Shown here: piece after piece, positions 1 to 64,000 of the stretch
Layout: each line of letters begins with the position of its first letter
Position numbering within the stretch: the stretch's first letter is position 1
Virus record (IMG/VR): IMGVR_UViG_3300009506_000018
Location: 3,251 to 67,250 of that record
Direction: 5' to 3' (one strand)
Length of the DNA stretch: 64,000 nucleotides
Source: a virus
Program-made: the position numbers and the translations under genes
Notes under the pieces: model-generated
What the model was told of the DNA's origin: nothing
Database searches by the model: none
The model's input: only the letters and a program-made list of their open reading frames with translations

Positions 1-4
1 CTTA

Positions 5-589
5 ATGGCAAACGTAGACGCGCCATTCGGTTTCCGCCCGAACGTCCATCAGGTGGGTGGTTGTCCGAATAGGCTGAATGCGTACGAAATTGCCGATGGT
101 TACACCACGAGCATCTTCTCCGGTGATCTGGTCCGATCCGATACCACTGCTGGTGGTAGGACGATCGAGCTGGCCCCGGATGGGACGGCTGCTCGCATCC
201 TCGGCGTCTTCGCCGGGTGCCAGTATGTCGATGCTCAGGGTGACGTGAAGTTCAGCCAGTACTGGCCCGCCAGTACTGCGCTTGCAACCGGCACGGTAGC
301 CACGGCATACGTGTACGACGACCCGGGCCTCGAATTGATCGCGCAGATTACGACCGTCGCTGCGGCGGACGTGGGCGCGGCTTTCGAGTGGCAAAACGGC
401 ACAGGCAATGCCGCCAACGGCAGGAGCGGTGGTTACATCGATCAGGCCCAGACGACAACTCCCCAGATTCGCATCGAGGGACTGTCCGAGGGCATCGATG
501 GCATCGCTCTTTCCGCGTACGGTGCCTTCGCCAAAGTTCGCTGCCGCATTCTCGCGCATGAGAAAGCTGCAGCCCTGACTGCGTTTTAA
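5..589 (+). CDS. Putative capsid decoration/minor capsid protein
   Basis: 194 aa, MANVDAPFGFRP N-terminus, directly upstream of MCP; function inferred from position. Confidence 0.6.
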   Translation: MANVDAPFGFRPNVHQVGGCPNRLNAYEIADGYTTSIFSGDLVRSDTTAGGRTIELAPDGTAARILGVFAGCQYVDAQGDVKFSQYWPASTALATGTVATAYVYDDPGLELIAQITTVAAADVGAAFEWQNGTGNAANGRSGGYIDQAQTTTPQIRIEGLSEGIDGIALSAYGAFAKVRCRILAHEKAAALTAF

Positions 590-604
590 CGGAGGGTAAT
601 CACG

Positions 605-1519
605 ATGTCAGTAATGAATCGCGCAACCTTCCGCAAAGAACTGCAGGAAGGTCTGAACACCGTCTTCGGAATGGAGTATCGCCGCTATCCCAACGAGTGG
701 CGTCCGCTCTTCGAAGTCGCACAGTCCAACAAGGCGTACGAGGAAGACGTGCTGCTCGCTGGTCTGGCCGGAGCGCCGGTCAAGCCCGAGGGTGGCCCGG
801 TGTCCTACGATGCCGGTGGCGAGGCATACGTCAGCAGGTACGTCCACGAGACGATCGCGCTGGCGTTTGCCCTGACCGAGGAAGCCGAGGAGGACAACCT
901 CTACGGATCGATCGGTGGCAAGTATGCTCGGGCGCTGGCCCGGTCCATGCAGCACACGAAGGAAGTGAAGGGCGCAGCCATCTTCAACAATGGCTTCGAC
1001 GCGAACTATCCGGGTGGTGATGCGGTACCGCTGTTCAGCACCGGGCATCCTCTCTGGGGCGGAGGCACGCAGGCGAACACGTTCGCCACGCAGGCCGACC
1101 TCTCGGAGACGTCGCTGGAAGAGGCGTTCATCGCCATCAGCAAGTTCGTGGACGAGCGGGGCATCCCGATCGCCGTCCGGGCTCAGAAGCTGGCAATCCC
1201 GTCAGACCTGATGTTCGTGGCCGAACGACTGGTGTCTTCGCCCTATCGTCCGGGCACCGCTGACAACGATGTCAACGCCATGAAGTCCATGGGCATGCTC
1301 CCCGGTGGCGTCCACGTGAACCACAGGTTCACCGATGCCAACGCATGGTTCCTGCTCACGGACTGCCCGGATGGCCTGAAGCACATGGTGCGGAAGGGTA
1401 TCCAGCGTGGCATCGAAGGCGACTTCGAGACGGGCAACATGCGGTACAAGGCGCGTGAGCGGTACAGCTTCGGCTGGTCCGACTACCGTGCCGGGTTCGG
1501 CAGCTCAGGCACCGCGTAA
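605..1519 (+). CDS. Major capsid protein (HK97-fold, Mu gpT-like family)
   Basis: 304 aa; RATFRKELQEGLNTVFGMEY...KARERYSFGWSDYR pattern typical of this MCP family; GGAGGG SD. Confidence 0.88.
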   Translation: MSVMNRATFRKELQEGLNTVFGMEYRRYPNEWRPLFEVAQSNKAYEEDVLLAGLAGAPVKPEGGPVSYDAGGEAYVSRYVHETIALAFALTEEAEEDNLYGSIGGKYARALARSMQHTKEVKGAAIFNNGFDANYPGGDAVPLFSTGHPLWGGGTQANTFATQADLSETSLEEAFIAISKFVDERGIPIAVRAQKLAIPSDLMFVAERLVSSPYRPGTADNDVNAMKSMGMLPGGVHVNHRFTDANAWFLLTDCPDGLKHMVRKGIQRGIEGDFETGNMRYKARERYSFGWSDYRAGFGSSGTA

Positions 1520-1529
1520 GCGGAACAGT

Positions 1530-1603
1530 GGGCCCCCGGGATTTGGTAAACAGGAGCTTTTAGACCGGCTGCTTTGCGTCCTCAACCCGGGGGCCCCCTT
1601 TTT
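1530..1603 (+). terminator. GC-clamped stem-loop plus T tract after MCP (terminator/attenuator)
   Basis: GGGCCCCCGGG (1530-1540) / CCCGGGGGCCC (1586-1596) perfect 11-bp inverted repeat, 45-nt loop, TTTTT at 1599-1603. Confidence 0.6.
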
Positions 1604-1640
1604 ACCCTGACGACCCTTTAAGGGACATTGGAGAAGACAG

Positions 1641-2093
1641 ATGGGTAAGCGTTCGACAGTGAAAGGCTACTGGCGTCAGCGCGGTAGCGGAGCGGAATCA
1701 CGGGCAACTCCCGCCCCGGTTCTGTCTCATCTCGCCGTCACCTTCGACGGCGCAGCTGCAAACACGACCCTGACGGGCAAGTGGCTCCCGGCAGGTGCCA
1801 TCATTCTGTCGGTGGACGTCGTATCCGGCCATACCGGCGGCACGACTCCCGCCGTCGATATCGGCGTCAACACGGCAACCCCGGACCCGGACGGCATCCT
1901 CAACGGGGCTGTGTCCACCACCACGGCACGCTACGTGGTCGGCGACGCACAGGCTGGCGTTCTCGTCGGCGCGGCGCTGGCGGCAGACGCGGAGATCACG
2001 GCAGGCGATGACGGCACCGGCACGGCTGGCACGGGCAACATCACGGCAATCATCACGTTCGGATTCAATGACGACGGCGTAGTCAACGACTAA
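1641..2093 (+). CDS. Virion structural protein, unknown function
   Basis: 150 aa G/A/T-rich beta-type sequence, GGAG SD, structural operon. Confidence 0.6.
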   Translation: MGKRSTVKGYWRQRGSGAESRATPAPVLSHLAVTFDGAAANTTLTGKWLPAGAIILSVDVVSGHTGGTTPAVDIGVNTATPDPDGILNGAVSTTTARYVVGDAQAGVLVGAALAADAEITAGDDGTGTAGTGNITAIITFGFNDDGVVND

Positions 2094-2104
2094 GGGGGTG
2101 AATC

Positions 2105-2443
2105 ATGCGCCCCATTAGGAAGGAAGTGACGGCAGCCGGGACGTACTACATCCCGGTCAACCGTTACACCGATGACACCGTCATCACCGTTCAGGTCACC
2201 GGACTGACGATCACGTCCGTGAGCTGGACCATCGACAACATCCGCGCCAATGCAGGAGCGAATTCCTACAGCGGCGTGGCGACGGCGGTGGCCCCGGCTT
2301 CAGCGAACTGGATCGCCCGTGCGGCAGACGCGGATGGTTCCTACCGGATCACGTGGCCGATTGACTCGGTCAGGGTGATTCTGGGAGGCACTGGTACAGG
2401 TACGATCACTGTCCTGCAGGACACGATGACAAGCGGAGGATAA
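2105..2443 (+). CDS. Hypothetical structural protein
   Basis: 112 aa, GGGGG SD, structural operon. Confidence 0.6.
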   Translation: MRPIRKEVTAAGTYYIPVNRYTDDTVITVQVTGLTITSVSWTIDNIRANAGANSYSGVATAVAPASANWIARAADADGSYRITWPIDSVRVILGGTGTGTITVLQDTMTSGG

Positions 2444-2446
2444 GCC

Positions 2447-3199
2447 ATGGCGACCAGCGGGACATTTCTCTGGTCCCCCGAGCTGGCCGACATGGTTGAC
2501 GAGGCGTTCGAGCGTGCGAAGGTCGATCCTTCCACGCTCGGATACCGTCATCTCCAGTCTGCTCGGCGGTCGATCAACTACATGCTCGCCGACTGGGCGA
2601 CGCGGGATCTTCAGGAGTGGAAGATCTCCCGCGTGGACTTGCAGACGATGGCGAGTCTCGGCACGCCCATCACGCAGGGCACGGCGACTTATACCCTGTC
2701 AGCCGAGTTCCTAGATGTCATCAACGTCTTCCTCAGGCGTGACGGCATCGATACGCCGATCGAGTTCATGTCCCGGCAGGAATGGGCAGACATCCCAGAC
2801 AAGACCGTGCAGGGCCGACCTGACAGGGTCTTCGTTGACAAGCAGCGCGATGCCATCACGGTATCGTTCTGGACGGTGCCGGAGAATTCCACCGACGCCG
2901 TCTACTTCGACATCGTCAGCAAGTTCGAAGACCACGACGCAGCTGCAGACAACCCCGACGTCCCTTACTACGCCCGCGAGGCTTTCGTGGCGGATCTGGC
3001 GGCAAGGCTGGCCGAGAAGTTCTCGGATCCCGGGGTCGAGGACCGGCTCAGGATCAAGGCCTACGGACACCCGGCCAACCCGGGAGACAAGGGCGCTCTG
3101 GGCCGGGCGATCTCCGCGACCCGTGAGCGTGGCGACGTCAGGATCGTGCCATCCAGCAACTGGGCCCGCAGGCGTGGCACATCGAGGAGCTATCGCTGA
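2447..3199 (+). CDS. Head-tail adaptor / tail tubular protein A-like
   Basis: 250 aa; MATSGT..DEAFER..ARRSINYML..W pattern of podovirus adaptor proteins. Confidence 0.7.
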   Translation: MATSGTFLWSPELADMVDEAFERAKVDPSTLGYRHLQSARRSINYMLADWATRDLQEWKISRVDLQTMASLGTPITQGTATYTLSAEFLDVINVFLRRDGIDTPIEFMSRQEWADIPDKTVQGRPDRVFVDKQRDAITVSFWTVPENSTDAVYFDIVSKFEDHDAAADNPDVPYYAREAFVADLAARLAEKFSDPGVEDRLRIKAYGHPANPGDKGALGRAISATRERGDVRIVPSSNWARRRGTSRSYR

Positions 3200-5982
3200 T
3201 GGCTCGGTCGGGCAGGCGACAATACGCGAAAGGACGGCATGCGCTGGCTGAATGCCAGCGGTCCGGCCAGAAGATGCGTTACCGGGATCTGGTCGAAGAC
3301 GGCCACGTCCCGGGCCTGCTCGTGCATCCTGACTGGTGGGAGCCGAAGCACCCGCAGGAGATCCCGGTCAGCGTGGATGATCCGATCGCGCTGTGGCGTC
3401 CCGCCCCGGAGATCTCGAAGCCGCCGGGCGAGGGCGATGATCCCCGTACCGGATGCTGCAATCTCGATCCGTCCACCCCGGCGAACACCACCACCTCGGG
3501 CAGTCTGTCTGGCGGGGAGACGATCGTCGGCATCAACGATGCCCTCAGGTTCGACGAGGCGCAGGGCAGGGAGACGTTCGCTTACATCCAGATGGACAAC
3601 GGCGATTGGTATTGCTCGCCGATCGTGGTACCGATCCGCTGCACGCCGACCTACGTGATCAACCTGTCCTATCCGTTCGATGGGCCATCGCCAGTTTCTC
3701 CCGGCAACAAGGTCATTGCCGGGAACGACACCAATTTCGTACTGGCTGCCGCCGCCGTACCCAGCTCGCTCAGCGAGAGCGGCAGCGCCAGCTCGGAAAC
3801 CAGCGCGATCCAGATCAATGCCGTGGGCGGATGCCCGCCGTATCTCTACCAGTGGGAGTGGGTCACTCAGCCTGACCCGCTGATCACGATCACTTCTCCG
3901 ACGTCATCCAGCTCGACACTGACCATTGGTGCGCTGGCCGATGGTAATTACTCCGGCGAGATACTGGTCACGATCACGGACACTGGCAGTACCCCGCAGG
4001 AGACGACAGTGAACATCCCGGTCACGATTACCCTCGCCAGCATCCTCGGTCTGATCTTCGGTGCCGATTACAACACCGGCACGGGCGATCAGAGCGTTCT
4101 GACCTCCGAGGACAATCTGACCACGCTGACAAATTTCAACCTCGACGAGGGCGCAGACAACTGGCAGAACCAGCAGGCGATGGGCTACGGCAATTACGTG
4201 GTGACCCAGTCAGACGAAACAGAAGGCTGGTTCTCCCGCGATAACGGCGCGACCTATCATCGCATCAATACCTACGCTGATACCGTCACCGGCCTCGGTA
4301 ATGGCGGCGGCAACTCGATGATTCCCTACACCGTGACGTACGGCACGGAGTTCGACATCAACGCCCTGATCCGGGCAGATGGTGTGGAGATCATCAGCGA
4401 CAAGATGGGCAACAAGACGATCAGCTCATCCGGCATTGCTCCGATCTATTCCGATGAAACCGGCGTGATCGACTTTGGCGATGCGTCCATCCAGCTCAAT
4501 GGCAATGGCACGGGTTACCTGCGGGCCTATAACGCGGCTGACAGCGATTTCACCGCCGACGAGTACACCATCGAGTTTACCTACAAGCCGGGAACGGGTG
4601 ACCTGACTGTCGATGCCACCACCGAGAAGATCATCCTGCACTCGGACAAGACATGGGGCACGGCAGGCAGCTGGTATATCTCGTTCATAGAAAGTGCGGC
4701 CAGCACGGGTGGTATCCGGTTCGTCTCTCACAACGGAGCTACCGTCGAGGCCGAAGTGGCGCTGGCCGTATCGACCGCGAATGAGCTGGCGAGCCCGAAT
4801 GGTTACCGGCACTTCATGGTGTCCCGCTGGGTTGATCATGCTGGCGATGCCCGGTTCGCAGTGCGGGTCGGTGCAACAGGCAATGTCGCCCAGACGCTGA
4901 CCGGAGCCACGCACCAGATCGACAAGAACTTCAGGATCGGCAGTGATGGTTCCGGTAGTTCCACCGGCAGAAGCACGATTGCCAACCTCGGCTGGGCGGA
5001 CGGGAAGATTCAGGACATCCGGGTCACGGACGGCTTCGCCCGTGGCGCTTATTTTGGCTCTGCCATGGGCACGGGCGACAACCGGATGTACCAGCAGGAA
5101 TTCTGGCCCACCGGCACGACCGAGGACATGCTGGTCTTCAACCGTACCGACTCGAACAATGCTGGCACGGTCATTCAGGCAGTGAATGATTTTGATGTTC
5201 ATATTCAGGGCTCGTGGTTCTACCGCTCGACCAACAACATCGAAGGGGCGAAAGCCCTGTACGGAATGACGCTGCATAACGGCGAGTTCTACGCATGGGA
5301 GGGCACCGCTTATTTCGGGACTTCGTCAACGAACAGGCCAATGCGGATCACGAAGTGGAACCCGGCAACGAAGCTGACTCCGTGGAGAACGGCGGACATC
5401 ACCGAAGTAGTGGACCTGACGACGTTGGTGCCGGTGGGGTGGACGAGCTACTGGTACACCCAGCTAAGTGGCTATCCAACAGGCGATGGCGCGAATATCT
5501 GGATCGGCAGTGACGGCACTAACCTGATCGCCAGCATCCTGTCGATTCAGGACACCCAGCGGGCGATTGCGTGGTCGGCCAACAACGGTTCCACGTGGAA
5601 CGTGAACAGCAACGAGATCAGCTGGGCATCGACGCTTGATTATCCGATGCAGATGGTGGTGGCCCCTGACGGTTATGTCTACTTCGTGAGCTTCGGTGGC
5701 GTCTGGTATCCGTCAGGCCCGGTATCCTCGAACCCGACCTACACCTACACCAACATCCGCTCGCTGTACACGTCGAACCGTGGCAATTGCAATCAGGGGA
5801 TCTGGGCGAACAACCGGCTGTATATCGTCGGTCAGTCCAACTTCTCCCCGGCCACGGCGGCGCTGTGGTATTCCGATGATCAGGGGGCCAGCTTCACGCA
5901 GATCACGCCGATCGAGCAGTCCGCCCTGACCGGGGAGATCAAGCTGAATACCGTGGGCACCTACAACATAGGGACACCCTGA
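3199..5982 (+). CDS. Conserved small neck protein fused to Ig-like, LamG and Asp-box propeller domains
   Basis: 927 aa; N-terminal KGRHALAECQRSGQK..WEPKHPQ module; Asp-box-like FSRDNGATY, WSANNGSTW, YSDDQGASF; LamG-like segment ~4460-5045. Confidence 0.65.
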   Translation: MARSGRRQYAKGRHALAECQRSGQKMRYRDLVEDGHVPGLLVHPDWWEPKHPQEIPVSVDDPIALWRPAPEISKPPGEGDDPRTGCCNLDPSTPANTTTSGSLSGGETIVGINDALRFDEAQGRETFAYIQMDNGDWYCSPIVVPIRCTPTYVINLSYPFDGPSPVSPGNKVIAGNDTNFVLAAAAVPSSLSESGSASSETSAIQINAVGGCPPYLYQWEWVTQPDPLITITSPTSSSSTLTIGALADGNYSGEILVTITDTGSTPQETTVNIPVTITLASILGLIFGADYNTGTGDQSVLTSEDNLTTLTNFNLDEGADNWQNQQAMGYGNYVVTQSDETEGWFSRDNGATYHRINTYADTVTGLGNGGGNSMIPYTVTYGTEFDINALIRADGVEIISDKMGNKTISSSGIAPIYSDETGVIDFGDASIQLNGNGTGYLRAYNAADSDFTADEYTIEFTYKPGTGDLTVDATTEKIILHSDKTWGTAGSWYISFIESAASTGGIRFVSHNGATVEAEVALAVSTANELASPNGYRHFMVSRWVDHAGDARFAVRVGATGNVAQTLTGATHQIDKNFRIGSDGSGSSTGRSTIANLGWADGKIQDIRVTDGFARGAYFGSAMGTGDNRMYQQEFWPTGTTEDMLVFNRTDSNNAGTVIQAVNDFDVHIQGSWFYRSTNNIEGAKALYGMTLHNGEFYAWEGTAYFGTSSTNRPMRITKWNPATKLTPWRTADITEVVDLTTLVPVGWTSYWYTQLSGYPTGDGANIWIGSDGTNLIASILSIQDTQRAIAWSANNGSTWNVNSNEISWASTLDYPMQMVVAPDGYVYFVSFGGVWYPSGPVSSNPTYTYTNIRSLYTSNRGNCNQGIWANNRLYIVGQSNFSPATAALWYSDDQGASFTQITPIEQSALTGEIKLNTVGTYNIGTP

Positions 5983-6650
5983 TGGCGTACAAGACGACAG
6001 CAACTGACCTGACCGCGAACCTTCAGGCATGGCTTGAAGATGACAGTTCGGAATTCGCCGCCTCGATCCCCCAGATCATCAATCTCGGCGAGCTTCGGCT
6101 GCTGAAGGATCTCGATCTGACGATCTTCGATTCCGCCACCACCGCCAGCACGGCGGTCAGTAATGACATCCTCTCGAAGCCAGCGGCGTACACCAGCGAC
6201 TTCCAGCTGGGGGTGCGCTGGATGTACATCTCGGTCAGCGGGGAAACAAAGTGGCTGGAGCTGCGCTCGATCGATTTCGTGCGCGACTATCTCAATGGCG
6301 TGGACGGGCTGCCGAAGTACTTTGCCGAGGACGGCGAGTCACAGTGGCGGCTGGCCCCGAGCCCGGATGCGATCTACACCGTGAACATCAATTTCCGGTC
6401 ACGCCCCTCGCCACTGGTGGTGACGACCAACGAGAGTAACTGGCTGAGCGACAACGCGGCAGACATCCTCCAGTACGCCTGTCTGGCGGAGGCCGAGAAG
6501 TTCGTCAAATCAGACGACAGGATCCCGATCTGGGAGAACGATTATGTGGCGCGTTTCCCGGCGGCGAAACGTGAGATCGACGGGCTCATAAACACCCGCT
6601 ACAACCAGCTGGGCATGACCGCCATGCCGTTTCCGCAGGGAGCTAGATAA
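5982..6650 (+). CDS. Tail tubular/adaptor protein
   Basis: 222 aa; L...QAWLEDD..F...IPQII..GE.RL pattern; GLPKYFA...W.LAP.PD..Y. Confidence 0.65.
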   Translation: MAYKTTATDLTANLQAWLEDDSSEFAASIPQIINLGELRLLKDLDLTIFDSATTASTAVSNDILSKPAAYTSDFQLGVRWMYISVSGETKWLELRSIDFVRDYLNGVDGLPKYFAEDGESQWRLAPSPDAIYTVNINFRSRPSPLVVTTNESNWLSDNAADILQYACLAEAEKFVKSDDRIPIWENDYVARFPAAKREIDGLINTRYNQLGMTAMPFPQGAR

Positions 6651-7582
6651 TGTCTCAGACGACTAAGAACCTGCGTCTCACGATGCAGGACACGAACGAT
6701 AACCCGGATACGTGGGGGACCGTTCTCAACACCAGCATGTTCAAGCTGCTGGAAGACTCGATCGTCAAGCGGACGAAGATCGATGGCTTCGCGCTGGGGA
6801 CAACTATCGCGCTCGCCTACGGCAATGGCACTACCACCGAGCCGGACGCTCGCGGCATGCTGCTCGACTGCTACAACAATCCCGGTGGCCCGGTCACCAT
6901 TACGGTGCCGATCGAGGGCGCTGGTGCTTACGGCAACGCTGATGAGTACGGCAAACTGTACATCGTCAGGAACGGGTTCGATGGCGGCTACGACATCACC
7001 TTCCAGACTTCAGGCGGGGCCAGCGTCACGGTGCCCAACGGCGAATCCCGCATCGTGTTTGTGGACAGCGCGGGGGCGTACTTCGTAAACCCGGGCGATG
7101 CCACTTTCGCCACCAGCTCAACCAATGCCACCAATGCCGACAACCTGTTGTCAGACGGCGGTTATGTGACCGGGGAGAGCTTCGTCAGGACCGACCTCGG
7201 TGTCGGCAGCTCGAAGATTCAGAAGTTCACGCAGGGGCAGAATGCCGTCCGGCAGGCCCTGACGTGGGGCGGAACCATTGCCGTGCCGAACAAGGATTCG
7301 AATTCCTTCGCGGTGACGGTGACCAGTGCGATCGCGGCGACATTCTCTAACCCTTCGACCCAGACCGCTGATTCTGACGGGCAGGTGATTCGGATCATGA
7401 TCCACCATCAGACTTCCGGGGCAACGATCACGTGGGGCACTGCCTACGCATGGCCGGGCGGCACAGCCCCGACGCTGACCACTGGCACCGCTGGCGCGGT
7501 GGACTATGTCGCCTTCGAGTATTTCAGGGACTATCCGGGCGGCGGCAAGTGGGTCGGCTCGGCTTTGCTGGATGTATCGTAA
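6650..7582 (+). CDS. Tail fibre/anchor protein
   Basis: 310 aa; NLRLTMQDTNDNPDTWGTVLN N-terminal anchor motif; C-terminal WPGGTAPTLTTG...AVDYVAF fibre-tip module. Confidence 0.7.
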   Translation: MSQTTKNLRLTMQDTNDNPDTWGTVLNTSMFKLLEDSIVKRTKIDGFALGTTIALAYGNGTTTEPDARGMLLDCYNNPGGPVTITVPIEGAGAYGNADEYGKLYIVRNGFDGGYDITFQTSGGASVTVPNGESRIVFVDSAGAYFVNPGDATFATSSTNATNADNLLSDGGYVTGESFVRTDLGVGSSKIQKFTQGQNAVRQALTWGGTIAVPNKDSNSFAVTVTSAIAATFSNPSTQTADSDGQVIRIMIHHQTSGATITWGTAYAWPGGTAPTLTTGTAGAVDYVAFEYFRDYPGGGKWVGSALLDVS

Positions 7583-8010
7583 TGCCGTTCTGGGGCTCAC
7601 CCGCGCTGCTGTATCAGCCACCGATCGTTTTCACGTTTCGCGGCGCAGACGCGAACGTCAACGGGACGACATACGCGGGCCTGCGCCTGAATGCTGATGG
7701 CACGATGGATCAGCGAACGGCGTTCTCGACTTACACGTCTAAGGGCACGTGGGTCACGCCGACGGTCACCACTGAGGAATTCTCCGTGTACTTTCTGGCA
7801 AACGGCGCAGAGGTCACGGGCTCGACCAGAGATCAGTGGATACAAATCGGCAATGGCACGCCGCAGGAGTGGTATCACAATAGCTCGGGCCTGAACCGGC
7901 AATACACCATTTACCTGTCTTTCGACAACACGAAGTCTGGCACTACGCCGCCCTATTATCCCGGCGAAACTTACGATGGGTCGTTCACAGGGACTCTGAG
8001 CGTACCGTAA
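7582..8010 (+). CDS. Small tail-fibre-associated protein
   Basis: 142 aa from ATG in TAATG overlap (MPFWGSP...); TAATG overlap into next gene. Confidence 0.6.
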   Translation: MPFWGSPALLYQPPIVFTFRGADANVNGTTYAGLRLNADGTMDQRTAFSTYTSKGTWVTPTVTTEEFSVYFLANGAEVTGSTRDQWIQIGNGTPQEWYHNSSGLNRQYTIYLSFDNTKSGTTPPYYPGETYDGSFTGTLSVP

Positions 8011-10589
8011 TGACAAAGAAGGTAATCATCGACCTGCCTGTCGCCCCGGGCATTTATACCGAGGAGACAGATCGCGGCGCAAAGGGCCGATGGAAAACTG
8101 GCGACAAGGTGCGCTTCCGCTACGGCTTGCCGGAAAAGATCGGCGGCTGGGAACAGGTGCAGCCGATGTTCCTCGGCGTTGCCCGGGATATCCATGACTG
8201 GGCCGCACTGGATGGCTCGCTCTGGACCGCCATAGGCACCGACTGGAAACTGTACCTGTGGCAGGACAGTACCCTGTATGACATCACGCCCATCAGGCGG
8301 ACCACCTCGCTGGTCGATCCGTTCGACACCACCAACGGCAGCAGCATTGTCACGGTCACGGATACCGGCCATGGATCCATTGCCAATGACTTCGTCACCT
8401 TCTCAGGGGCCACGGCTGTCGGCGGGCTGACGATCAACGGCGAGTACCAGATCCTGTCCACGACCTTCAGCACCTACATCATCGACGTCGGGTCAAACGC
8501 GACCAGTACCGCCACTGGCGGGGGTACGGTGGCAGCCGAGTACCAGATCAACACGGGGCTGCGTTCTGGATCTCTGGCGAACGGCTACGGCATCTACGGT
8601 TACGGTGCTGACGATACCTCACTGCCGCTGAGCGAGCAGGGCTATGACACGCCCCGGCCCTCCAGTCAGGTGACGATCGCGGCACGGACGTGGAGCCTCG
8701 ACAACTGGGGCGAAGATCTGATCGCCTGCCCGTTCGGAAAATCGATCTACTGGTGGGACAGGACCACGGGAGCGGCCTCCAGAGCCATTCTCCTGCCCGA
8801 TGCGCCCGTCAACTGCAATGTGGCTATCATTTCCCAGCGGGACCGCCATCTCTTCGCCATGGGCTCCACAGAGCGGTTCAGCGGCGTTTTCGACCCGCTC
8901 CTGATCCGCTGGTGCTCTCAGGAGGACTTCGGGGACTGGATACCCACGGATACCAACACATCAGGCGACCTGCGGCTTTACAGGGGCTCTGCGATCATCT
9001 CGGCGGTCAAGACCCGGGGCCAGATCCTCGTCTTCACCGATGAGTCGGTTCACTCCGTGGATTACCTCGGCGGCTTCGATGTCTACGGCGTCAACGTGGT
9101 GGGCGAGAACGTCTCGATCCTCGGGCCGAATGCGGTGGTCGCCACCGACTACCGGGTCTTTTTCATGGGCGAGGGCGACTTCTTCATGTACGACGGCGTG
9201 CTGCGGGTGCTGCCGTGCGACGTCAGGAATCAGGTTTACGACAACCTGAACACCGACCAGAAGGCCAAATCCTTCGGTGGGCTCAACCGAGAATTCAACG
9301 AAATCTGGTTCTTCTATCCCGGGCAGGTCGGGCAGCAGGACCAGACGCAGGACACGTCCCAGACCGGCACCAATCCTTTCTTCCTGTACGAGAACGAGGG
9401 CAGCAATGTCGAGCTGGTCGGCGGCGGCGAAGAAGCGACCGTGATCGGCACCGGGCTGACCCTGACCACCGCACAGGCGAAGTTCGGCGACTATTCGGTG
9501 CAGGGCGACGGGACCACCGATGACAACGCTCTGCAGTGGAGCGGCAGCCAGTACTCGCTGGGCACCGGCACATGGACGATAGGCGGCTGGTGTTACCTGC
9601 CGACTGGCTCGTATTCGACCGGCGCTAACCCGTATGGCATCTGCGGCAACGAGATGCCCAACACCGGCACGTCGTGGGGCGGCACCAACCTCAAGGGCTG
9701 GAACATCCATCTGGTGCCGAACGTCGCCGGGGATTTCCAGTGGGGATTCAGCTATACGTCCGCTTCCGGCAGCCAGAACCGGATCGGGCTTACCACCATG
9801 ACTACGGCGCAGTTCCCGCTCGACACGTGGAACTGGTGGGTCGCCCAGCGCAGCGCGGGCAACCGTATCGACGTGTGGATGAACGGCGCATGGCTGGCGA
9901 CCGGCACGATCGATGCCAGCTTCGACGATGACCTCGGGCTGTTCACCATTGGCATGGGCAACGTGAATGGCTGGGGCGCTCCCGCCATGCGTAACTGGCC
10001 GGGTTACATCGACAACATCGTCGCCACCCGTGACGTGCTGTACAACACCAGCGGTCTGGATATCACGGTGCCTACCGTAGCCCCGACAACCGGCTACCCG
10101 TCGCCGGAGATCAATCGCTATGTGATGTACAACTACGAGGAGAACACGTGGTCGATCGGTTCGCTGGTCAGGACGGCATGGGCCGATCGCAGCCCGGTGC
10201 TGGAAAAGCCCTACGCGGCTTCCACCGACGGCTACCTGTACCAGCACGAAACCGGCGTGGACGACAACGGAGCGGCCATGACTTCTTATCTGGAGTCATA
10301 CGACATGGCGCTGCCTGAATCCGGGGAGTATCTGGTACATGTCGATCAGCTGATTCCTGATTTCCTGAGGCTGACTGGGTCAGTCGATGTCAGCCTCAAC
10401 GGACTCAAATACCCACAGGACACCACGCTCATCAGCAAGGGCCCGTTCACGGTGGCCCCGGGCACGCGGAAAATCAGCCTGCGATTCCGTGGCAGGCAGG
10501 TATCCCTCGATGTGCGCTCCGATGCTGTCGGGGACAAGTGGCGCATGGGCCAGTGGCGAGCACGGGTTGGAGCGCATGGTAAGCGGTAA
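8010..10589 (+). CDS. Tail nozzle / tubular protein B (P22 gp10-like) with inserted LamG domain
   Basis: 859 aa; DKVRFRYGLPEKIGGW, WSLDNWGEDL, IRWCSQEDF motifs; LamG insert 9321-10100. Confidence 0.75.
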   Translation: MTKKVIIDLPVAPGIYTEETDRGAKGRWKTGDKVRFRYGLPEKIGGWEQVQPMFLGVARDIHDWAALDGSLWTAIGTDWKLYLWQDSTLYDITPIRRTTSLVDPFDTTNGSSIVTVTDTGHGSIANDFVTFSGATAVGGLTINGEYQILSTTFSTYIIDVGSNATSTATGGGTVAAEYQINTGLRSGSLANGYGIYGYGADDTSLPLSEQGYDTPRPSSQVTIAARTWSLDNWGEDLIACPFGKSIYWWDRTTGAASRAILLPDAPVNCNVAIISQRDRHLFAMGSTERFSGVFDPLLIRWCSQEDFGDWIPTDTNTSGDLRLYRGSAIISAVKTRGQILVFTDESVHSVDYLGGFDVYGVNVVGENVSILGPNAVVATDYRVFFMGEGDFFMYDGVLRVLPCDVRNQVYDNLNTDQKAKSFGGLNREFNEIWFFYPGQVGQQDQTQDTSQTGTNPFFLYENEGSNVELVGGGEEATVIGTGLTLTTAQAKFGDYSVQGDGTTDDNALQWSGSQYSLGTGTWTIGGWCYLPTGSYSTGANPYGICGNEMPNTGTSWGGTNLKGWNIHLVPNVAGDFQWGFSYTSASGSQNRIGLTTMTTAQFPLDTWNWWVAQRSAGNRIDVWMNGAWLATGTIDASFDDDLGLFTIGMGNVNGWGAPAMRNWPGYIDNIVATRDVLYNTSGLDITVPTVAPTTGYPSPEINRYVMYNYEENTWSIGSLVRTAWADRSPVLEKPYAASTDGYLYQHETGVDDNGAAMTSYLESYDMALPESGEYLVHVDQLIPDFLRLTGSVDVSLNGLKYPQDTTLISKGPFTVAPGTRKISLRFRGRQVSLDVRSDAVGDKWRMGQWRARVGAHGKR

Positions 10590-11956
10590 TGGCGGACACT
10601 CGCGAAAGGCTCCCAGATTTCCCCACCGAAACCTACGATGGGTTTCGGATGCGCTCGATGGTGGACATCATCGAGCGTCGCCTGAGGGCGATCAATACCG
10701 GCCTGCTGGACCTTGACCGCGAAGTATCCCTATTCACCAGTGGCGGTAACTTCGCGCCCCTGAACCATACCCACGTCAGCGCAGAGATCACCGATCTCGG
10801 CAGCTACCTGACGGACATTACCGGGGAATCCATCTTCGACCTGATGGATGTCACCGGGCCAGCCGTGGATGGTTACATCCTGAAATACGACAGCGGTCTG
10901 GCATCGTTCGTGATGGTGGCCGAGGCATCTGGCGGCGGATCCGGCGATCGCTACATCGGATTCAGGGATGGCTATGGCAACTCGACGTCACTGTCCGGTG
11001 ACGAGTACTTCCGCTTCATCTCCACCAACTCGCTGCTGGAAGCTGTCGTTACCAACAACGAGGTGACCTACGGGGATGTTCTGAACCTGACGGTGCGCAA
11101 TGACCTCATCGACCACAACGTCCTCACCAACTACGTCGCCGACCAGCACGTCGCTCACACCGGAGTATCTCTTACTGCTGGGGCTGGTCTTACTGGCGGG
11201 GGGGATATATCTGCTTCGAGAACTTTCGATGTTGGCGCAGGCGAAGGCATCGCTGTCAATGCAGACGATGTGGCGCTCAGCTTCAGCAGCCTTACGTCGA
11301 ACACGATCAGCGGCACAGACATCATTGCGTTCTGGAATGGCGCGAACCACCGACAGGATACGTGGACGAACATCCAGAGCGCGATCTCGATAACCGAGTC
11401 GCAGATATCGGACTTTGGCAGCTACGGGGATCTCACTCTGAACGAGGTGATCACCGGCAGCTGGAGATCTCAGGGCGAATTCCAGTTTGGGCAGAATACC
11501 GATGCCAGCACCAACGACACCCTGTGGGTCGGCTCACAGGGCAACTTCTCTCTGGCCGGGGATGCGCAAATCACCAGCATGGTACTGCGCTATGCCACCA
11601 CGGACGGAACGACACAGGCGCTCACCACCGATGCGTCCGCCCCGGGGGCCAGCAACCAGATCCTGCTGCCAAACAATTCCTCATATCACGTGCGGGTGGA
11701 AATCACCTGCAAGAACACCGGGGCTCAGGAGTCCGGCGCATGGACGCTGGAAGGTGGCGCTGACCGGGCTGCAACTGCCGCATCGACAGGCATCAACGGG
11801 TTCGCGAAAACGACCCACCACAGGGATGACGCAACGTGGGATGTGGCAGCTGTGGCTGACACGACGAACGGGGCCGTCAGGATCAACGTCACAGGATCGG
11901 CTGGCAAGACAGTGCGCTGGGTCGGTCGCGTCTACATCACGGAGACAAGACACTAA
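10589..11956 (+). CDS. Tail fibre protein A
   Basis: 455 aa; short helical N-terminal anchor (RLPDFPTETYD...IERRL) followed by fibre motifs; C-terminal domain paralogous to next gene. Confidence 0.7.
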   Translation: MADTRERLPDFPTETYDGFRMRSMVDIIERRLRAINTGLLDLDREVSLFTSGGNFAPLNHTHVSAEITDLGSYLTDITGESIFDLMDVTGPAVDGYILKYDSGLASFVMVAEASGGGSGDRYIGFRDGYGNSTSLSGDEYFRFISTNSLLEAVVTNNEVTYGDVLNLTVRNDLIDHNVLTNYVADQHVAHTGVSLTAGAGLTGGGDISASRTFDVGAGEGIAVNADDVALSFSSLTSNTISGTDIIAFWNGANHRQDTWTNIQSAISITESQISDFGSYGDLTLNEVITGSWRSQGEFQFGQNTDASTNDTLWVGSQGNFSLAGDAQITSMVLRYATTDGTTQALTTDASAPGASNQILLPNNSSYHVRVEITCKNTGAQESGAWTLEGGADRAATAASTGINGFAKTTHHRDDATWDVAAVADTTNGAVRINVTGSAGKTVRWVGRVYITETRH

Positions 11957-13611
11957 TGGCTATCAATTTCGACCACTCGCTCGCGGGTGACATTCAGGTC
12001 GATTCCAACGCCGCCGAGACGATGCGGATCGATACCTACACGGTGTTCCACACCAACAACTATCTGTCGCTGGCGACCTCGCTGCTGAGATCCGATGCGT
12101 CGGATTCGTTCACGGGCGCGAACACGTGGAACTTCGCCTCGACCACGACGCTGGATTTCGACAACGGAGCGGCGGTCAATTTCAACATGACCACCGGCAC
12201 GTCGCCGTTCACGGTGGACTCGACCACGGTGGTGGCGAACCTGAACGCAGACCTGCTGGACGGGGTTGAGGGAGCCAGCTACCTGAGGTCTGACGCCTCG
12301 GACAATTTCACCTCCGGCACCCTGACGTTCGACTCCGGCACCACGGTGACTTTCAACAACGTCACGGTCAGCTTCAACACGCTGCTGCCACAGTCATCGG
12401 TGGTGCCGACAGCTGGCAACGATCTGGTCAATAAGACCTACGTCGATAATCTCGCCGCCGGGCTGAGCTGGAAGGATTCGGTGGTTGCGGCGACCACGAC
12501 CAATATCACCCTGTCCGGCACGCAGACCATCGACGGTGTGTCGGTGCTGGCGACCGAGAGAGTGCTGGTCAAGAACCAGACCACGGTCGCGGACAACGGT
12601 ATCTACGTGTGCGCGGCAGGCGCATGGTCAAGGGCAGCAGATGCGGACACGTGGGACGAGCTGGTGTCTGGTGCGGTGTTCGTCGAAGAGGGAACGACCA
12701 ACGGCGATACCGGCTGGGTCTGCACGGTCGATACCGGCGGCACCCTCGGTTCCACCGATGTGACTTTCGCCCAGTTCGTTGGCGGTGGCACTACTTATAC
12801 CGCTGGCACGGGCCTGAGCGAATCCCCGGCGGGGCAGTTCAACGTCAATGCCGGGGCTGGCCTGATCATCAACGTGGACGACGTGGACGTGCAGGTCGGG
12901 GAAGGCATCGGCATCGCCACTGACACGGTGGTGCTCGACTTCCCGAGCCTGACCAACAACACCGACATCATCGATGCCGACAGCATCGCGATTTACGACA
13001 GCACCAACACCGAGCACCGCGAGGTTACGTGGGCTAACGTCAAGGCGGCGCTGAGCGCCGACACCCTGACGATCTCGGATGTCTGGACATTCTCGGCAGC
13101 GCCGATCATTACCGACTCCGGCACCCAGATCGGAGCCAACGGTGATTCGTCTCCGAATGGCGTGGAAGGCGTCCTGTCCATGTCGGCGGGACAGTTTGCT
13201 GCGGCGGGCGACGCACAGGCAGTGGTCTATGTGCTGAGACGCCAGACCACCACCGCGACCAACACGGTACTGACGACCAACGGATCCGCCGAGGGCGCAT
13301 CCAACACCATGGTCATGCCCAATGACACTACGTGGGGTTTCCGGGTCACTGTCTCTGCCCGGCGCACCGACGTGGACGGCGAGTCCGGCGTCTACGAGTT
13401 CAAGGGCGCGATCAAGCGCGATACAACCGCCGGGTCCACTGCCATCGTTGGCTCGGTCACGAAGAACATTTACGCGGAATCCACCACCGCATGGGACGTG
13501 AACGTGGACGCCGAAACCACCAACGGCTCGCTCAGGGTCACGGTTACCGGCGAGGCCGCTAAGACGATCCGCTGGGTTGCCTTCTGCGAGATCATTCAGG
13601 CCACAGGATAA
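11956..13611 (+). CDS. Tail fibre protein B
   Basis: 551 aa; VNKTYVD..GLSWKDSVVAATT..RVLVKNQT..NGIY tail-fibre domain; repeated LRSDASD motif. Confidence 0.8.
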   Translation: MAINFDHSLAGDIQVDSNAAETMRIDTYTVFHTNNYLSLATSLLRSDASDSFTGANTWNFASTTTLDFDNGAAVNFNMTTGTSPFTVDSTTVVANLNADLLDGVEGASYLRSDASDNFTSGTLTFDSGTTVTFNNVTVSFNTLLPQSSVVPTAGNDLVNKTYVDNLAAGLSWKDSVVAATTTNITLSGTQTIDGVSVLATERVLVKNQTTVADNGIYVCAAGAWSRAADADTWDELVSGAVFVEEGTTNGDTGWVCTVDTGGTLGSTDVTFAQFVGGGTTYTAGTGLSESPAGQFNVNAGAGLIINVDDVDVQVGEGIGIATDTVVLDFPSLTNNTDIIDADSIAIYDSTNTEHREVTWANVKAALSADTLTISDVWTFSAAPIITDSGTQIGANGDSSPNGVEGVLSMSAGQFAAAGDAQAVVYVLRRQTTTATNTVLTTNGSAEGASNTMVMPNDTTWGFRVTVSARRTDVDGESGVYEFKGAIKRDTTAGSTAIVGSVTKNIYAESTTAWDVNVDAETTNGSLRVTVTGEAAKTIRWVAFCEIIQATG

Positions 13612-13614
13612 GTC

Positions 13615-16422
13615 ATGGCTTTGAAGATGGATCACACGGGGGCGGGGGATATTACCCTCGACTCGACGCAAGCCGGAGAGCTGCGCGTCGATGGCACCCC
13701 TGTGTTCTTCGCCGACACCACCGGGGTATCAACTGGCGACATCCTTTACTACAACGGATCGAGCTGGGTAGACAGCAACGGCGACTTTTTCCTGCAGCCC
13801 GGGCTCGGCGGCACTCAGCTCAGCATTCTTCGGCATGACTTCTCGGACAGCAGTGGTGCGGGCTACTGGCAAATTCGCAAGAGCGATGCCCAGACGCTGA
13901 ACATGGAGTATCAGGACGATGTGGGCACCATCAAATGGACCCACAGGTTCGATGCGTCAGAGAACATGGTCTGGATCAGTCAGGCTGCTGGCAACGTCCT
14001 CACCCTTGCCCAGACCACGGGCTACGCGACATTCAGCGGCAAGCTGCTGACCTCGTCCAGCACCACATCCAGAGCCGGGTTCTACCTGCCATCCGGTACG
14101 CCGCCTACTGCTCCGGCAGACGGAGATATCTGGGCAACCGGCGGCGGCGCTCGCCAGTTGTATATGCGCATGGACGGGGTCACCTATTCGTTCGCTCGTC
14201 TGGAAGTCGCCAACACGTGGACTGGCAAACAGACTTTTCCGGCGACCACCACGGGCGCGGCCAGCGTCACCCTTCCCCATGGCACGGCTCCCACAACCCC
14301 GACCAACGGCGACCTGTGGACGACTACGGCTGGCCTGTATGCCCGCATCAACGGCTCCACCGTGGGTCCGTTCGGCACCAGCGCCGTCACCGCATTCAAT
14401 GATCTCTCCGATGTCGATCTCACTGGCGCTGCCAACAATGACCTGTTGTTCCGTTCCGGCGGCAACTGGATAGATAGTGGTGGGGCTCTTACGTGGAACA
14501 CCAGCATCTTTTCGGTGTCTGGCGAAATAGAGCTGATCAATACTGCGCCAGCCATCACCCACTACGCTGACGCAACAGCTGCTGCCCGGAGAATCTGGCA
14601 GACCGCGAACTGGGACGGTGTATCGGCTTACGACGACATCGCCCGGACGGTATTCAGCAACGCGACTGGCAGCGCCACAACGCAGCGCATGGAGGTCTAC
14701 ACCGGGTCAGTCTGGCAGGTGGTGCAGATTCTTGATCCCGATGGCGGGGCCGCGAACCGGCTGTCCTTCCCTGATGGTTTTCAGGCTGATGCCAGCGACT
14801 TCTCCGGCAACGTGTCTATCACCGGCATCCTAAATGTCTCCAATTACATCGGGGATACGACAGATACCGGCAACCTGTCATTGTTCGGCGGCACCGGCAC
14901 CGGGGCGAACATCGAGCTGTACGGCAGCACCCACGCTACGCTGGCTGACAACGCCTACTACGATGCGGCGCAACACCAATTCCGTGACGTGGATGCCAGC
15001 CCGACGATCCTGACGCTGGTGCCGAACATCGCCACGTTCGCCTGCGAGATCAGGCTGGATACTGCCAATGACCTGATCTATCTGAATTACGATTACGCCA
15101 CCGGGCTTTCGACCGCGCAGATACAGATGCGCGGCGACAACGTCACGCAAGGTGCCGGGACCAACCAGCGATTCAATCTCGGATTGGACTCCAGCGGCAA
15201 CGCGATCATCAACAACACGTTCTCCACTGGCGGTACGCACAACCTGACGTTCCAGACCGGCAGCTCGACACGCTTGCTGCTTGACAACACACAGGCAGAG
15301 TTCTCTGTGCCCATCGAGGCTCAGGGTGGCTCGGCGGCTGCGCCGGGGGTTGCATTTAGCGGTGATCCCACCACCGGATTGTATAGGTCTGCCGCAAACA
15401 ACATCGACATCACCGTCGGTGGCTCGCAGATGGTAAACATCAGCAACGGTACCAGCACCGGCCTGCTCACGTGGACCGGGTCTGTTCTTACCGTTGACAG
15501 GAACGCAAACGCCACAAGCGGCATACACATTGGTGAGACGGCCACGTTGCGCGGCAATTCTCAGCAAGCGTACCTGCGCCTGTATGGAGAGCAGACCAGC
15601 ACAATTACCTACGGCGGCTTCAACTACGACGGCACCAATTTGTCTGCTATCACGAGCGGGTCAGGAGAGTTTCGTGTAGATGGCTGGGATCTGCGGGTCA
15701 GGACTGGCGGGTTGTTCTACATCAACACTGACGATGATGCCGCCGCCGCGATAAAGATTGACCCTCCCAGTACTACCGCCGGGACCACAATCATCACCGC
15801 GACAGGTTCGTCGTACTGGGAAGGGACGATGTACTTCCGCACTGGCAGCGCGGTGAGGATGTACGACAGCGGCAATACCCAGTATGTCGGCATGGATCAC
15901 AATGGCACTAACGGATTGATCCGCTGCGTCGGCGGTGATCTGGATATTGGTGTCGGCGGAACCGCTGCTGTCACTTTCCGATACAACAATCAGGAGCAAG
16001 GCGGCACTCAGGATGAAAGTGCTAACGGGGTATCTTCTGGAATGCGGCTGCGCCACCGCACCGACACTTTCTACGACGTGGGGTTCAACGTCGCGCCGCA
16101 CATCACACAGGATGCCTCGTTCTCGGCAGCGGCAACGTGGGGCGATGCACAGGGGCTCACGATTCTGCACACCAGCGCCACGGCACACACTTACACGACC
16201 CCGGCCAACACTGATACCAGCCTCGCATCCGGGGCAATGTGGCAGATCGTCAACATCGGCACCGGCAACGTCACGATAGCGGCAGGCACCAGCGTTACCC
16301 TGACGTGGCAGGATGGCGCTGGCGGCACCACCGGCTCGCGGACGCTGGCACAGGGGGGCGTGGCTTCACTGTGGCGCAGAAGCGCAACCCTCTGGTACGT
16401 GTGGGGAACGGGGCTGACATGA
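13615..16422 (+). CDS. Tail fibre protein C
   Basis: 935 aa T/G/S-rich; internal repeats (PSGTPPTAPADGDIW / PHGTAPTTPTNGDLW); typical C-terminal fibre-tip module. Confidence 0.75.
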   Translation: MALKMDHTGAGDITLDSTQAGELRVDGTPVFFADTTGVSTGDILYYNGSSWVDSNGDFFLQPGLGGTQLSILRHDFSDSSGAGYWQIRKSDAQTLNMEYQDDVGTIKWTHRFDASENMVWISQAAGNVLTLAQTTGYATFSGKLLTSSSTTSRAGFYLPSGTPPTAPADGDIWATGGGARQLYMRMDGVTYSFARLEVANTWTGKQTFPATTTGAASVTLPHGTAPTTPTNGDLWTTTAGLYARINGSTVGPFGTSAVTAFNDLSDVDLTGAANNDLLFRSGGNWIDSGGALTWNTSIFSVSGEIELINTAPAITHYADATAAARRIWQTANWDGVSAYDDIARTVFSNATGSATTQRMEVYTGSVWQVVQILDPDGGAANRLSFPDGFQADASDFSGNVSITGILNVSNYIGDTTDTGNLSLFGGTGTGANIELYGSTHATLADNAYYDAAQHQFRDVDASPTILTLVPNIATFACEIRLDTANDLIYLNYDYATGLSTAQIQMRGDNVTQGAGTNQRFNLGLDSSGNAIINNTFSTGGTHNLTFQTGSSTRLLLDNTQAEFSVPIEAQGGSAAAPGVAFSGDPTTGLYRSAANNIDITVGGSQMVNISNGTSTGLLTWTGSVLTVDRNANATSGIHIGETATLRGNSQQAYLRLYGEQTSTITYGGFNYDGTNLSAITSGSGEFRVDGWDLRVRTGGLFYINTDDDAAAAIKIDPPSTTAGTTIITATGSSYWEGTMYFRTGSAVRMYDSGNTQYVGMDHNGTNGLIRCVGGDLDIGVGGTAAVTFRYNNQEQGGTQDESANGVSSGMRLRHRTDTFYDVGFNVAPHITQDASFSAAATWGDAQGLTILHTSATAHTYTTPANTDTSLASGAMWQIVNIGTGNVTIAAGTSVTLTWQDGAGGTTGSRTLAQGGVASLWRRSATLWYVWGTGLT

Positions 16423-16781
16423 CCATCATGACTTTCTGTGCCACGATTTGCGCAGCGCAGGATTACACCGCGCCGCTGGTGGTGAACGTCAGCCCTGCTT
16501 CGATCACTGAATCAAAAACTAATGCTTCGTCACCATGGACGAGCGGTTCTATTACCACGTCCGTGACCGGCGGCACACCATCGTACTCCTATGCGTGGAC
16601 ATGGCAGTCTGGTGGTGCTGGCATCACAATCAACAGCCCGTCTTCGTCCAGCACCACGATCACGGCAAGCGGCACCGATACAGAAAGGAGCGGGACGTTG
16701 CTATGCACGGTCACCGATCAGGACACCACTGAGGCGACAGACACCTGCATCATCAGTATCGTTTTTGGAACACCACCATAA
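16419..16781 (+). CDS. Small Ig/PKD-like tail-associated protein
   Basis: 120 aa from ATGA overlap; VTGGTPSYSYAWTW...ITINSPSSSST Ig-like pattern. Confidence 0.6.
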   Translation: MTIMTFCATICAAQDYTAPLVVNVSPASITESKTNASSPWTSGSITTSVTGGTPSYSYAWTWQSGGAGITINSPSSSSTTITASGTDTERSGTLLCTVTDQDTTEATDTCIISIVFGTPP

Positions 16782-16790
16782 GGGGAAATC

Positions 16791-17120
16791 ATGAGTCACA
16801 CGAGCGCGAAACGCTGGCCCTACATCGAGCAGAAAGTTGGCGACTTCTGCACGAACATGGTCGCCGTTCTCAACGAGAGCGAAGAAGCTTATCAGCAGTT
16901 TCAGGAGATCTACATCTATGCCGGTGGCACGGATCAGGGCATGGCGGATCTCCTGTTTCAGGACATCAATGGACTGGGCGTTTCTGCTACGGCGGAACAG
17001 CTGGCGATGGTCGCCGATACGAAAGCGGCAATGATCGCCCTGCACCAGCTTTGGCAGACGGCCAATAACACGGCGATGGACGCGCAGGACAGAATTACTG
17101 ACTTGCGCAGAATGATCTGA
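16791..17120 (+). CDS. Hypothetical protein
   Basis: 109 aa, GGGG SD, operon context. Confidence 0.6.
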   Translation: MSHTSAKRWPYIEQKVGDFCTNMVAVLNESEEAYQQFQEIYIYAGGTDQGMADLLFQDINGLGVSATAEQLAMVADTKAAMIALHQLWQTANNTAMDAQDRITDLRRMI

Positions 17121-17130
17121 AGGAGGCAAT

Positions 17131-17586
17131 GTGATCAAAATCAGGCAGGCTAAGCCCCTCGACGCCAGCAACATCCTGCGGCTGTTGCTCAAGTGTCATG
17201 AAGATGGAGGCGCTTACCCGGAGGCCGATGAGGCACGAGCAATCAACTGGATATCCCGTACCCTGTCAGAAGGCTACGTGATGTGCGTTGATCTATCTGG
17301 GCGCATCGTCGGCACCATGGCGCTGACGAGTTACCAGTTTCCGTGGAGTCCGAAATGGTTCCTGTACCTCGAATGGCTCTACGTGCAAAAGAAGTACCGG
17401 GAAATGGGAGCGTTCGATGCGTTGATGACGGCAGCTCATGCCTTCGCTGACGACAAGAATGCCCCTATACTGCTCGGCATAAATTCCGGGGGCGAGGCGA
17501 TAGAGATCAAAGACAGGCTGCTGAAGATGAAAGGTTACCAGTATCTGGGCGGCACATTCCTGAGGAGCGAGCATGGGCGGTTCTAG
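17131..17586 (+). CDS. GNAT-family acetyltransferase
   Basis: 151 aa; IRQAKPLDA, FLYLEWLYVQKKYREMG (acyl-CoA motif A), GYQYLG; position before ejection genes. Confidence 0.8.
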   Translation: MIKIRQAKPLDASNILRLLLKCHEDGGAYPEADEARAINWISRTLSEGYVMCVDLSGRIVGTMALTSYQFPWSPKWFLYLEWLYVQKKYREMGAFDALMTAAHAFADDKNAPILLGINSGGEAIEIKDRLLKMKGYQYLGGTFLRSEHGRF

Positions 17587-18652
17587 CAAGACGAAGCAAA
17601 AGAACGTCAGGTCAGTCCCAGACTGGGTTGAGCGTGGTTCCCAACAGGCGATGGGGATCGGTCAGCGTATTGCCAATCAGCAGTACACCCCGTACACCGG
17701 AGAGCGCGTTGCCGGGCTTGACCCCAACGAGCAGATGGGTATCGGGCTGGCCCGGACATCGGCAGGTCAGTGGGCGGGGGATCTCAATACTGCCCGGGGA
17801 CTGCTGGGCCGGACCACCGAGCGATTCACGGACGCGGACATCAATGCGTATATGAATCCCTACATCGAGGGGGCGCTGAATCCAGCCGCACGAAAGATCC
17901 GTGAGTCTTCATTGCAGGAGCAGAATCGCCTGCAGGGCATGCAGTCTTCTCAGGGCGCGTTCGGTGGCGGCAGAACAGCAGCACAGTACGAGGCGCTGCA
18001 GAAAGCGACCGGACAGAACGTCAAAGACCTGTATGGGCAGGGATACTTTCAGGCTTTTGAGTCTGGTGCCAACCGCTGGGCTCAGGATCAGGACCGGGCC
18101 AGACAGGCAGCATCCGATTACGTGGCTCTCGCCCAGTCTGGCATGAACCTGAACACGCAGGACATCCAGAACCTGATGACCACGGGAGCGACGGCCCGTG
18201 GCGTCGAGCAGATGAAGAACGACTTCAATTACCAGCAGTTCGTGGAGAGCCGCGACTGGGACATGCGCGGTCTGGATGCGCTGCTCACAACGCTGGAAGG
18301 GATCAAGGGATCGTACACCGTCACCGAAACAAGCGAGACGAAGAACAAGCCCAGCGCACTCGGGCAGGCGGTAGGGCTTGCTGCCACCATCTACGGAGCC
18401 TCGACTGGCGGTCTGTTCACCGGGGCCATGGGGCTGGCGAAGAACTTCTTTGGCGGCGGGGCACAACCTGCACCGGGTTACGGCATGCCGCAGGCCTCGA
18501 CGAATTCGTATGGGGGCACCACGTACACGCCGAGTCCATGGATGCAGCAGTCTGCGGCAAATACCGGGTGGGCCGGGATGCCACAAACATCGCCTGACCA
18601 GAATCCATTCTTCGGTTCGGCTGGCTCAAGCTGGGGATACGGCGGAGGATAA
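17573..18652 (+). CDS. DNA ejection/pilot protein
   Basis: 359 aa; MGGSSK start, YTPYTGERVAG, YMNPY, GAFGGGR motifs; Q/A-rich helical; G-rich hydrophobic C-terminus. Confidence 0.7.
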   Translation: MGGSSKTKQKNVRSVPDWVERGSQQAMGIGQRIANQQYTPYTGERVAGLDPNEQMGIGLARTSAGQWAGDLNTARGLLGRTTERFTDADINAYMNPYIEGALNPAARKIRESSLQEQNRLQGMQSSQGAFGGGRTAAQYEALQKATGQNVKDLYGQGYFQAFESGANRWAQDQDRARQAASDYVALAQSGMNLNTQDIQNLMTTGATARGVEQMKNDFNYQQFVESRDWDMRGLDALLTTLEGIKGSYTVTETSETKNKPSALGQAVGLAATIYGASTGGLFTGAMGLAKNFFGGGAQPAPGYGMPQASTNSYGGTTYTPSPWMQQSAANTGWAGMPQTSPDQNPFFGSAGSSWGYGGG

Positions 18653-18655
18653 GAC

Positions 18656-20029
18656 ATGGCTGACTGGATGCAATTTGAAAGAATCCCCGGCGGCGGGATC
18701 AGGCCGAAACAGGTTCCGGCCAGCGATATCTACGGGCCACCGAAGTTCGATCTTCCGCAGATGTTCGCCAACCTTTTCGGCGGCGACAAGCAATCGACAG
18801 CGGCGGACTTCGACGCTGTCAGCGGGGCGGCTCCACCCGCACAGAATGGCTCCGGTCTGGAGAAGATGAATCCACGTACTGGAAATTGGAATCCGGCGAC
18901 GTCCGCAGGGGCCTTGCCTAGCAATTCACCCCCTGCGGCGGCGCAGGGTGGTTTGCCGGGCGACCAACCAGCTGCTGCCCCTGCGCTGGCTGGGGCTCAG
19001 CAGCCCCCTGCGTCGCCCGCTTCTGGTGGAGCGGGATCCGGCCCGGAGATGATCAAGCAGGAAGTCGATCGTGCGAAACAGGGGGCGAAGGCAGCCCCCG
19101 AGAAGGCTAAGCGCATGGCGGACGCGCTGGAAGGGACCGGCGTTGATCTGACCGAAGCCTACAACGAGATCTTCGACCAGCTGGGCGGCGTGGAGAAACC
19201 CGACACCGAGCTGAGCAAAGAGGAGAAGGGTCTGTTCATCATGAGCTTCGGGCTCAGGATGATGGCTGCCTCCGAGACGATGAGCGCCGGGGGCGCATTC
19301 GGCGCAGCCGGTGTGCCAACCGTGCAGGAGATGCGCGGCCTGAAGGAAAGCCGCAGAGCCACGGCTCAGGAGCAGACGGAACAGCGTCGCAAGCGGGCGC
19401 TGGACATCCTGTCGGAGCGTGTGCGCCAGCGCGAGGGGGCGCTGGATCGGGCTGCCAACCCGCAGACCTACGACAGCGCCAGCGGCCTGAGGACGTGGAA
19501 CCCGCAGACCGGGGCGTGGGAGCAGTCTCTGGATCCGAATACCGGCCAGCCGATTCAGCCGGGGATGACACCGGGCGGGCATAACCGGCCATTGGCACAC
19601 CGCGACAAGTTCGAGCTGCTGAAAAGCCTCGGGTACTCCGACCAGCTGGCCGGGGCAATCGCCGTGGGCAATGCGCCAACCGACGAGGAGATGTACCTCG
19701 ACCTGTCGAAGCGTATCGACGGCATGAAGAACACCGATCGTATTGCGCTACCCGATGGCACGACGGTGAAGAAGAAAGACCTGACGCCGGAGCAAATCGA
19801 CGCATGGATCTACGACAGGATCCAGAAGGCGAGAACTGCCTATCTCGGAGATCAGGGCCAGCAGGGCGGAGGGCTCGGTCAGGCACAGCCCGGACTTGCC
19901 CCACAGCAGCCGGGCGGACCGCCGCCGGGCACGCAGGGCATTACGCCGCCGCCTGTTGGCACAGTCGAGGATGGTTTCGTATTCAAGGGAGGCGACCCTT
20001 CCGACCCCAGAAATTGGCAGAGGCAGTAA
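18656..20029 (+). CDS. Internal virion/ejection protein
   Basis: 457 aa P/A/Q/G-rich; C-terminal GFVFKGGDPSDPRNW motif. Confidence 0.65.
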   Translation: MADWMQFERIPGGGIRPKQVPASDIYGPPKFDLPQMFANLFGGDKQSTAADFDAVSGAAPPAQNGSGLEKMNPRTGNWNPATSAGALPSNSPPAAAQGGLPGDQPAAAPALAGAQQPPASPASGGAGSGPEMIKQEVDRAKQGAKAAPEKAKRMADALEGTGVDLTEAYNEIFDQLGGVEKPDTELSKEEKGLFIMSFGLRMMAASETMSAGGAFGAAGVPTVQEMRGLKESRRATAQEQTEQRRKRALDILSERVRQREGALDRAANPQTYDSASGLRTWNPQTGAWEQSLDPNTGQPIQPGMTPGGHNRPLAHRDKFELLKSLGYSDQLAGAIAVGNAPTDEEMYLDLSKRIDGMKNTDRIALPDGTTVKKKDLTPEQIDAWIYDRIQKARTAYLGDQGQQGGGLGQAQPGLAPQQPGGPPPGTQGITPPPVGTVEDGFVFKGGDPSDPRNWQRQ

Positions 20030-23000
20030 ATGGCAACGCCCGCCGGGCCATGGACTAAGTACCAACGGCCTCAGAATCCAGACCCTCGCCTGTTCGAGGC
20101 GGTCCGCCATGCTGAAAGCGGTGCTGATCCAAACGCGGTATCGCCAGCTGGAGCGATCGGCACGATGCAGACCATGCCGGAGACGCTGCGCGATCCGGGC
20201 TATGGTGTCGAGCCATTGCCGGAGCACCAGTGGGACGACTCGACGGCGCTGCAGAAAAAGGGCGAGGAATACTTGTCGGCCATGTACCGCAAGTACGGCG
20301 GGGATATCGAGGCGGCGCTGATCGCTTATAACGCTGGCCCGGGCAATGCCGACAAGTGGCTGAAGTCCAACCGGGATTACTCGGTGCTGCCGAAGCGGCA
20401 GGAAACCGAGCCTTACGTGCAAAAAGTCATGGCCCGGTACGAAGCGCCACAGGAGGCCGGTCCATGGTCCCAGCATCAACCCGAGGGACCATGGTCGAAA
20501 TACCAGCAGCAACCTCCGCCGCAGGAGAGCCAGTTCAACCCGGAAGGTGCCATCAATCCTGAGACGGGTCGGCCATGGACTCAGGAAGAGGTGGACGCCA
20601 CGGCTCTGGACCAGAAAGACTTCCTTGCGAAATACCCGGGATCGCGGGTGCAGCAGGAGATGGACCAGAGATTTGCGGCTTCGCAGCAAGGCCTGACTCA
20701 GTCAGGAGAAGCGGCTGGCCCATGGGCAAAATATCAGCCATCCGGGGAAGCCCAGCCAGAAGACGAGAGCTGGCTGGGGCAGTTCACCAAAACACTGGGG
20801 GCGCGGATATTCAGTGGAACGCTGGGCGTTTCTAGCATGGCATGGGATACGCCCGAGGCCGCTCATCGCTACCTTCGCGGAGCCTACAGCAAGCTCAAGG
20901 ATTCTGGTGTCCCTGACTGGCTGAATCCATTCGGGGCCCCGACCCTGATCGCCGACAAGATTGCCAACGGCCATGACTTCGGCAAGTTCCATGCTGCCGG
21001 GGCCAGCGACATGGCCGACAGGATCGACCAGTCGGTGAAGTTCCTCGACGAAACCCTCCCGGCCTTCAAGGATGCAGTGGCGGGAACCGAGGAAGCGCAG
21101 CGGGCATGGGATCGATTCCTCGAAAGCGATGGTGATTTCGAGATCCTGTGGAACGCCGCTAAGGATCCAGAAGTCCTCGGTGCCGCGATTGGACAGGGGC
21201 TGCCCACACTGCTGGCCGCATATCTCGCCAATAGGACCGGGCATGGCCTGCCGTTCATGGGCTGGATGGAGGCCATGGACTCCGCCCAGAACGCCCAGCA
21301 GTTCGAGGAGATGACCGGCGAACAGATCTCCGATGGCGAGTTCGCAGCCGCTACCGCTTCAGCCGGGGCGATCAACGCCGTGCTGGAGAAGACGGGTCTG
21401 GACGCCATCCTCGGCAAGCTGCCGGGCGGCAAGTCTCTCGTGGGCCGGTTCCTGCTGGCGCTGGGCACCGAGGGCGGGACGGAATTCATTCAGGAGGTGG
21501 TGCAGAACCTCAGTGCCCTGATCTACGACGAAGAGGAGCGCGACCAGCTCAACGAGGCCATCGACAGTGGCGACTGGGAGGCTGCGGCAAAAATCGTCAC
21601 CCGTGGCGGCTTCCCAGCGTTTCTGGGAGGCGCTGGGCTGGGTGCCGCTGGTGGTGGGCTGGGTTACTGGGCAGATCGCATCAGAGCGGCTGAGACGGGC
21701 TCTGAGCCGCCTCCACGGGATGACATCATCGAGAGAGCGGACGAGGTCAGCGTCAGCGAGGCCGAGGAAGCCGGGATCGAGGTCAGGGACGTCAGCAATG
21801 ACACCCTCCAAAGGGTGGCTACCGGCGACCCCCTGACTGACGAGGAGATGTTCAACCTGCAGCGAGCCGGGCTGGCTCGGGTATTGAATGCCGGGGAGGG
21901 GCGGATGGCGCTCACCCCGGAGGGCAAGAGGCAGCTGGCCGGAGAAGGGCGGTCCCGGGCGCAGGCACTCGACCAGAGGATCCGGCAGTCAAGGACGCCG
22001 ACGCTCAGAGATCTTACCGATGCCGAGCTGCGCCAGCGGGTCCGCACCATCGGTGACATCGAGGGCCTGATCAAGCGGGCCCCGCCAGAAATGGATCTGG
22101 CGAAGAAAGTCACCGGCAAGGTGTTCTACGCAGACCCTGAGGCTACCGGCCTGCCCCGGCTGATGAAGAACCGCTCCGAGGGAATGCTGTCGGTGACGAT
22201 CTCGCCGCAGAACCCGCTGCAGCTGCCAGCCGAAGCCTTCAACATGCTGGAGCCAGAGGAGATCGAGTTCGCCCGGCGCGAAGGTTATGACGCCATTATC
22301 AGCGATAACGGCGAGGCGATGGCGCTGGATCCGGGGATCCTGCGCTATGTGCGTGGGTCCGGCGACGACGGGGTGGACAAGTACGGCTTCACCAAAGAGG
22401 CGAAGAACGATTTCGAGGCGCTGGCAGATGCGCAGCGCGGCAAGCCCGAGATGGCGATGCTGCGGGCCGCACGGGTGGTAGGGGGCGGCGTCATGCAGGT
22501 CATGACCGAACATCTCGGCGACCTGACTCATCGTATGTCTGAGCGCACCGCCAACGAGAACCCGGATCAGGGTCTGGAGTTCGTGTGGCCGAAGGTCAGG
22601 CGCGGAATCAGCTTCCTGACGAATCCCTATGGCTTCAAGCGAGAGTTCGAGGAGAACCTCAGGAGCAACTTCCGGCACTGGCAGGAAGAGCCTCGATACA
22701 GGCCGAGGTGGTTCAACAAGCTCGTCGAAACTACCGGCAAAGAGCCGACCTTCGAGGAATACCGGAAGCTGGTTGACCGGGCCCTCAAGGAATACGCGGA
22801 CGAGCATCGCCAGCTGCCTGTCTACAACGAGGCCCAGAAGCTGGCCCGTGATATCGCGGTGGCACTCGGTGAGCAGCGGTTCGATCTGGTCACCTCGAAG
22901 CTGGAACGCCTGCGCGAAATGATGGTCAACGACGAGGGCAAACCAGATATCGAGAAGTGGGTTAGTTATGCCCGGCGGCATCCATCAATAACCTCCCCTT

Positions 23001-26000
23001 CCCTGTCGCGCACGCGACGTCGCCGCCGGGCACCTTCTGGAGAGTGGTATCAGGATCGATACCCGACTCTAGGCGAGAGGCCGGTCGGAGCGCCGCCGGG
23101 GATCAAGGACATCCGGGCAGTGGGGCGCTTCGTCACGAAACTCCGCAACCGGGTGCGCCGTGGCGAGGGCAAGGATGGCGGCGGTCGCAATCTGATCCCG
23201 CCTGATGCGTGGACGTGGTACGAGGATGCCGGATCTCTCATCCGCAAGCTCGTCAAAGGCGACATGCAGGATATGGAGAAGATGGTGCGCCTGCTGGCGC
23301 TCATGTCTCCGAACACTTCCGTTGAAACCAACGTCACGAAGTGGATCACCGGGATCTACAGGGCCTACAAGGAAGGTCGTCTCAGTGATCTGACTCAGAT
23401 CCCCGGGGCCCTGATGGGGAACGAAGATCTGATCAGCGCGCTCGAAGCCGACGAGCTGACGATCAATACCCGGGGCGTTGGCCCGAAGCTGCTGAACTTC
23501 TACCGCAACCTGTGGGATGCGACGTTCGAGCAGGACCGCTACCCGGATGCGGTCACCATCGATCTGTGGATAGCGCGAGAGTTCGGGTTCACCAACCCAA
23601 AGAAGGTCATCGACACGCAGTACGAATTCGCCCGGAAAGTTCTGGTCGATGCCACCGCTGACTACAACGAAGAGTACGGCACCAGCTGGAAGCCGCGACA
23701 GTTTCAGGCAGCCCTGTGGGTATTGGCCCGGGGTGGGAAGCGCGGGTCGTTCGCCGAGCTGATTCGCGGCTCGTCTGCCAATGCCGCTTTCGAGACGATC
23801 CCGTCAGAGAGCTTCAACGAAGGACGTGTGCTTGCCCGGTTGACCGACGAAGAGCGCGTCAAGTACACCGAGGAAATGCTCGATGTGCTCGGCACCGAGG
23901 ACGGGCGCAACGAACTGCTCGATGCGATGGGTCTGCCGCTGTACGTCACGCAGCAGATGCGTGGGGCCTACATGGGCACTACCGCACCCGGGGCGCTCAT
24001 GGAAGCGCCGCTGCTGAAGGCTGCCGAAGGCTATGACCGCGAGACGGCAGACACGATCGCGATGGCGCTGCAGTACATCTACAAGCAGGACTCGGTAATC
24101 TGGTTCCGGCCCGTCAAGAGCGAGGCCAAAGAGCCGCCCTCTCCGAATGAGGAAGGCTACGATCAGGCGTTCGCCGTCAGATTCGACAAGGCCCTGACCA
24201 GCGAGGACATCGGCCTGTTGGCGGCGATGCTGGAACAGTACTTCCCGGGACAGGGGTTCACGGTCACCGAGCCGGACGAGATCACCCTGATCAATCTGGA
24301 CGGCATTGACCCGAAAACTGGGGAGGCTCCGGCCACGCCCAGAAAGAAGGCCGCGAACAACGCGAAATGGCTGGACGGGATCCGCTCGTGGCTCTCGGAA
24401 ATTTCAACACCTTTCGGTATAATTGGAGCCGATACTTCGCCAATGACGGTGGAGTCGTCTGGATACAGGAGAACCATTCATGACTGGGAAGCTGACGAAA
24501 AAGGATCTCGACTACTTGATGAAATACAAGCCCGACGCCCGGGCCTTGAATCGCGGCTTGACGATTGGCGTGGGCGGGCCGAACAAGTCACGAAGCGGTG
24601 GGTCGGTAGCGCAAAGACGGCATCAAGGCCAGCTTCCGCACCAGTACCCGTGGATCGACTCGACCACGGAGGACGAGCGCAAGTAGAAGTCTATGGTCGG
24701 TTCGGTTCCTTGCGAAAGGAACCGACTACCGATCGCCTCAAGATCTACAACCTGCGGCCAGCGATCGAGAATCCGCAGGGCACCACCCAGAAGCTCCTAG
24801 ACGATTACGGATTCGAGGTCGAAGTATTCAGCTTCGACCCCGAGCGGTTCCGCCTGCCCGAGCTGAAGAAGCGCGGCTATGAGCAGGGTGTCGTCTGGAT
24901 CTATGACCCCGAGGTCAAGCGGGGTTCATTCAATGATGCCGAGTACACCCGGGCATGGCGCGTCTCGCACGAGATCGCCCACGCGATCACCGAGCAGCTC
25001 ATGGAGGAAAGGTACGGGCCGAGCTTTCGCTACGGCAGGCTGGGCCGCATCGCCTTGCTGCCACGCGGCAAGCCACCGAGGCAGACTCTGGTGGAGCAGC
25101 GCCCGCTGACGCTGAAGGAAGCGCAGCGTGCGGTGGAATGGGAAGACCTCGCCTTCAGGGTGCAGCGCATGCTGCTGGAGCAGGTCGGTATCAGCATCAA
25201 CGAAGAGCAGTTCACTCAGGAGTACAACACCAACCTGTCGGATGCGATGTATCGCAGCCTGACTGGTGAATTTGGAGATCCCGGTGAGTACGGGTTCATG
25301 CCAAATGCCGCCCGTCGGGTGCCCGTCAGGGACGTCCTCAGGGCGCTGGAGAAGACAGAGGAGCAGCTGGCGAAGGTAGCCGGTAGGAAACCCACCGAGG
25401 GTATCGATCTCGATTCATGGGAGCGCATCCCAGAGTCAGAGCTGCGCAGGGTCATGGACCAGCGCCGAGCAGACAACCAGTCCCCGACCACAGGCGAGAG
25501 CCTCGATGACATGCGTATCAGCGTCAACGAGGACGGCACTCTGCGCCTGAAGCAGCCGAGGCGGATGAGCCGCAAGATCAAGGTTTCGACGCCCGAGTAC
25601 GGCAAGAACGTCGAGGCCATGGTCAAGGAGTGGATGGAGGGCACCGAGGCCAACCCGTTCGGTGCGCCAGAGCGCATCATCGAGTGGAAGGCAGCCGCCC
25701 AGATCCGCCCCGCCGACAAGGATACGGTGAGCATCGAATCCATTCGCGCCTTCGAGATGCACAAGGGCGATGGCGGCATGGCGCTGCGCCGAATTGTGGA
25801 GCTGGCCGACAAACATGGGGTGACGTTGCAGCTCAGCCCCGTTCCCTTTGGCGAGGGCGGGCTGACTCGCAAGCAATTGGTGGACTGGTACAAGCGGAAT
25901 GGTTTCCGCCTGCGACCTGAGGCCCCGTTCGTTTACGAGCGCAAGCCCAGAAAGGCCACGCGCTTCAGCAAGAAGAGGACCAACGAGGGCAAGGGGCTGG

Positions 26001-29000
26001 GCAAGGCGGGCGTGCAGAACGCTGTTCGACAGGTCTACCGGCGTATGAATTCAGCGCCCCGGGTCGTTGTCGTCGATACCGTTGAAGACCTGCCCCACGA
26101 GGTCTACCTGAAGCTGCTGGAAGAGCACCAGCGGGATCCGAAGAAGAACGCCCTCGGCAGGACACAGGGGCTGTATGACATCCATGGCGCGTTCGATACC
26201 GTTTACCTCATCGGTGCCAACATCAACACCAACGAGGAAGCGATCGACGTCCTACTGCATGAGATCGTTGGTCACTACGGGACACAGGGTGTCCTGTCCG
26301 TTCAGCAGTGGGAACGGGTCATGGACCGTATCTACAACACCTTCCCAGATCTGGTGAAGGACGCCGCCGAGCGTAATGACCTGAACATGGCAGACCTCGC
26401 AGAGCGACGCATCGCATCGGAAGAGGTCATTGCCTACTACACCGGGCAGGCCCTGCATCGGAAATCGATCCCGCAGAAGATGAAAATGATCATCGAGGAT
26501 CTGGTCGAGATGTTCCGCGTCTGGCTGAACCGGGCACTCGGCAAGGGCCACGGGATCACGAAGCGGCAGATCCGTGGAATCATCGCGGAGGGATGGAACT
26601 TCGTTCACCGCCCCGGAGGTTACAAGCATCAGGCGGTCAGGCTGCACAAGAACCACCGCTACTCGATGTACTCGCCGTATCTTTACAGCGCCCTGCACGA
26701 CTGGCTCGGCTCCGTTCCAGAGATCAAGTCTGGCGGGCGGACGAAGGCCCAGTGGGAACAGGAGATTGCTGCGGCAGTGAAGAAGGGCCTGATCAAGCAG
26801 GAAGAGCTTGACTGGTCAGAGCTGGAAATACTCCTAGAAAACCCGACCATCAACGATATCTATCGGCACTGGAGCGGACAGCGTGATGACAAAATCGACG
26901 AGGTTTTCCATCTCTATCCCGACAAGGATGTCGAGGCGGCGTACCGTCGCAAGGATGAGATTGATATCGAACGCCGGGAGATCCTCGACGAAAAACTTCC
27001 CCACACTATTTGGCCCGGACGGACTGATATGTATCACCGCAAGTCAATCATCAAAGCGATGGTTGACGGCACGGTCGAGATCAGCCGGGCCGGAATCGAA
27101 ACCTACGACCAGAAGTACAGCTGGCAAGACTATACGCAGGGACTGAACGACACCGACGCCGCCTACAATTCCGCGAAGCGGCTGGTCAAGCGCCTGCGCG
27201 AGATGGAGGAGGAATACGAAGACGTCCGCGACATGATCCAGCGGTATGGTGCCCGGCCAGCTAACAAGATTCCTGTTGCCGTGGTGCAGAACTGGGTGGC
27301 TGAGAACGGGGTCAAGATCGACGTCACCGGGCCCACCTCGAACGTCGATTGGGATGACGCCGCGACCTTCGATGCGAATTACCCGGACAACGAGGACCAC
27401 CCAGAGTATTCGGATCTCGACGAGTTCATCGAGGAGAAGGCCTCAGAAGAGCTGGACGAACTGTTCAGCGGCGACCTGCTCGCGAAGATGGAGGACAGCT
27501 CGTGGCGCGGTATCGCCGAGGCCATGTTCGACAACGAGATGGAGCTTGAGGAGGGCGAAGACTATGAAGAGGCCCTGCTCGAATATGCCTCCCACAACGA
27601 GCATCTGATCGACGAGGACTATACCGAGAACGAAATCAAGAGCCAGATGCGGGTTGATGAATGGGAGACTGAATACAAGGAAGGGCTGATCGCGGAATAC
27701 AACTGGGACTTCGAGAATGTCGAGTTCAGGGTGCAGGGCAATCGGCATAACGACGAGTTCGATCTGTACATCGACGGGAGCGAATACGCCTCCAGCATAG
27801 CTGGCGATGATATTGACTATTACATTCGCGAGTGGGGGCAGGAGCAGGCCAACCAGCCCGGCACAAGGTGGTCGCAATACACCCTGCCCGGCGGCACTGA
27901 CTATGAAGAAACCCTGCTGCGATGGGACCGCAAGGAAAACCTGTTTACCGCCAGCGCCCACTGGGACGATATCAGCAACATCATCGTCCACCTGCGGCAT
28001 GATATCCGCGAAACACCTGATGGCGAGAGGGTGTTCTTTATCGACGAGATCCAGTCCGACTGGCATCAGGAGCTGCGCGATATGGGGCGCAGGGATCCGA
28101 AGCTGGCGCAGCGCCTGAAAGAAGAGATCGTCGAGGTTCATCAGGCGTACAACAAGAACATCAGACCGCAAGGCGAGAAGGCGATCCTCGACGCGCTTCA
28201 GACGATGAGCGTCAAGGACATTCTCGACTTCATCATCTACGGCGAGACTCACGAGCAGTGGGATAACAATCCGATTGATGAGTTCGTCGTGTCAAAGCCA
28301 TCGGCCTTCAATTACCGCAAGCAGTGGCTGGAGCAGGCGGTTGGCAAGAACCCCAGAAACCAGTTCAAGGAGTTGAGCGGGCTCGACAGCAAGCACTCGG
28401 GGATGCTCGGCGTGGTCAGCGACAAGATGCTGGACATGCTGGGGACGTTCGCCAATGCCGATCTTCTCGCCCGGCTCACAGATACCCAGCTGGCTCCGGC
28501 GGTAGGCAAGTTCGATGCGGCTACCGGAGCGATTATCGCCAACGCCCTGATGGGCAAGTTCCCCTACATCAAGGAGGGGTCGAACGGGCGCAAGATGATC
28601 GCTTACCCGAAGGTCAACATCGACGAGTCCGGTCCTGACCACAGCTATGTCTGGCACAACAACGACCCCGCTCCAGACTGGCGCAAGGGCGAATTCAAGG
28701 ACGCGGTCATTACGCCGCAGGACTTGCAGCAGATCTTCGAGCCGGGTCGCGCTCAGGCCATCAAGGATGCGCTGATCAAGACCATGCTGCGGGAGCTGAA
28801 GATCGCAGATGAAACCTACGACCCGAGCCATCCTGAGTTCGACCAGCAGAACAGGCTGGCGACCGGCGCGATGGCAGAGGCGCTGTACAGGTATCTGGAC
28901 AAGGTCAGCAGCACCGGGCAGGGGCCATTGTTCGATATGGCCTATGGCGCAGACAAGCTGCCTGCCAGCAAGCTCGCGGAAGAATTTACCGAACGCGGTC

Positions 29001-32000
29001 ATGAGTTCAGGCTCAGCTCGCTGGTCACCGACTTGAAGAGCTGGCGCAGCAACTTCATTGACGGGATCCAGCTGGAACTGCAGGAGCGCGAGGATAAGAT
29101 CCAGCGTGCAGAGAGCGGCATGGATCCAGCTCCGTTCGAAAAGTCATACCACTTGCTGGCATTGAAGTGGGCCATGGCGGAGGCGACCCGCCGTGGCATC
29201 AAGAAGGTCGCTATCGCCAACGGCGAAGTGCATGGGTTCCGCTGGTCCAGCGGCAAGCTGTACGACTACGTCGAGGTGATGGCGTCTTCGACAGTCGAGG
29301 GTTTGCAGCTGTCCAACAACCGGCAGGGCTTCAGCAACCTGCCAGCAGAACCAATGCCGCAGAACACCGACTTCAGGGATACCAGCATCGCGAGGAAGTA
29401 CCAGAAGGCACAGCAGGAAGGATACGAAGGGGGCCTGTTCGAGTGGGTCAACGAGAACGTGGACAGAATCTACTGGATCACCACGTATGAAAATGGCGAG
29501 GCTATTACGAGGTTCGCCGCATCCCGTGAAGAACTGCCCCAGTGGCTCGGGCCGATGGTGGCCCAGAAGGTGATCGAGGACGAAGAGCTGGAGCGGTCGC
29601 GTACCGGCAATGATTCGACCTTCGTCGCCGTCGATGCGATCGAGGTGGCCGGGTACCGTCAGGCGACGGCGGGCGGCTACTCGTCGAAGCAGATGACTGG
29701 CAGCCGGGCGATATACAACACCATCCAGCCCAACGTGTTCACCAACAAGCTGTTGAAGAAGTACGGCGCGAAGGTGGTGTGGGGCCCGATCAAGGGCAAG
29801 CCTGATCTTTCTGAGGGAACGATTCCGTATTTCGACAGGCCGGTGAAAGATGTCGAGAAGGATATCCGCAAGAACTACCGCGTTGTCGAAGATCGCCTGA
29901 CCGAGGAAGAGCTTAACGACTACATGACCAACCTGTACGGGAAGAAGGTCATGGCCCCGGAGGACGTGGATTACGGCAAGTACCGCATTCCGCTGCACGC
30001 CGTTGGTCCGGCACATCAGGATGACGCCGTTCACCGCTCGGTGATCTGGAGAGAAATCACCGAGAAGGACGAGAATGGCGAGCTTGTCGGCAGCGGCAGG
30101 TTCAAGGAGCAGGAAGTAAACGATTACTACCTGATCTCCACCGAGCAGGAATACAACGACGAACTGGAGAAGATCAGAAAGACCCCGGTCTATGCCCTGC
30201 AAAAGCACAAGATCTTCGCCACACACGAAGGCGATAAGGCCATGTGGGCGTGGGAGCTTGACCCGGCCAACGGTTACGGTGCCAGACGCTGGCTGATGGA
30301 CAAGCGGGGCAGGACTTACAACTTCGAGCGCAGGGATATCGAGCGCCAGCTGGAGCGCATGGTCAGGACCGAGGTCGAGGAGTCCGCAAGGGCATTCGGC
30401 GCATGGACCATAGAGATCACCCCGAAGCTGAGCGAGCAGCTGCGCACGAAGGGCATGCCGCTGTTCTCCCGCGCCCCTCCCGCCGAGCAGGCCGAGGGCA
30501 TGAAGGAGCTGGACAGCAAGGTCGCCGGGGAAGGGCTTACCAGCCTGCAGAGATTCCAGAATTTCATATTCAAAGTGCTGGGGGTCGAGAACAAGAAGGC
30601 TCACATCGAGCAGGCGTTCATCGACCAGTTCGCCGGAATCCGCCATGCCATCCGCGCTTACTATGGAGACGTGGGGCTGCCGCCCGAACTGGATCCCTAC
30701 AAGCACGCGCACCTGACGACATCAACGGATTCGCAGATCTACATCGCCCTCATGGAAGGGACGCTGGAGTGGCGTGACGGTGCCACCCAGATCAAGGAAG
30801 GCAGTAGCGGCCTGCTGAAGATTCTCGAACCAGTCGGCAAGCACATCGACGAGTGGGGCAAGTTCATGGTGGCCCGCCGGGCGAAGCGCCTGTACCTCGA
30901 AGGCATCAAGGAAGGCTCCCCGGTATTCTTCAACCTGCGCCAGCACTTCGAGCGGACCCGGGCCGAGAACAGGCGTCCGCGCACGATCGAGGCCATGCGC
31001 GAGGCGGCGTGGCAGGACATCCTTTCCGGCGAGCTGGGCACTGAGATCCACGACCAGATCAAGAAGTCAGGCCGGGAACAGCTGCTGAGCCCAAAGGCGA
31101 TCGAGGCTGGCATGTGGCTGGGCGAACAGAATCCGATGTTCGAGACGGTGGCGGATCGATACGCCCAGTTCATGAGCGAGATGCTGGACTGGGCGCAGAC
31201 GGCTGGTGTCATCAATCCCGAGACTCGGCCCCTGTGGGAGAACGCGGACTACATCCCGTTCTATCGCCTCAGGGACAACCAGCTGGGGGCTGGTTTCAGC
31301 GAGCAGTCCGGCACGGTGCCGCCCACCCTGACAGGTACCTCCGCCATGGCCCGGCAGTTCCTTACCCGGGGGCTGGCGAATCAGCGATCGCCGATCCGTA
31401 AGCTGCGCGGCGGCACGAGCATGCTCGGCAATCCGCTGGAAAATATCCTGATCAACCTGAACATGCTGATGCAGACCACCATGCGTAACAACGCGGCGGT
31501 GCTCACCATCGATTCACTCAATGGTTCCGGCATGGTCACGAAGGCGCAGGGCTACGAGTTCCTCGAAGAGAAGACGATCGCCGAGGGCGACCTGAAGCGC
31601 AGGCTGCGGGCGGTCGGCATTGATACCGAAGACATGGATCAGGCTGCTCTCGCGGCACTGAAGAAGATGTGGGTGGTGGATACGCCGAAGGATCCGAACA
31701 TCATCACCATCCTGAGGAACGGCAAGAAAGAATACTGGCACGTCCATGACGAGCTGCTGTTCCGTTCGCTGACGGCAATCAACCAGCGCCACTTCCAGAG
31801 TTTCTTCGGGTCCATGGCGATGGCCCCGTTCCGATGGACGAAGCGCCTGCTGACCACGATGATCACGCTGGACCCTGCATTCATGGGTGCCAACTGGATG
31901 CGAGACGGGCCGATGGCGTTCGTCAACAGCCGGTACGCTAAGATGCTGCGACCCGATCGCTCACTGCAGGGCATCGGCGAGGCGCTGTTCCTGTCGAAAG

Positions 32001-33664
32001 AAATGAAATCGATGATGGCTGCGGGCGGCGCTTTCTACTCCGGCTACATCAATTCCGGCGATCCGGCAGCCATCAGCAAGGCGATGAAACGCGCCATCAG
32101 GCGCAGCGGCGTTCGCGGCAAGATCCTGAACACACCGTTCCGGCTGGCGCATGCCTACAACGACGTCGCTGCCGCCATGGAGAATTCGAACCGCATCGCC
32201 TATGGCTACAAGCCAGCTCTCGATACCACTGGCTCGGTCATCGAGGCGGTGTTCGAATCGAAAGACCTGATGAACTTCGCGAAGCACGGCGACCTGCCGA
32301 TCGTTTCGTTCTTCATCCAGACCGTGCCGTTCCTCAATGCTCGCCTGCAGGGCCTGTATCGCTACGGCCAGCGGCAGATGGGCGAGGGTGTGAAGGCTGC
32401 CGGGGTGACCCTGTTGAAGGCCATGATCATTACCATGGCGACGCTCGCGCTCTACTGGTACAACCGTGACGACGAGCGATACAAGCGGCTGACTCAGGAG
32501 GACAAGGATCTCTACTGGCACTTCTGGATCAACGATATGCACTATCGTCAGCCGAAGCCGTTCGAGGTCGGAGCCCTGTACGGAACCATTCCAGAGCGCA
32601 TGTGGGAATGGATCGAGTCCGATGCTGACGATGCCACGAAGGTCGCCATGGACAGGCTGGGCTGGATCATCGGGGAGATGTTCAACTTCGACCTCAGGCA
32701 GATCCAGCTGGTGAATCCTCTGGTGGAGGCGGCACGTAACTACGACAGCTTCTTCAAGGGCCCGATCGTGCCCTATTACCTTGAGAAAGTGGATCCGCGC
32801 TATCAGTACACGGAGACGACCAGCCCGACTGCCCGGGAGATCTCTGAGATCATGCCGTACGACTGGCCGATGCTGCCGGACTTCATCGAATCTCCGATCA
32901 TGATCGACCACATCCTGCGCGGGTATTTCGGCACACTGGGCAGCTATACCCTGCTGACCATAGACACCATGCTGCGATCCTCGGGCAAGTACCCGTCAGC
33001 GCCGAAGATGAGGGCGGACCAGCTGCCCGTCATGAAGCGATTCTGGCGCGGCTACGAGCCGCCAGTACGGTATGAGAAGGACAGCACCGGGCGCACCGTG
33101 ATCGTTCTTCCTGAGGCCACCGAGGGCGCGACGTTCCCGCGCAGGACCGCATGGGAGTCGATGCTGTATGACTTCCGACGGGCGGCAGTGCAGGTCGAGG
33201 AGACGATGCGTGACATCGAAGAGGGCGAGCGCGTGCCGGATACTCAGGAGGAAGGCTATCTGGCCCGGCGTGCCCGCTACTTCAAGGGGCTGACCAACGA
33301 GCAGGTACTCGACGCGGTCGAGGACGTGAAGGAAGCCTCGGCTGAAATCAGGGAGATCCGTAAAGAGATCGACGAGATCATGCGGGCCCCGTTGCGGCCA
33401 GAAGAAAAGCTCCGCCAGATGGAGCAGAAGTATCGCGAGATCGAGCAGGCGGCGCTGGACTGGTATGTCAACCGCCCGGGATCCGGGTTCAAGCAGCAAG
33501 ACAAGGGCGTGAAGCCGGAGGAGCTGCCGCCGCTGATCATGATGGAAGAAGACTGGAAGCGCCGCAAAAGCATGACCAGTACCGAAGTCATCAGCTGGTT
33601 GCAGAAAGATTACCCGGTCACCGCCGAGCTGGTGGCTGACATGCGGGCAGGAGGGATGAAGTGA
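20030..33664 (+). CDS. Giant polyvalent ejected protein (SLT transglycosylase, ART-like, two zincin motifs, GNAT-like, LPD38-like C-terminus)
   Basis: 4544 aa; AVRHAESG..AIGTMQTMP..AYNAGPG (SLT); HEIAH at 24968; HEIVGH at 26258; LVDWYKRNGF (GNAT); EIQSDWHQ at 28046. Confidence 0.8.
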   Translation: MATPAGPWTKYQRPQNPDPRLFEAVRHAESGADPNAVSPAGAIGTMQTMPETLRDPGYGVEPLPEHQWDDSTALQKKGEEYLSAMYRKYGGDIEAALIAYNAGPGNADKWLKSNRDYSVLPKRQETEPYVQKVMARYEAPQEAGPWSQHQPEGPWSKYQQQPPPQESQFNPEGAINPETGRPWTQEEVDATALDQKDFLAKYPGSRVQQEMDQRFAASQQGLTQSGEAAGPWAKYQPSGEAQPEDESWLGQFTKTLGARIFSGTLGVSSMAWDTPEAAHRYLRGAYSKLKDSGVPDWLNPFGAPTLIADKIANGHDFGKFHAAGASDMADRIDQSVKFLDETLPAFKDAVAGTEEAQRAWDRFLESDGDFEILWNAAKDPEVLGAAIGQGLPTLLAAYLANRTGHGLPFMGWMEAMDSAQNAQQFEEMTGEQISDGEFAAATASAGAINAVLEKTGLDAILGKLPGGKSLVGRFLLALGTEGGTEFIQEVVQNLSALIYDEEERDQLNEAIDSGDWEAAAKIVTRGGFPAFLGGAGLGAAGGGLGYWADRIRAAETGSEPPPRDDIIERADEVSVSEAEEAGIEVRDVSNDTLQRVATGDPLTDEEMFNLQRAGLARVLNAGEGRMALTPEGKRQLAGEGRSRAQALDQRIRQSRTPTLRDLTDAELRQRVRTIGDIEGLIKRAPPEMDLAKKVTGKVFYADPEATGLPRLMKNRSEGMLSVTISPQNPLQLPAEAFNMLEPEEIEFARREGYDAIISDNGEAMALDPGILRYVRGSGDDGVDKYGFTKEAKNDFEALADAQRGKPEMAMLRAARVVGGGVMQVMTEHLGDLTHRMSERTANENPDQGLEFVWPKVRRGISFLTNPYGFKREFEENLRSNFRHWQEEPRYRPRWFNKLVETTGKEPTFEEYRKLVDRALKEYADEHRQLPVYNEAQKLARDIAVALGEQRFDLVTSKLERLREMMVNDEGKPDIEKWVSYARRHPSITSPSLSRTRRRRRAPSGEWYQDRYPTLGERPVGAPPGIKDIRAVGRFVTKLRNRVRRGEGKDGGGRNLIPPDAWTWYEDAGSLIRKLVKGDMQDMEKMVRLLALMSPNTSVETNVTKWITGIYRAYKEGRLSDLTQIPGALMGNEDLISALEADELTINTRGVGPKLLNFYRNLWDATFEQDRYPDAVTIDLWIAREFGFTNPKKVIDTQYEFARKVLVDATADYNEEYGTSWKPRQFQAALWVLARGGKRGSFAELIRGSSANAAFETIPSESFNEGRVLARLTDEERVKYTEEMLDVLGTEDGRNELLDAMGLPLYVTQQMRGAYMGTTAPGALMEAPLLKAAEGYDRETADTIAMALQYIYKQDSVIWFRPVKSEAKEPPSPNEEGYDQAFAVRFDKALTSEDIGLLAAMLEQYFPGQGFTVTEPDEITLINLDGIDPKTGEAPATPRKKAANNAKWLDGIRSWLSEISTPFGIIGADTSPMTVESSGYRRTIHDWEADEKGSRLLDEIQARRPGLESRLDDWRGRAEQVTKRWVGSAKTASRPASAPVPVDRLDHGGRAQVEVYGRFGSLRKEPTTDRLKIYNLRPAIENPQGTTQKLLDDYGFEVEVFSFDPERFRLPELKKRGYEQGVVWIYDPEVKRGSFNDAEYTRAWRVSHEIAHAITEQLMEERYGPSFRYGRLGRIALLPRGKPPRQTLVEQRPLTLKEAQRAVEWEDLAFRVQRMLLEQVGISINEEQFTQEYNTNLSDAMYRSLTGEFGDPGEYGFMPNAARRVPVRDVLRALEKTEEQLAKVAGRKPTEGIDLDSWERIPESELRRVMDQRRADNQSPTTGESLDDMRISVNEDGTLRLKQPRRMSRKIKVSTPEYGKNVEAMVKEWMEGTEANPFGAPERIIEWKAAAQIRPADKDTVSIESIRAFEMHKGDGGMALRRIVELADKHGVTLQLSPVPFGEGGLTRKQLVDWYKRNGFRLRPEAPFVYERKPRKATRFSKKRTNEGKGLGKAGVQNAVRQVYRRMNSAPRVVVVDTVEDLPHEVYLKLLEEHQRDPKKNALGRTQGLYDIHGAFDTVYLIGANINTNEEAIDVLLHEIVGHYGTQGVLSVQQWERVMDRIYNTFPDLVKDAAERNDLNMADLAERRIASEEVIAYYTGQALHRKSIPQKMKMIIEDLVEMFRVWLNRALGKGHGITKRQIRGIIAEGWNFVHRPGGYKHQAVRLHKNHRYSMYSPYLYSALHDWLGSVPEIKSGGRTKAQWEQEIAAAVKKGLIKQEELDWSELEILLENPTINDIYRHWSGQRDDKIDEVFHLYPDKDVEAAYRRKDEIDIERREILDEKLPHTIWPGRTDMYHRKSIIKAMVDGTVEISRAGIETYDQKYSWQDYTQGLNDTDAAYNSAKRLVKRLREMEEEYEDVRDMIQRYGARPANKIPVAVVQNWVAENGVKIDVTGPTSNVDWDDAATFDANYPDNEDHPEYSDLDEFIEEKASEELDELFSGDLLAKMEDSSWRGIAEAMFDNEMELEEGEDYEEALLEYASHNEHLIDEDYTENEIKSQMRVDEWETEYKEGLIAEYNWDFENVEFRVQGNRHNDEFDLYIDGSEYASSIAGDDIDYYIREWGQEQANQPGTRWSQYTLPGGTDYEETLLRWDRKENLFTASAHWDDISNIIVHLRHDIRETPDGERVFFIDEIQSDWHQELRDMGRRDPKLAQRLKEEIVEVHQAYNKNIRPQGEKAILDALQTMSVKDILDFIIYGETHEQWDNNPIDEFVVSKPSAFNYRKQWLEQAVGKNPRNQFKELSGLDSKHSGMLGVVSDKMLDMLGTFANADLLARLTDTQLAPAVGKFDAATGAIIANALMGKFPYIKEGSNGRKMIAYPKVNIDESGPDHSYVWHNNDPAPDWRKGEFKDAVITPQDLQQIFEPGRAQAIKDALIKTMLRELKIADETYDPSHPEFDQQNRLATGAMAEALYRYLDKVSSTGQGPLFDMAYGADKLPASKLAEEFTERGHEFRLSSLVTDLKSWRSNFIDGIQLELQEREDKIQRAESGMDPAPFEKSYHLLALKWAMAEATRRGIKKVAIANGEVHGFRWSSGKLYDYVEVMASSTVEGLQLSNNRQGFSNLPAEPMPQNTDFRDTSIARKYQKAQQEGYEGGLFEWVNENVDRIYWITTYENGEAITRFAASREELPQWLGPMVAQKVIEDEELERSRTGNDSTFVAVDAIEVAGYRQATAGGYSSKQMTGSRAIYNTIQPNVFTNKLLKKYGAKVVWGPIKGKPDLSEGTIPYFDRPVKDVEKDIRKNYRVVEDRLTEEELNDYMTNLYGKKVMAPEDVDYGKYRIPLHAVGPAHQDDAVHRSVIWREITEKDENGELVGSGRFKEQEVNDYYLISTEQEYNDELEKIRKTPVYALQKHKIFATHEGDKAMWAWELDPANGYGARRWLMDKRGRTYNFERRDIERQLERMVRTEVEESARAFGAWTIEITPKLSEQLRTKGMPLFSRAPPAEQAEGMKELDSKVAGEGLTSLQRFQNFIFKVLGVENKKAHIEQAFIDQFAGIRHAIRAYYGDVGLPPELDPYKHAHLTTSTDSQIYIALMEGTLEWRDGATQIKEGSSGLLKILEPVGKHIDEWGKFMVARRAKRLYLEGIKEGSPVFFNLRQHFERTRAENRRPRTIEAMREAAWQDILSGELGTEIHDQIKKSGREQLLSPKAIEAGMWLGEQNPMFETVADRYAQFMSEMLDWAQTAGVINPETRPLWENADYIPFYRLRDNQLGAGFSEQSGTVPPTLTGTSAMARQFLTRGLANQRSPIRKLRGGTSMLGNPLENILINLNMLMQTTMRNNAAVLTIDSLNGSGMVTKAQGYEFLEEKTIAEGDLKRRLRAVGIDTEDMDQAALAALKKMWVVDTPKDPNIITILRNGKKEYWHVHDELLFRSLTAINQRHFQSFFGSMAMAPFRWTKRLLTTMITLDPAFMGANWMRDGPMAFVNSRYAKMLRPDRSLQGIGEALFLSKEMKSMMAAGGAFYSGYINSGDPAAISKAMKRAIRRSGVRGKILNTPFRLAHAYNDVAAAMENSNRIAYGYKPALDTTGSVIEAVFESKDLMNFAKHGDLPIVSFFIQTVPFLNARLQGLYRYGQRQMGEGVKAAGVTLLKAMIITMATLALYWYNRDDERYKRLTQEDKDLYWHFWINDMHYRQPKPFEVGALYGTIPERMWEWIESDADDATKVAMDRLGWIIGEMFNFDLRQIQLVNPLVEAARNYDSFFKGPIVPYYLEKVDPRYQYTETTSPTAREISEIMPYDWPMLPDFIESPIMIDHILRGYFGTLGSYTLLTIDTMLRSSGKYPSAPKMRADQLPVMKRFWRGYEPPVRYEKDSTGRTVIVLPEATEGATFPRRTAWESMLYDFRRAAVQVEETMRDIEEGERVPDTQEEGYLARRARYFKGLTNEQVLDAVEDVKEASAEIREIRKEIDEIMRAPLRPEEKLRQMEQKYREIEQAALDWYVNRPGSGFKQQDKGVKPEELPPLIMMEEDWKRRKSMTSTEVISWLQKDYPVTAELVADMRAGGMK
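24480..24686 (+). CDS. Overprinted 68-aa basic protein nested in the giant gene (alternative frame)
   Basis: CAGGAGAACC RBS 4 nt before ATG; TATAAT at 24418-24423; G/C-ending codons in nested frame while host frame turns A/T-ending; hairpin after stop. Confidence 0.65.
   Translation: MTGKLTKKDLDYLMKYKPDARALNRGLTIGVGGPNKSRSGGSVAQRRHQGQLPHQYPWIDSTTEDERK
24702..24725 (+). other. 10-bp hairpin with GCGA tetraloop after nested ORF
   Basis: TCGGTTCCTT-GCGA-AAGGAACCGA; no U tract. Confidence 0.6.
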
Positions 33665-34167
33665 CCAAATCTGAATACGCCATCGAGAAGACGCTGGAGC
33701 ATGAAGGCGGGTATGTCGATCACCCGGCGGACCCGGGCGGTGCGACCCAGTTCGGCATCAGCCTGCGCTGGTACCGGGAGCACGTGGATCCAGACGCGGA
33801 TGTTGGCGCGATCATGCGCCTGACAAAGTCAGATGCGATTGACCTGTACGAAAAATACTTCTGGGACGAGAAGTACGATCTCATCCATGATCGCGACGTG
33901 GCGGCAAAGGTGTTCGACATGGCTGTCAACATGGGGTCGAAGCAGGCACACAAGTTATTCCAGCGGGCGCTGCTCGCCTGTGGCAAGGATGTAGATGACG
34001 ATGGCATCGTTGGCCCGGCCACGCTCAAGGCAGCCAACGGTGTCGAGGCCGGTGTGCTGATGGCGGCGCTGCGGGCAACGCAGGCCGGTTTCTATCGGGG
34101 GTTGGTGATGAAGAAGGCCAGCAACGAGGCGTTTATCAAGGGCTGGCTGCGGAGGGCATACGCATGA
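33661..34167 (+). CDS. Endolysin, glycoside hydrolase family 108 with PG-binding domain
   Basis: HEGGYVDHPADPGGATQFGI catalytic motif; DDGIVGPATL; FIKGWLRR. Confidence 0.92.
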   Translation: MTKSEYAIEKTLEHEGGYVDHPADPGGATQFGISLRWYREHVDPDADVGAIMRLTKSDAIDLYEKYFWDEKYDLIHDRDVAAKVFDMAVNMGSKQAHKLFQRALLACGKDVDDDGIVGPATLKAANGVEAGVLMAALRATQAGFYRGLVMKKASNEAFIKGWLRRAYA

Positions 34168-34682
34168 GCTTCGGAAAGAAGGCACTGTCGGTACTGAAGA
34201 AGCTGGCTCCGACAGTCGCCACTGCGGTGGGCGGTCCGTTCGGTGGCATGGCGGCTGCAGTGCTGGGCGAAGTACTGGGCGTGGACGGGGACTCTGTCGA
34301 AGAGGCAATCCTGTCCGGTAACCCGGAGGTACTGATGAAGGTGAAGGAAGCCGACCAGACCTTCAAGGTGAAGATGCGCGAGCTGGGGATCCGCGAGGAA
34401 GAGCTGCACCAGAGGGACCGGGCCAGCGCCCGGGAGATGGCGGCGAAGCTGGGCATGTGGCCGCAAGTGGTGCTGTCCATCATCTACACGATGGGCTACT
34501 TCGTGATGCTCTACCTGCTGGTGTCTGGCGAGTGGCATCCGCCGCCGGATTCGCAAGAGCTGGTCGCTGGCCTCATCGGCGTCCTGACTGCTGGCGTCGT
34601 CAAGGTCATGGACTTCTGGTTCGGCTCCAGCATCGGCAGCAAGCAGAAGACGCAGGTCATGGCTGCGCAGGAGGTACCGTAA
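34164..34682 (+). CDS. Holin (3TM/GTA-holin-like)
   Basis: 172 aa; APTVATAVGGPFGG, DRASARE, two C-terminal TM helices, DFWFGSSIGSK; follows endolysin. Confidence 0.75.
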   Translation: MSFGKKALSVLKKLAPTVATAVGGPFGGMAAAVLGEVLGVDGDSVEEAILSGNPEVLMKVKEADQTFKVKMRELGIREEELHQRDRASAREMAAKLGMWPQVVLSIIYTMGYFVMLYLLVSGEWHPPPDSQELVAGLIGVLTAGVVKVMDFWFGSSIGSKQKTQVMAAQEVP

Positions 34683-34981
34683 TGGCAGAGGTCAGCAAGA
34701 GCCTGCACATCGGCTCGGTCGTCATGAACATCGCCCTGCTGGCCGGGTTCGTCTCGACCGTCTTCGCCGTCGATACCCGCTACGTCAAGGTCGCTGAATT
34801 CCAGCACTTCCATCAGGACTACATGGAGTCCGATGTCCGCGACCTGCGAGCCGAGCTGCGGGAGGCTGAGCGTGCCGGGGACGCCGACTGGTACGAGGAC
34901 GTACTGGGGGAGCTGGAGGAACTACTCGACGAGCTGTGCCTCCAGTACCCCAATAGCCGGTACTGCAAGGACGGGGATTAG
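34682..34981 (+). CDS. Membrane-anchored protein, possibly lysis accessory
   Basis: 99 aa from TAATG overlap; N-terminal TM then acidic coiled coil. Confidence 0.55.
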   Translation: MAEVSKSLHIGSVVMNIALLAGFVSTVFAVDTRYVKVAEFQHFHQDYMESDVRDLRAELREAERAGDADWYEDVLGELEELLDELCLQYPNSRYCKDGD

Positions 34982-35163
34982 TAGCGGTAGACTTCCTGCC
35001 GCACGTTTGCGGCGGGCGCACCATGCTTTTCACAGACGGCAGGCGTGTCCTGCTTCGTCCATGGACCAATGGTCTTCGTACAGCCGCACCGATAGGCGAT
35101 GCGCGTGACTCGTACTTCGGTTGGCGGCTGTTCGACCCACTTCTGGGCGGTCGCAGTCGTCAT
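34978..35163 (-). CDS. Small Cys-containing hypothetical protein
   Basis: 61 aa, CGC...CEKH; converges on lysis genes. Confidence 0.5.
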   Translation of the reverse strand: MTTATAQKWVEQPPTEVRVTRIAYRCGCTKTIGPWTKQDTPAVCEKHGAPAANVRQEVYRY

Positions 35164-35215
35164 CTCGTGTTACCCGTGTTGACATGGCATCACCAGTATC
35201 GGGTAAGTCAGCGCG

Positions 35216-35249
35216 AAAAAAAAGAGGGCCCCTATCACAAGGGGCCCTC
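35216..35249 (-). terminator. Rho-independent terminator
   Basis: GAGGGCCCCT/AGGGGCCCTC 10-bp stem, 8 T on minus strand. Confidence 0.85.
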
Positions 35250-35280
35250 GAAGTCTCGTGGACAACCGGATGAAAGTGGG

Positions 35281-35547
35281 TCAGTTGTCCACGGACAGGA
35301 AGCGCCGGGCAGCCTTCGTCATGCCATGGGCCTTGCCGTACCGCTTGAAGATCCGCTTCGCCCGGGCCAGCGGATAGGGCTTGTCGCGGTAGGTAGCCGG
35401 GGCCATGAAGCGGCGCTCGTTTTTCGGGACTGGCCGGGGGTGCAGCTTGCCATCCATAGTCAGGACGTGGAGCTTCGTCCGCTTCTCCTCGACCAGCACC
35501 GCCTTCGTGCCGATCTGCTGCGGGGCCTTGTAGAGCAGGACTTCCAT
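35281..35547 (-). CDS. Basic hypothetical protein
   Basis: 88 aa MEVLLYKAPQ..., K/R-rich. Confidence 0.6.
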   Translation of the reverse strand: MEVLLYKAPQQIGTKAVLVEEKRTKLHVLTMDGKLHPRPVPKNERRFMAPATYRDKPYPLARAKRIFKRYGKAHGMTKAARRFLSVDN

Positions 35548-35548
35548 G

Positions 35549-35788
35549 TCACCACCCCCTGAGCTGGCGGAGCCGGGCACGGGCCGCGCTGATGGCGGCG
35601 ATCCGGTGAGAGTAGGTGCCGACCGGGTCAGGATCGTCGCTGCGCCTGCCTTCCCGGGAGTCGGCCTCGACGAAGAAGATCGGGAAGCTGGGGACGATGC
35701 GGTCGATGTAGCCAACGGTCCACACCCAGCGCCCGGCGTTCGGTCCCCGGAGGATCCGGCGGACTTCGTAGGTCAGCTTGTTTTGCAT
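35549..35788 (-). CDS. Hypothetical protein
   Basis: 79 aa MQNKLTYEV...; AGGAGAACC RBS. Confidence 0.65.
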   Translation of the reverse strand: MQNKLTYEVRRILRGPNAGRWVWTVGYIDRIVPSFPIFFVEADSREGRRSDDPDPVGTYSHRIAAISAARARLRQLRGW

Positions 35789-35821
35789 GGCGGTTCTCCT
35801 TCGCATGCGGGTTGATAATGT

Positions 35822-35932
35822 GTGGGAAAACAGTGATTTCCCACGACATCATTATAACACACAATAGATTTCGGCCTTAGATCAATGACTTACAAGGCTG
35901 CTTTCATATAGAAATCAGCCGTAAGTTATTGA
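35822..35932 (-). promoter_or_regulatory. Extended -10 promoter flanked by palindromes
   Basis: TGTTATAAT on minus (35851-35859); GTGGGAAA-N7-TTTCCCAC (35822-35844); 51-bp imperfect palindrome 35882-35932. Confidence 0.7.
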
Positions 35933-35960
35933 GCCTGCGTGACCTTGCGCGGATTTGCGC

Positions 35961-35990
35961 AAAAAAAAGCCCCCGGAATTACCGGGGGCT
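35961..35990 (-). terminator. Rho-independent terminator
   Basis: AGCCCCCGG/CCGGGGGCT stem, 8 T on minus strand. Confidence 0.85.
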
Positions 35991-36120
35991 AGTCTCACTG
36001 CCGGTCACCCGGCCCCATCAAGGCTTTGCAATCCAATCCGGGGCCGACGCCGTTTGCACCTATGGAGGGGAGAACCGGGTGCATTCCAAAAGTAGCACCT
36101 AAATGCCCCCGTACCAACCC

Positions 36121-36405
36121 TCATGTGTCGCCATAGTCACCGTGCCAGCCGGGGCGGCGGTACTTCTCCCATGGCCGACCATAGTGGTAGACCTCCGGGT
36201 TCCTTTCGCACCAGCGCGATTCTCCGGCCATCTCAGCCGCGTTCTCGCATTGGCGCGGGGTGGTGTAGTAGCACTCGTAGATGTCGCCGTCTGTCGCACA
36301 CCACGGCTCTTCGCCGACGAACAAAGTCTCTGCCCTCAGGTTAACCCACAGGGCGCAGCCCAGTCCGATCGCGACGATCGCAATCCACCATTGTCTCTGG
36401 TTCAT
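36121..36405 (-). CDS. Secreted Cys-rich protein, DUF3551-like
   Basis: 94 aa; signal/TM then WC...YEC.YTT..QC...C..NP spacing. Confidence 0.65.
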   Translation of the reverse strand: MNQRQWWIAIVAIGLGCALWVNLRAETLFVGEEPWCATDGDIYECYYTTPRQCENAAEMAGESRWCERNPEVYHYGRPWEKYRRPGWHGDYGDT

Positions 36406-36818
36406 ATCGTCACCTCGCATGGCTTGAAATCGCTCTTCGGAATCAGCAGCTGGGGCGGGCCGAACCTGACCGTGTGGTCGTAGCGCAGCCCAGACTGGAC
36501 CGGCCACGCCTTGTGATAGAGCGCAAACGAGTCGTCCGCGTCTTCCTCGTAGTGAGCCATGAACCAGACGTGCGGGACCAGCAGCCTCACCGACCAGTCG
36601 CGCAGCAGGTAAAAGGACATGGCGTCGATCAGGTAGTGCCCCTTGTCCTCGACGATCTCCTGCCCCGAGTACAGGTTGGCGATGCTGACCACCTTGTCGT
36701 TGCGGGTCAGGGTCGCATGGAAAGGGCGGAAGGTTTCCGCCACCTTCGTCAGGCTCGTGTTCCAGACGCTGCACTTTCCCCACTTGCCGACGGCATCCCA
36801 GATCTTGTTGTCAGTCAT
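36402..36818 (-). CDS. Hypothetical protein
   Basis: 138 aa MTDNKIWD..., ATGA overlaps at both ends. Confidence 0.6.
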   Translation of the reverse strand: MTDNKIWDAVGKWGKCSVWNTSLTKVAETFRPFHATLTRNDKVVSIANLYSGQEIVEDKGHYLIDAMSFYLLRDWSVRLLVPHVWFMAHYEEDADDSFALYHKAWPVQSGLRYDHTVRFGPPQLLIPKSDFKPCEVTI

Positions 36819-37038
36819 CGTCCCGGTCCTCCGTGAAGTATCGGTGAACCTGCACCGTCTCGCCTTCAGGAAGCATCGGCAGCGGGTCGCCCACCGGGAG
36901 CAAAGACCCTCTGTAGGATGCGACAGTCTGGATCCCCGGGGCATCGTTGGGGAGTGACGCCGGAGCAGCCAATAAGTACGCAGAACCCAGCCAGTCGCGA
37001 GCGATCGAACGTCGGCGGGCCAGCGTCTTCTCCTGCAT
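36811..37038 (-). CDS. Hypothetical protein, start uncertain
   Basis: Frame ends overlapping the next ATG; may begin upstream of MQEKTL. Confidence 0.4.
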   Translation of the reverse strand: MQEKTLARRRSIARDWLGSAYLLAAPASLPNDAPGIQTVASYRGSLLPVGDPLPMLPEGETVQVHRYFTEDRDDD

Positions 37039-37090
37039 GCGGGCGTCGTCGCCCCGGAGATCCAGATACGGTGGGAGCGTCAGGCATCGC

Positions 37091-37513
37091 TCAGAAGGGG
37101 ATGTCGTCGTCGAGCTGCGGCTCTTTGGGCGCATTGCTCTGCCCTCCCTGTTGCGGGCGCTGGGCCGGGCGGCTGTCGTTGCGCGGGCTAAGGTTCTCCC
37201 ATAGCGCCACCCGCACCTTCGTGGTGTACCTGTCGTTGCCGTCGCGGTCCTGCCACTTGTCGGTCTGCAGCTTGCCCTCGACGTACACGAGATTGCCCTT
37301 CGAAAGCCATTCTCCGGCCCTCTCAGCCGAGTTTCCCCAGACCTCGCACCGATGCCATTCGGTGCGCTCCTGAAGCTCCCCAGTGTTCTTGTCCTTCCAT
37401 TTCTCAGTGGTCGCCACCGAGAAGTTTGCGACGGCGGTGCCGCCCTGCGTGTATCGGACCTCTGGATCCTGCCCGAGGTGGCCGATCAACTGTAGTTTCT
37501 GCATGCTAGGCAT
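37091..37513 (-). CDS. ssb: Single-stranded DNA-binding protein
   Basis: [42 protein letters not shown]; acidic DDDIPF tail. Confidence 0.97.
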
Positions 37514-37709
37514 CGTGGCTTCCTTTATCACTCCGCAGTGGAGTGGTTGTCATGTTCATTCTGACCTCGGGCACATCAAGGGCGCGAAACTGCACGTCCA
37601 CGCCCTCCGCGAGAAGCGTCTGGTGGGCCCTTGTCTTGCGCCGAGATCTCCCGCTGTCTGTGGTGTCATCGAGGATCTCGACGACCGTTACCCATAGCCT
37701 CCTTCTCAT
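37506..37709 (-). CDS. Hypothetical protein
   Basis: 67 aa, overlaps neighbours at both ends. Confidence 0.5.
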
Positions 37710-38260
37710 GCTGCCGCCATGGCCGTTCTGACCGGCTCCAGCCAGTGATCTGTTTCTCGCTGCATCTTCTCCAGCAGGGAGCCGGGCCCGTCCAGCCAGC
37801 GCACATCGAAGGGGTTCCTGCGATGCCGTTGGCTGGCCCGGGCCACGGGCTTGTCCTCCATGATCTGCTCGGCCACCTGCCGATGCAGCCTGCGTGACAC
37901 CAATTCCAGCACGTGCTCTCCGGCCAGCTCCATTTCCTCGTCGCTCATCTCGTACCGAGCGTGATAGACCTTCTGCTGGGTGCGCTCCGAATAGGTCGCG
38001 ATCCAGCGGGTCCGCTGCGACTCGTAGTCTCGATGGCGGCGGATCTCGATGCCCTTGTAGGTGTACAGATCGTGATCCACCTGCTTCACCCTGTTGTCCG
38101 GGCCTCCGCTGACGATGTAACTACCGCTCATGCTGGCCGGGTTGATGTAGATTGTCCCGCCAGTGGTAGTTCCAGTGGTGGCGATGGTTGAGGTGGTGGT
38201 CGAAGTGTCCGACCAGATCCCGCCCATCCCCATGTTCGCGTAGCTGCTGATTGGTGCCAT
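37706..38260 (-). CDS. Hypothetical protein
   Basis: 184 aa, T-rich N-terminus, coupled to neighbours. Confidence 0.55.
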   Translation of the reverse strand: MAPISSYANMGMGGIWSDTSTTTSTIATTGTTTGGTIYINPASMSGSYIVSGGPDNRVKQVDHDLYTYKGIEIRRHRDYESQRTRWIATYSERTQQKVYHARYEMSDEEMELAGEHVLELVSRRLHRQVAEQIMEDKPVARASQRHRRNPFDVRWLDGPGSLLEKMQRETDHWLEPVRTAMAAA

Positions 38261-38263
38261 GGA

Positions 38264-38683
38264 TTACTTCCTCGTCTGTCGCTTCTCGGTGATCTCCATG
38301 TTCACGTTGGGCAGCCGTTCGAGGATTTCCTTGTACATGCCACGGATCTCGTCGCCGCGCTTCTCCAGCTGCTTCTCCAGCTTGTCGCGGTACTGGTCCT
38401 TGACCTTCGCGATCTCGTTCTGCGTCTTGCGATCCTCCTCGACGCAGCGGCGATCGAACTGCAGATCCAGCTTCTCCATGTGCTGGCGGATCTGGTGCTG
38501 GATGACCTCCTCCTCGATCTGCTTCTGCTTCTTCACCTCGGCCAGCTCACCCTTCGTCTCGCGCAGCTTGTCTTTCAGGTCAGCCCGCTCATCGCGCAGC
38601 TTGTCCACATCGGCCTGCAGCTCATCGATCCGCGCCAGCAATCTGGTGCGGCGTTGCTTCAAAAACGGAATGCTCAGGTTCAC
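38264..38683 (-). CDS. Coiled-coil hypothetical protein
   Basis: 139 aa heptad-rich K/E/L sequence. Confidence 0.65.
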   Translation of the reverse strand: MNLSIPFLKQRRTRLLARIDELQADVDKLRDERADLKDKLRETKGELAEVKKQKQIEEEVIQHQIRQHMEKLDLQFDRRCVEEDRKTQNEIAKVKDQYRDKLEKQLEKRGDEIRGMYKEILERLPNVNMEITEKRQTRK

Positions 38684-39486
38684 TTCTGGTTCTCCTTCAG
38701 TTCGGCCCTTCGGTCAGCGTAGGCGTCGCGTGCCTTCGCCCTGTCGCTCTCTGACAGCCTCTTCGCACGGTCCCCCGCCTTCAGCAGGTCAGCCATGGTC
38801 GCGGCGTCCTTGATATCCTCCAGCACGTCTTCGAGGCTGGTGTCTTCCTCGACGATCTTCGGCTCGGCCTGCTCGACGGGATCCTTGTGCTCCGGCACGT
38901 CTTGCGGCGGCACTGGCGAATCATAGTCCAGCACCTCCTCGGCCATGCCGACGCCCTTGAGGATGTCAGCATAGACGTCACGCAGGCAGAACCCCCGGGC
39001 CCGCATCTGCAGCATGCGCTGCGGATCCTTGCGCCAGATCGGCTTACCCAGCAGCCCGTTGGCCCGGGCCCGCTCCATGGAGTAGGAGCGCACCACGGGC
39101 TCCGGCTCGCCCCGGCGCTTCGTCTCACAGTGCGCCACGTTACCGTCCTCGGACAGCCATTCCCTGACGTACTCGCAGACCTTGCTGCCCCGGACCACGG
39201 CGAGCAACCCGTCGCCCCACAGGGTCGGGCGGCATTCGTCGTTCTTCTCGGAGTAGATCGGTGCGATGAACTGGATCGCCTGAAACGGCGGCAGCCCCAG
39301 CTCGGCTCCCATCTGGATGGCGACGAAGGCGTCGTTGACGTTGCCCCGGTAGTACTTCGGCACCATCGAGGATTTCGCACACACCTGCGCGAGCTTGTGG
39401 ATCAGCGCGTAGCGGCGCTCGGCCTCGGTGATGTCGTCGATGTTGGACAGGGTCAGCTCGTCTGGATTCTGGTTCATGTCAGCCAT
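38680..39486 (-). CDS. RecT/Bet-like ssDNA-annealing recombinase
   Basis: MVPKYYRG..AIQMGAELGL.P..A..RPTLWGD..W..DPQRML..RARGFCLRD; adjacent to YqaJ and SSB. Confidence 0.8.
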   Translation of the reverse strand: MADMNQNPDELTLSNIDDITEAERRYALIHKLAQVCAKSSMVPKYYRGNVNDAFVAIQMGAELGLPPFQAIQFIAPIYSEKNDECRPTLWGDGLLAVVRGSKVCEYVREWLSEDGNVAHCETKRRGEPEPVVRSYSMERARANGLLGKPIWRKDPQRMLQMRARGFCLRDVYADILKGVGMAEEVLDYDSPVPPQDVPEHKDPVEQAEPKIVEEDTSLEDVLEDIKDAATMADLLKAGDRAKRLSESDRAKARDAYADRRAELKENQK

Positions 39487-40450
39487 TGGACACCTCCTCG
39501 GAAGCCACGCTGCCGACCAGCAGATTCCCCACCGGCTGGACATCGCCGCTGTCAATCGCCTCCTGCGCGATCTTCGGCACGCGGGTCGTGTGCGAGAAGG
39601 TCATGTAGGTGGTGTCGGCCACGGTGTAGCCCTTGCGGGCGACTTCCTTGCGAGTGAAGCACGAGCCGTCCGGCATCAGCGCCACCGAGGCCTCGCCCAT
39701 CAGCATCTGGATGCGAGCCTTGCAACCCTCCGCCACGGCGCTGTAAGTCTTCACCACTTCCTTCGCGTCGTTCATGACGTCGAGATACTTCTGCGCGACC
39801 TCCGGCAGCTCGACCACGGAACCATTGGTCCCGGGATACATGCGCTGCAGGGTCTTGATCAGCTCGCTGTGTTCCCACGTTGGCTGGGGCGGTACCCGGG
39901 CCTCGACCCGGTCCCAGAATTCTTCCTCGGCCTCGATCAGCCGGGCAATGAATTCGTCGTCCCTGCCGATCTCGTAGATCCTCAGGTCGTTGCCGCCGAC
40001 CAGACAGGCGACATCCCACTGATCAAACTCGCGGACCTTCACGTAGTGCTGGACCTGAGCGTAGACGTAGGGCGGGATCTCATTGGTGCCTGACAGGCCC
40101 CAGCCGATACCGAAGGCCGAGGTCTTGCACTCCAGCCCGCGCTTCTCGCCCACGACCTTGCGGTCAAGGTGAGCGATCATGAACGGGTGATCCTTGTGGC
40201 GGTAGGAGCGGTTGTCGCGCTGGACCTTGCGCCCGGTCTTCTCCACGTACGCCTGCGCGACGGGCTCTTCGAGCAGATGGCCCCAGCGGATCTGCGGCTG
40301 GCCCGAGATGTCCTCCGGTTCCAGCTCGCCGATCTTTTCGAGGTAGAGGGTGTACGGTTCCTGAAATGGGCTGACCCTGAGGATAGCCCCGGCATCTGAA
40401 CCGCCGATGCCGGAGAGCCGAAACTCTCGTTGCTTGTCGGTGATCGCCAT
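39479..40450 (-). CDS. YqaJ-family (lambda-exonuclease-like) nuclease
   Basis: GIGGSDAGAI, WGHLLE, AHLDR...LECKT, YAQVQHY motifs. Confidence 0.93.
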   Translation of the reverse strand: MAITDKQREFRLSGIGGSDAGAILRVSPFQEPYTLYLEKIGELEPEDISGQPQIRWGHLLEEPVAQAYVEKTGRKVQRDNRSYRHKDHPFMIAHLDRKVVGEKRGLECKTSAFGIGWGLSGTNEIPPYVYAQVQHYVKVREFDQWDVACLVGGNDLRIYEIGRDDEFIARLIEAEEEFWDRVEARVPPQPTWEHSELIKTLQRMYPGTNGSVVELPEVAQKYLDVMNDAKEVVKTYSAVAEGCKARIQMLMGEASVALMPDGSCFTRKEVARKGYTVADTTYMTFSHTTRVPKIAQEAIDSGDVQPVGNLLVGSVASEEVSNG

Positions 40451-40494
40451 GCGATTCTCCTGTGTGGCCCGGACACCGCGCCCGGGGTCACTCA

Positions 40495-40542
40495 AATCCT
40501 ACACCCGGGGCCCCATCCGGGCAACCACTTTCTGGTAGGATT
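40495..40542. promoter_or_regulatory. Divergent overlapping promoters
   Basis: Minus: TTGCCC-N17-TAGGAT (40524-40496); plus: TGG-TAGGAT extended -10 (40533-40541); AATCCTAC/GTAGGATT inverted repeat. Confidence 0.6.
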
Positions 40543-40575
40543 CACCCACCGCCTACACCCCTTCAGGAGACGACG

Positions 40576-40827
40576 ATGTCAGAGCCGATCATGCCCGATC
40601 AGATCCCGCCCCATCCCAACCCGGTCCGCCGGTTTCGCGAGTGTCTGCGGATGACGCGGGAGCAGTTCGCCGAGTTGATCGGTGTGTCCCACGAAACCCT
40701 CAGGGTCTGGGAAAAGCGCGTCCCCTCCATCCCCCGGCCAGCCGCCATGAGTAAGCTGATCCACGTGGCCGAGCGCAACGGTTACCCACTGACGGCTGAT
40801 GAGATCAAGGAATTCGCCCGGCGCTGA
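40576..40827 (+). CDS. XRE/Cro-like HTH regulator
   Basis: 83 aa; RECLRMTREQFAELIGVSHETLRVWE HTH; AGGAG SD. Confidence 0.85.
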   Translation: MSEPIMPDQIPPHPNPVRRFRECLRMTREQFAELIGVSHETLRVWEKRVPSIPRPAAMSKLIHVAERNGYPLTADEIKEFARR

Positions 40828-40910
40828 AAAGTGTCGCTGCGCGCAGAGACATATCTTCTGCGAGCAGACGCTATATTTTTCTTCCCCATTGTGTGGTAGC
40901 GTCGGACCCG

Positions 40911-41030
40911 CTACTAGGAGTTACTGGGAGTTACTAGGAGTCTCCTAGTAAACGGGCAGTTTACTGGGAGTTACTAGGAAACACGCAGTAACACATAGGA
41001 GTTTTGTCTATACAGATACAGATACAGATA
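40911..41030. repeat. Iteron cluster, putative replication origin
   Basis: TTACT(A/G)GGAG-like 10-mers at 40911, 40921, 40931, 40961, 40971 plus inverted copy 40942-40951; (TACAGA)3 at 41011-41030. Confidence 0.75.
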
Positions 41031-41098
41031 GAAGATAAGACCTAGCCAGAGAGGTAAGTAGGTAGGTCTTAAGATCTAGAACAGACTAGGAGAACCGC

Positions 41099-41497
41099 AT
41101 GGCTTACGGAAAAGTGTGGGACACCATGTTCGATGGTTCCCTCGTGATGGCTGGCTGGGAGGGGGTCGTCACGTTCATGGTGATGATCGTGCTGGCGGAC
41201 AAGGACGGCTTCGTTGACATGATGCCCGTTGCCATCAGCAACCGAACTACCATTCCGCTCAAGGTGATTGAGACAGGGATCGCCCAGCTGGAGGCAGAGG
41301 ATCCGCACAGCAGGGATGCAGACCACAACGGTCGTCGCATAGAACGGCTGGACGAGCACCGGGAGTGGGGCTGGCGCATTCTCAACTACGAGAAGTATCG
41401 CAACGCCCGGGACGACGCCGCCCTGAAGGCGCACTGGCGCGAGCAGTACAAGAAGCGCAAGGCGAAGCAGCAGAGAGTGAAGCGGAAGGCGTCATGA
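41099..41497 (+). CDS. Phage replication initiator (O-like N-terminal domain only)
   Basis: YGKVWDTMFDGSL..VLADKDGFVDM..DPHSR..GRRI..WGWRILNYEKYR pattern; ends after basic helix. Confidence 0.7.
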   Translation: MAYGKVWDTMFDGSLVMAGWEGVVTFMVMIVLADKDGFVDMMPVAISNRTTIPLKVIETGIAQLEAEDPHSRDADHNGRRIERLDEHREWGWRILNYEKYRNARDDAALKAHWREQYKKRKAKQQRVKRKAS

Positions 41498-43047
41498 TCA
41501 CGCTCCGCCAGTACCAGATCGATGCCGTCCAAAACCTGCGCATGGGCGTCGCAGCCGGGCACAAACGACTGCTGCTGGTCGCCCCAACTGGCTCGGGGAA
41601 GACCGTGATCGGAGCCCACGTGATCGAGCGGGCGGCAGACAAGGGTAGCCGGATTCTTTTCCTCGCTCACAGGCGTGAGCTTGTCCACCAGTGTGGCGAC
41701 AAGCTGATGAAGTTCGGCTGCGATCACGGGATCATCATGGCGGGTGAGTTCCTGCAGTACGAGTTCGAGGTGCAGGTCGCATCGATCGACACGCTGCGCG
41801 TCAGGGCGATGAATTCGAATCGCATCCCGCTGCCGAAGGCCGACATCATCTTCATCGACGAGGCCCACCGATCGCTGGCCCCGACCTATCGCAAGCTGAT
41901 CGACGAGTACCCGGACGCGGTGGTCATTGGCATGACCGCCACCCCGGTACGCTCGGACGGCAAGGGGCTGGGCCACATCTACGAGCACATGGTCCAGTGC
42001 CCCAGCGTGGCCGAGCTGACCCAGATGGGCCACCTCGTGCCGGTCAGGTACTGGGCCCCGACCATCCCAGACCTGACTGGCGTGAAGGTTCGCGGCGGAG
42101 ACTACGTCGAGAAGGATCTGCAGGAGGCGCTCGACAAGCGCAAGCTGGTCGGCGACATCTACACGAACTGGGCGCGGATCTCGCCCAACGACAAGACCAT
42201 CATCTTCGCCTCGGGCGTGCAGCACTCGATGCACATCGCCGAGGAGTTTCAGAAGCATGGCATCAGGGCGGCTCATATCGACGGCGACACACCGAGATCG
42301 GATCGCGACCGCATGCTTCAGGAGCTGCAGCGGGGGGAGATTCAGGTGATCTCGAACTGCATGGTCCTGACCGAAGGATTCGACGAGCCAGCCCTGACCA
42401 CCAACGTGCTGGCGCGACCGACGAAGAACGTCGGCCTGTACCTGCAGATGGCTGGGCGCACGCTGCGGCCTTCCGATGGCAAGGGCCACTGCAAGCTGAT
42501 CGATCACTCCGGCAACATTTACGAGCACGGCTTCGTTACCGACTGCCGCGACTGGGCGCTGACCGAGGGCAAGGCGCTTGAGGACAACAAGCAGCACGAG
42601 GACAGGCTCAGGGAACAGCGCATCATCACCTGTCGAGAATGCGGCCATACCTACGACAGCCAGCCCGAGTGCCCCGAGTGCGGATACAAGCCGCAGCGCC
42701 GGGGCAAATGGCTGGAGACGCGCCACGCTGACCTGATGGAGCTGAAGGGCAGGAAGACCGCGAAGAAGCGCACCTTCACCATGCAGGAGAAACAAGAGTG
42801 GTATTGCCAGCTGCAGCACATCAAGGCGCAGCGCAATCGCAGCGATGGCTGGGTGGCGCATACCTACCGGAAGAAGTTCGGCGTTTGGCCCAACGGCCCG
42901 GCGCAGGAGATGTACCAGAAGTGGGGGGCGGTGCCGCCCTCGAAAGAGGTGACCGGATTCGTCCGGCACTGTGACATCGCATTCGCGAAAGCGATGCAAA
43001 GGAGAACCGAGAATGAAAGCAAAAACGAGAGAGCTGGCGCAGGGTAA
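41494..43047 (+). CDS. SF2 DEAD/DEAH helicase with C-terminal Zn ribbon
   Basis: LRQYQ, APTGSGKT, IDEAH, MTATP, LTEGFD, QMAGRTLR; CRECG/CPECG. Confidence 0.95.
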   Translation: MITLRQYQIDAVQNLRMGVAAGHKRLLLVAPTGSGKTVIGAHVIERAADKGSRILFLAHRRELVHQCGDKLMKFGCDHGIIMAGEFLQYEFEVQVASIDTLRVRAMNSNRIPLPKADIIFIDEAHRSLAPTYRKLIDEYPDAVVIGMTATPVRSDGKGLGHIYEHMVQCPSVAELTQMGHLVPVRYWAPTIPDLTGVKVRGGDYVEKDLQEALDKRKLVGDIYTNWARISPNDKTIIFASGVQHSMHIAEEFQKHGIRAAHIDGDTPRSDRDRMLQELQRGEIQVISNCMVLTEGFDEPALTTNVLARPTKNVGLYLQMAGRTLRPSDGKGHCKLIDHSGNIYEHGFVTDCRDWALTEGKALEDNKQHEDRLREQRIITCRECGHTYDSQPECPECGYKPQRRGKWLETRHADLMELKGRKTAKKRTFTMQEKQEWYCQLQHIKAQRNRSDGWVAHTYRKKFGVWPNGPAQEMYQKWGAVPPSKEVTGFVRHCDIAFAKAMQRRTENESKNERAGAG

Positions 43048-43978
43048 GTGGCGAGAGATCCTGTCGCAGCTGGCGGTCGATGAGAAGTTCCTGAAGAACG
43101 AGCACGGGCCCTGCCCGATGTGCGGCGGCAAGGACCGCTTCCGCTTCGACGACAAGGAAGGGCGGGGGACGTTCTACTGCAACAGCTGCGGTCCCGGCGA
43201 CGGGTTTGACCTGCTGATGAAGGTGCAGGGGTGGAGTTTCGAGGACGCCGCCAAACACATCGACCAGATCGTGGGCACCATCGAGCCCAAACCGTTCAAG
43301 CCGACCCAGTCCGAAGAGGACAAGCGGCGCAACCTGAATGCGGTCTGGCGGGCCTCTCAAGCCCAGCAGGCGCTGCTTACCTATCTGGAATCCAGACGGC
43401 TGCCGTCGCGCATCCTTGAGGGCGTGAAGACCATGCGCGGCAGCACGCGCCTGTGGGACAGCAAGACCGGCCAGCATCATGTCGGGGTCGTCTCGCTCGT
43501 GCAGAACGCAGAGGGTCACCCGGTGAGCCTGCACCGGATTTATTTTGAGAACGGCAAGCGGTGGAAGAAGGTCATGCCGCCGGTCGGCACCATCACCGGG
43601 GCTGCCGTCAGGCTGGGCGAGATCGAGGACAGGATCCTGTGCGTGGCCGAGGGCATCGAGTCCGGGCTGGCGGTGCGTGGCGCAACGAAGGGCCTGCCGG
43701 TGTGGTGCGGCATCTCGGCCAACGGCATGCGCGAGATCAAGCTACCGGATGGCCTGAGGGGGCTGCACGTGTTCGCCGACCACGATGGCAACTTCGTGGG
43801 CCCGGCGGCGGGGATGGAGCTGGCGCATCGGTACAAGCGCCAGAACAAGGATGCCGTGGTCTGCGTGTATATACCGAAGGTCTGTTACGAAGATCCGCTG
43901 GACATCTGGCAGCGCCACCGGATCTGGCCGCAGTTCAGAGACGAGTTCAACATCATCGGGGAGAAGCAACATGGGTGA
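43013..43978 (+). CDS. Primase (P4 alpha-type Zn finger plus TOPRIM)
   Basis: HGPCPMCGGKDRFRFDD..FYCNSCG; VAEGIESG; FADHD. Confidence 0.9.
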   Translation: MKAKTRELAQGKWREILSQLAVDEKFLKNEHGPCPMCGGKDRFRFDDKEGRGTFYCNSCGPGDGFDLLMKVQGWSFEDAAKHIDQIVGTIEPKPFKPTQSEEDKRRNLNAVWRASQAQQALLTYLESRRLPSRILEGVKTMRGSTRLWDSKTGQHHVGVVSLVQNAEGHPVSLHRIYFENGKRWKKVMPPVGTITGAAVRLGEIEDRILCVAEGIESGLAVRGATKGLPVWCGISANGMREIKLPDGLRGLHVFADHDGNFVGPAAGMELAHRYKRQNKDAVVCVYIPKVCYEDPLDIWQRHRIWPQFRDEFNIIGEKQHG

Positions 43979-44696
43979 CGTAGTTGCGTGGAGAGGGGAG
44001 CTGGTTCTTGCCGCCGCCACGTGGTCCGACAAGGATGGGCACAAGGTGAAGTTCAAGGTCGTCGGTGGCCGGGAAGGGCCGAACCCGTTCAAGTACTTCA
44101 CGAAGCGCAGGAAGGGGAAGGCGGGGACGCGGTTCAACGCAGTCATGGTCAAGGTCTTCGATCCGCCAGCGAAGACCGCCGAAGACCTGTCCCGTGGAGT
44201 ACAGGAAGTGCAGTGCGAGCTGATGCTGGCGAACTGGTCTGACAGCTCCACGGCGGGACACGCGGTAGAGTTCTGGTGCCCGCCCCCGGACAGGGGGATG
44301 CACGTCTTCGAGGGATTCGAGCGTGGCAAGGACTCCTTCATGGTCGCCCTCGCGGAGCTGGATGACGATGACGAGCCGATTGACCAGAAGGCAAGGGCTA
44401 GGGTCGAGGCGGCGGCTGCGAAGCCCACAGAGCCGGAGAATGGCTCTCAGGGGCCCCACAGAAGACAGCAGCGCCTGTCGCAGGTGGCGGCGCTGATGTG
44501 CATGAACCCGGACTTCAAACGCTGGATCCAGAGCGAGCATCCTGACGTGAAGGATCCGGCCCAGTGGATGCGCGACAGGCTGCAGATCGAATCCCGGGCG
44601 GAGCTGGATTCCAACGACAAGGTCGCCTTCAACTTCCACGAGGTAATCCGCAAGCCGTTCGCCCAGTGGGTCGAGAACGGGGGCGTGCCGTTTTGA
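43971..44696 (+). CDS. Hypothetical protein
   Basis: 241 aa MGDVVAWRG..., coupled to primase. Confidence 0.6.
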   Translation: MGDVVAWRGELVLAAATWSDKDGHKVKFKVVGGREGPNPFKYFTKRRKGKAGTRFNAVMVKVFDPPAKTAEDLSRGVQEVQCELMLANWSDSSTAGHAVEFWCPPPDRGMHVFEGFERGKDSFMVALAELDDDDEPIDQKARARVEAAAAKPTEPENGSQGPHRRQQRLSQVAALMCMNPDFKRWIQSEHPDVKDPAQWMRDRLQIESRAELDSNDKVAFNFHEVIRKPFAQWVENGGVPF

Positions 44697-45226
44697 AATG
44701 GCAGCAGCTGAACACAGAGCAGCTGGTTGACGCGCTGATCATCGGCGCGAGCCGTCAGGTCAACGCCATGGCGGGGAAGCGAAAGCCGAACTTCCCCGGG
44801 AATCCGTTTGACCTGCTCAGGTATCACATGAGCGGCGCGGTAGCCGAGTGCTTCGCGTGCATCCAGATGGATGTCGAGTGGGACCGGCACATCAAGAGCG
44901 GCATCGGTCGCGCCGATATCAAGGTGGTCTGCGCAGACGGCAAGGAAGGCTGGGTCGAGGTGCGCTGGAGCGAGGGCCGGAAAGACATCAAGGTCAGGCC
45001 AGAGGATGAAGATGACATTGTGGTGCTGGGCGTGCGCGGGCCGCTTACGGATCTTGAGATCGTTGGCTGGGTCAACGCGGGCACGGTAAAGCGCGAGGTG
45101 CCGCTGGCCTCCCCGGCACCGGGCAACCCGGCGCACTTTGCACCGAAGCGGTATCATCAGGACTTTCAGAAACTGGTCGATCGGATTCATGGTCAGCGTC
45201 AGCCAACACGAGAAGAGCCTGCGTGA
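44693..45226 (+). CDS. Possible PD-(D/E)xK-fold nuclease-like protein
   Basis: TTG start overlapping upstream TGA; GAVAE..ADI..VEVR spacing. Confidence 0.45.
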   Translation: MKWQQLNTEQLVDALIIGASRQVNAMAGKRKPNFPGNPFDLLRYHMSGAVAECFACIQMDVEWDRHIKSGIGRADIKVVCADGKEGWVEVRWSEGRKDIKVRPEDEDDIVVLGVRGPLTDLEIVGWVNAGTVKREVPLASPAPGNPAHFAPKRYHQDFQKLVDRIHGQRQPTREEPA

Positions 45227-45548
45227 GCTGCCGTGCGCGGTAAGCAGGAAAAAGCCCGTCACCCTGCACCACTGCCACGGCGGGTCGATGGTGGGTTTCC
45301 CAGTCGGCATGGGCCAGCGCCAGAACCCGTTCCTGCAGATCCCGTTGCACGCCGACTATCACACCGGGGACTTCGGCATCGACTCCGGCATGGGCATGTG
45401 GGTAGATCGCTGGGAGGACACCTTCGGCACCCAGCTTTCCCATCTGGCGTGGGTGGAGCAGCGACTGGGCTACAACCTCGCCGAGCTGGCGGACGAGTGG
45501 GAAAGGCGGCACCGGGCAAAGAGCTTGAATGGCAGGCGGCGGCTATGA
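45189..45548 (+). CDS. Ref/DUF968-like HNH nuclease
   Basis: LPCAVS..VTLHHC..IPLHADYHTG..E..FGTQ..L pattern. Confidence 0.7.
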   Translation: MVSVSQHEKSLRELPCAVSRKKPVTLHHCHGGSMVGFPVGMGQRQNPFLQIPLHADYHTGDFGIDSGMGMWVDRWEDTFGTQLSHLAWVEQRLGYNLAELADEWERRHRAKSLNGRRRL

Positions 45549-45617
45549 GAAGATGAAGATCGCAGTGGAGGTGGTTCGCAGCTTGTTCCTCCTCCGATGC
45601 GGTTCTCCACAGTGAGA

Positions 45618-45647
45618 AAGGGCCCCGTTGCGGGGCCCTTGCTTTTT
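45618..45647. terminator. Terminator between convergent operons
   Basis: AAGGGCCCCG-TTG-CGGGGCCCTT stem, TTTTT at 45643-45647. Confidence 0.8.
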
Positions 45648-45663
45648 GTGGACGAGGCGAACG

Positions 45664-46203
45664 CTACGCAGCCTTGCTGATCCCCACGTCCTTGACGATC
45701 TCCACCAGCTGGAGGAATGTCTCGGACAGGTTCATGGCCCGGCCAGACGGCCCGTGCTCCAGTCCCAGCTGGTGCAGCAGGCTCATCACCTCGGCGTAGT
45801 CATCCTTCGACAGCGAGAACGCGACGGTGCGGGTGTTCTCACGGATCTGCTGGATGGTGGTGCTGATCTTCTTGAGCGTCTCCTTGCTCTTCGCGACGCG
45901 CAGGTACTGGAGCATGCGCCACATACCGAAGCGCCGGATCAACGAAAGCGATTCCAGCTTTGAGTACTTCAGGCGGCGCAGCCCACGGTACAGGTGCATG
46001 TAGTTGTAGCCGGTCTGGGCAGAGAAGGTCAGCTCCTCATCGACCAGATGCGCGAACGACTGGTAGCCGAGAACCTGCCAGAGCCTGCCGTGCTCGATGG
46101 CCGACAGGATCTGTCCCATCTCGTAGCAGTGGCCGTTGACGACCTGATCCAGCTCGACGAGCCGGTCCAGCAGCTGAGCTGCGTGTTCTTTTGGTGTTGC
46201 CAT
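45664..46203 (-). CDS. DUF3102-like helical protein
   Basis: 179 aa; EMGQIL..GYQSFAHLVDEEL.FS..TGYNYMHLY. Confidence 0.5.
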   Translation of the reverse strand: MATPKEHAAQLLDRLVELDQVVNGHCYEMGQILSAIEHGRLWQVLGYQSFAHLVDEELTFSAQTGYNYMHLYRGLRRLKYSKLESLSLIRRFGMWRMLQYLRVAKSKETLKKISTTIQQIRENTRTVAFSLSKDDYAEVMSLLHQLGLEHGPSGRAMNLSETFLQLVEIVKDVGISKAA

Positions 46204-46249
46204 TGGTTTCCCCTTTGAAGAGGGGCCGGGCGAACCCGGCCCCGGTTGG

Positions 46250-46546
46250 TTACGAGAGTGAGTCCAGAGCGGCCTGTAAGAAGCGACGTGCCGCTTCCGG
46301 GCCGTCAAGGGGCTCCCCCTCCTCCTCGACCTTGATCGCGTCGGAGAGCGCCCCGGCGAGGCTGTGCCAGTTGGCATCGGTCAGGGCCTCGACGGTGATC
46401 TTCAGCGGGACCACGCAGTCCCAGTCCGACCAGTTGGCGACGAGGATGCCGAACGCCTCGACGTCCTCGGCCTGCTCTGGCTGGGTGAAGGACAGTCCCT
46501 TCTGCTGATTGATCAGCTCCTGCAGGGCGTCGGTCAGGGTGCTCAT
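46250..46546 (-). CDS. Acidic hypothetical protein
   Basis: 98 aa, ATGA overlap with upstream gene. Confidence 0.55.
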   Translation of the reverse strand: MSTLTDALQELINQQKGLSFTQPEQAEDVEAFGILVANWSDWDCVVPLKITVEALTDANWHSLAGALSDAIKVEEEGEPLDGPEAARRFLQAALDSLS

Positions 46547-47691
46547 GCTGCTACCCTCTGGACCCCCGCCTCGGCGATCCGCTTCCACTGGTTGCGCGGC
46601 AGCTCAAGGATCTTGCCGCCCAGCTGTTCCAGCTCGAACTGGCGATCGGGAGACTCGACCTCCTGCGCGAAGCGCGTGACCGCCGCCTGCATGCCGAACT
46701 GGGACAGGTCGCCGCCCTTGACGAGGAACGTCAGGATGCCGTCCTGCTCGGCCTGTGTAACCGAGGTATCAGGCAGCAGCTTGATGGCTTCGATCGGGGC
46801 CTCGACCTGCTCGCCTCTGATGGCCTCCTCGCACTGGCGGACCATCTTTTCGAACAGCTTGCCCTCGAAGCTGGCCCGGACCATGTCGCGGACCTGCATC
46901 CAGAACCCGGCGTCCTGCACCCGGCGCGTCTCCTCGGAGAGGATCGTCCAGATGTCATCGTCGCCGTTCTGCTTGCGCCCGACGTGGAACTTGCGCATGG
47001 CGTCCCGGGAAAAGATGGCGAGGTTCGAGCAGTGCTTCTCATGCACGCCCGGCTGGAAGAACAGCGAGCCAGCGCCGACTTCCGAGTTGCCGATCACGCA
47101 GCCCGGCTTGAGCACGTGGATGGTGTGGTGTCCGCCGTCGCCGAAGAACACGCCATCGGCCTTCACCTCGCGGACGACGCCGGGGATGATGGCCTTGATG
47201 TACATGCGCGTCTCGGTGATGGCGCAGCTGAACACGTCAGCCTCCATCCTGATCAGCTCGGGCAGCACTGCCTCCGCCAGATCGAAGTTGTCGAGCGGGC
47301 GGTAGCTGTCGGACATGAACGCCCGGGCAACGCCGTCGAGGGTCCGCACCATGCGGGCCTTCGGTTCGCGCCTGAACAGCTCGTTGACAGTCCACGCCAG
47401 CATGTCCGGGTGGTTGTCCTTCAGCTTGTCCACGAACGGAGCCGGGATGCCGAGGGTGCTGCCGAGCTGGCGCAGGGCGTGGTTGTTGATCGGCATCACT
47501 GCCGCCTCGACCTTCTCCTGCAGCGGCTCGGGCACCGTGAAGGCGAGCCCGGTCGTCTCGTGGGGAATGACTTCGAGCTGACGGGTGTCAGCGGTGAAGT
47601 CCACTTTGGCCTTGCGCTGGCGCTCCAGCTCCTCGGCCAGTTGAGTCAGGGACAGGCGTCCCGCGTCTTTTTTCAGCTTTTGGGTTTCCAT
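46543..47691 (-). CDS. DUF932-like protein
   Basis: 382 aa; NNHALRQL..LGIP..RMVRTLDG.ARAFMSDSYRPLDN..GNSEVGAGSL; GGAGAACC RBS. Confidence 0.6.
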   Translation of the reverse strand: METQKLKKDAGRLSLTQLAEELERQRKAKVDFTADTRQLEVIPHETTGLAFTVPEPLQEKVEAAVMPINNHALRQLGSTLGIPAPFVDKLKDNHPDMLAWTVNELFRREPKARMVRTLDGVARAFMSDSYRPLDNFDLAEAVLPELIRMEADVFSCAITETRMYIKAIIPGVVREVKADGVFFGDGGHHTIHVLKPGCVIGNSEVGAGSLFFQPGVHEKHCSNLAIFSRDAMRKFHVGRKQNGDDDIWTILSEETRRVQDAGFWMQVRDMVRASFEGKLFEKMVRQCEEAIRGEQVEAPIEAIKLLPDTSVTQAEQDGILTFLVKGGDLSQFGMQAAVTRFAQEVESPDRQFELEQLGGKILELPRNQWKRIAEAGVQRVAA

Positions 47692-47705
47692 TGCTATGGG
47701 TTCTC

Positions 47706-47945
47706 CTACTTGTCGTTACGTTGCTCGACGACCTTCATCGAGCCCAGTGCCACACGCAGCGCCCAGAGCCTGACATCAGGCATGTGGCGGTGCGTGGGGT
47801 TCGGTGCGCCACCTTTGGTGGCAGGAGCGAGCCAGCGATCGACCGTGCTGACGTTCTTGCATCTCGTCAGGCTGGCGATCTGGGCCCGGGTCAGTTCCGG
47901 GTTGGCTCGCATGATCTTCTTCAGTTCTGTGTTGGTGCTAGGCAT
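47706..47945 (-). CDS. Small HTH-like protein
   Basis: LTRAQIASLTRCKNVSTVDRWL. Confidence 0.55.
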   Translation of the reverse strand: MPSTNTELKKIMRANPELTRAQIASLTRCKNVSTVDRWLAPATKGGAPNPTHRHMPDVRLWALRVALGSMKVVEQRNDK

Positions 47946-48276
47946 TCAGTTTCCCCTTGATGCGCTCATCGATGTAGTTGTTGACGGCGAACATACTGTC
48001 CTGCGCACAGGACAGATCGTTGCGCTTTTTCACCGCCATGGATCCCGAGCCGGGGACGTAGTAAACGCGCCATCCCTCTTCGTTGGCTCGGCCTGAATCG
48101 GCAATCTCCAGAACGGTGATGCCGTAGATCGTGGTGCCGGGTCGGAATCCGCTTCCGCGTGATACCTCCACGAGGAGGTTACCGGCCTTACGAAACTGGA
48201 CGATGTCTGGTGTCATGAAGTTTCTCTGGCCGCTATACACGGTGCGGAAAACCTCGCCGATCTCTGTAATGTTCAC
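47938..48276 (-). CDS. Hypothetical protein
   Basis: 112 aa, GTG start with GGAGAACC RBS. Confidence 0.6.
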   Translation of the reverse strand: MNITEIGEVFRTVYSGQRNFMTPDIVQFRKAGNLLVEVSRGSGFRPGTTIYGITVLEIADSGRANEEGWRVYYVPGSGSMAVKKRNDLSCAQDSMFAVNNYIDERIKGKLNA

Positions 48277-48625
48277 GGTGGTTCTCCTGCAGTACGATTC
48301 GATGCACATGGCGGAATGGCAGGACGTAGCAGTCAAAGACCTGCCTGCCATCCTGCCAGCCACGCAACATGCGGTGATAGCCATCGACGATGAGCATCGA
48401 CTTGCGATCGCTCAGCTGGATGGCGAACAACGGTTTCACAGCCTCCTCGGGCTTCATGGTTCTGATGCGCTCCCAGTCGATCCTGATCAGCTTCTGGGCG
48501 AAGGCGACATAGGAATCGTCAACGCGAAGCCGTGAGCGCCACTTGTCGGGTTTCTGCTGCACCATGCGCTCGAACTTGTCGATGTCGTAGCGCGTGCGGC
48601 CCAGTGTGAAAACCTCCCGGTTCAC
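48233..48625 (-). CDS. ParB/Srx-like domain protein
   Basis: LIVDGYHRM motif; GTG start overlapping upstream stop. Confidence 0.55.
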   Translation of the reverse strand: MNREVFTLGRTRYDIDKFERMVQQKPDKWRSRLRVDDSYVAFAQKLIRIDWERIRTMKPEEAVKPLFAIQLSDRKSMLIVDGYHRMLRGWQDGRQVFDCYVLPFRHVHRIVLQENHREHYRDRRGFPHRV

Positions 48626-48726
48626 ACAAGGGCCCAGATCAGCAGCAGGATGAGCAGCGTGTCGATCACGCCGGAGACGTACCACGTCATGCGGTAGCGG
48701 GTCAGCTTGTAGAGAGCTTCCATCAT
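48622..48726 (-). CDS. 34-aa single-TM peptide
   Basis: MMEALYKLTRYRMTWYVSGVIDTLLILLLIWALV; GGAGAACC RBS; coupled at both ends. Confidence 0.6.
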   Translation of the reverse strand: MMEALYKLTRYRMTWYVSGVIDTLLILLLIWALV

Positions 48727-48890
48727 TGGTTCTCCTCGATCTCGATGTGACCGCACTCGGGGCAGCAGAGCACCTCGCGAGTGCCGGTCAGGGGGCGGTC
48801 GTACATCTGGTCCCGGTCATCGGGAATGACCACCGTGTTGGCTTCGGTATCGCTGAAGCGGGCGTCGCAGTGCGGGCAGTAGTACATCAT
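48723..48890 (-). CDS. Zn-ribbon microprotein
   Basis: 55 aa; YYCPHC...CCPECG. Confidence 0.65.
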   Translation of the reverse strand: MMYYCPHCDARFSDTEANTVVIPDDRDQMYDRPLTGTREVLCCPECGHIEIEENQ

Positions 48891-49096
48891 CCGAGCACCA
48901 CCTTGAGGCCAGCGTCGGCGATGGCCGTCGCGATCTCCTCGTAGTAGCGCGGCTCAATGATGTGCCCACCACACCACGTCAGGTCATCCTGAGGCAGGTG
49001 CTTCATCGCCCACTCTTCGCCCTGTGCGGACACCGGGGTGAGCACGCCGATCGTGCCCTGCGGATTCCAGACGAAGTCATGCTCAGGCTGTGCCAT
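48887..49096 (-). CDS. Hypothetical protein
   Basis: 69 aa, GGAGGG SD. Confidence 0.6.
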   Translation of the reverse strand: MAQPEHDFVWNPQGTIGVLTPVSAQGEEWAMKHLPQDDLTWCGGHIIEPRYYEEIATAIADAGLKVVLG

Positions 49097-49574
49097 CGTT
49101 CTCGCCCTCCTTCGTTCGCTCGGCGTACGGCGTCCAGTCCCGGGGGGACTTCATCTCGTCGCCGTAGCGGGCGATGTTGAACGGCAGCGTGTTAGCCACG
49201 GCGATGAGCCCGCCGATGATCTCGAACTCAGTTGAGTCCGAGCGGGCGGCGATGTCCTTCGAGGACTGGATCATGCGCAGCGTGGCGTGGGTCGCCTTGC
49301 GCAGAACGCTGTCTGCCTTCTTGCGACGCGGGTCGGACTCGGGCATGCGCGTATCGAGAAGGAGCGGGCCCTTGCCCCTGACCGTCTCGATGCGCTGCCA
49401 CCGCTTCCACGTCCCCTTCACCAGATTGCCGGAGTCAGCGAACGTGGTGTCCACCTTCTCCAGTATCCAGCCATTGGAACGAACAGACAGGGTCTGCTCG
49501 GCGGATCCGAGGGCCGTCTGCACCTTGCGGCGCAGACGGGCGATCTCGAAACCGTTCGCTTTCAGTGTTGCCAT
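49083..49574 (-). CDS. Hypothetical protein
   Basis: 163 aa, GGAGAACC RBS. Confidence 0.65.
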   Translation of the reverse strand: MATLKANGFEIARLRRKVQTALGSAEQTLSVRSNGWILEKVDTTFADSGNLVKGTWKRWQRIETVRGKGPLLLDTRMPESDPRRKKADSVLRKATHATLRMIQSSKDIAARSDSTEFEIIGGLIAVANTLPFNIARYGDEMKSPRDWTPYAERTKEGENDGTA

Positions 49575-49616
49575 TGGGTTCTCCAGTTCCCAGTGAGTGG
49601 TGAAATAATACCTGAC

Positions 49617-49916
49617 TCAGTCGGTCCCGTACAGCTTCTCGACCAGCGCCATGAAGGTCTTCGTTTCCTTGCTGGTGAGACGCTGCGACATCACGCCCAC
49701 GGTGGTGGCCTTGACGATCCGGCGGACGTCCTCGTTATCCAGCTCGATGTGGATCCGGTCGCCCTCCTGAATGGTCACGCCGTAGTGGTTCGGGATGTCG
49801 GTGTGCCAGCGTTGCCAGCGCGGATGCTGGTTGAGCGGGCTGCCGGTCCAGACGGGGATGGCGTGCTCGATGTTGCGCCGTTCCTTTCTGGCCCGGGAGA
49901 TCTTCCAGATAAGCAT
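49617..49916 (-). CDS. Hypothetical protein
   Basis: 99 aa, GGAGGT SD. Confidence 0.6.
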   Translation of the reverse strand: MLIWKISRARKERRNIEHAIPVWTGSPLNQHPRWQRWHTDIPNHYGVTIQEGDRIHIELDNEDVRRIVKATTVGVMSQRLTSKETKTFMALVEKLYGTD

Positions 49917-49918
49917 CG

Positions 49919-50464
49919 TTACACCTCCGCCTGATATACGTAGTCGGTCATATCGGAGACGGCGCTTTCGAGGTGGCTTTCCAGCTGCTCCTGCCAGTCG
50001 TTGTGGTCGGACTGGAATTCATCCGTGCCTTCCTCGCCATCGTCGTAGTGATTGCGATCAGGTTCCTCTTCCGCGTACTCATCGATTGACTCGATGTCGC
50101 TGATGGCGGACTCGACCGCATCGATGCGCTCCTGCAGAAGCTCTCCGGTCGGGGAGTACTGCAGCTCGTCGGGCATGTTGTCGAGGCTCGACTGCGTCTC
50201 GTCCCTGAGATCCTCCAGCTGGCTGACGACCTCGTCGCGCAGCTCGATCAGCTCATCGTTGGTTTCGACATTGCTGTCCTCGATGAACTCGCCGATGCTG
50301 CGCACCGTGCCGTAGTAAGCCGACTGGGTCAGCTGGCTCCCGCGTGGCGGGGTCTTCGAGTATCGCTTACCGCCGTAGCGGAACTTCCACCAGTAGTAGG
50401 GCTCGCCCGGCTGGGCGACTGGGTTGGCCTTGCGGGCCTTCTTCACGTAATGCACTCGTGGCAT
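49919..50464 (-). CDS. Bipartite basic-N/acidic-C protein
   Basis: 181 aa; YYWWKFRYGGKRYSKT then D/E-rich helices; GGAGAACC RBS. Confidence 0.7.
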   Translation of the reverse strand: MPRVHYVKKARKANPVAQPGEPYYWWKFRYGGKRYSKTPPRGSQLTQSAYYGTVRSIGEFIEDSNVETNDELIELRDEVVSQLEDLRDETQSSLDNMPDELQYSPTGELLQERIDAVESAISDIESIDEYAEEEPDRNHYDDGEEGTDEFQSDHNDWQEQLESHLESAVSDMTDYVYQAEV

Positions 50465-50482
50465 GTTGGTTCTCCTAAGTTG

Positions 50483-50550
50483 TGGCTTGCCATCATCGGG
50501 CCGGAGGGAGCCACCCTTCCGACGACCCCGGGAGTCCCGGGGTTTCGGCA
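50483..50550 (-). ncRNA. Type II hammerhead ribozyme HHR2 (variant core)
   Basis: UGCC-GAAA-CCCCGGG/CCCGGGG-UC cleavage, stem I, CCGAUGA-U-GGCA; loop UGGCU pairs with 3' AGCCA. Confidence 0.75.
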
Positions 50551-51021
50551 TCAGGCCGTCTCTGCGGCCTCAGGGCCGTAGATCTGGTAGTCATCGAGGG
50601 TATCCCCGTACTGGCGCTCCAGCGTCTCTACCACCTCGTCTCTGGAGGCGGCATCGATCTGGATGGTGCGTCGCTTGCAGCAGCCCTCGGGTACGCCGTC
50701 CTGATCCCTGAGCCAGAGGTCGCACTTGAAGCTGGTCAGGAAGTTGCCAGCGGCGGAGCCATAGACGCCCCGATACCAGTCGGCCTCGCCGAAGATGTCC
50801 ACGTCGTTGACGCGGCACACGACCCAGCCGAAGCTGGACCAGCGGTCCTTCGTCGGGGCCCAGTGGCGCTGCTCGCCGTAGTGGACCAGCCTGACCTCAC
50901 GGCGCTGGCCGACGTCCATGTTGGCGACGTCGTCCGGGCCGAACGGGAAGCACTGGTCGTAGCGCAGCATGTCGAGCGGGAACGAGCCGCGCCCGGTGAC
51001 GGTGAAAGTGACGGTGTTCAT
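50551..51021 (-). CDS. Conserved phage hypothetical protein
   Basis: 156 aa; FTVTGRGSFPLDMLRYDQCFP motif. Confidence 0.65.
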   Translation of the reverse strand: MNTVTFTVTGRGSFPLDMLRYDQCFPFGPDDVANMDVGQRREVRLVHYGEQRHWAPTKDRWSSFGWVVCRVNDVDIFGEADWYRGVYGSAAGNFLTSFKCDLWLRDQDGVPEGCCKRRTIQIDAASRDEVVETLERQYGDTLDDYQIYGPEAAETA

Positions 51022-51230
51022 TCGGTGTTCTCCTTCATGGCGCGGGCGATCTGCTCGCCCAGTGAATAGGTGCAGCTGTCCGAGAAGAACTTACCGTTCC
51101 AGCGGCAGCCGTAGCGATCGCGCATGATCTTCTTCCCGGCGACCGTATCAGGCTGCTGGAAGTAGAAAGCGTTCTCGCGGACGAGCTTCAGGGCCTCGTC
51201 CAGAACCGTATCGTTGACGTTGTCCTTCAT
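51018..51230 (-). CDS. Hypothetical protein
   Basis: 70 aa, GGAGG SD, ATGA overlaps. Confidence 0.6.
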   Translation of the reverse strand: MKDNVNDTVLDEALKLVRENAFYFQQPDTVAGKKIMRDRYGCRWNGKFFSDSCTYSLGEQIARAMKENTE

Positions 51231-51991
51231 CGCAGCCTCCTGATCGTGCCCAGCACGCGCCGCCCCATCAGGGACTGCTGGTTGCGGAGCATGCGCTCGT
51301 CGTCGTCGGCCTTGCTGTCGATCGACCAGAGCTTGCCGGAGTCGATGATGACCTCGACCTCGCTCTCGCCGTACCTGTCGGCCACCATCTTTTTGGCGTT
51401 CTTGATGGCGGTGCCGAGATTGGCCCACGTCACTTCCATGCGACGGTCGCGGGCGAACTCCAGCACGGACTTGTTGTTGTAGTCCTTGCCCCTGACAAGC
51501 GTGTCACGGATCTCGTAGGGCTCTTCCTTGCCCGTCTGCCAATTGCGGCGGGTGGTCTGGCGCAGCCGGGCCAGCGTGAAGCGAGCGTGCCTGTGGTCGG
51601 TTCTCAGCTCGTTGTCGAGCAGCTTCTGGTAGGCCGCGCCGATGGCATCTTCCTGAGACTTCTCCACCGCCTTGCGGAAGACCTCCCGAACGCGCTCGAA
51701 CAGGTCGGCACGCTCGATGATCACGCGGGCCGCGCCGACAGCCTTCTCGAAGTCCTCGCGGTTTCCGGCGCGGATCTTGTCGCATGCCTCGCGGGCCAGC
51801 CGACGAAGATCCTGTTCGGCCAGTCGGCAGAACTCGAACGCAGCGTAGGCGGCGTCCGGGTCGTAGCGATCGGTACCGGCCCACAGGTCCATGGCGAAGG
51901 TCGCTCCGCTGGTGAGCAGATTGACCTTCTCGAATTCCTCGGCTCGCTGGCGAACAGCGGCGGAGGTGTGGCTGGAAAGATTCAGTTTCAT
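51227..51991 (-). CDS. Hypothetical helical protein
   Basis: 254 aa, GGAGAACC RBS. Confidence 0.65.
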   Translation of the reverse strand: MKLNLSSHTSAAVRQRAEEFEKVNLLTSGATFAMDLWAGTDRYDPDAAYAAFEFCRLAEQDLRRLAREACDKIRAGNREDFEKAVGAARVIIERADLFERVREVFRKAVEKSQEDAIGAAYQKLLDNELRTDHRHARFTLARLRQTTRRNWQTGKEEPYEIRDTLVRGKDYNNKSVLEFARDRRMEVTWANLGTAIKNAKKMVADRYGESEVEVIIDSGKLWSIDSKADDDERMLRNQQSLMGRRVLGTIRRLR

Positions 51992-52001
51992 GTGGTTCTC
52001 C

Positions 52002-52889
52002 TTACAGTCCAAACTTCGATCGGCAGATCGGGCCGATGCCCAGCTCGATCGACACTCCGTTGGTCAGCTCGCGACCGCAGCAGCAGCACTGCCCGGTCCG
52101 CTGACCCTGCACCTTGACGGCGTTGGCCGGATCCTTGTCGATCTCGACCAGCGTCTCGACCACCTCGGGCGGGCAGTTCCGCGCCGGGGTGAACTTGCCA
52201 TCGGTGTCGATGCGCCCGAACCAGCGGTTGTCCGGGTAGCGCCGACCGTCGGTGATGTTGACCGAGCCCGGGTTGCGGGAGCGGCCACCGGCCAGCTGCA
52301 GAACGATGCGTGCGCCTGACGAATCCACCAGCCGCAGCTTCGGGTACTTCAGGCCGTTCTCCCGGGCCGTCTGCAGGTAGCGCAGGCAGTTCGGCAGCTC
52401 GGCCACTGGCTGGGGCTGGCTGGCCTTGTGCTCGGCATCCTTCGCGAGGATCTTCTCGACCGCCGCCTGCTGGCGCTCGGTGAGGGATCCGTACTGGTGG
52501 ATGGCGGAGTGCAGGCTGGCAGCGAACTCGGAGCGGTGCTCGTTGGCCTTCAGCCACGCGGTCACCTGCGGGTGGGCCTCCATGTACGCCTGCGCCGCGT
52601 TCGCCTTCTCAGCGGCCTGACGTTCGCTCCTGCGGGCAGCCTGCTCGCGACGCTTCGCCCGGGCAGCCACACCGGCAGCATCGGTGCGGATCTTCTGGTT
52701 GCTCTTGCCAGTGCCGTTGCAGCTGAAGCAGCGCCCGGCGGACCAGTTGCCGCGCCAGACACCGGAACCGCCGCACTTGCGACAGGGGGCGTTGGCGTAC
52801 TCGGCGGCGTGCTCAAGGAAGTCCTTGTGCTGCGCCTCGCCCTCGGGGGCGGTGATGATCTCGTCGAGATCGGTGAAGTCAATGCTCAT
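52002..52889 (-). CDS. DnaJ-type Zn finger plus DUF6011-like protein
   Basis: CRKCGGSG, CFSCNGTG; C-terminal CCCCGRELTNGVSIELGIGPIC. Confidence 0.7.
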   Translation of the reverse strand: MSIDFTDLDEIITAPEGEAQHKDFLEHAAEYANAPCRKCGGSGVWRGNWSAGRCFSCNGTGKSNQKIRTDAAGVAARAKRREQAARRSERQAAEKANAAQAYMEAHPQVTAWLKANEHRSEFAASLHSAIHQYGSLTERQQAAVEKILAKDAEHKASQPQPVAELPNCLRYLQTARENGLKYPKLRLVDSSGARIVLQLAGGRSRNPGSVNITDGRRYPDNRWFGRIDTDGKFTPARNCPPEVVETLVEIDKDPANAVKVQGQRTGQCCCCGRELTNGVSIELGIGPICRSKFGL

Positions 52890-52906
52890 GTGGTTCTCCT
52901 TCAGTG

Positions 52907-52972
52907 GGCCTGTCTCATCAGTGCCGGTAGGCCATCTCCGGCAGACCCCGCACCTCCGGGCGGGGTTTCGAC
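52907..52972 (-). ncRNA. Type II hammerhead ribozyme HHR1 (canonical core)
   Basis: GUC-GAAA-CCCCGC/GCGGGG-UC cleavage, UGCCGG/CCGGCA stem I, CUGAUGA-GAC; loop GGCCU pairs with 3' AGGCC. Confidence 0.88.
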
Positions 52973-52974
52973 TG

Positions 52975-53808
52975 TCAGTACCTGCGCCCGCCGAACGCGC
53001 CGGATTCCAGCGCGGGCGATTCGTTGATCAGCAGCTTCTCGACGCGCTCCTTGATCACGTCGCCGTAGTGGTTGCCAGCCCGCTTCCAGACGGCGCGGCG
53101 GATGGCGTCCTTCTTCTGGATCAGGGCGGCTTCGCGACGGCCCCTCAGGATCTCCAGCTGGGCCTCGACGTCGGCGATCTCCTGCTCGGCTGCCCGATGC
53201 AGGGCGTAGTAGCGCAGGTCATCGCCCAGCGCCTTCTCGACGTACTCGGCGTTCAGGTTCTTCACGAACACGAAGTTGTCGCGCAGGATCTGCTCGGCGT
53301 CCTTGTTGGCGTGGTCGGCGACGACCTGCAGGTGCTTCGTGATGGTCTGGCAGGCCTCCCAGATCAGCCGGTCGCGCCCGCCGTCCTCGCGCAGCGTGTG
53401 CAGCAGGTCATGGATGAGCTGCTTCTTCTTGTTGCGCTTGCTCAGCTCGGTGCGGCAGCCGCGCACGCTCAGCTCAATCCTGCGCTCGACGGTGAACACG
53501 CCGGGCTTGCTCTCGTGCCCGCCGTAGCCGGTGCCTCGCGACTGCGACAGCTCCTTCGTGGATCCGGGGACGGCTTCGTACAGGCGCTCCCACAGTTCGT
53601 CGGCGAGGCGCACGGACACGCTGACGACGAAGCTGGCGTACTCAGGATGGTTGTCGAGCCAGTCAGGCACGTTGGTGACCTTGCCGTCGAGCAGCTGGGT
53701 GTTGCGCTCGGACTGGATGACGAGGTCACCCTCGTTGACTTCGCGGTTGACCGTCACGAACGCACGGTTGTCGTTGTACGGGCTGATGGTGAAAAGCTGG
53801 TTGGTCAT
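52975..53808 (-). CDS. Hypothetical protein
   Basis: 277 aa MTNQLFTISP..., GGAGAACC RBS. Confidence 0.65.
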   Translation of the reverse strand: MTNQLFTISPYNDNRAFVTVNREVNEGDLVIQSERNTQLLDGKVTNVPDWLDNHPEYASFVVSVSVRLADELWERLYEAVPGSTKELSQSRGTGYGGHESKPGVFTVERRIELSVRGCRTELSKRNKKKQLIHDLLHTLREDGGRDRLIWEACQTITKHLQVVADHANKDAEQILRDNFVFVKNLNAEYVEKALGDDLRYYALHRAAEQEIADVEAQLEILRGRREAALIQKKDAIRRAVWKRAGNHYGDVIKERVEKLLINESPALESGAFGGRRY

Positions 53809-53821
53809 GTCGGTTCTCCAG

Positions 53822-54073
53822 TTACTTGCGAAGGGCCCGCTCGATGCGGGCTTCGATGACGTCGTACTCTCCGGCGCTGACGATCTCGTTCTGTTCGAGG
53901 TCGATGGCGTCGTCCAGAGACAGGTGGCCCAGATTGCCGCCGAGGATCTCGACGAACCGCTCTTCCACCTGCCACAGGTCATCGCCCCATTCGAGGCAGT
54001 AGTCGATGGCGAGCTGGTGGGCGGTCATGGCGACCTTGTGGGCGCACAGCTTCGGGTTGGTGTCGATGCTCAT
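53822..54073 (-). CDS. Acidic hypothetical protein
   Basis: 83 aa, GAGGAG SD. Confidence 0.6.
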   Translation of the reverse strand: MSIDTNPKLCAHKVAMTAHQLAIDYCLEWGDDLWQVEERFVEILGGNLGHLSLDDAIDLEQNEIVSAGEYDVIEARIERALRK

Positions 54074-54083
54074 GGCGATCTCC

Positions 54084-54263
54084 TCAGAACGAGCCGATGG
54101 CGGAGTTGGCGGGGGACCGGACGCCCAGCACGAAGATCCGCTCACCCTGAAGGCGGCGGACGATGCGGACGGCGTCGGAGTTGTTGAGTCCCTTGACCCG
54201 GGACACGTTGACCAGACCACGCTGATCGTTGGCAGAGCGCCAGTGGACTTCGAACTTTCTCAT
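54084..54263 (-). CDS. First early gene, 59-aa basic protein
   Basis: MRKFEVHWRSANDQRG...; GGAGAACC RBS; directly downstream of early promoter. Confidence 0.65.
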   Translation of the reverse strand: MRKFEVHWRSANDQRGLVNVSRVKGLNNSDAVRIVRRLQGERIFVLGVRSPANSAIGSF

Positions 54264-54308
54264 GTCGGTTCTCCAGTTGTGCCCCCGAACAACTCGGGGG
54301 GAGACTTA

Positions 54309-54337
54309 AAAATACGCCTGACAATGTCACTAGTCAA
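54309..54337 (-). promoter_or_regulatory. Sigma70-type early promoter with palindromic spacer
   Basis: TTGACT-N17-TATTTT on minus; TGACA-A-TGTCA palindrome 54319-54329 in the spacer. Confidence 0.75.
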
Positions 54338-54384
54338 CACTTAGTGGTGAGACGTGGCTCCCGGCTGTTGGTTACACTCCGGGG

Positions 54385-55023
54385 ATGACGAAGCGCGAAC
54401 TGGCCTTCTGTGATTACTACGTCGAGCGACGCAGCGCAGGAATTGCGGCGGAGCTGGCCGGGTATTCGCCGGGCTGGACGAAGCGGGCCTACCAGATCCT
54501 CCAGCGACCGCACATACGGGAGCGCATCGCTCAGCTGTCGAAAGCGGTGGAGGAAAGGTCAGTCACCAACGGTGCCGAGGTCGTCAACGAGATCGCGAAG
54601 GTGGCCTTCCTCGATGTGGCCTCCTTCCTGAAGGACGATCCGCACCAGCCGGGGGGCAAGATCTGGAAGTCTCCAGACGAGCTGACACCCGAACAGCGGG
54701 CAGCCATCTCACAGGTCCACATCCACGACTTCGAGTTCGTGGCTGGGCAGGACGACGACGGCAACGATGTCGTCGAGATCCGCCAGACCTACAGCTACCA
54801 GTTCCACGACAAGATGAACGCGCTGGAGAAGCTCGGCAAGCACTTCCAGATCTTCGGCGAAACCCACACCACCAACATCAATCTCAACCGTTTCTCGAAC
54901 CTCCCAGAAGACGTGCTGCACAGGCTGGAAGATGAGCTGCGCGACGTGCTGGAGGGCGAGTACCGGGTGATGGAGCCTGCTGATGCCCCGCGTCTACCTG
55001 ATGATCGAAGACCTAAGCACTGA
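54385..55023 (+). CDS. terS: Terminase small subunit
   Basis: TKRELAFCDYYVE..AAELAGYS..AYQIL..I..RI; HDKMNALEKLGKH. Confidence 0.88.
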   Translation: MTKRELAFCDYYVERRSAGIAAELAGYSPGWTKRAYQILQRPHIRERIAQLSKAVEERSVTNGAEVVNEIAKVAFLDVASFLKDDPHQPGGKIWKSPDELTPEQRAAISQVHIHDFEFVAGQDDDGNDVVEIRQTYSYQFHDKMNALEKLGKHFQIFGETHTTNINLNRFSNLPEDVLHRLEDELRDVLEGEYRVMEPADAPRLPDDRRPKH

Positions 55024-55228
55024 TGAAGCCGGAATCACGTGGTCAGTTGACTGGGGCCTGAAAGAAGGGGAGGTGCTCCCCGAGAACGTCGAGGAGATGA
55101 GCGACGCCCAGTACACGGCGTGGCGGTTCGTGGCAGTCCTGCGGGACATGGAGCGAGGGGACGACCGGGCGCATGTCGTGGCTCCCAGCACGAAGCTGAT
55201 CCTGCCCGGCTCCCACAAGGTGCAGTGA
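54983..55228 (+). CDS. Hypothetical protein
   Basis: 81 aa, overlaps terS end. Confidence 0.55.
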   Translation: MPRVYLMIEDLSTDEAGITWSVDWGLKEGEVLPENVEEMSDAQYTAWRFVAVLRDMERGDDRAHVVAPSTKLILPGSHKVQ

Positions 55229-55229
55229 C

Positions 55230-55607
55230 GTGGCCCGGTGGGCGCACAGCTGTCTGCGATGTCACCACTTCCTGCCGAAGTGGAAGGTCGAGGCCGGACT
55301 CACTCTCTGCTCATCGAAGTGCTTCCAGATGTATGCGGAGCACAAGGCCCAGCTCGATCTGGTGGAGGTGTGTGATGCCGAAGGGCTACGAGAAGATGCG
55401 GGACAAGTTCAAGAGCGAGGGGATGAGCGACAAGGCGGCGAAGCGCAAGGCCGCGAAGATCTGGAACAGCAAGCACCCGGGCAACCCGGTGACCAGCCGC
55501 AAGCACGAGAAGCGCGGTGCCTGAGATCGACTGGCTCCGGGTACTCGTCTGGGGCGGCAGCATCGCAGTCGGCATCTGGTTCTGGTACTGCGTCGCCCAC
55601 ACCCTGA
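55230..55607 (+). CDS. Zn-finger microprotein with apparent read-through extension
   Basis: CLRC..CSSKC in first 48 codons; remainder overlaps two other genes out of frame. Confidence 0.35.
   Translation: MARWAHSCLRCHHFLPKWKVEAGLTLCSSKCFQMYAEHKAQLDLVEVCDAEGLREDAGQVQERGDERQGGEAQGREDLEQQAPGQPGDQPQAREARCLRSTGSGYSSGAAASQSASGSGTASPTP
55375..55524 (+). CDS. 49-aa basic protein
   Basis: MPKGYEKMRDKFKSEGMSDKAAKRKAAKIWNSKH; GGAGG SD. Confidence 0.65.
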   Translation: MPKGYEKMRDKFKSEGMSDKAAKRKAAKIWNSKHPGNPVTSRKHEKRGA

Positions 55608-55618
55608 TGAACCTCTGA
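55517..55618 (+). CDS. 33-aa single-TM peptide
   Basis: MPEIDWLRVLVWGGSIAVGIWFWYCVAHTLMNL; TGATG overlap with next gene. Confidence 0.5.
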   Translation: MPEIDWLRVLVWGGSIAVGIWFWYCVAHTLMNL

Positions 55619-56091
55619 TGGCCCTCTACAGACGCAAGCGGCTCGTGTTCGAAGCTCACCAGTTTACGGGGACACCAGAGAGCGCCGAGGCCCTCGGGCT
55701 CGAAGGAGAGATGAGCCCCGTCCCGCTGGATGACGACCGCCGATTCATCATCCTCGGCAACGACACACGTGATGCACTGGGCGTTGCTGGCTGGGTGGCC
55801 GAAGGCGACTACATCCTGACCGACGTCTCCGGTAGACGATTCATCGTCTCCGGCCCCATCTTCGAACAACAGTACGAGGCCTGCGAGGCTCCCGCCAGAG
55901 AAGAGCAGGAAGTACAGATCCCCATCTCCCAGTTCACCCACTGCAACAAGCTCCAGAACGCACTGGACTACGCATGGGTGGCAATCGCAGAGATGCGAAG
56001 ACATCTCCCCACAGGCACTCTCAGCGGGACACCCAGACTCCGAGAAACTCTCGGAGTTGCAGAGAGATTACTCAGAGACTCCGAGAGGTAG
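55618..56091 (+). CDS. Conserved phage protein (PGDYG-like)
   Basis: YRRKRLVFEAHQF..EGDYIL..IFEQQYE. Confidence 0.6.
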   Translation: MALYRRKRLVFEAHQFTGTPESAEALGLEGEMSPVPLDDDRRFIILGNDTRDALGVAGWVAEGDYILTDVSGRRFIVSGPIFEQQYEACEAPAREEQEVQIPISQFTHCNKLQNALDYAWVAIAEMRRHLPTGTLSGTPRLRETLGVAERLLRDSER

Positions 56092-56105
56092 GTAAAAGGT
56101 AGGTC

Positions 56106-56609
56106 ATGAACATGGATATCAGAGCATTCTGGACAGAGCACAAGTGGTGCATCATCGCAGCAGTGGTCGCGTTCATCCTCGGTGGCATGGTGTCCACCTC
56201 GGCACAGGCGCAGACGTGTACACCAGCGACTGGTGACGGGCCCGTCGCCCAGCAGAAGTCAGCGGTCAAGAAGCTGGCGGATACCGTGGTGGTCAGCTGG
56301 ACAGCGCCCACCGAGCTGAATGACGAGAACTGCACACCGATCAGTGATGATCCGACGTATGCCGTCATCCGCTACAACCTGTACGTCAGTCTGGACGCGC
56401 CTGCGACATCCGGGCTGCCACCGATCGAGATCCCGGCCAACCAGACCAGCGTCACCATCAACGTGGACAGCACCACGGGGGTGAGGCCGGGCTCGCGGCT
56501 GTACTACGCCATCTCGGCGGAGAACGAATATGGGGCGTCCTACCTGAGCAATCAGGAATGGGTGCAGGTAGGTGGCCCGCCGGGGCGACCAGACTCCTCG
56601 GTCCAATAG
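56106..56609 (+). CDS. Exported fibronectin type III-like protein
   Basis: N-terminal TM/signal ending AQA; VVVSWTAP..YNLY..YYAISAEN.YG.S. Confidence 0.65.
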   Translation: MNMDIRAFWTEHKWCIIAAVVAFILGGMVSTSAQAQTCTPATGDGPVAQQKSAVKKLADTVVVSWTAPTELNDENCTPISDDPTYAVIRYNLYVSLDAPATSGLPPIEIPANQTSVTINVDSTTGVRPGSRLYYAISAENEYGASYLSNQEWVQVGGPPGRPDSSVQ

Positions 56610-56636
56610 GGGCCGAGGCAACAACGGGAGAGACTG

Positions 56637-56789
56637 ATGGCAGACAAGGCATGCGCCGCCTGTGGCGGTGAGATGAAGGGCAACACCTGCACGGTGTGTG
56701 GCTGGGTCGATCACGACGCGAAGCCAGCGAAGGCAGAGGCTCCGGCAGAGGCCCCGGCGAAGAAGGCCGCGAAGAAGAAGGGCGGCTGA
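56637..56789 (+). CDS. Zn-ribbon microprotein with AK-rich tail
   Basis: CAACG..CTVCG; PAKKAAKKK. Confidence 0.6.
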   Translation: MADKACAACGGEMKGNTCTVCGWVDHDAKPAKAEAPAEAPAKKAAKKKGG

Positions 56790-56956
56790 TGGAGCAGGTC
56801 CAGCTGAAGGGTGACATCGTGTCGGTGGACAAGGACGAGAAGGTCGTCGTTGTGTCGAGCTACACGCCCGAGGAAGCGGAGGCGCTCGCCGCCTTCGGCT
56901 GGATCCTCCGAACGGTTCTCGAACAGGAGCGGGCAGACCATGGACCCAGTCACTGA
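56789..56956 (+). CDS. Hypothetical protein
   Basis: 55 aa, TGATG overlap. Confidence 0.55.
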   Translation: MEQVQLKGDIVSVDKDEKVVVVSSYTPEEAEALAAFGWILRTVLEQERADHGPSH

Positions 56957-57188
56957 ACGGTGCGAGCACGGCAACGAGCCACGCACGTGCCTGACGTGTC
57001 GCCGCTCGTGGCAGGAGATGCTGGCGACGCAGGAGATCACTGATGCCGACTACCTACTGAACCCGCCGCTGAATCCTGACGTCACGTTCGAGGAGATCAT
57101 GACCACGCTGGGCAAGGTCAACAACATGCTGTTCGGCGTCAACAACCTGCTCAGGGATCTGGTGTTCAGGCTGGAGGGCAAGCGATGA
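56940..57188 (+). CDS. Hypothetical Cys/His protein
   Basis: CEHG..CLTC; AGGAG SD. Confidence 0.55.
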   Translation: MDPVTERCEHGNEPRTCLTCRRSWQEMLATQEITDADYLLNPPLNPDVTFEEIMTTLGKVNNMLFGVNNLLRDLVFRLEGKR

Positions 57189-57427
57189 CCATCTGCACTG
57201 GCGATTTCAAGTGCGACTTCTGCAAGGGCCACTGCGAGCAGCGCCCCGAGACGTTGTGCGACGGCTGCCTGATCGCGACCCACTACGCGCCGACCGGCGG
57301 CTACCCGCCCGTGCTGGTGCATCGGCTGGAGGAGCTGGGCACGAAACTCGATACCCTCGAAGCTCTGGGCCAGAAGCTCGACACGCTGATCGACCTGACC
57401 CAGCAACTGGTGGACTCCCAGACATGA
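57185..57427 (+). CDS. Cys-rich hypothetical protein
   Basis: 80 aa, six Cys then coiled coil. Confidence 0.55.
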   Translation: MTICTGDFKCDFCKGHCEQRPETLCDGCLIATHYAPTGGYPPVLVHRLEELGTKLDTLEALGQKLDTLIDLTQQLVDSQT

Positions 57428-57735
57428 GCCTGCGGCTGGAGATCGGCAGCTGGCGGGTGTGGGAGCTGTGGGAGGTCGAGTGGCCCGCGCTGCGTCCGCT
57501 GATGCGCGGCTACCGGGACCAGTGGGGGCGGCTCGGCATGGCCCTCGCAGGCAGGCTCAGGGAGAAGGATCGTGGCTACGTGCGACAGCTGCTGCACGAA
57601 GCCATGGATTGTGTCACCGAGACGATCAGGCTGGCCGGTCGGGCGGTGGCGATCTTCGCTTACACGATTGCCCACGTACTGGTGATGATTGCAGCGGCTG
57701 GAGCATTGGTATGGATCGGACTGTCCGTTGGTTAA
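57424..57735 (+). CDS. C-terminally anchored membrane protein
   Basis: 103 aa, hydrophobic C-terminus. Confidence 0.5.
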   Translation: MSLRLEIGSWRVWELWEVEWPALRPLMRGYRDQWGRLGMALAGRLREKDRGYVRQLLHEAMDCVTETIRLAGRAVAIFAYTIAHVLVMIAAAGALVWIGLSVG

Positions 57736-57803
57736 TCGTCATCACGTTGCTGGCGCTGGTGTTCATCGGCCTGCGGGCCGGATACATCGCCGGGACGTAC
57801 TGA
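57711..57803 (+). CDS. 30-aa single-TM peptide
   Basis: MDRTVRWLIVITLLALVFIGLRAGYIAGTY; GGAG SD. Confidence 0.5.
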   Translation: MDRTVRWLIVITLLALVFIGLRAGYIAGTY

Positions 57804-57827
57804 CGTGGAGGTGATAGGAGATGACCG

Positions 57828-58028
57828 TTGAAAGTTACCGGCCACGTGGAACGCCGGGTGGGTGGCCGTTTCTGGCTCATAGCGGAGAGCATGAGCCCGT
57901 TTCCATGGCGTCGGGTAGCGAAGCTCTCGAACGCCAGCAACTGGGAAGAGGCAAGCACACAGTTAGCCACCTTCCTAAGCGCGAAAGAAAGCGACAGGCT
58001 CGCGTGCAACGAAGGGCGACTCACATGA
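57828..58028 (+). CDS. Hypothetical protein, frame ambiguous with 57821-58123
   Basis: TTG start, more G/C-ending codons than the alternative frame, ATGA overlap with next gene. Confidence 0.35.
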   Translation: MKVTGHVERRVGGRFWLIAESMSPFPWRRVAKLSNASNWEEASTQLATFLSAKESDRLACNEGRLT

Positions 58029-58123
58029 GGACCGCGAAGGACTGTTTCATCGACATCCTCGTGCTGGTCGGGCTGCTGTCGGCGGCGTTCATGCTGGGCG
58101 TGCAATTTGGGATGTCCTTGTGA
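58025..58123 (+). CDS. 32-aa single-TM peptide
   Basis: MRTAKDCFIDILVLVGLLSAAFMLGVQFGMSL. Confidence 0.5.
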   Translation: MRTAKDCFIDILVLVGLLSAAFMLGVQFGMSL

Positions 58124-58131
58124 GAGCAATT

Positions 58132-58180
58132 TGGTAGACTGCCTGACATTGGAAGGGGCCCGCATCTGCGAGGCCCTTTT
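58132..58180 (+). promoter_or_regulatory. Extended -10 element followed by terminator-like hairpin
   Basis: TGG-TAGACT at 58132-58140; GGGCC-CGCA..TGCG-A-GGCCC-TTTT at 58156-58180. Confidence 0.5.
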
Positions 58181-58216
58181 GTCTTTCCATCAGGGGCCCG
58201 AACATGGAACAGCACA

Positions 58217-58426
58217 GTGGAGCAAGAGGTAGTTACGACACTCAAGGTGGTGCCGGTCGGATGGCTGATCGGACTGGTGGGATTCATCGTTGTCACCGCT
58301 ATCGGGGTGATCAGGGAGATCGTCAGGAACAACGCGGCTGAGCACACCCGGCTGTGGACGAAGATCGACGACATCTACAAGATCCTCATGGAGATCGCGG
58401 GGGACAACAAGCGACGGAGTAGCTGA
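58217..58426 (+). CDS. Holin-like small membrane protein
   Basis: 69 aa, one TM then short coiled coil and basic C-terminus. Confidence 0.5.
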   Translation: MEQEVVTTLKVVPVGWLIGLVGFIVVTAIGVIREIVRNNAAEHTRLWTKIDDIYKILMEIAGDNKRRSS

Positions 58427-59049
58427 TGGCCTACCGGGGGCAGGAGCGGGTCGCGTTCGACACCGGATACAACGACGCGCTGTACGGTCGTCCACGCGAC
58501 AACCCGTACAACCTGTCCACGGTACCGAAGAGCTACAACGCTTACGAGGAAGGCTACGACGAGGGCGAGGGGTCCACGGATCCGCCGAAGGGTCTGCCGG
58601 GACCAGCAGGACCAGCCGGGCCGACAGGTCCGCAGGGACCGCAGGGCCCAGCCGGGACGAACGGTGCTCCCGGGACCAACGGCACCGATGGCATCGACGG
58701 CAACCAGACGTACGTGACGGCTGGCCCGCCTGCGTCAGGACTGGGTCAGGACGGCGACATCGCGATCGACTCGACCAGCGGCGAGGTGTGGAACAAGGTC
58801 GCTGGCACGTGGGTACTGCAGGGAGGATTCGGCACAGTGGCACTGGCGACTCAGGTGGACTTCATCGACGGCTCACCGCAGATCATCTACTCGGGCAAGG
58901 CCAACCCGGGCACGGCGACGTCAGCGTCATCGTGGCAGATCAGCAAGATCGTGCTGCAGTCCGACAACGACGTCTCCGTGGAATGGGCAGACGGTGACGG
59001 CAACTTCGACAACGTGTGGGACAACCACCTGAGTCTGGCGTATTCATGA
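58426..59049 (+). CDS. Rmf/CrpP-like N-terminus, collagen repeat and fibre-type C-terminal domain
   Basis: AFDTGYNDALYGRPRDNPY..AYEEGYDEG; (G-X-Y)n at 58591-58704; YSGKANPGTATS..SWQI..WADGDGNFDNVWD. Confidence 0.65.
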   Translation: MAYRGQERVAFDTGYNDALYGRPRDNPYNLSTVPKSYNAYEEGYDEGEGSTDPPKGLPGPAGPAGPTGPQGPQGPAGTNGAPGTNGTDGIDGNQTYVTAGPPASGLGQDGDIAIDSTSGEVWNKVAGTWVLQGGFGTVALATQVDFIDGSPQIIYSGKANPGTATSASSWQISKIVLQSDNDVSVEWADGDGNFDNVWDNHLSLAYS

Positions 59050-59456
59050 TCAAGATCGTCACACGCTGGGACGCGAGCCAGATGACGCCTGAAGTGGAGT
59101 TCAGGATGTGGCGTCAGCTGATGGGTTCGTTCGACGTCCAGCAGCTGATCGTGACGCCGACCATCTACGGATTCGAGAACGGCATCATGCGTCAGGCCGA
59201 CACCTTCGAGGAGGCGCTGGAGCTGTGCGGCGACATGCCCCGGGTGTTCCTCGAACCTGATGGAATGAACAACCTGTACGAGCTTCCGCGTGGCACCGAC
59301 ATGGCGCTGATCATCGGTAACACCGAGCACTCGAACATGGCGTTCGCCGAGCCAGACGAAACGTACCGCATCGACACTCCCGCCGGGCCGAAGCGTTCGC
59401 ACCTGTACGGGCCGAATGCCGCCGCCATCGCGCTGGCCTACTACTGGGGGCAATGA
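59046..59456 (+). CDS. SPOUT (SpoU/TrmH-like) methyltransferase-fold protein
   Basis: 136 aa; MWRQLMGSFDV, VFLE, LIIGNTE, YRIDTP..SHLYGPNAAAIAL mirror TrmH motifs 1-3. Confidence 0.6.
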   Translation: MIKIVTRWDASQMTPEVEFRMWRQLMGSFDVQQLIVTPTIYGFENGIMRQADTFEEALELCGDMPRVFLEPDGMNNLYELPRGTDMALIIGNTEHSNMAFAEPDETYRIDTPAGPKRSHLYGPNAAAIALAYYWGQ

Positions 59457-61537
59457 TGGCAACCGACCTGCGCACCCAGATCACCGGCTTCGACTCGACC
59501 ACCAACGTCACCACCACGGGCTCCGGCCCGACGCTGCAGACAGCGACCGGCCTGTGGTACGAGACGACCGGAGCGATGTCGAGCCAGTGGTCGAACACCG
59601 GGCAGGAAGAGATCCACGAGTCCAGCCTGACCAGCCGCAACCTGTCTGATGCGGTCCTGTATGGACTGATCAAGGACAACCTCGTCGATACCTACGCCAA
59701 TCAGGGCATCCAGCTCGTGATCGGCGATGGCACGGACCTGATCGGTTACGACGTCGCAGGAGCGGACGCGCAGGGCATCCCGCTGGAGAACTACTACTTC
59801 GGGATCAAGCTGGACGTGTCGGTGATCGTGGCGACGCCCGGCACCGCGTTCACCGCCTTCGCCGGGTCGGAAGCTAACCTCGACCAGACCGCGATCACGC
59901 AGGCGGGCTATGGCGGCATCCACCTGTCGAAGGCCTCGGGCAACTCGGTCAACTGCTTCTTCGATGCGCTGTACTTCGGTGCCAACGACAGCTATCACCT
60001 GCGCATCAACGGCGGCACATCTGGAACGCCAGAGACGACCGCCGACGTGGTCGCCGACGATGTCACTGGCGGCTGGGGCATCATGTCCAACCCGGTGGGC
60101 TCGGTGTTCTACTTCTTCGCCCCGACCGAGTGGGGCGAGCCGACCGCCAACGCCGACGTGTACTTCAACATCGATGGCGAGACATGGCTGTGGCTGGGAG
60201 ATAACGGCGGCGGTCGGGCGATCGACTTCAATCACTGGCTCTTCAGGCTGGTCGGCAACGCCACCGATACCATCGACATCTCATGGTCGAACCTGTCGAT
60301 CACATCGGTTGGCGTTGCGGCGACGTTCTTCTGCGGCGTGGACGGCTCGCTCAACGACACCAACGTCGATAACATCGCCTTCGACAGCGTCTCATTCACC
60401 GACCTGTCCACCATCGGATTCCCACCGCAGAACGCCAACCACACGTTCGACAACATCACCTTCAACACGTGTCTTGCGGCTTACCCGAACAGCTGCAATG
60501 GCACGAACTGGATCTTCAACGACTGCACCTCGATCTCCGGCGCAATGGGGCTGGGGGTGGCGGGCGATTGCGACAACCTCGACGGGGTGATTTTCAATTA
60601 CGTCAGCGGTACGCCGCGACACGCGATCATCATCACTGCGACAGGCACCTATGACTTCAACAACTTCTTCTTCAACGGTTACGGCGCGGATGGCTCGGCT
60701 ACCGCCGCCGTGAACAACCAGTCTGGAGGAGCAGTCACGATCAACGTCCTCGGCGGCGACACACCCACAGTGCTGAACGGAACCAGCGCGACCACCACCA
60801 TTAACAACTCGGTCACGGTCACAGTAGATGGCGTGGCAGAAGGCACAGCAATCAAGGTGATCGCCAACGAAACAGCAGGGACAGTCACCGCCGGGGACGT
60901 TCTCGGACAGGGGCTGGCTGACAATACGGGAACGTACAGCTTCAGCCAGAACTACGAAGGCGCGTTCGGCGCTGGCCTCGACGTGCTGATAGTGGCACGC
61001 AATCAGGGCCTGCCGAATGCAGCTATCGCGGATGACGGTGGCGTGCTGACCGACGAAACCACCGCCGCGAATTCAGGCACCAGCAACGACATGACATTGA
61101 CCCCTGCTTCACCAGCGGTCAACGATGCGTACTACTGGGGGCACTCTGAGCAGTTCCCACAGATGAAGGTCAACGTCAGTACAGCTGGCTCGGGCCTGAC
61201 CATCACGTGGGAATACTGGAACGGTTCGACGTGGACGGCGCTGTCCGGTGTCACTGACGGCACCAGCAGCTTCACCACCAGCGGACTGAACTACGTGAGC
61301 TGGACTTTGCCGGGCAACTGGGCGACCACCACGGTGAATTCGCAGGGTCCGTATTACTACGTCCGGGCGAGGCTGTCCGCAGTCTCGACTCCGGTACAGG
61401 CTACTGGCCGATGGTCGTCGCTGGACGTGACCCGCTATCTGCCGATTCCGCCACAGGGTGTGCTGCAACGAACGATCACGTCTTCCGGCCTGACCGTCAC
61501 GCTATCGCAGCAGGAAGACACGATCTCAACATTTTGA
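59453..61537 (+). CDS. Virion adhesin/tailspike-like protein with beta-helix segment
   Basis: 694 aa T/G/N/D-rich; repeated short F/I-x-N/D strands; WEYWNGSTWTAL module. Confidence 0.55.
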   Translation: MMATDLRTQITGFDSTTNVTTTGSGPTLQTATGLWYETTGAMSSQWSNTGQEEIHESSLTSRNLSDAVLYGLIKDNLVDTYANQGIQLVIGDGTDLIGYDVAGADAQGIPLENYYFGIKLDVSVIVATPGTAFTAFAGSEANLDQTAITQAGYGGIHLSKASGNSVNCFFDALYFGANDSYHLRINGGTSGTPETTADVVADDVTGGWGIMSNPVGSVFYFFAPTEWGEPTANADVYFNIDGETWLWLGDNGGGRAIDFNHWLFRLVGNATDTIDISWSNLSITSVGVAATFFCGVDGSLNDTNVDNIAFDSVSFTDLSTIGFPPQNANHTFDNITFNTCLAAYPNSCNGTNWIFNDCTSISGAMGLGVAGDCDNLDGVIFNYVSGTPRHAIIITATGTYDFNNFFFNGYGADGSATAAVNNQSGGAVTINVLGGDTPTVLNGTSATTTINNSVTVTVDGVAEGTAIKVIANETAGTVTAGDVLGQGLADNTGTYSFSQNYEGAFGAGLDVLIVARNQGLPNAAIADDGGVLTDETTAANSGTSNDMTLTPASPAVNDAYYWGHSEQFPQMKVNVSTAGSGLTITWEYWNGSTWTALSGVTDGTSSFTTSGLNYVSWTLPGNWATTTVNSQGPYYYVRARLSAVSTPVQATGRWSSLDVTRYLPIPPQGVLQRTITSSGLTVTLSQQEDTISTF

Positions 61538-61553
61538 CCATGGAGCTATTTGA

Positions 61554-64000
61554 ATGACCACACTCGCAATCTTGAACGGGGACTTCGAGATCCTGTTCGA
61601 AGACGAGACGGTTGGCTCGGGTGTGACTGGTATGCGGATGATCCGCCGTGCTGCCGGAGCCTCGTCAACCATCTACACGACCCTGCAGCTTTACTCTGCT
61701 GTCGCCGACGCGGCGGACGAGTTTCAGGCGATGGGATTCCGCAACCCGATGCTCCCGGTGACGCCGAATGCGTTCACCATGGAGAACAAGTACTTCATCC
61801 CGAGATCCTCGACCGAGTGGCTGAAGGAAGGCACGATCTCCGCCGACTGGAGTTATACCGCTTCGCCTGACAATGTCGGCAACGGTGTGGTCTGCGTCAC
61901 GTGGAGCGGCGGCACCGGGCCTGTCACTGGCGACATTGGCAGGCTCATCACGCAGGGCGACACCTCCGACACCGGCACCCTGCTGGACTTCGAGACACTG
62001 CCGGACGGCAGCACCGTGGTATGGATCAGGCCGGATGATTCGACGCCCTCCACGGGCGACGTGTTCGACGGCACCGGCACGCTGATTGTCTCCGGCGGCA
62101 CGATGTCGGCTACCAGCTCCAGCAATGCCCTGATCGGCAACACCCGCTACACCGCCATTCAGGCCATCGGTAGCGTCCCGGCTGGTACCGAGGTCTACGT
62201 GTACCAGAACCGCTTCAAGCTGACAGACTGGGAAGGCAACTTCCAGTGGTGGTCCACTGACCCGACCGTGTCGCTGGGCATCATCTCGGTCCTCGTCAGG
62301 ACGCACATCGGTGCGGCTGCCCTGACCGCGACCAACGGCATAGCCGACTCGGACCTCGAAGTCTTCGCCAGACGCTACACGTCGCTGTACGACAACTTCC
62401 GACTGAACGTCGCAGGTGGCGGTTTCTCGGCCCTGCCGCTGGCTTCCAGCCCGGACATCAACAACACCACCGGCTACCAGACCTTCACCGGCTCGACAGG
62501 CACCGGCACATTCAACGTCGGCAATGCGATCTACGTGGGGGCCAGCTGGGCGGCAGCGACGAAGAGAGGCGTGCTGACGGCGGTAGGCGGCACTGGGGCG
62601 GCTCCGGTACTTGAGTACTACCTGATCGGTGATCTCACCGACTTCGCCGCCTCCGATGCGGTCAAGGAATACGACTTCACCACGCTGGCGGATGGCGATG
62701 CGACCTGTACGGCAGCAGCGCCGACCACCAACCTCGGGGGCCCAACCGACTCGACCTCCGGTGAAGGTGGCACGGTGACCATCTCCCTCGGCCACACCAC
62801 GGCAGACTTCGATGGCAATGGCTCGGTGGAGCCCTACTCGGTGACGGTCAACGCGCAGACCAACGTGCCGGTGGCGAAGGTCTACGAACGGCTCAAGTAC
62901 GTGACCCGGAGAGGCGCTTCCGAGACTGACCTGTTCGGAGCCGGGGTCGCCGTACCGGGCGAGTCTTATCGTGGACTGGAGGCGCTGTACTGGTACGACA
63001 ACCCGGTCGGCACTTTCACCGAGGGCGACAACATCACCGGAGCAGGCGGCTATACCGCCCGGGTGATCGCCGTGAACACCACGCCGTCTGGCGAGGGCGC
63101 ATCACAGGCGTACATCACGGTCACCGACCAGCAGACCTCACTGGATTCGGTGGCGAACAACGACACCCTGACCGATGAGTCCTCGGACACAGTGGACGCG
63201 GACAACGCGGGCGCTGGCGGAGCGTTCAAGTCCATCAGCTCGCCGAAGGCCAGCCCGCTGGGCACCTTCACGGGTACGGTGATCTTCGGCGCTCAGGGCG
63301 TGCTGTTCTCCAACATCGACAACGACCCGCAGGCCTACACCCTGACCGACGACATCGGCACGCTGCGACCGCCGCCGAATACCGTCACGATCCTCGTGGG
63401 CAACACGGCGTCCGGCGACCGGGTGCTGGTGGCACGCGACACCGGGACGGCTGGCGTGATTGACCGCGACCAGTTCGGCGGTATGACGGCCACGGCAGTG
63501 TCGGCAAAGTCGGTGACCGTGGGGGGCACGATCGACTCCGAGGTGCCGAGCGTGGGCGTGGTCAGGATCGTCGATACCGGCACGTTCGAGGAGCATCGCT
63601 ACTACTACAACAGCTACACCACGACAGCCTTCAACTTCATCGACATCACCGCCTCGGCGGCGACGGCAGGCACGTCTGATACCGCACTGGTGGATTCGAC
63701 AGCCACGTTCGTCACGGAAGGCGTGCAGGTGGGGATGCTGATCTACGTGGCGGGCCGCACCTCGACCTACGAGGTGGTGTCGGTCACCAACGAAACCAAT
63801 CTGGTCATCCAGCTGATCTACGGCGCTGGCGGATTCGTTTCGACCGATACCTACACCATCAACGAGACGATTCAGGCCTACGATACCGCTGACGACATCT
63901 ACGACCTGATCCTCGACTACGAGGCCACCACCACGTCGCTGTCCAACACCATCGTCAAGACCCCGGCGTCGAACTTCGGTGTGGTGGTTAACGTGCGACA
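61554..64000 (+). CDS. Large beta-rich virion-type protein, partial (runs off window)
   Basis: ATG at 61554 with GGAG SD; MTTLAILNGDFEILF...; frame spot-checked open at start, middle and window end; T/G/D-rich. Confidence 0.6.
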   Translation, partial: MTTLAILNGDFEILFEDETVGSGVTGMRMIRRAAGASSTIYTTLQLYSAVADAADEFQAMGFRNPMLPVTPNAFTMENKYFIPRSSTEWLKEGTISADWSYTASPDNVGNGVVCVTWSGGTGPVTGDIGRLITQGDTSDTGTLLDFETLPDGSTVVWIRPDDSTPSTGDVFDGTGTLIVSGGTMSATSSSNALIGNTRYTAIQAIGSVPAGTEVYVYQNRFKLTDWEGNFQWWSTDPTVSLGIISVLVRTHIGAAALTATNGIADSDLEVFARRYTSLYDNFRLNVAGGGFSALPLASSPDINNTTGYQTFTGSTGTGTFNVGNAIYVGASWAAATKRGVLTAVGGTGAAPVLEYYLIGDLTDFAASDAVKEYDFTTLADGDATCTAAAPTTNLGGPTDSTSGEGGTVTISLGHTTADFDGNGSVEPYSVTVNAQTNVPVAKVYERLKYVTRRGASETDLFGAGVAVPGESYRGLEALYWYDNPVGTFTEGDNITGAGGYTARVIAVNTTPSGEGASQAYITVTDQQTSLDSVANNDTLTDESSDTVDADNAGAGGAFKSISSPKASPLGTFTGTVIFGAQGVLFSNIDNDPQAYTLTDDIGTLRPPPNTVTILVGNTASGDRVLVARDTGTAGVIDRDQFGGMTATAVSAKSVTVGGTIDSEVPSVGVVRIVDTGTFEEHRYYYNSYTTTAFNFIDITASAATAGTSDTALVDSTATFVTEGVQVGMLIYVAGRTSTYEVVSVTNETNLVIQLIYGAGGFVSTDTYTINETIQAYDTADDIYDLILDYEATTTSLSNTIVKTPASNFGVVVNVR

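Follow-up and report, generated by a model that had tools for sequence, protein, structure and literature searches.

One of the closest described arrangements is that of the spanin genes of phage lambda, with Rz1 lying entirely within Rz and read in its +1 frame. The Rz1 product is a lipoprotein with a signal sequence and a lipobox, and it works together with Rz in lysis. A different kind of large phage gene encodes the polyvalent proteins, which are thought to be arsenals injected with the phage DNA and are annotated as single giant genes. Zincins, in turn, are known in pairs with a partner, such as ImmA/ImmR and IrrE(PprI)/DdrO, and related concepts are those of effector-immunity cassettes and orphan immunity genes. 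Overlapping genes of viruses can arise by overprinting (reviewed in PMC8227390), and they can be detected by the excess synonymous constraint on the enclosing frame (FRESCo, PMC4376164).

The locus considered here is located in a window of 64,000 nucleotides of viral DNA (IMG/VR record IMGVR_UViG_3300009506_000018, positions 3,251 to 67,250), inside a gene for a 4544-aa protein. The reading preferred here, to which a probability of about 0.75 is assigned on comparative grounds, is that positions 24480-24686 are a real gene for a 68-aa protein in the +1 frame, equipped with its own ribosome-binding site (RBS) and ATG. Like Rz1, such a product would be a small phage protein with its own start, encoded on the same strand as a larger gene that encloses it completely, and in the +1 frame of the latter. 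The features of the region are as follows.

20030..33664, + strand: the large gene, encoding the 4544-aa polyvalent protein (P0001), with Pfam SLT at residues 8-116, DUF7178 at 1062-1236 and LPD38 at 4148-4334
24395..24479, + strand: upstream block, a candidate leader or promoter with near-zero synonymous change, containing TATAAT at 24418-24423
24466..24475, + strand: putative RBS CAGGAGAACC, 4 nt ahead of the ATG, the same in the relatives L001 and L003
24480..24686, + strand: probable nested gene in the +1 frame, 68 aa (P0002); its ATG and stop are shared by L001 and L003, and it is supported by coding log-odds
24534..24578, + strand: central motif D-x-P-I-[FY]-S-x-G-[FL]-V-[IV]-G-G, here DARALNRGLTIGVGG (codon table of 20 loci; alignments A4 and A5)
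24627..24659, + strand: C-terminal motif G-x-L-P-H-Q-Y-P-W-I-D, residues 50-60 of P0002 (26 distinct sequences)
24689..25519, + strand: HExxH domain, residues 1554-1830 of the giant protein, starting one codon past the nested stop
24702..24725, + strand: 10-bp hairpin with a GCGA loop, 15 nt past the nested stop

The large gene resembles those of the phage polyvalent proteins described by Iyer et al. 2017 (PMC5512222), as it combines SLT, DUF7178 and LPD38 domains and belongs to a family with shuffled domain sets. Its 51 homologues range from 2500 to 5100 aa and carry, in varied combinations, the Zeta toxin (PF06414), PF18760, PF18823 and GNAT-type (PF00583, PF13508) Pfam families; delivery with the virion is presumed. 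The terms 'overlapping', 'frameshift' and 'alternative reading frame' are absent from Iyer et al. 2017 (PMC5512222), where the single 'embedded' concerns peptidase domains, and an out-of-frame gene inside polyvalent proteins appears to be undescribed. The GC content of the large gene is 61%. The possibility that the giant gene contains a non-coding gap here, or two frameshifts that compensate each other, was ruled out, since its frame is open and alignable through this segment in 50 homologues.

The alternative frames of the large gene contain 46 ORFs of at least 68 aa, 21 of them on the same strand. Such frequency means that the length of the nested ORF was rejected as evidence. The codon composition of the overlap is extreme: the large frame has a GC3 of 0.456 there, compared with 0.784 on average for the gene (0.2th percentile among windows of 69 codons), and its first-position GC, which corresponds to the third position of the nested frame, is 0.783 (99.9th percentile). 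The coding log-odds of the nested frame is +0.10, above that of each of the 433 other +1 windows (mean -0.55, sd 0.13, maximum -0.11), its codon usage is typical of the genome, and the small ORF is chosen by gene callers on short contigs. Standard annotation pipelines would miss the putative gene. The preliminary description of this DNA, made from the letters alone, had reported a 68-aa ORF from ATG 24480 to a TAG ending at 24686, with the host frame turning to A/T-ending codons and the nested frame being G/C-ending. The ORF is present as listed (TAG at 24684-24686), and the per-frame GC3 comparison, which the same description had proposed, bears out both parts of the codon switch.

The overlap is also exceptional in its conservation. 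Two close relatives, L001 and L003 (88% and 70% amino acid identity over residues 1350-1750 of the giant protein), keep the ORF together with its ATG, stop, RBS and TATAAT. The synonymous-codon identity over the overlap is 0.87 vs 0.60 in one comparison and 0.80 vs 0.59 in the other, which places it among the top 1-2% of windows. The third-position divergence of the large frame drops 2- to 3.6-fold in this clade, to 0.116 vs 0.41-0.43 and 0.232 vs 0.48. In two further clades, independent of that of the window, the 3-periodicity of the large frame collapses over the overlap, with a third-position divergence of 0.145 vs 0.18-0.30 and 0.078 vs 0.24-0.32, so that excess synonymous constraint on the enclosing frame is found in all three. 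The nested ORF is the sole one among 28 same-strand alternative ORFs that has its ATG, no stops or indels and top synonymous identity in both relatives. Neither stops in close homologues nor normal synonymous variability of the host frame, two of the signs that the preliminary description had set against its own proposal, was found in L001 and L003.

Homologous +1 ORFs are open in about 20 divergent phage loci and end in LPHQYPW[IL]D. Distant homologues, which have 33-46% identity and a GC3 of 0.36-0.83, keep the +1 frame open but not the +2 frame. Frame openness was set aside as evidence in its own right, being weak when taken alone: given the sequence of the large protein, the synonymous-shuffle test yields p values of 0.07-0.58 for the individual lineages and of 0.035 when these are combined by the Fisher method. 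Across the C-terminal motif, the first, second and third nested codon positions have positional entropies of 0.51, 0.46 and 1.07. In the nested frame, 1090 codon differences are synonymous and 1075 non-synonymous, compared with 169 and 1771 in the large frame. At LPHQYPW[IL]D, the synonymous share is 50% in the nested frame, 9% in the large frame and 11% in the third frame. The variation sits on the nested third positions, as in CTT/CTG/TTG/TTA, CCG/CCT/CCC and CAC/CAT. For the central motif, the 20-locus codon table takes in copies that lack an open large frame.

Such copies allow the nested frame to be followed where the large one is not open. The large frame is closed in seven loci with the small protein (L033, L034, L038, L039, L042, L046 and L048), and in L042 the homology to the phage loci extends from 9 nt ahead of the ATG through the end of the motif. 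The pair L033 and L034, both of which lie outside a polyvalent gene, differs at 8, 10 and 22 sites of codon positions 1, 2 and 3. Taken together, the motif codons and this pair demonstrate, at the level of comparative sequence analysis, that the nested frame is under purifying selection as a protein. The alternative of a chance ORF, whose apparent conservation would result from codon bias together with the selection that acts on the giant protein, agrees with the abundance of alternative ORFs of this size in a 61% GC gene and with an open +1 frame being not rare once the large-protein sequence is fixed. Such an explanation is extremely improbable and already contradicted by the motif codon patterns, the L033/L034 pair and the control set of 28 ORFs, in which only this one is conserved. 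The third positions of the large frame under H-Q-Y-P are nearly invariant over the whole GC3 range of 0.36-0.83, though its amino acids change; its synonymous share at the motif equals that of the untranslated third frame; and the protein persists where the large frame has stops.

The constraint is not confined to the ORF. In the upstream block, the per-codon comparison reveals nearly every codon to be identical across three lineages, and the windows of highest synonymous identity begin at 24335-24470. A conserved nucleic-acid signal, such as a structured RNA or a DNA site for regulation or packaging, with the open frame being incidental, would account for the synonymous constraint reaching about 85 nt upstream of the ATG and for the stable hairpin that follows the ORF in the clade of the window. 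This is highly improbable, because the motifs are conserved with a period of three that matches the nested frame, with third positions varying synonymously, the frame is open in low-GC relatives, and the hairpin is unconserved beyond the clade.

The preliminary description had presented the region as a complete gene unit running from the TATAAT to the hairpin, and a role of these two as promoter and terminator found no support in that form. The TATAAT is indeed perfect and is read in the large frame as GGT ATA ATT, with the rare ATA (11 of 232 Ile codons). As a promoter it is not supported: a sigma-70-type promoter has -10 and -35 hexamers at a spacing of 16-18 nt, no -35 partner was found, and the sigma-70 scan gave no promoter here, although the promoter rules of the host itself may differ. 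The hexamer is not enriched either, with 2 occurrences in the window vs 2.5 expected. The other one (35851, minus strand, upstream of the first early gene) was compared with it and revealed no convincing common upstream motif. Both close relatives retain the TATAAT, and distant clades have GATAAT or TAATAT at the homologous place, so that a -10-like AT-rich hexamer is conserved. The hairpin is likewise present with its 10 bp and GCGA cap (arms 24702-24711 and 24716-24725; -26.7 kcal/mol, z-score -5), at 15 nt from the TAG rather than the 16 nt originally given. It is not a canonical terminator. An intrinsic (Rho-independent) terminator consists of a GC-rich hairpin and a subsequent U-tract, and here no T-run follows, nor does the terminator scan list any + strand site at this place. 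Moreover, the identical hairpin occurs only in L001; L003 has a different strong stem, and the distant homologues have no hairpin.

With regard to translation signals, the octamer GGAGAACC occurs 19 times. At 14 sites it is followed, after 1-7 nt, by the start codon of an ORF with 34 or more codons, and the nested site is the fifteenth. All 14 lie within the early region at 35.8-54.3 kb, in agreement with the original remark that this RBS is otherwise used by early and replication genes. The 10-mer CAGGAGAACC, with up to one mismatch, is found 23 times vs 5 expected. In the clade of the window, GGAGAACC followed by 4 nt and ATG reproduces the gene-start pattern of the phage and would provide the nested gene with its own initiation signals. 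The same letters are read in the large frame as taC AGG AGA ACC, or Tyr-Arg-Arg-Thr, where the Arg-Arg-Thr is an insertion found only in this clade and the Arg codons are rare in the large gene (AGA 15 of 349, AGG 53 of 349). In other clades, the context of the start is more ambiguous. L008, L012 and L018 lack the ATG at the His-Asp codons and would depend on a downstream ATG (Met-Ala-Lys), and the Shine-Dalgarno-like (SD-like) sequences there are partly by-products of Trp-Glu codons of the large gene. A single base change that is silent in the large frame abolishes the nested start codon.

Frameshifting in E. coli is known to be stimulated by rare codons in tandem, such as AGG AGA, and by an internal SD, and both are located just upstream of the nested frame. 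A programmed frameshift (+1 or -2) from the giant gene would give a protein of about 1550 aa with LPHQYPW[IL]D at its C-terminus and no free small protein. Such a fusion finds a parallel in L034, where the motif module is joined to another N-terminus in a 141-aa protein with a transmembrane N-terminus, and it would be compatible with the loss of the first ATG in some clades. It is nevertheless unlikely. No conserved slippery or shift site is seen by inspection, and several clades have a +1 stop just 1-2 codons ahead of the ATG, which leaves almost no room for one. In addition, an ATG lies near the frame start at every locus, the copies outside the polyvalent gene begin at the homologous ATG, and in the clade of the window a perfect copy of the phage RBS stands 4 nt ahead of it. 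We infer that the nested product is made by independent initiation. The nested gene could also be a swallowed relic that worked until the polyvalent ORF extended over it and is now untranslated in this phage, as its codon usage looks ancestral and copies exist outside any polyvalent gene. This is very unlikely, however: in each of three separate clades, close relatives still reveal constraint on the nested frame, and the RBS in the clade of the window is a derived insertion, which together argue for ongoing selection for translation. The separately expressed gene of the preliminary description is strongly supported by comparative evidence with respect to its status as a gene.

The small protein was searched for in several collections. 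There was no match by blastn and tblastn against deposited phage genomes, with the small proteins in Pfam and PHROGs, or in the ESM Atlas, and the protein could be assigned to no family or fold and to no homologue with an annotation. Among protein representatives, the only matches were P0003 and P0055, which are gene-caller versions of this nested ORF, and three repeat proteins that are spurious. When used in the word-index search, the separate 141-aa protein matched itself and one relative only, and the scan of GTDB genomes gave one locus. Among the sequencing runs found with the phage, all are DNA metagenomes and none is an RNA run. P0002 consists of a basic N-terminus, the central motif, a low-complexity linker, the C-terminal motif and an acidic tail. 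Intrinsic disorder is predicted for it, and its AlphaFold model is of low confidence and disordered, with only the C-terminal motif near pLDDT 78. Unlike Rz1, it has no signal sequence, lipobox or cysteine, and it lies in an ejection or polyvalent gene instead of a lysis gene.

The same DNA, read in frame 0, encodes the linker ahead of the HExxH (zincin-like) domain of the giant protein. This domain is about 50% identical across 39 homologues, with H94, E95 and H98 being invariant, and its AlphaFold model is confident (pLDDT 94, pTM 0.90). It has no match among Pfam and PDB sequences, and its best fold match is weak, namely the ArdC metalloprotease at Z 5.6, with a weak resemblance to ArdC and PprI. 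Seven architecturally different polyvalent proteins have in common one block, which runs from H1484, the codon holding the nested ATG, through the HExxH domain. The comparison of these architectures shows that the putative gene travels with the domain. Such co-inheritance fits the immunity or regulator role that had been suggested at the outset.

Translated in the +1 frame from its own RBS and ATG, the small protein would most likely act by docking, since it is predicted to be disordered and has two conserved short motifs. It may dock onto a partner via the central PI[FY]SxG[FL]V[IV]GG and the C-terminal LPHQYPW[IL]D, followed by the acidic tail. The adjacent HExxH domain is a plausible partner, at somewhat less than even odds, which the small protein would inhibit, chaperone or antidote. 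The complex prediction for the two gave a median of 0.11 against a mark of 0.32, which counts neither for nor against binding. The partnership is weakened by several copies outside polyvalent genes that have no neighbouring HExxH domain. The chief competing possibility is that it acts on a target of the host and is expressed early in infection. Like effector-immunity and zincin-partner pairs, the small gene shows tight co-inheritance with a domain of enzymatic type and has isolated copies in bacteria, where these are kept and in some cases adjoin defence genes. In contrast to such pairs, most copies outside polyvalent genes have no zincin neighbour, and the association is known here from sequence comparison.

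The dual coding, the suppressed synonymous change of the large frame, the predicted disorder of the product and the placement between domains are all features shared with overprinted viral genes. Unlike in those, the embedded frame has genome-typical codons and the stronger selection, and copies of it occur elsewhere. Therefore, the large frame may have been laid over a pre-existing gene, and the direction of origin may be the reverse of overprinting. The term 'overprinted' in the preliminary description, with the small frame as the newcomer, is not supported for a locus in which the nested frame dominates selection at the motif and the large frame behaves like a passenger linker. A fuller scenario is doubtful, in which the small gene is the older one, the polyvalent ORF grew across it while it was still active, its product is an antidote or regulator of an ArdC/IrrE-like zincin, the pair moves as a cassette, and the orphan copies in bacteria protect against the injected effector.

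A hidden conserved protein ahead of one of the most conserved polyvalent domains would offer a new handle on the control of that domain. The locus is a compact and well-sampled case for the study of dual coding: it is represented by at least 26 distinct sequences and by copies within polyvalent genes as well as beyond them, and its GC3 spans 0.36-0.83. It also raises the idea that polyproteins may grow by swallowing neighbouring genes in another frame.

The phage to which the window belongs has an IMG/VR record of 72,059 bp bearing direct terminal repeats, of which the window covers bases 3251-67250, and its DNA is contained in marine-sediment metagenomes. The product of the big gene combines SLT, DUF7178 and LPD38 domains within 4544 aa and so qualifies as a phage polyvalent protein as PMC5512222 defines the term. 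The preliminary description proposed that a separately expressed gene is nested in this gene, and all the features it listed are found in the window, where a HExxH domain follows the nested stop:

20030-33664 (+), big gene; its reading frame is frame 0
24418-24423, TATAAT
24466-24475, CAGGAGAACC, ribosome-binding site (RBS)
24480-24686 (+), nested ORF of 68 aa in the +1 frame (ATG at 24480, TAG at 24684-24686)
24702-24725, hairpin with a 10-bp stem and a GCGA loop
24689-25519, HExxH domain (giant-protein residues 1554-1830), beginning one codon after the nested stop

The length of the ORF is unremarkable when taken singly, as the big gene has 46 alternative-frame ORFs of at least 68 aa. The reported switch of codon usage between the frames is real and extreme. 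Across the overlap the GC3 of the big gene drops to 0.456 from a gene-wide mean of 0.784 (0.2th percentile), and GC at its first codon position, the third position of the nested codons, reaches 0.783 (99.9th percentile). Under a codon table trained on genes of this phage, the score of the nested frame is +0.10 bits per codon, compared with a mean of -0.55 (sd 0.13, maximum -0.11) for the 433 other +1-frame windows of the gene. A compensated double frameshift as the cause of this switch is ruled out, since 50 giant-protein homologues align through the segment in frame 0, with the recurring residues H-D-W, R-P-D-L, W-R and A-P-V-P-V-D-R-L. The segment is thus read in frame 0 within the giant protein.

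Two close relatives, L001 and L003, share 88% and 70% amino-acid identity with the giant protein over residues 1350-1750 (L004 and L005 are the phage of L001 in other samples). Both keep the 68-codon ORF intact, with its ATG, its stop and the exact RBS and TATAAT. The synonymous variability of the host frame is far from normal: where the giant-protein residue is unchanged, codon identity is 87% in the overlap versus 60% gene-wide for L001, and 80% versus 59% for L003. The frame-0 third-position divergence is 0.116 in the overlap versus 0.41–0.43 elsewhere for L001, and 0.232 versus 0.48 for L003, and the best synonymous-identity windows of the big gene all lie within 24335-24690. As a control, all 28 same-strand alternative ORFs of at least 60 aa were traced into both relatives; 24480-24686 alone keeps its ATG, has neither stops nor indels and shows the highest synonymous identity.

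A second stretch of the big gene, 29525-29810, also has raised synonymous-codon identity to L003 (0.83–0.85 versus a mean of 0.59). Its GC3 is normal (0.84), an antisense ORF of 522 codons (29144-30712, minus strand) overlies it, and it may simply be a well-conserved domain. The giant protein of L001's phage (P0004) is deposited at NCBI as a hypothetical protein of the Gemmatimonas sp. SG8_38_2 MAG, a label that is either a host hint or a binning artefact. On the short metagenome contigs of L004 (157-363), L005 (157-363) and the database protein P0055, gene callers preferred the nested ORF of 68 or 80 aa to the giant-gene frame, and this choice gave the sole database proteins of the small-protein family.

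Alignments of the big and the nested protein, scanned against IMG/VR and JGI metagenomes, gave about 20 additional distinct phage loci, with giant proteins 33–46% identical to that of the window and GC3 between 0.36 and 0.83. Wherever a locus covers the segment, its +1 frame stays open for 76–165 codons from stop to stop and the +2 frame contains 1–7 stops; every divergent locus covering it has an ATG near the frame start. A test of frame openness by synonymous shuffling was weakly significant (Fisher combined p 0.035) and was given no weight. Across the divergent loci the small protein has PI[FY]SxG[FL]V[IV]GG as its central motif; its last motif is G-x-LPHQYPW[IL]D, which either closes the chain or precedes an acidic Ser/Thr/Glu/Asp tail.

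The C-terminal motif varies at nested third positions (CTT/CTG/TTG/TTA, CCG/CCT/CCC, CAC/CAT, CAG/CAA and TAC/TAT). These are the first positions of frame 0, so that frame-0 residues change (P/S, V/I, V/L, D/S/H/A/G) whereas the nested residues stay constant. Among 26 distinct sequences, the codon differences in this motif are 1090 synonymous and 1075 non-synonymous in the nested frame, 169 and 1771 in the frame of the big gene, and 229 and 1799 in the untranslated third frame; at this place frame 0 thus behaves as an evolutionary passenger. The frame-0 third positions beneath His-Gln-Tyr-Pro are almost invariant over a two-fold range of GC3, for which selection on the giant protein cannot account. 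We regard the codon table of this motif as the decisive evidence for selection on the nested frame. The signature is repeated over the whole 83-codon overlap in two further clades analysed separately, where frame-0 third-position divergence is 0.145 versus 0.18–0.30 and 0.078 versus 0.24–0.32, and is about equal to first-position divergence across the overlap.

The small protein is also present in seven loci in which the -1 frame, corresponding to that of the big gene, is closed. The version in L033 and L034 has 141 aa, a transmembrane helix at its N-terminus and both motifs; its gene lies between ADP-ribosylglycohydrolase and DUF3293 genes, with a type I restriction HsdR gene as a neighbour. 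The L034 contig (1-2419) looks bacterial in context, with the order ADP-ribosylglycohydrolase, 141-aa gene, DUF3293 and a convergent HsdR C-terminus, and the DUF3293 start overlaps the stop of the 141-aa gene. Between the two copies there are 8, 10 and 22 differences at first, second and third codon positions, respectively. In their closed frame, traces of H-D-W, S-P-D-L-Q-A-R-L-R-V-W and A-P-V-S-L-A remain legible, which means that apparently conserved motifs of frame 0 can be by-products of the small-protein sequence. L038, L039 and L042 encode short proteins in unrelated contexts, that of L039 near a terminase small-subunit gene. The nucleotide homology of L042 to phage loci (88% identity) starts 9 nt ahead of the ATG and stops where the PWID motif ends. 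L048 (2974-3506, a Pseudomonadota MAG, adjoined by a purN-like gene) has an intact 102-aa small ORF overlapping an 89-codon HExxH stump and looks like a decayed polyvalent gene with a surviving small ORF. The weakest case is L046, a motif-only match that adjoins a HigB-HigA pair. Taken together, the close relatives, the divergent loci and these copies strongly support, at the level of sequence comparison, the proposed nested gene.

The signals for its expression are of unequal clarity. The window contains GGAGAACC 19 times. In 14 cases it stands 1–7 nt before the start codon of an ORF with 34 codons or more, and those 14 start sites all lie at 35.8–54.3 kb (35788-54275), the early/replication region. 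The nested site (24468) is the sole such case in the structural half, and no structural-gene start has GGAGAACC. In frame 0 the RBS reads Tyr-Arg-Arg-Thr, of which Arg-Arg-Thr is an insertion found just in the window's clade, with the codons AGG and AGA (15% and 4% of Arg codons); the His-Asp codons CAT GAC supply the nested ATG. Outside this clade the first ATG is sometimes missing, a downstream ATG (Met-Ala-Lys) is conserved and SD-like GGAG stretches overlap frame-0 Trp-Glu codons, and the nested start is less certain there.

Of the proposed promoter, the TATAAT stands, within an 85-nt block almost free of synonymous change, but it has no -35 partner, and the hexamer occurs twice in the window against 2.5 expected. 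At the homologous place distant clades have GATAAT or TAATAT; in L007, L009 and L037 (56–60% GC) GATAAT precedes the first nested ATG by about 68–70 nt and encodes Asp-Asn with the T-ending codons GAT AAT. The position may hold a conserved -10-like element, and an internal promoter is possible. The sole other TATAAT of the window (35851-35856, minus strand) has an extended -10 (TGTTATAAT). The first leftward early gene has its GGAGAACC RBS about 52 nt downstream of this TATAAT, which makes the site a likely early promoter. The hairpin claimed to close the unit is stable (-26.7 kcal/mol, z = -5), but no U-tract follows it, the stem differs in L003 and distant relatives lack it; it is at most a putative terminator.

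Out-of-frame embedded genes occur in phages, and Rz1 in Rz is a known precedent for the embedding proposed here for the small gene in the polyvalent gene. The founding paper on polyvalent proteins (PMC5512222) is silent on genes that overlap or use an alternative frame, and a literature search found no description of this nested gene, for which the comparative evidence is unusually clean. Genome-like codon usage usually marks the older of two overprinted frames (PMC8227390). Here the nested frame has such usage, is under dominant selection and has copies outside any polyvalent gene, which suggests that the small gene may have existed first and the giant ORF spread across it. L042, L038 and L048, however, have near-identical copies that look like fragments derived from phage genes, so that either direction of origin may apply.

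No relatives of the small protein were found in Pfam, PHROGs, PDB or Atlas. The AlphaFold model from 26 sequences has one short helix (pLDDT 61, pTM 0.18), with the C-terminal motif alone reaching a pLDDT of about 78, and the protein looks like an intrinsically disordered one with short linear motifs. The HExxH domain is confidently modelled (pLDDT 94, pTM 0.90) and shows about 50% identity among 39 polyvalent proteins, with H, E and H invariant. It has no sequence match in Pfam or PDB and no Foldseek match in PDB; its best fold match, the ArdC metalloprotease, is weak (Z 5.6) and is followed by PprI and anthrax lethal factor. The block from H1484, the codon with the nested ATG, through the HExxH domain is shared by seven polyvalent proteins whose architectures differ otherwise, which indicates that the nested gene and the domain move as one cassette. 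Most copies outside polyvalent genes have no zincin neighbour, and the early-type RBS and the possible internal promoter would equally fit a small early protein with a host target. Because gene and domain travel together, the favoured reading is that the small protein may act as a partner of the HExxH domain, as its inhibitor, chaperone or antidote.

Follow-up and report, generated by a model that had tools for sequence, protein, structure and literature searches.

Two type II hammerhead ribozymes, HH1 and HH2, are encoded in the same orientation in a long minus-strand operon (about 54300 to 45650) of small, mostly uncharacterized genes in a 72-kb tailed phage from marine sediment. The reading that we favour, and hold to be rather likely, is that they are two independent self-cleaving elements, each inserted between a stop codon and the ribosome-binding site (RBS) of the next gene, which would divide the operon RNA. 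Both were placed by the first-pass annotation where we find them, with matches to Rfam family RF02276 at 52973-52904 and 50550-50480. Positions refer to the window, the whole 64-kb stretch of DNA that was analysed, and the features of the locus are as follows.

54385-55023, plus strand: terminase small subunit
54309..54337, minus strand: sigma-70-like promoter (TTGACT, 17 nt, TATTTT) at the operon head, divergent from the small terminase gene; from a consensus scan
52975..53808, minus strand: 277-aa gene, the last before HH1; stop TGA at 52977-52975
52904..52973, minus strand: HH1, canonical type II hammerhead; predicted cut 52944/52943, between GUC and U
52892..52899, minus strand: GGAGAACC RBS of the first gene after HH1
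52002..52889, minus strand: gene for a 295-aa phage protein with a C-terminal DUF6011 domain (phrog_4046)
51227..51991, minus strand: 254-aa gene
51018..51230, minus strand: 70-aa gene, present or absent among relatives
50551..51021, minus strand: 156-aa gene with a weak phrog_11674 match; its stop TGA at 50553-50551 abuts HH2
50480..50550, minus strand: HH2, type II hammerhead with a variant core; predicted cut 50524/50523, between GUC and G
50468..50475, minus strand: GGAGAACC RBS of the gene after HH2
49919..50464, minus strand: 181-aa gene (phrog_4068), the first after HH2

The consensus scan that gave the promoter returned two sites against 1.1 expected, a result that is weak taken alone. 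[quoted passage not shown] All four ORFs between the predicted cuts begin with ATG (at 52889, 51991, 51230 and 51021). Around the two hammerhead sites the genes either overlap or are separated by gaps of at most 13 nt, and no convincing internal minus-strand terminator was found in the operon. For the flanked genes, searches of Pfam, PHROGs and the ESM Atlas returned nothing beyond DUF6011/phrog_4046 and phage clusters without a name. The 181-aa gene downstream of HH2 is common in phages of about 70 kb, most of which have no hammerhead ahead of it. It should also be noted that a giant ORF had raised the suspicion of an N4-like phage, which we rejected, since SLT, DUF7178 and LPD38 domains mark its 4544-aa product as a polyvalent ejected protein and not a virion RNA polymerase.

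HH1 scores 49.3 bits (E = 4e-7 over the whole window), above the RF02276 gathering score of 37 bits. Its catalytic core is complete, with CUGAUGA, GAAA, the A-U closing pair and the GUC that precedes the cut. Stems I (6 bp) and III (6 bp plus the A15.1-U16.1 pair) are capped, stem II (GUC/GAC) is open, and a 5-bp pseudoknot connects loop I with the 3′ tail. Among the HH1-type copies, a set of five from four genomes only, 100% of the cells are paired, compared with 36-44% in slid controls, and four compensatory pairs fall in stem III, stem I and the pseudoknot. This complete pairing, together with the compensatory pairs, argues that the RNA fold of the HH1-type copies, that of HH1 included, is under selection.

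HH2 has the type II topology of three helices and a pseudoknot (UGGCU/AGCCA), with stem II formed by UGCC/GGCA, stem III by 7 bp plus A15.1-U16.1 and stem I by about 9 bp with one mismatch. Its core reads CCGAUGA (the U4C change) and contains an extra U after A9, with all of the remaining core positions present. Because of these two departures we file it as a core variant of RF02276 rather than as a canonical member. Its 33.1 bits fall under the gathering score, with E-values of 5e-4 in a 4.5-kb search and 1.9e-6 per genome. The three HH2 orthologues, in the close relatives G001, L008 and L009, all have the canonical core CUGAUGA and score 37.3 bits (L008) and 33.9 bits (G001 and L009). When the metagenome and viral collections were scanned with an exact pattern for further orthologues, G001 alone was recovered. 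Of the aligned HH2 copies, 97% of the cells are paired and a single compensatory pair is seen, in stem II.

These properties bear on whether both ribozymes work. HH1 alone might be active, HH2 being in decay or inactivated by U4C and the extra U, so that a single cut would be made and no 2420-nt RNA released; we regard this as unlikely, though as a reading to be taken seriously. It would fit the departure from the core of all three orthologues, the score below the gathering threshold, the presence of the variant as the only form in the contig of the source sample, and the published statement that U4C 'considerably decreases activity in vitro' (PMC3088659). According to the same source, however, U4C is sufficient in vivo and supports viroid infectivity, and the U4C core recurs in well formed, conserved hammerheads of four other viral contigs, beside canonical ones. 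Moreover, the minimum-energy fold of HH2 is the hammerhead fold, comprising stems II, III and I. Compared with the L008 orthologue, HH2 has changes at just four of 72 positions and is identical at the rest, whereas the flanking DNA is 78-88% identical. In the lineage of the window a U-A pair of stem II has become C-G, a compensatory replacement by which the helix is preserved and even reinforced, and the fold of HH2 therefore still looks selected. The U4C variant in this genome probably cuts more slowly than HH1, in which case the second cut may come late or remain incomplete.

In both cases the TGA stop codon sits 1-2 nt before stem II and the GGAGAACC RBS follows closely (52899-52892 and 50475-50468), a placement right after a stop and just before an RBS that had already been noticed in the first-pass annotation. 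GGAGAACC occurs 19 times in the window, against 2.4 expected, and ten of the 19 copies are in the hammerhead operon; it is a general ribosome site of the phage and is not ribozyme-specific. We compared this arrangement with a sample of 191 type II hammerheads from 119 unrelated viral loci. No fewer than 165 of them (86%) lie between a same-strand stop and start, compared with 22 of 191 random positions. The median distance is 0 nt to the stop and 23 nt to the start; the corresponding values are 2 and 22 nt for HH1 and 1 and 25 nt for HH2. The layout of stop codon, ribozyme and ribosome site is the usual one for phage hammerheads and has already been described; the sample puts into numbers the placement of phage type II hammerheads after one gene's stop codon and ahead of the following start. 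Two or more hammerheads are found on 51 of 118 locus-strands (43%), with a median spacing of 407 nt and a 90th percentile of 1146 nt. As a pair of same-strand, intergenic motifs beside genes of variable identity, HH1 and HH2 belong with the clustered phage hammerheads, which are defined by at least two such copies.

A hand-written type II descriptor, with a background of 0.1 matches per shuffled window, recovered HH1 and HH2 and nothing else, whether applied to the 64-kb window or to the whole 72-kb genome. Two further weak Rfam matches were rejected as chance: one of 18.8 bits a little beyond the end of the window (G000:67299-67360), where GUAA replaces GAAA and stem I is missing, and one of 15.8 bits in G001. 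In a joint scan both failed a threshold of E = 0.1.

The predicted cuts enclose four genes on an RNA of 2420 nt, and our reading of the sequence agrees with the first-pass annotation on the cut sites, the gene count and the length. The sequence shows the two motifs, where they lie, and that they are conserved and covary; from it we infer that the whole operon is co-transcribed, that its RNA is cleaved in vivo and that stability and translation are affected. Each ribozyme would fold after its transcription and cut after its GUC, and the primary RNA would be converted into three pieces: a three-gene head segment, a four-gene middle segment and the rest. The GC-rich hairpin of stem III, bearing a 2′,3′-cyclic phosphate, would close each upstream piece, and each downstream piece would start with a 5′-OH directly at the foot of the stem I hairpin, with an exposed ribosome site some 20 nt further on. 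In the folds of both cleaved and uncleaved leaders, the RBS is only weakly paired. By analogy with the ribozyme insulators of synthetic biology, the stability and translation of the segments could be uncoupled from each other. Clustered prophage hammerheads do cut as expected in transcripts of about 2 kb, in vitro and in Escherichia coli (PMC3088659), and in D. vulgaris three type II hammerheads beside phage-like genes yield 2′,3′-cyclic phosphate and 5′-OH ends in vivo (PMC8782182). Processing of mRNA is already the published reading of clustered phage hammerheads (PMC3088659; review PMC6765202). Protein-free processing of a polycistronic RNA, as the first-pass annotation proposed, is the best reading of the locus and matches the published one; the designed excision pair and the circle that it attached to this proposal are not supported.

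The relatives speak against the excision pair in particular. HH1 and HH2 are both kept in the three close relatives, where homologues of the 277-aa gene (62-92% identical) precede HH1. The more distant relatives L010 and L132-L136 have the same genes and lack the ribozymes, so whatever the ribozymes do is dispensable. Gene content varies as well: from three to five genes lie between the HH1 and HH2 sites among the relatives, and L008 has two other small genes in place of the 70-aa gene. L008 moreover carries three hammerheads in the same operon. The extra one, HH0, is a clean insertion of about 78 nt, preceded by a stop codon and followed by the same ribosome site, GGAGAACC, at a gene junction that exists in the window without a ribozyme. 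HH0 is 82% identical to HH1, ribosome site included, which suggests copying of a hammerhead unit. The third copy in L008 and the absence in the distant relatives imply that the units come and go singly and not as the ends of a cassette. A search for sequencing runs of any kind listed only DNA metagenomes from sediment, and one restricted to RNA listed none. An apparent 'skip' joint seen in run X2 was not a deletion; it came from a diverged relative aligning only at conserved spots.

One may wonder whether these units of about 70 nt act mainly as DNA, as short shared sequences that promote module exchange, with RNA cleavage being incidental. The operon is indeed strongly mosaic (neighbouring genes are 37-94% identical to the same relative), many other contigs of the same metagenomes contain matches to the 3′ half of HH1, and the likeness of HH0 to HH1 could be read in the same way. 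Yet none of the mosaic breakpoints seen is at a ribozyme; they fall within the cassette, in genes or at the junctions of genes, and in the 181-aa gene, and gene swapping exactly at the ribozyme boundaries was not seen at this locus. The compensatory changes in three helices and the pseudoknot also show selection on the RNA fold, and we regard an exchange function as quite improbable.

Slightly less probable still, and thus very unlikely, is a circular polycistronic mRNA, made when host RtcB, or ligation catalysed by the hammerheads, connects the two ends of the 2420-nt RNA. The chemistry of hammerhead ends (5′-OH and 2′,3′-cyclic phosphate) suits RtcB. The 3′ end of the cassette carries the 5′ half of HH2 and its 5′ end the 3′ half of HH1, and the two could pair through stem II, perfectly in G001, L008 and L009 and with one mismatch here (UGCC against GACA, as the first-pass annotation correctly counted). 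Stem II is common to all the hammerheads found in this group of phages (GUC/GAC in the relatives), so that upstream and downstream products could pair in any combination. Joining could then circularize the four-gene segment, or else join its flanks and skip it, an outcome to which we give the same very small chance. Such a shared stem II is, however, simply the commonest among viral type II hammerheads (at least 120 loci), a helix of 3-4 bp alone would have to hold ends 2.4 kb apart, and a perfect junction hammerhead, as in the three close relatives, would re-cleave. Ribozyme number and intervening content also vary among close relatives. No gene for RtcB or a PF09414-type RNA ligase was found in the phage; a search for the Rnl1 family is uninformative on this point, its control having matched 0 of 14 control genomes. 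As 2420 is not a multiple of 3, a circle would have no endless reading frame. Circular or spliced products were already considered by Perreault et al. (2011, PLoS Comput Biol; PMC3088659), who sought them from comparable arrangements and detected none. RNA-level joining, through the reverse reaction of the ribozymes or through host RtcB, would if true be a protein-free alternative mRNA splicing or give a circular polycistronic mRNA, and a circular mRNA would change current understanding, but it is unsupported here and the locus leaves that understanding unchanged.

Division of the operon RNA by two independent ribozymes thus remains our preferred reading. Each well defined natural arrangement is a possible test case for the still unsettled biological role of hammerheads in phages, of which there are hundreds. 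This locus combines in one operon a canonical ribozyme and a natural variant that is probably attenuated (by U4C, its stem II being compensated). Comparison of L008 with the window further provides a natural plus/minus pair, in which a whole ribozyme unit is present or absent at an otherwise identical junction. We found no earlier description in the literature of hammerheads in this lineage, that of the 72-kb sediment phage with the 4544-aa polyvalent protein.

In T7, the early mRNA is processed by RNase III, a host protein enzyme that cuts at RNA hairpins between cistrons, and RiboJ is an engineered synthetic ribozyme insulator. The proposed processing would resemble both, in that a polycistronic RNA is cut between cistrons, leaving hairpin-protected ends and uncoupling the expression of neighbours. 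Unlike with RNase III in T7 or the engineered RiboJ, the natural phage RNA would here cut itself. With viroid-like RNAs and retrozymes the locus shares two predicted hammerhead cuts, 5′-OH and 2′,3′-cyclic phosphate ends, and halves that could rebuild a hammerhead at the junction. Those RNAs, however, are small (about 0.2-1 kb), mostly carry type III or type I motifs, are observed as circles and replicate or retrotranspose via the circle, whereas the present case is a 2.4-kb protein-coding segment of a phage mRNA. The hammerheads of D. vulgaris (PMC8782182) belong to the same Rfam family and likewise lie near hypothetical and phage-like genes, two of the three being about 300 nt apart on one strand; those loci are chromosomal and experimentally proven, with in vivo ends determined by cyPhyRNA-seq, whereas ours is in a metagenomic phage known from its sequence alone. 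The closest likeness is to the arrays of Perreault et al. (2011; PMC3088659): several same-strand hammerheads in the intergenic gaps of a phage operon, of type II with a pseudoknot between loop I and the tail, flanking variable and mostly uncharacterized genes, for which cutting of a long phage RNA into operon-length or gene-length mRNAs was proposed. The locus departs from those arrays in that its ribozymes lie farther apart, by 2.4 kb and four genes, than is usual among the viral loci sampled, and in that one of the two is a U4C core variant.

The only above-threshold Rfam match in the whole window is a type II hammerhead (Hammerhead_II, RF02276; gathering score 37) on the minus strand at 52973-52904, with 49.3 bits (HH1). 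A permissive scan of 49500-54000 reveals a second RF02276 match on the same strand at 50550-50480 (HH2; 33.1 bits, E 5e-4), with an E value of 1.9e-6 in a whole-genome search. HH1 and HH2 are also the only matches, in the window and in the genome, to a type II hammerhead descriptor written for this analysis (0.1 matches per shuffled window, used as the control). Reading the sequence directly, the predicted cuts fall after GUC at 52944/52943 in HH1 and at 50524/50523 in HH2, and are 2420 nt apart. HH1 starts 1-2 nt past the TGA that ends a 277-aa gene, and HH2 immediately follows that of a 156-aa gene; about 20 nt downstream of each hammerhead lie GGAGAACC and an ATG, and four ATG-initiated genes (295, 254, 70 and 156 aa) are located between the two. 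The first-pass annotation of two hammerheads is confirmed, together with these positions. An ATG overlapping the stop codon upstream of HH2 (TGATG, 50553-50549) opens a 210-aa ORF (49919-50551, minus strand) that spans the whole of HH2 and continues in the frame of the 181-aa gene, the first after HH2; this frame is probably due to chance, and the gene calls of the relatives begin after the ribosome site.

The 72,059-bp viral record of which the window forms bases 3251-67250 has direct terminal repeats, and the DNA runs containing the window sequence are marine-sediment metagenomes. Both ribozymes belong to a minus-strand operon that extends from a promoter-like site to a hairpin near 45620, the latter likely being a terminator between convergent units.

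Features of the minus-strand operon
54337-54309, operon head: promoter-like site (TTGACT-17-TATTTT), divergent from the small terminase gene
45618-45640, operon end: strong terminator-like hairpin, 10-bp GC-rich with a T-run on the plus strand
54267-54274, minus strand: copy of GGAGAACC
53812-53819, minus strand: copy of GGAGAACC
51994-52001, minus strand: copy of GGAGAACC
49577-49584, minus strand: copy of GGAGAACC

We found no convincing internal minus-strand terminator within this operon, and near both ribozymes neighbouring genes overlap or are separated by very short gaps. Its content is DUF6011/phrog_4046 and genes of no assigned function, and it may reasonably be inferred to be expressed early. 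An N4-like phage was considered and rejected, as the 4544-aa protein has SLT, DUF7178 and LPD38 domains. The window contains 19 copies of GGAGAACC (2.4 expected), ten of them within the operon, and the motif marks the gene starts of the operon and of some replication genes. It is the usual, lineage-specific extended ribosome-binding site of the phage and not a component of the ribozyme unit.

An exact-pattern search of IMG/VR for type II hammerheads with the same stem II returned at least 120 stretches; among the matches listed, only G001 (a 71.7-kb IMG/VR genome) shares genes with this phage. Among these listed matches, 51 of 118 locus-strands carry at least two same-strand hammerheads, some up to nine, with a median spacing of 407 nt and a 90th percentile of 1146 nt. 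Considering same-strand ORFs of at least 50 aa, 175/191 of the listed hammerheads follow a stop by no more than 60 nt (median 0 nt) and 178/191 precede a start by no more than 80 nt (median 23 nt); both hold for 165/191, compared with 22/191 random positions. The stop, hammerhead and ribosome-site layout is therefore the rule for the type II class. The corresponding stop/start distances in the window are 2/22 and 1/25 nt, and the 2.4-kb spacing is the sole unusual layout feature of the pair. Dense type II arrays are seen elsewhere, with 7-8 hammerheads within 3 kb in IMGVR_UViG_3300008255_000242 (L031, 8402-11318) and nine descriptor matches in a 14-kb locus of IMGVR_UViG_3300000217_000001 (L070).

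Four related stretches were found: G001, the Logan contigs L008 and L009, and the JGI contig L010, whose DUF6011 proteins are respectively 79, 86, 83 and 59% identical to that of the window (tblastn). Conservation of the paired ribozymes is partial: the same gene junctions carry both in G001, L008 and L009, and no hammerhead is found at them in the more distant L010 or in five further distant relatives, L132 to L136 (181-aa protein 58-72% identical). HH1 is a canonical type II hammerhead. HH2 has the core CCGAUGA instead of the canonical CUGAUGA (U4C, a C for U at core position 4) and an additional U after A9; its stem II is UGCC/GGCA, its minimum-energy fold is the hammerhead fold, and its loop I-3' tail pairing (UGGCU/AGCCA) matches the requirement of the family consensus. 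Since the orthologues in G001, L008 and L009 have a CUGAUGA core (and stem II GUC/GAC), U4C is derived in the lineage of the window, where the stem II change from U-A to C-G is compensatory. Only four of 72 positions distinguish HH2 from its L008 copy, and each of them lies in the core or in stem II; the flanking DNA is 78-88% identical. All predicted pairs are standard in the five HH1-type copies (36-44% paired in slid controls), and in four pairs both bases have changed: stem III accounts for two of these, and stem I and the pseudoknot for one each. These comparisons indicate that selection acts on the hammerhead RNA folds.

The U4C core is conserved in well-formed hammerheads of four other viral contigs, where a canonical hammerhead is found at a distance of about 300 nt from each.

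Type II hammerheads with the U4C core (CCGAUGA) in unrelated viral contigs
L080, 10897-10955
L086, 3072-3129
L109, 3157-3215, minus strand
L120, 2215-2273

This variant has much lower activity in vitro, yet enough in vivo for viroid infectivity (PMC3088659). In phages, U4C may be a recurrent variant, tolerated or tuned.

L008 carries a third hammerhead (47.3 bits, 82% identical to HH1) one gene upstream. The junction alignment shows it as a unit of about 78 nt cleanly inserted after the stop codon and before CTGGAGAACC; at this junction in the window, both genes and the ribosome site are present but the ribozyme is absent. The HH1 and HH2 sites are separated by four genes in the window, five in L008 and three in L009, and presence of the 70-aa gene varies even inside the G001 assembly. 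With a third copy in L008, three to five genes between the sites and units gained or lost singly, the designed four-gene excision cassette initially proposed is not supported. HH2 together with the initial ~145 nt of the 181-aa gene (50320-50554) is 91% identical to L008. Over its full length, the 181-aa protein (gene 49919-50464) shares only 37-42% identity with its counterparts in the hammerhead-bearing relatives, compared with 58-72% for the hammerhead-less L132, L133 and L135, which places a recombination breakpoint within this gene. The G001 contig ends (L004, 7496-7947; L006, 1-246) overlap at 96-99% identity, one copy having about 200 additional nt that hold the homologue of the 70-aa gene. 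Two strain variants differing by this gene have therefore been merged in the assembly, and the record, though labelled linear, is circularly permuted.

Protein-free processing of the early mRNA, the broader part of the initial proposal, is partly supported. We infer processing, end protection, segment uncoupling and a slow HH2 cut as follows. Each ribozyme would cleave the nascent or finished polycistronic RNA. The 3' end of the upstream product would be formed by the GC-rich stem III hairpin, leaving a cyclic phosphate and a one-base overhang, and the downstream product would carry its 5'-OH exactly where the stem I hairpin starts. Both cut ends should resist decay, given that in bacterial mRNA decay RNase E favours single-stranded ends bearing a 5'-monophosphate and that a single-stranded tail is required by 3' exonucleases. 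The three segments would then gain independent lifetimes and translation. The second cut, at HH2, would be slower owing to U4C.

That the 2420-nt segment is joined into a circular mRNA, as also suggested at first, is very improbable. The arithmetic of the ligated junction holds (one mismatch in the window, zero in the relatives), but nothing else favours a circle: neither RtcB nor a PF09414-type RNA ligase was found in the phage (an Rnl1 family search was uninformative), the shared stem II is the commonest among viral type II hammerheads (at least 120 stretches), and units come and go singly, as in the L008 insertion. A published search for circular or spliced products of comparable arrangements was also negative (PMC3088659).

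Hammerhead processing of phage RNAs has precedents. According to the proposal of Perreault et al., it may turn long phage RNAs into mRNAs of operon or single-gene length (PMC3088659); in a 2019 review, the processing of polycistronic transcripts is still a suggestion needing further work (PMC6765202). Three phage hammerhead arrangements cleaved as expected in vitro, one of them also in E. coli (PMC3088659). In D. vulgaris, three type II hammerheads beside phage-like genes, two of which are separated by about 300 nt, yield 2',3'-cyclic phosphate and 5'-OH ends in vivo (PMC8782182). The two-hammerhead locus belongs to this already known kind of arrangement.

Follow-up and report, generated by a model that had tools for sequence, protein, structure and literature searches.

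Position 4 of the hammerhead ribozyme core is taught as an invariant U. An element on the minus strand of a phage genome, here called HHR2, carries a C at this position and an extra U after A9, raising the questions of whether it is a working ribozyme and what such a ribozyme would do between two phage genes. We analyzed it in a window of 64,000 nucleotides (positions 3,251 to 67,250 of IMG/VR record IMGVR_UViG_3300009506_000018). The source record is a 72,059-bp virus with direct terminal repeats and was judged complete. In a search of sequencing runs, the DNA runs containing the phage were marine sediment metagenomes, and no RNA run containing it was found. The original prediction had read 50483-50550 on the minus strand as a hammerhead with a CCGAUGA core and one extra U. 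This reading matches the sequence letter for letter, and all three stems and the pseudoknot are in place (Table 1). A 24-kb Logan contig from the probable source sample, assembled independently, is identical over HHR2, and C4 and the extra U are thus not errors of the IMG assembly; Logan contigs of related samples contain no variation within the element.

Table 1 Features of the HHR2 locus, in window coordinates
Feature	Position	Strand	Basis or remark
HHR2, complete type II hammerhead including 3' tail	50480..50550	-	Rfam RF02276 and model R2
Stem II, 5' strand GCC (11.3-11.1)	50547..50549	-	pairs with GGC 50489-50491
Core G12 A13 A14	50544..50546	-	sequence; invariant in alignment A2
Stem III hairpin, 8 bp from A15.1-U16.1, loop ACU	50525..50543	-	50543-50536 paired with 50532-50525
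Predicted cleavage site, C17 (50524) / G1.1 (50523)	50523..50524	-	from the hammerhead alignment
Stem I hairpin, 9 bp, bulged A50518, loop UGGCU (50509-50513)	50500..50523	-	50523-50514 paired with 50508-50500
Core C3-A9, CCGAUGA, with C4 at 50498 instead of the consensus U	50493..50499	-	sequence
Extra U between A9 and G10.1	50492	-	sequence; consensus position of model R2
3' tail AGCCA, paired with loop I UGGCU (50509-50513) in the pseudoknot	50483..50487	-	covariation
Upstream gene, 156 aa, phrog_11674, function unassigned	50551..51021	-	UGA stop 50553-50551 adjoins the ribozyme
Downstream gene, 181 aa, phrog_4068, function unassigned	49919..50464	-	RBS AGGAGA 50476-50471, AUG 50464-50462
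HHR1, canonical type II hammerhead	52904..52973	-	Rfam 49.3 bits, over cut-off

The stems of HHR2 follow each other in the order II-III-I-II, and loops cap stems I and III, whereas stem II is open; this is the arrangement of a type II hammerhead. The minimum-energy fold recovers all three stems. C3, G5, A6, G8, A9, G12, A13, A14, the A15.1-U16.1 pair, H17, and the G10.1-C11.1 pair all occupy their aligned positions, so that every catalytic position is present except U4, and the textbook CUGAUGA is broken by this one C. Alternative registers, in which stem I or stem II is shifted to regain a canonical core, were tried and rejected, as none gives U4 together with paired 10.1-11.1.

HHR2 fills most of an 86-nt gap on the minus strand between the UGA stop of the 156-aa gene and the AUG of the 181-aa gene, and the AGGAGA ribosome binding site (RBS) begins six bases 3' of it, followed by the start codon. 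The N-terminus of the 181-aa protein is kept across many phages. A second ribozyme of the same operon, HHR1, lies 2.35 kb upstream. None of the genes near the ribozyme could be assigned a function by searches of Pfam and PHROGs, and a DNA search of deposited phages found no relative of the locus, its sole match being 95 nt inside a DUF6011 gene. This gene (52002-52889, minus strand) is the first after HHR1 and has the DUF6011 domain at its end; the stretch of about 95 nt is about 80% identical to many Pseudomonas phages and is the region's only DNA match to deposited phages. Elsewhere in the window, 20030-33664 on the plus strand is a single 4544-aa ORF with an N-terminal transglycosylase-like domain and a C-terminus that matches large phage proteins of unassigned function; its probable product is a giant protein of the virion interior or of ejection.

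On its own, the fold of HHR2 does not stand out from background (z-score -1.5, not significant by itself), as would be expected if GC-rich intergenic DNA resembled a hammerhead by chance. We regard such a coincidence as vanishingly improbable, because HHR2 lies in its short gap exactly between stop codon and RBS, because a covariance model built independently of this window finds it with an E-value of 2.4e-15, and because an orthologous ribozyme is present in a syntenic phage. The Rfam model Hammerhead_II (RF02276) aligns to HHR2 end to end (model positions 1-66) at 33.1 bits, with an E-value of 0.007 for the 64-kb window and 1.9e-6 for the genome. This score falls below the Rfam gathering cut-off of 37 bits; at the gathering threshold HHR1 alone is reported, and HHR2 surfaces only when E-value thresholds are used.

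For the independent model, termed R2, a covariance search of 60 loci with the C4 plus extra-U core yielded 84 hammerheads, 69 of them distinct, all from other phages and none from this window. Its consensus reads AGCCGAAAC ... CCGAUGAUGGCAGGcCA. R2 scores HHR2 at 67.4 bits and the canonical HHR1 lower, at 58.5 bits, and no core position of HHR2, C4 and the extra U included, departs from this consensus. HHR2 thereby falls within a phage subclass defined by GCC-GAAA ... CCGANGA-U-GGC plus a pseudoknot. Two other matches were set aside: an R2 match at 34561-34626 (12.4 bits), which has no stems, lies inside a long ORF, and was rejected as chance, and, outside the window, a Hammerhead_II match of 18.8 bits on the plus strand at G000:C1:67299-67360, which has GUAA for GAAA and is probably not a ribozyme.

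The closest comparison comes from G009, a 71.7-kb phage contig (loci L012, L044) that is syntenic over the whole region, its genes before HHR1, between the ribozymes, and after HHR2 having 39-86% amino-acid identity to those of the window. G009 has hammerheads at both junctions, scoring 52.5 bits (HHR1 ortholog) and 33.9 bits (HHR2 ortholog). At the HHR2 junction, the ribozymes are 90% identical in sequence, whereas the flanking proteins are merely 39-52% identical; the ortholog of the 156-aa gene (52%), whose 3' end can hardly be aligned between the two phages, is followed by the orthologous ribozyme. In G009 this ribozyme has a fully canonical core and still remains under the 37-bit cut-off, indicating that the shortfall of HHR2 arises mainly from its stems and loops and not from its core.

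The differences between the two orthologs are few. Two loop III bases differ, and in stem I two bases differ and the bulge has moved by one position with 9 bp kept. In the core and stem II, four changes separate HHR2 from the G009 ribozyme: U4 is replaced by C, the U is added, and the A10.2-U11.2 pair has become G-C by compensatory change. An inactive relic, i.e., a hammerhead that lost its activity recently and survives only as an RNA structure or through overlap with the translation signals of the next gene, could account for a core that is off consensus and a score under the Rfam cut-off, and the RBS and N-terminus downstream are also highly conserved, so that conservation here might in part be unrelated to the ribozyme. 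We nevertheless find a relic improbable: all stems and the pseudoknot of HHR2 are intact, and the four core and stem II differences, including a compensated pair, jointly turn one recognized subclass into another. The abundance of the C4 core, described below, likewise speaks against decay.

Other relatives are less informative at this site. In more distant ones found through the downstream protein (L004-L011, L059-L092), there is mostly no hammerhead at this junction; the upstream gene mostly runs straight to the RBS, and these loci are unusable for covariation here. In a related phage from another sample of the study (50.7-kb Logan contig, run X2), the sequence corresponding to window position 50476 is joined to that at 52907, so that the ortholog of gene 49919-50464 appears to be immediately preceded by the 3' half of an HHR1-like hammerhead. 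At that junction, either the block of four genes that separates the two ribozymes is absent or replaced, or a different hammerhead allele is present.

The original prediction had also proposed that the helices and the pseudoknot covary, and we find genuine covariation both in alignment A2, which comprises 15 phage hammerheads, and in the 69 distinct members of the class. In A2, 98.5% of pairs are formed and 17 of 22 covary; stem III pairs vary in concert across these phage hammerheads, the pseudoknot helix reaches 97.3% pairing, both sides having changed in four of its five pairs, and the middle pair of stem II is C-G in HHR2 vs U-A in the 14 other ribozymes, a compensatory difference. In the class set (84 hammerheads, 69 distinct), 94.1% of cells are paired and 14 of 17 pairs have double-sided changes, a level of covariation reached by none of 500 shuffles. 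Restricting the comparison to the 52 unique sequences with C4 and the extra U gives 93.7% of cells paired, with three to six pair types at each stem I position and at five of seven stem III positions; invariant are the two core-adjacent stem III pairs and all stem II pairs, and C4 and the extra U are likewise fixed. The statement that every helix differs from HHR1 went too far, as the first six stem III pairs are identical in both ribozymes; HHR2 and HHR1 differ in stem I, the pseudoknot, and one stem II pair.

How common is this core? We scanned IMG/VR for patterns combining CCGAUGA with either of two stem II sequences. With stem II GUC/GAC, at least 118 stretches were found; among the matches listed, 76 of 87 unique sequences are well formed, in at least 104 loci, and the pseudoknot spans 4 bp or more in 75 of the well-formed sequences. 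When stem II was set to GCC/GGC and an inserted base was allowed, there were at least 94 well-formed loci, and 85 of the 107 unique sequences among the matches listed are well formed. In these 85, again among the matches listed, the inserted base is U in 51, A in one, C or G in none, and absent in 33. The search for the same variant in phage contigs suggested by the original prediction thus returned, among the matches listed, 51 unique sequences with the exact HHR2 core CCGAUGA-U-GGC. The core had been taken for a peculiar variant, but a large natural subclass of phage hammerheads has C4 and a U inserted after A9 as its consensus. The exact core also occurs in well-formed hammerheads of metagenome-assembled bacterial genomes (Ruminococcus, Lachnospiraceae, Oscillospiraceae, and some Proteobacteria), although most raw matches in this very large collection are due to chance.

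The two deviations behave differently. The extra U accompanies the stem II type: neighbors of C4 plus extra-U ribozymes in the same loci are mostly CUGAUGA with the same extra U, and we conclude that this base is normal for hammerheads with a GCC/GGC stem II. Two type II hammerheads with canonical U4 and an extra U after A9 lie at L077:5184-5319 and L077:3326-3398; one of the two has a 77-nt insertion in stem III. As for C4, control scans of IMG/VR, run to completion in the same context as the first scan (stem II GUC/GAC), recovered 11 stretches with any other base in place of G5, merely two of them well formed, and seven with A or G in place of U4, none well formed. C4 is thus tolerated specifically, as opposed to being one decay product among many. 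This scarcity of disabling core mutants beside abundant C4 is a further argument against HHR2 being a relic. Judged by its sequence, HHR2 is a regular member of a widespread phage C4/extra-U subclass with the core C-C-G-A-N-G-A-U followed by a GGC/GCC stem II. The class-wide enrichment of C4 shows tolerance of this base and should not be taken as proof of activity for the HHR2 copy itself.

The earlier expectation that strict motif searches miss the element holds, HHR2 as well as seven of 15 same-core ribozymes of other phages being under the Rfam cut-off. The other eight of these 15 (14 loci) pass it, as do all four of their U4 neighbors, and the C4/extra-U class is therefore partly visible to standard annotation.

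C4 and U4 also alternate at short evolutionary range. In one family of 55-60 kb phages, C4 outnumbers U4 by 74 to 44 among the matches listed (118 stretches), with an identical 31-nt context on both sides of position 4. This polymorphic family (loci L094-L205 and L469-L494) comes mostly from metagenome 3300045988, and its stem III covaries freely. Canonical and C4 copies coexist within one operon both in the window (one of each) and in the phage G013, where two copies of a 12-copy hammerhead array have C4 (about 10 + 2). A 55-kb phage with terminal repeats (locus L016, IMGVR_UViG_3300040801_000321, 35374-41298, one strand) has about 12 type II hammerheads in 6 kb, in nearly every gap between small genes, and C4 is present in two of them. 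The Rfam-based genome search overlooked one, which only a custom model revealed.

This coexistence is in favor of a tuned ribozyme, an idea raised in the original prediction. Owing to C4 alone or to C4 plus the extra U, HHR2 would be slower than HHR1 or would have another dependence on Mg2+ or pH, and selection would maintain this difference to set the timing or stoichiometry of two processing events. Changes of U4 lower activity in other scaffolds (PMC3088659, PMC9901934), and Perreault et al. raised the possibility that phage variants with slower cleavage are responsive to conditions (PMC3088659). However, close relatives have C4 in some cases and U4 in others, at one and the same junction or within one and the same context, which looks near-neutral and fits near-neutrality at least as well as tuning, as far as sequence comparison can tell; moreover, according to PMC3705267, a U at the inserted position raised the rate in the one system tested. 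We therefore hold tuning to be possible but on the doubtful side, and favor the view of HHR2 as an ordinary, working member of its class.

Type II hammerheads with a pseudoknot between loop I and the 3' tail, often clustered around prophage genes, were described in 2011 (Perreault et al., PMC3088659). HHR2 resembles them in its open stem II, pseudoknot, GUC triplet, and location between co-directional phage genes, and it resembles their clusters in having a second copy 2.35 kb away so that a short block of genes is flanked; it differs in its C at position 4, the extra U after A9, and a score of 33.1 bits against the cut-off of 37. The same study found the hammerhead core to match the consensus "almost without exception" (PMC3088659). 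Both deviations that had made the core of HHR2 seem odd have been described individually (PMC3088659, PMC3705267). U4C is a known natural variant that, as cited in PMC3088659, "considerably decreases activity in vitro" yet leaves enough of it in vivo for the viroid to be infectious (Ambros and Flores 1998). HHR2 has the same single core substitution; the viroid case, in that account, concerns an RNA replicon and is treated as a rare exception, whereas HHR2 belongs to the mRNA of a DNA phage, and C4 is a frequent allele in numerous phage lineages. Given this frequent natural allele and an active U4C variant on record, U4 is better regarded as the consensus letter than as a strict requirement. 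In comprehensive mutagenesis of a type III hammerhead, U-turn mutants had low activity (PMC9901934).

An extra base between A9 and G10.1 is natural in the CChMVd (+) hammerhead (De la Pena and Flores 2001, as cited in PMC3705267), and Penelope-element hammerheads have a conserved base between positions 9 and 10.1 (PMC4209133). HHR2 shares with both an additional nucleotide at the same position. The CChMVd (+) insert is an extra A10, yet in the CChMVd study U was the best tolerated base at this site and raised the rate 3-4 fold (PMC3705267); this preference matches that of the phage class (at least 51 U to 1 A to 0 C or G among the matches listed). The CChMVd hammerhead (viroid, type III) and the Penelope hammerhead (eukaryotic retroelement, minimal) belong to other hosts and topologies and are not combined with C4. 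In the searchable literature, we found no account of how frequent C4 is in phages, either by itself or combined with the extra U.

Altogether, these results support a model in which HHR2 is probably a functional type II hammerhead that splits a polycistronic phage mRNA between two genes. With its intact fold and its class membership, HHR2 is very probably active, and it would most likely cleave itself at 50524/50523, just upstream of the next RBS. The placement of the class agrees: of 70 unique phage hammerheads, 52 are preceded by a stop codon at a distance of up to 13 nt and 50 are followed within 30 nt by a Shine-Dalgarno sequence plus a start, which identifies the class as an intercistronic processing element, in agreement with the proposal of Perreault et al. 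(PMC3088659).

In our model, HHR2 would be transcribed within a minus-strand polycistronic mRNA of small phage genes. Because the UGA stop codon abuts the ribozyme, a ribosome terminating there would cover stem II and the GAAA strand, and folding would wait for its release. Thereafter, the three stems may fold and be locked by the pseudoknot between loop I and the 3' tail, and the RNA would cut itself between C17 and G1.1, so that genes 50551-51021 and 49919-50464 would end up on separate mRNAs. The 3' end of the upstream piece would be the stem III hairpin, carrying a 2',3'-cyclic phosphate, while the downstream piece would start with a 5'-OH and have the stem I/pseudoknot fold first, six bases before the RBS. 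We infer that the two pieces could then differ in stability and translation.

The two ribozymes of the window might also be considered as a pair. Stem II is GUC/GAC in HHR1 (52970-52972 / 52911-52913) and GCC/GGC in HHR2 (50547-50549 / 50489-50491), and a chimeric hammerhead formed from both ends of an excised 2.4-kb RNA would be expected to have a C-A mismatch in stem II. Such an end-to-end HHR1/HHR2 chimera is the requirement for circularization; in G009, both ribozymes have GUC/GAC.

For this phage alone, the finding is of small significance, adding a further intercistronic hammerhead to a type known since 2011. With the same stems and pseudoknot but alternative cores, the window and G009 form a natural near-isogenic pair that is well suited to measuring the effect of C4 and the extra U. 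About half of the C4 copies are lost by consensus-based searches and the Rfam cut-off, and it is in pseudoknot-stabilized phage hammerheads that C4 is very common and specifically tolerated, other core changes being almost absent. It is tempting to speculate, although we consider it unlikely, that C4, often with the extra U and a GCC/GGC stem II, constitutes a widespread second type of hammerhead core with distinct catalysis and that phages toggle between U4 and C4. If so, its dependence on pH or Mg2+ would be shifted, e.g., because C is without the N3-H donor of the U-turn, and toggling between U4 and C4 would tune operon processing in phages.

Follow-up and report, generated by a model that had tools for sequence, protein, structure and literature searches.

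A complete type II hammerhead ribozyme within a phage operon and its proposed role in mRNA processing

The phage operon and the anatomy of its hammerheads

The DNA analyzed here, in the following called the window, is a stretch of 64,000 nucleotides that corresponds to bases 3251-67250 of a 72,059-bp viral record. The record carries direct terminal repeats and is estimated to be complete. By PHROG matches, virion and ejection genes were assigned to the plus strand, and RecE/RecT-like recombination genes as well as a replicative helicase were found to be encoded on the genome. A block of small genes without known function occupies the minus strand from about 54.3 to 45.7 kb (~8.7-kb operon), and the small terminase gene, identified by PHROG assignment, is divergent from this block. 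A sigma-70-like promoter match is located at the head of the operon and a GC-rich terminator-like hairpin at its convergent end (Table 1). The hairpin, which consists of a perfect stem and a T-run, lies where the helicase block and the ribozyme operon converge, and it probably terminates transcription in both directions.

A megablast search with a 10-kb region against 50,697 phage records resulted in no match. In a search of sequencing runs, the DNA runs containing the phage sequence were marine-sediment metagenomes and other environmental DNA, and no RNA run with this sequence was among those listed. Most likely, the genome is that of a 72-kb tailed phage from marine sediment, and the genes of the operon are small and of an accessory or early type.

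The hammerhead HHR1 is located in sense orientation within this operon, between gene B and gene C. The start codon of gene B was set to the ATG at 53808, based on the alignment to the 275-aa orthologue of the related phage L088 from residue 62 and on the Shine-Dalgarno sequence (SD) in front of it. A 335-aa ORF starting at 53982 was rejected as gene B for being too long, as the alignment and the SD GGAGAACC place the start at 53808; the extra 58 codons of this ORF overlap the end of gene A (TAA 53824-53822) in a different frame. For gene B, no family match was obtained in PHROGs, Pfam and the ESM Atlas, and no relative was found among the viral contigs when it was used as query. Gene C encodes a protein with a DUF6011 C-terminus and a CxxC zinc-finger-like N-terminal region. 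Its family is large and restricted to phages, with 222 homologues, many of them from contigs of 55-85 kb, and has two invariant motifs, CxxC...CxxC (DnaJ-like zinc finger) and CxxCGRELT...GIGPxC (DUF6011).

Table 1. Features of the ribozyme operon, with positions in the window listed from the operon head to its end.
Feature	Positions	Strand	Remarks
Sigma-70-like promoter match, operon head	54309..54337	-	Consensus match only, 9/12 positions
A-B junction without ribozyme	53809..53824	-	TAA, 1 nt, SD GGAGAACC, then ATG
Gene B, 277 aa, upstream of HHR1	52975..53808	-	TGA stop 52977-52975, 2 nt before stem II
HHR1, complete type II hammerhead	52907..52972	-	Rfam match extends over 52904-52973
Stem II, open, 3 bp	GUC 52972-52970 with GAC 52914-52912	-	Read from the sequence
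Core GAAA (G12, A13, A14, A15.1)	52966..52969	-	Unchanged in 9/9 clade copies
Stem III hairpin, 7 bp, 8-nt loop	52966-52960 with 52951-52945	-	A15.1-U16.1 included
C17 of the GUC triplet	52944	-	Placed via alignment to the Rfam consensus
Stem I hairpin, 6 bp, 10-nt loop I	52943-52938 with 52927-52922	-	Read from the sequence
Pseudoknot, loop I half GGCCU	52929..52933	-	Pairs with 52907-52911
Core CUGAUGA (C3 to A9)	52915..52921	-	Unchanged in 5/5 HHR1-type copies
Pseudoknot, 3'-tail half AGGCC	52907..52911	-	Pairs with 52929-52933
Shine-Dalgarno sequence AAGGAGA of gene C	52895..52901	-	5 nt past the pseudoknot tail
Gene C, 295 aa, downstream of HHR1	52002..52889	-	phrog_4046; ATG 52889
HHR2, second type II hammerhead	50480..50550	-	RF02276 33.1 bits, below gathering score; relaxed threshold
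10-bp GC-rich terminator-like hairpin, convergent operon end	45618..45640	.	Consensus match only

When both strands of the whole window were searched, the Rfam model Hammerhead_II (RF02276) matched HHR1 with 49.3 bits at a gathering score of 37 (E 4.2e-7). The alignment is full-length (1-66 of 66), and HHR1 is the sole Rfam match above its gathering score in the 64 kb. No other ribozyme class was detected in the window at E <= 5. For a pattern consisting of the core plus stem II, a single occurrence was found in the window, and 100 dinucleotide shuffles gave none.

All core nucleotides that define RF02276 (C3 U4 G5 A6 N7 G8 A9, G12 A13 A14, A15.1-U16.1, H17) are present in HHR1, and the pairs flanking the core (G10.1-C11.1, U1.1-A2.1, A15.1-U16.1) are canonical. 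[quoted passage not shown] The tertiary contact of this type, a pseudoknot of at least 4 bp between loop I and the nucleotides directly 3' of stem II, is 5 bp long in HHR1. Stems III and I are recovered by the centroid fold, with predicted hairpin energies of -14.8 kcal/mol for stem III and -10.5 kcal/mol for stem I. The scissile bond is predicted between 52944 and 52943. Taken together, there is hardly any doubt that HHR1 is a type II hammerhead, and from its anatomy it very probably cleaves itself.

An earlier sequence-only reading had written the minus strand from 52972 to 52907 exactly as it was found here, and had described a type II topology with a complete core and stem lengths of 7 bp (III), 6 bp (I) and 3 bp (II, open). 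The topology and core were borne out by reading the sequence and by the RF02276 match, the helix lengths are those given in Table 1, and the covariance-model search that it had proposed as a check returned the above match, whose 49.3 bits clearly exceed the gathering score. Its remarks that this architecture is established for type II hammerheads of bacteria and phages, and that their biological role is largely unknown, agree with the literature (PMC3088659, PMC6765202). Compared with the RF02276 consensus (PMC3088659), HHR1 has the same topology, core, GUC site, short stem II and pseudoknot between loop I and tail; it differs in the pseudoknot sequence, GGCCU/AGGCC instead of UGG../..CCA, and has an 8-nt loop III, but otherwise shows no structural difference.

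A second hammerhead, HHR2, was found at a relaxed threshold (Table 1). Its cut is predicted between 50524 and 50523, and a four-gene segment of 2,420 nt separates it from the predicted HHR1 cut upstream. Both hammerheads are intergenic and lie on the gene strand 2.4 kb apart, thus forming a cluster. The layout of HHR2 is like that of HHR1, with a TGA stop (50553-50551) directly before it and AGGAGA and an ATG (50464) after it. All of its helices are unlike those of HHR1, and its pseudoknot is UGGCU/AGCCA. Its core, CCGAUGA, carries the change U4C, and A9 is followed by an additional U. The HHR2 orthologues in the related phages G001, L088 and L089 have the canonical CUGAUGA and reach 33.9 to 37.3 bits. 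Among the HHR2 copies, stem II shows covariation at its middle pair, which changes from U-A to C-G in the window phage. Based on its core sequence, HHR2 of the window phage may be a slow or inactive derivative.

A third candidate just outside the window (G000:C1:67299-67360, 18.8 bits) was rejected, as GAAA is replaced by GUAA, the tandem stop codons of an ORF make up its CUGAUGA, and a weak third match in G001 is not its orthologue.

Conservation in close relatives and in the wider family

The operon is common to four phages. Besides the window phage (G000; HHR1 49.3 bits, HHR2 33.1 bits), these are G001, a 71.7-kb IMG/VR contig with a gene C identity of 79% (HHR1 52.5 bits, HHR2 33.9 bits), L088 with 86% (HHR0 47.3 bits, HHR1 49.3 bits, HHR2 37.3 bits) and L089 with 83% (HHR1 49.3 bits, HHR2 33.9 bits). 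The hammerhead at the B-C junction is present in all three relatives (49.3 to 52.5 bits). A metagenome scan with gene C returned only the already known G001 contig.

In the five HHR1-type copies, all 105 of 105 pair cells are standard pairs. Pairs with changes on both sides were found in stem III (two, C-G to G-C and G-C to C-G), in stem I (one, C-G to U-A in L088) and in the pseudoknot (one, C-G to U-A in L089, giving GGUCU with AGACC), and there are no one-sided or disruptive substitutions among these copies. If the partner columns are slid by 1-3 positions, the pairing in the five copies falls to about 40%. The three pairs of stem II are invariant across the same copies. The identity of HHR1 among the phages is 92-98%, compared to 77-99% for the 300-nt coding flanks. 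The structure of HHR1 is thus under selection in this clade.

The same type of evidence was obtained for the wider family. For this, about 55-77 unique variants from phages and bacteria were used, and only those parts that are left free by the search pattern were scored. Stem III has 5.66 pairs family-wide, compared to 0.93 with shuffled partners, and the inner part of stem I has 3.13 pairs compared to 1.27. For the pseudoknot, the longest complement between loop I and tail has a mean of 4.85 bp, whereas shuffled partners reach 3.12 +/- 0.11 (maximum 3.47), and more than 20 distinct pairing sequences are used across the family. The 5-bp pseudoknot GGCCU/AGGCC, which the sequence-only reading had proposed from the letters, is therefore backed both by the compensatory change in L089 and by this family-wide complementarity.

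The pattern of core and stem II alone was found in more than 119 viral stretches, several of which contain 2-6 copies, and the pattern of the HHR1 subtype in 99 viral stretches and 11 bacterial genomes. In other phages, 96 of the 111 loci have a single copy. The densest cluster was seen at L102:8402-11318 (IMGVR_UViG_3300008255_000242), where six hammerheads of the same subtype are located within 3 kb. The bacterial loci of the HHR1 subtype (L291-L301) belong to Brevibacillus (five loci), Desulfoluna, Oscillospiraceae, Roseburia, Acetatifactor, Candidatus Merdivivens and a Spirochaetia MAG. In these loci, which span a very wide host range, identity covers the core as well as stem II and the initial three pairs of stem I.

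The occurrence of the hammerhead within the operon is patchy. In the window phage, the junction between genes A and B has no ribozyme (Table 1), whereas in L088 a complete 66-nt hammerhead, HHR0 (2994-3059, plus strand), is located between the orthologous stop codon and the same SD. The ribozyme thus appears to be dispensable at this orthologous junction. HHR0 of L088 is closer to HHR1 of L089 than to HHR1 of L088, and this likeness suggests a putative exchange by recombination.

L090, a 59% relative, was rejected as a clean empty orthologous site, because the gene preceding this junction is unrelated to gene B; the gap ahead of its DUF6011 gene has a length of 10 nt and is without hammerhead. 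The A-B junction of the window phage is the clean example of such an empty site. Furthermore, in 50 viral records with a DUF6011 homologue of 31-40% identity, no Hammerhead_II match was found at E <= 0.01, but this negative is a weak one, as the control genomes were also silent. Judging from presence and absence at the A-B junction and from this patchy distribution, the hammerhead appears to be a recently gained, exchangeable module that is under structural selection once it is present.

Packing of stop codon, ribozyme and Shine-Dalgarno sequence

HHR1 fills almost the entire space between the stop codon of gene B and the SD of gene C, and the same layout of stop, ribozyme and SD is common to all nine of nine clade copies. 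Furthermore, 107 other viral loci (L091-L209) were analyzed with ORFs of at least 50 codons only. They contain 123 copies in sense orientation, of which 107 have an ORF stop just upstream, 79 an SD-led start within 60 nt and 76 both. In the antisense control (123), the respective numbers are 44, 4 and 2, and at random positions (128) they are 31, 17 and 5.

The distance between stop and ribozyme is narrow, as 93 of the 107 upstream stops among the 123 copies are found at -1 to +4 nt relative to stem II. A TAG stop whose G is at the same time the first base of stem II is present in 47 of the 123 copies, so that the end of the ORF and the ribozyme physically overlap. Due to this packing of stop and SD in 123 viral copies, the ribozymes are considered to be transcribed within operons, with the upstream stop being retained on the 5' product. 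The stop always precedes the cut, an arrangement that suits productive processing better than destruction of the mRNA.

Proposed mRNA processing and alternative explanations

The function that we favor for HHR1, with somewhat more confidence than doubt, is the co-transcriptional cleavage of the polycistronic mRNA, by which adjacent cistrons would be processed and insulated. The occurrence and timing of cleavage as well as its effect on mRNA stability and expression are inferred from the established hammerhead mechanism and the anatomy of HHR1. The 66-nt RNA would fold into the three-way junction while the operon is transcribed, and the 5-bp pseudoknot between loop I and the 3' tail would hold stem I parallel to stem II. 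Cleavage between 52944 and 52943 would then result from an attack of the C17 (52944) 2'-OH on the adjacent phosphate.

The message of gene B would retain its stop codon and end 31 nt past it, in the GC-rich stem III, with a 2',3'-cyclic phosphate. The message of gene C would start with a 5'-OH, its first nucleotide being paired in stem I and its SD following about 40 nt on. Such structured ends would be poor substrates for 3' exonucleases and for RNases that depend on a 5'-monophosphate. In this way, the stability and translation of the adjacent cistrons would be uncoupled, and each SD would be preceded by a constant leader. Together with HHR2, 2.4 kb downstream, HHR1 would set off a four-gene segment, although the release of this 2.4-kb segment is uncertain given the U4C change in the core of HHR2. 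The mean unpaired probability of the SD is 0.62 in the uncleaved and 0.36 in the cleaved RNA, in a nested folding that ignores the pseudoknot and with values that depend on the folding window chosen.

Processing of this kind has been proposed before. Clustered type II hammerheads of prophages cleaved polycistronic transcripts in vitro, and a processing into gene-length mRNAs was proposed from this (PMC3088659). In Desulfovibrio vulgaris, cleavage in vivo has been shown for three type II hammerheads with a phage-like context (PMC8782182). In a review from 2019, the functional effect of phage hammerhead cleavage is treated as unproven (PMC6765202).

Several other explanations have to be weighed against mRNA processing. 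The ribozyme could be active but neutral or selfish, as a cassette of ~66 nt that spreads horizontally into harmless gaps between stop and SD. This would agree with an A-B junction that exists with and without ribozyme at an unchanged SD, with a hammerhead that is limited to four close phages and absent from the DUF6011 junction of L090 and from 50 distant relatives, with closely similar copies that occur in bacteria from several phyla as well as in unrelated phages, with the recombination suggested by an HHR0 of L088 that is nearer to HHR1 of L089 than to its own HHR1, and with the mutated core of HHR2 in the window phage. Nevertheless, a mere passenger seems unlikely, because all helix changes among the orthologues are compensatory and the core is invariant, which speaks for a catalysis-competent structure being selected after vertical descent; moreover, the junctions show no transposition mechanism, target duplication or mobility gene, and self-cleavage alone gives a selfish element no means of copying. 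More doubtful still is a chance match or an inactive fossil, that is, a hammerhead-like sequence without cleavage. Some computationally predicted hammerheads are indeed inactive (PMC3088659), but an E-value of 4e-7, the absence of the pattern from 100 of 100 shuffles, the perfect core, the compensatory changes in three helices and the pseudoknot, and a copy held at the same position in the relatives make this explanation scarcely credible.

Cleavage could also be gated, either by a terminating or queued ribosome that unfolds stem II, GAAA and the base of stem III, or by a condition such as Mg2+. If so, the hammerhead would act as a switch instead of cutting constitutively, and cleavage would report how strongly the upstream cistron is translated and tune the expression of the downstream one. 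The stop codon at a distance of 2 nt from stem II of HHR1, the position of the stop within -1 to +4 nt in 93 of the 123 copies and the TAG G shared by 47 of them are in line with a ribosomal gate, and regulated cleavage has been raised for phage hammerheads (PMC3088659). However, tight packing is usual in compact phage operons and may lack regulatory meaning, and HHR1 is without an aptamer-like extra domain. Moreover, fast hammerheads that form tertiary contacts need seconds to minutes for cleavage and would probably cut before the arrival of ribosomes or between them. Overall, we regard gating as rather improbable. Very improbable, in our view, is a paired excision, in which HHR1 and HHR2 free a four-gene RNA of 2,420 nt that is circularized by an RtcB-type ligase or handled as a unit. 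Two equally oriented ribozymes at a distance of 2.4 kb, whose pairing is kept across all four phages, would allow for it, and the resulting 5'-OH and 2',3'-cyclic-phosphate ends would suit the end chemistry of RtcB. On the other hand, HHR2 of the window phage has the U4C core, L088 has three copies and no simple pair, and 96 of 111 loci in other phages have a single copy; spliced or circular products of clustered hammerheads were sought by Perreault et al. and none were found (PMC3088659).

For mRNA processing and insulation, the locus offers a natural test bed for the function of phage hammerheads, with two or three copies per phage in four close phages. The same gene junction exists with and without ribozyme at an otherwise identical ribosome-binding site, which provides a natural comparison, and one hammerhead exists with a canonical and with a U4C core, which provides a natural variant series. 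The mRNA ends, half-lives and protein output across these variants would test mRNA processing and insulation directly.

The type II hammerhead family comprises thousands of known examples. Members with this pseudoknot, as well as clusters that bracket phage genes, have been known since 2011 (PMC3088659). The window locus resembles the prophage clusters of Agrobacterium tumefaciens (around ardA), Azorhizobium caulinodans and Clostridium scindens (PMC3088659, Fig. 3), as several hammerheads of the same orientation bracket a single gene or a small gene block, mostly with hypothetical genes, of a phage polycistronic unit. It differs from them in being part of a free 72-kb phage genome with terminal repeats and in flanking a DUF6011 protein and unknowns, whereas the published clusters are located in annotated prophages with other genes. 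The prophage clusters cleaved in vitro, and those of A. tumefaciens also in vivo (PMC3088659); for the window locus, cleavage is predicted.

A similar case are the loci loc 1-3 of D. vulgaris, identified by cyPhyRNA-seq (PMC8782182), where type II hammerheads are located by hypothetical or phage-like genes and two of them are about 300 nt apart. Their fragments with 5'-OH and 2',3'-cyclic-phosphate ends were captured in vivo (PMC8782182). Their context is a bacterial chromosome, unlike the phage genome of HHR1. In the haloviruses HF1/HF2, the HHphage hammerhead precedes the start codon of an early helicase gene by 13 nt; the polycistronic transcript that contains it is an early one, and its 5' end maps within 3 nt of the cleavage site (PMC3088659). 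HHphage belongs to an archaeal virus, has a variant architecture and is found at the head of a transcript, whereas HHR1 is located between two cistrons.

With respect to the proposed mode of working, HHR1 resembles the synthetic insulators of the RiboJ type, although this is an analogy of mechanism and not a relationship. In these constructs, described by Lou et al. in 2012, a hammerhead just upstream of the ribosome-binding site reportedly removes the RNA ahead of it and leaves the downstream gene with a constant structured 5' end. Unlike HHR1, RiboJ is an engineered type III hammerhead from a satellite RNA with an added hairpin.
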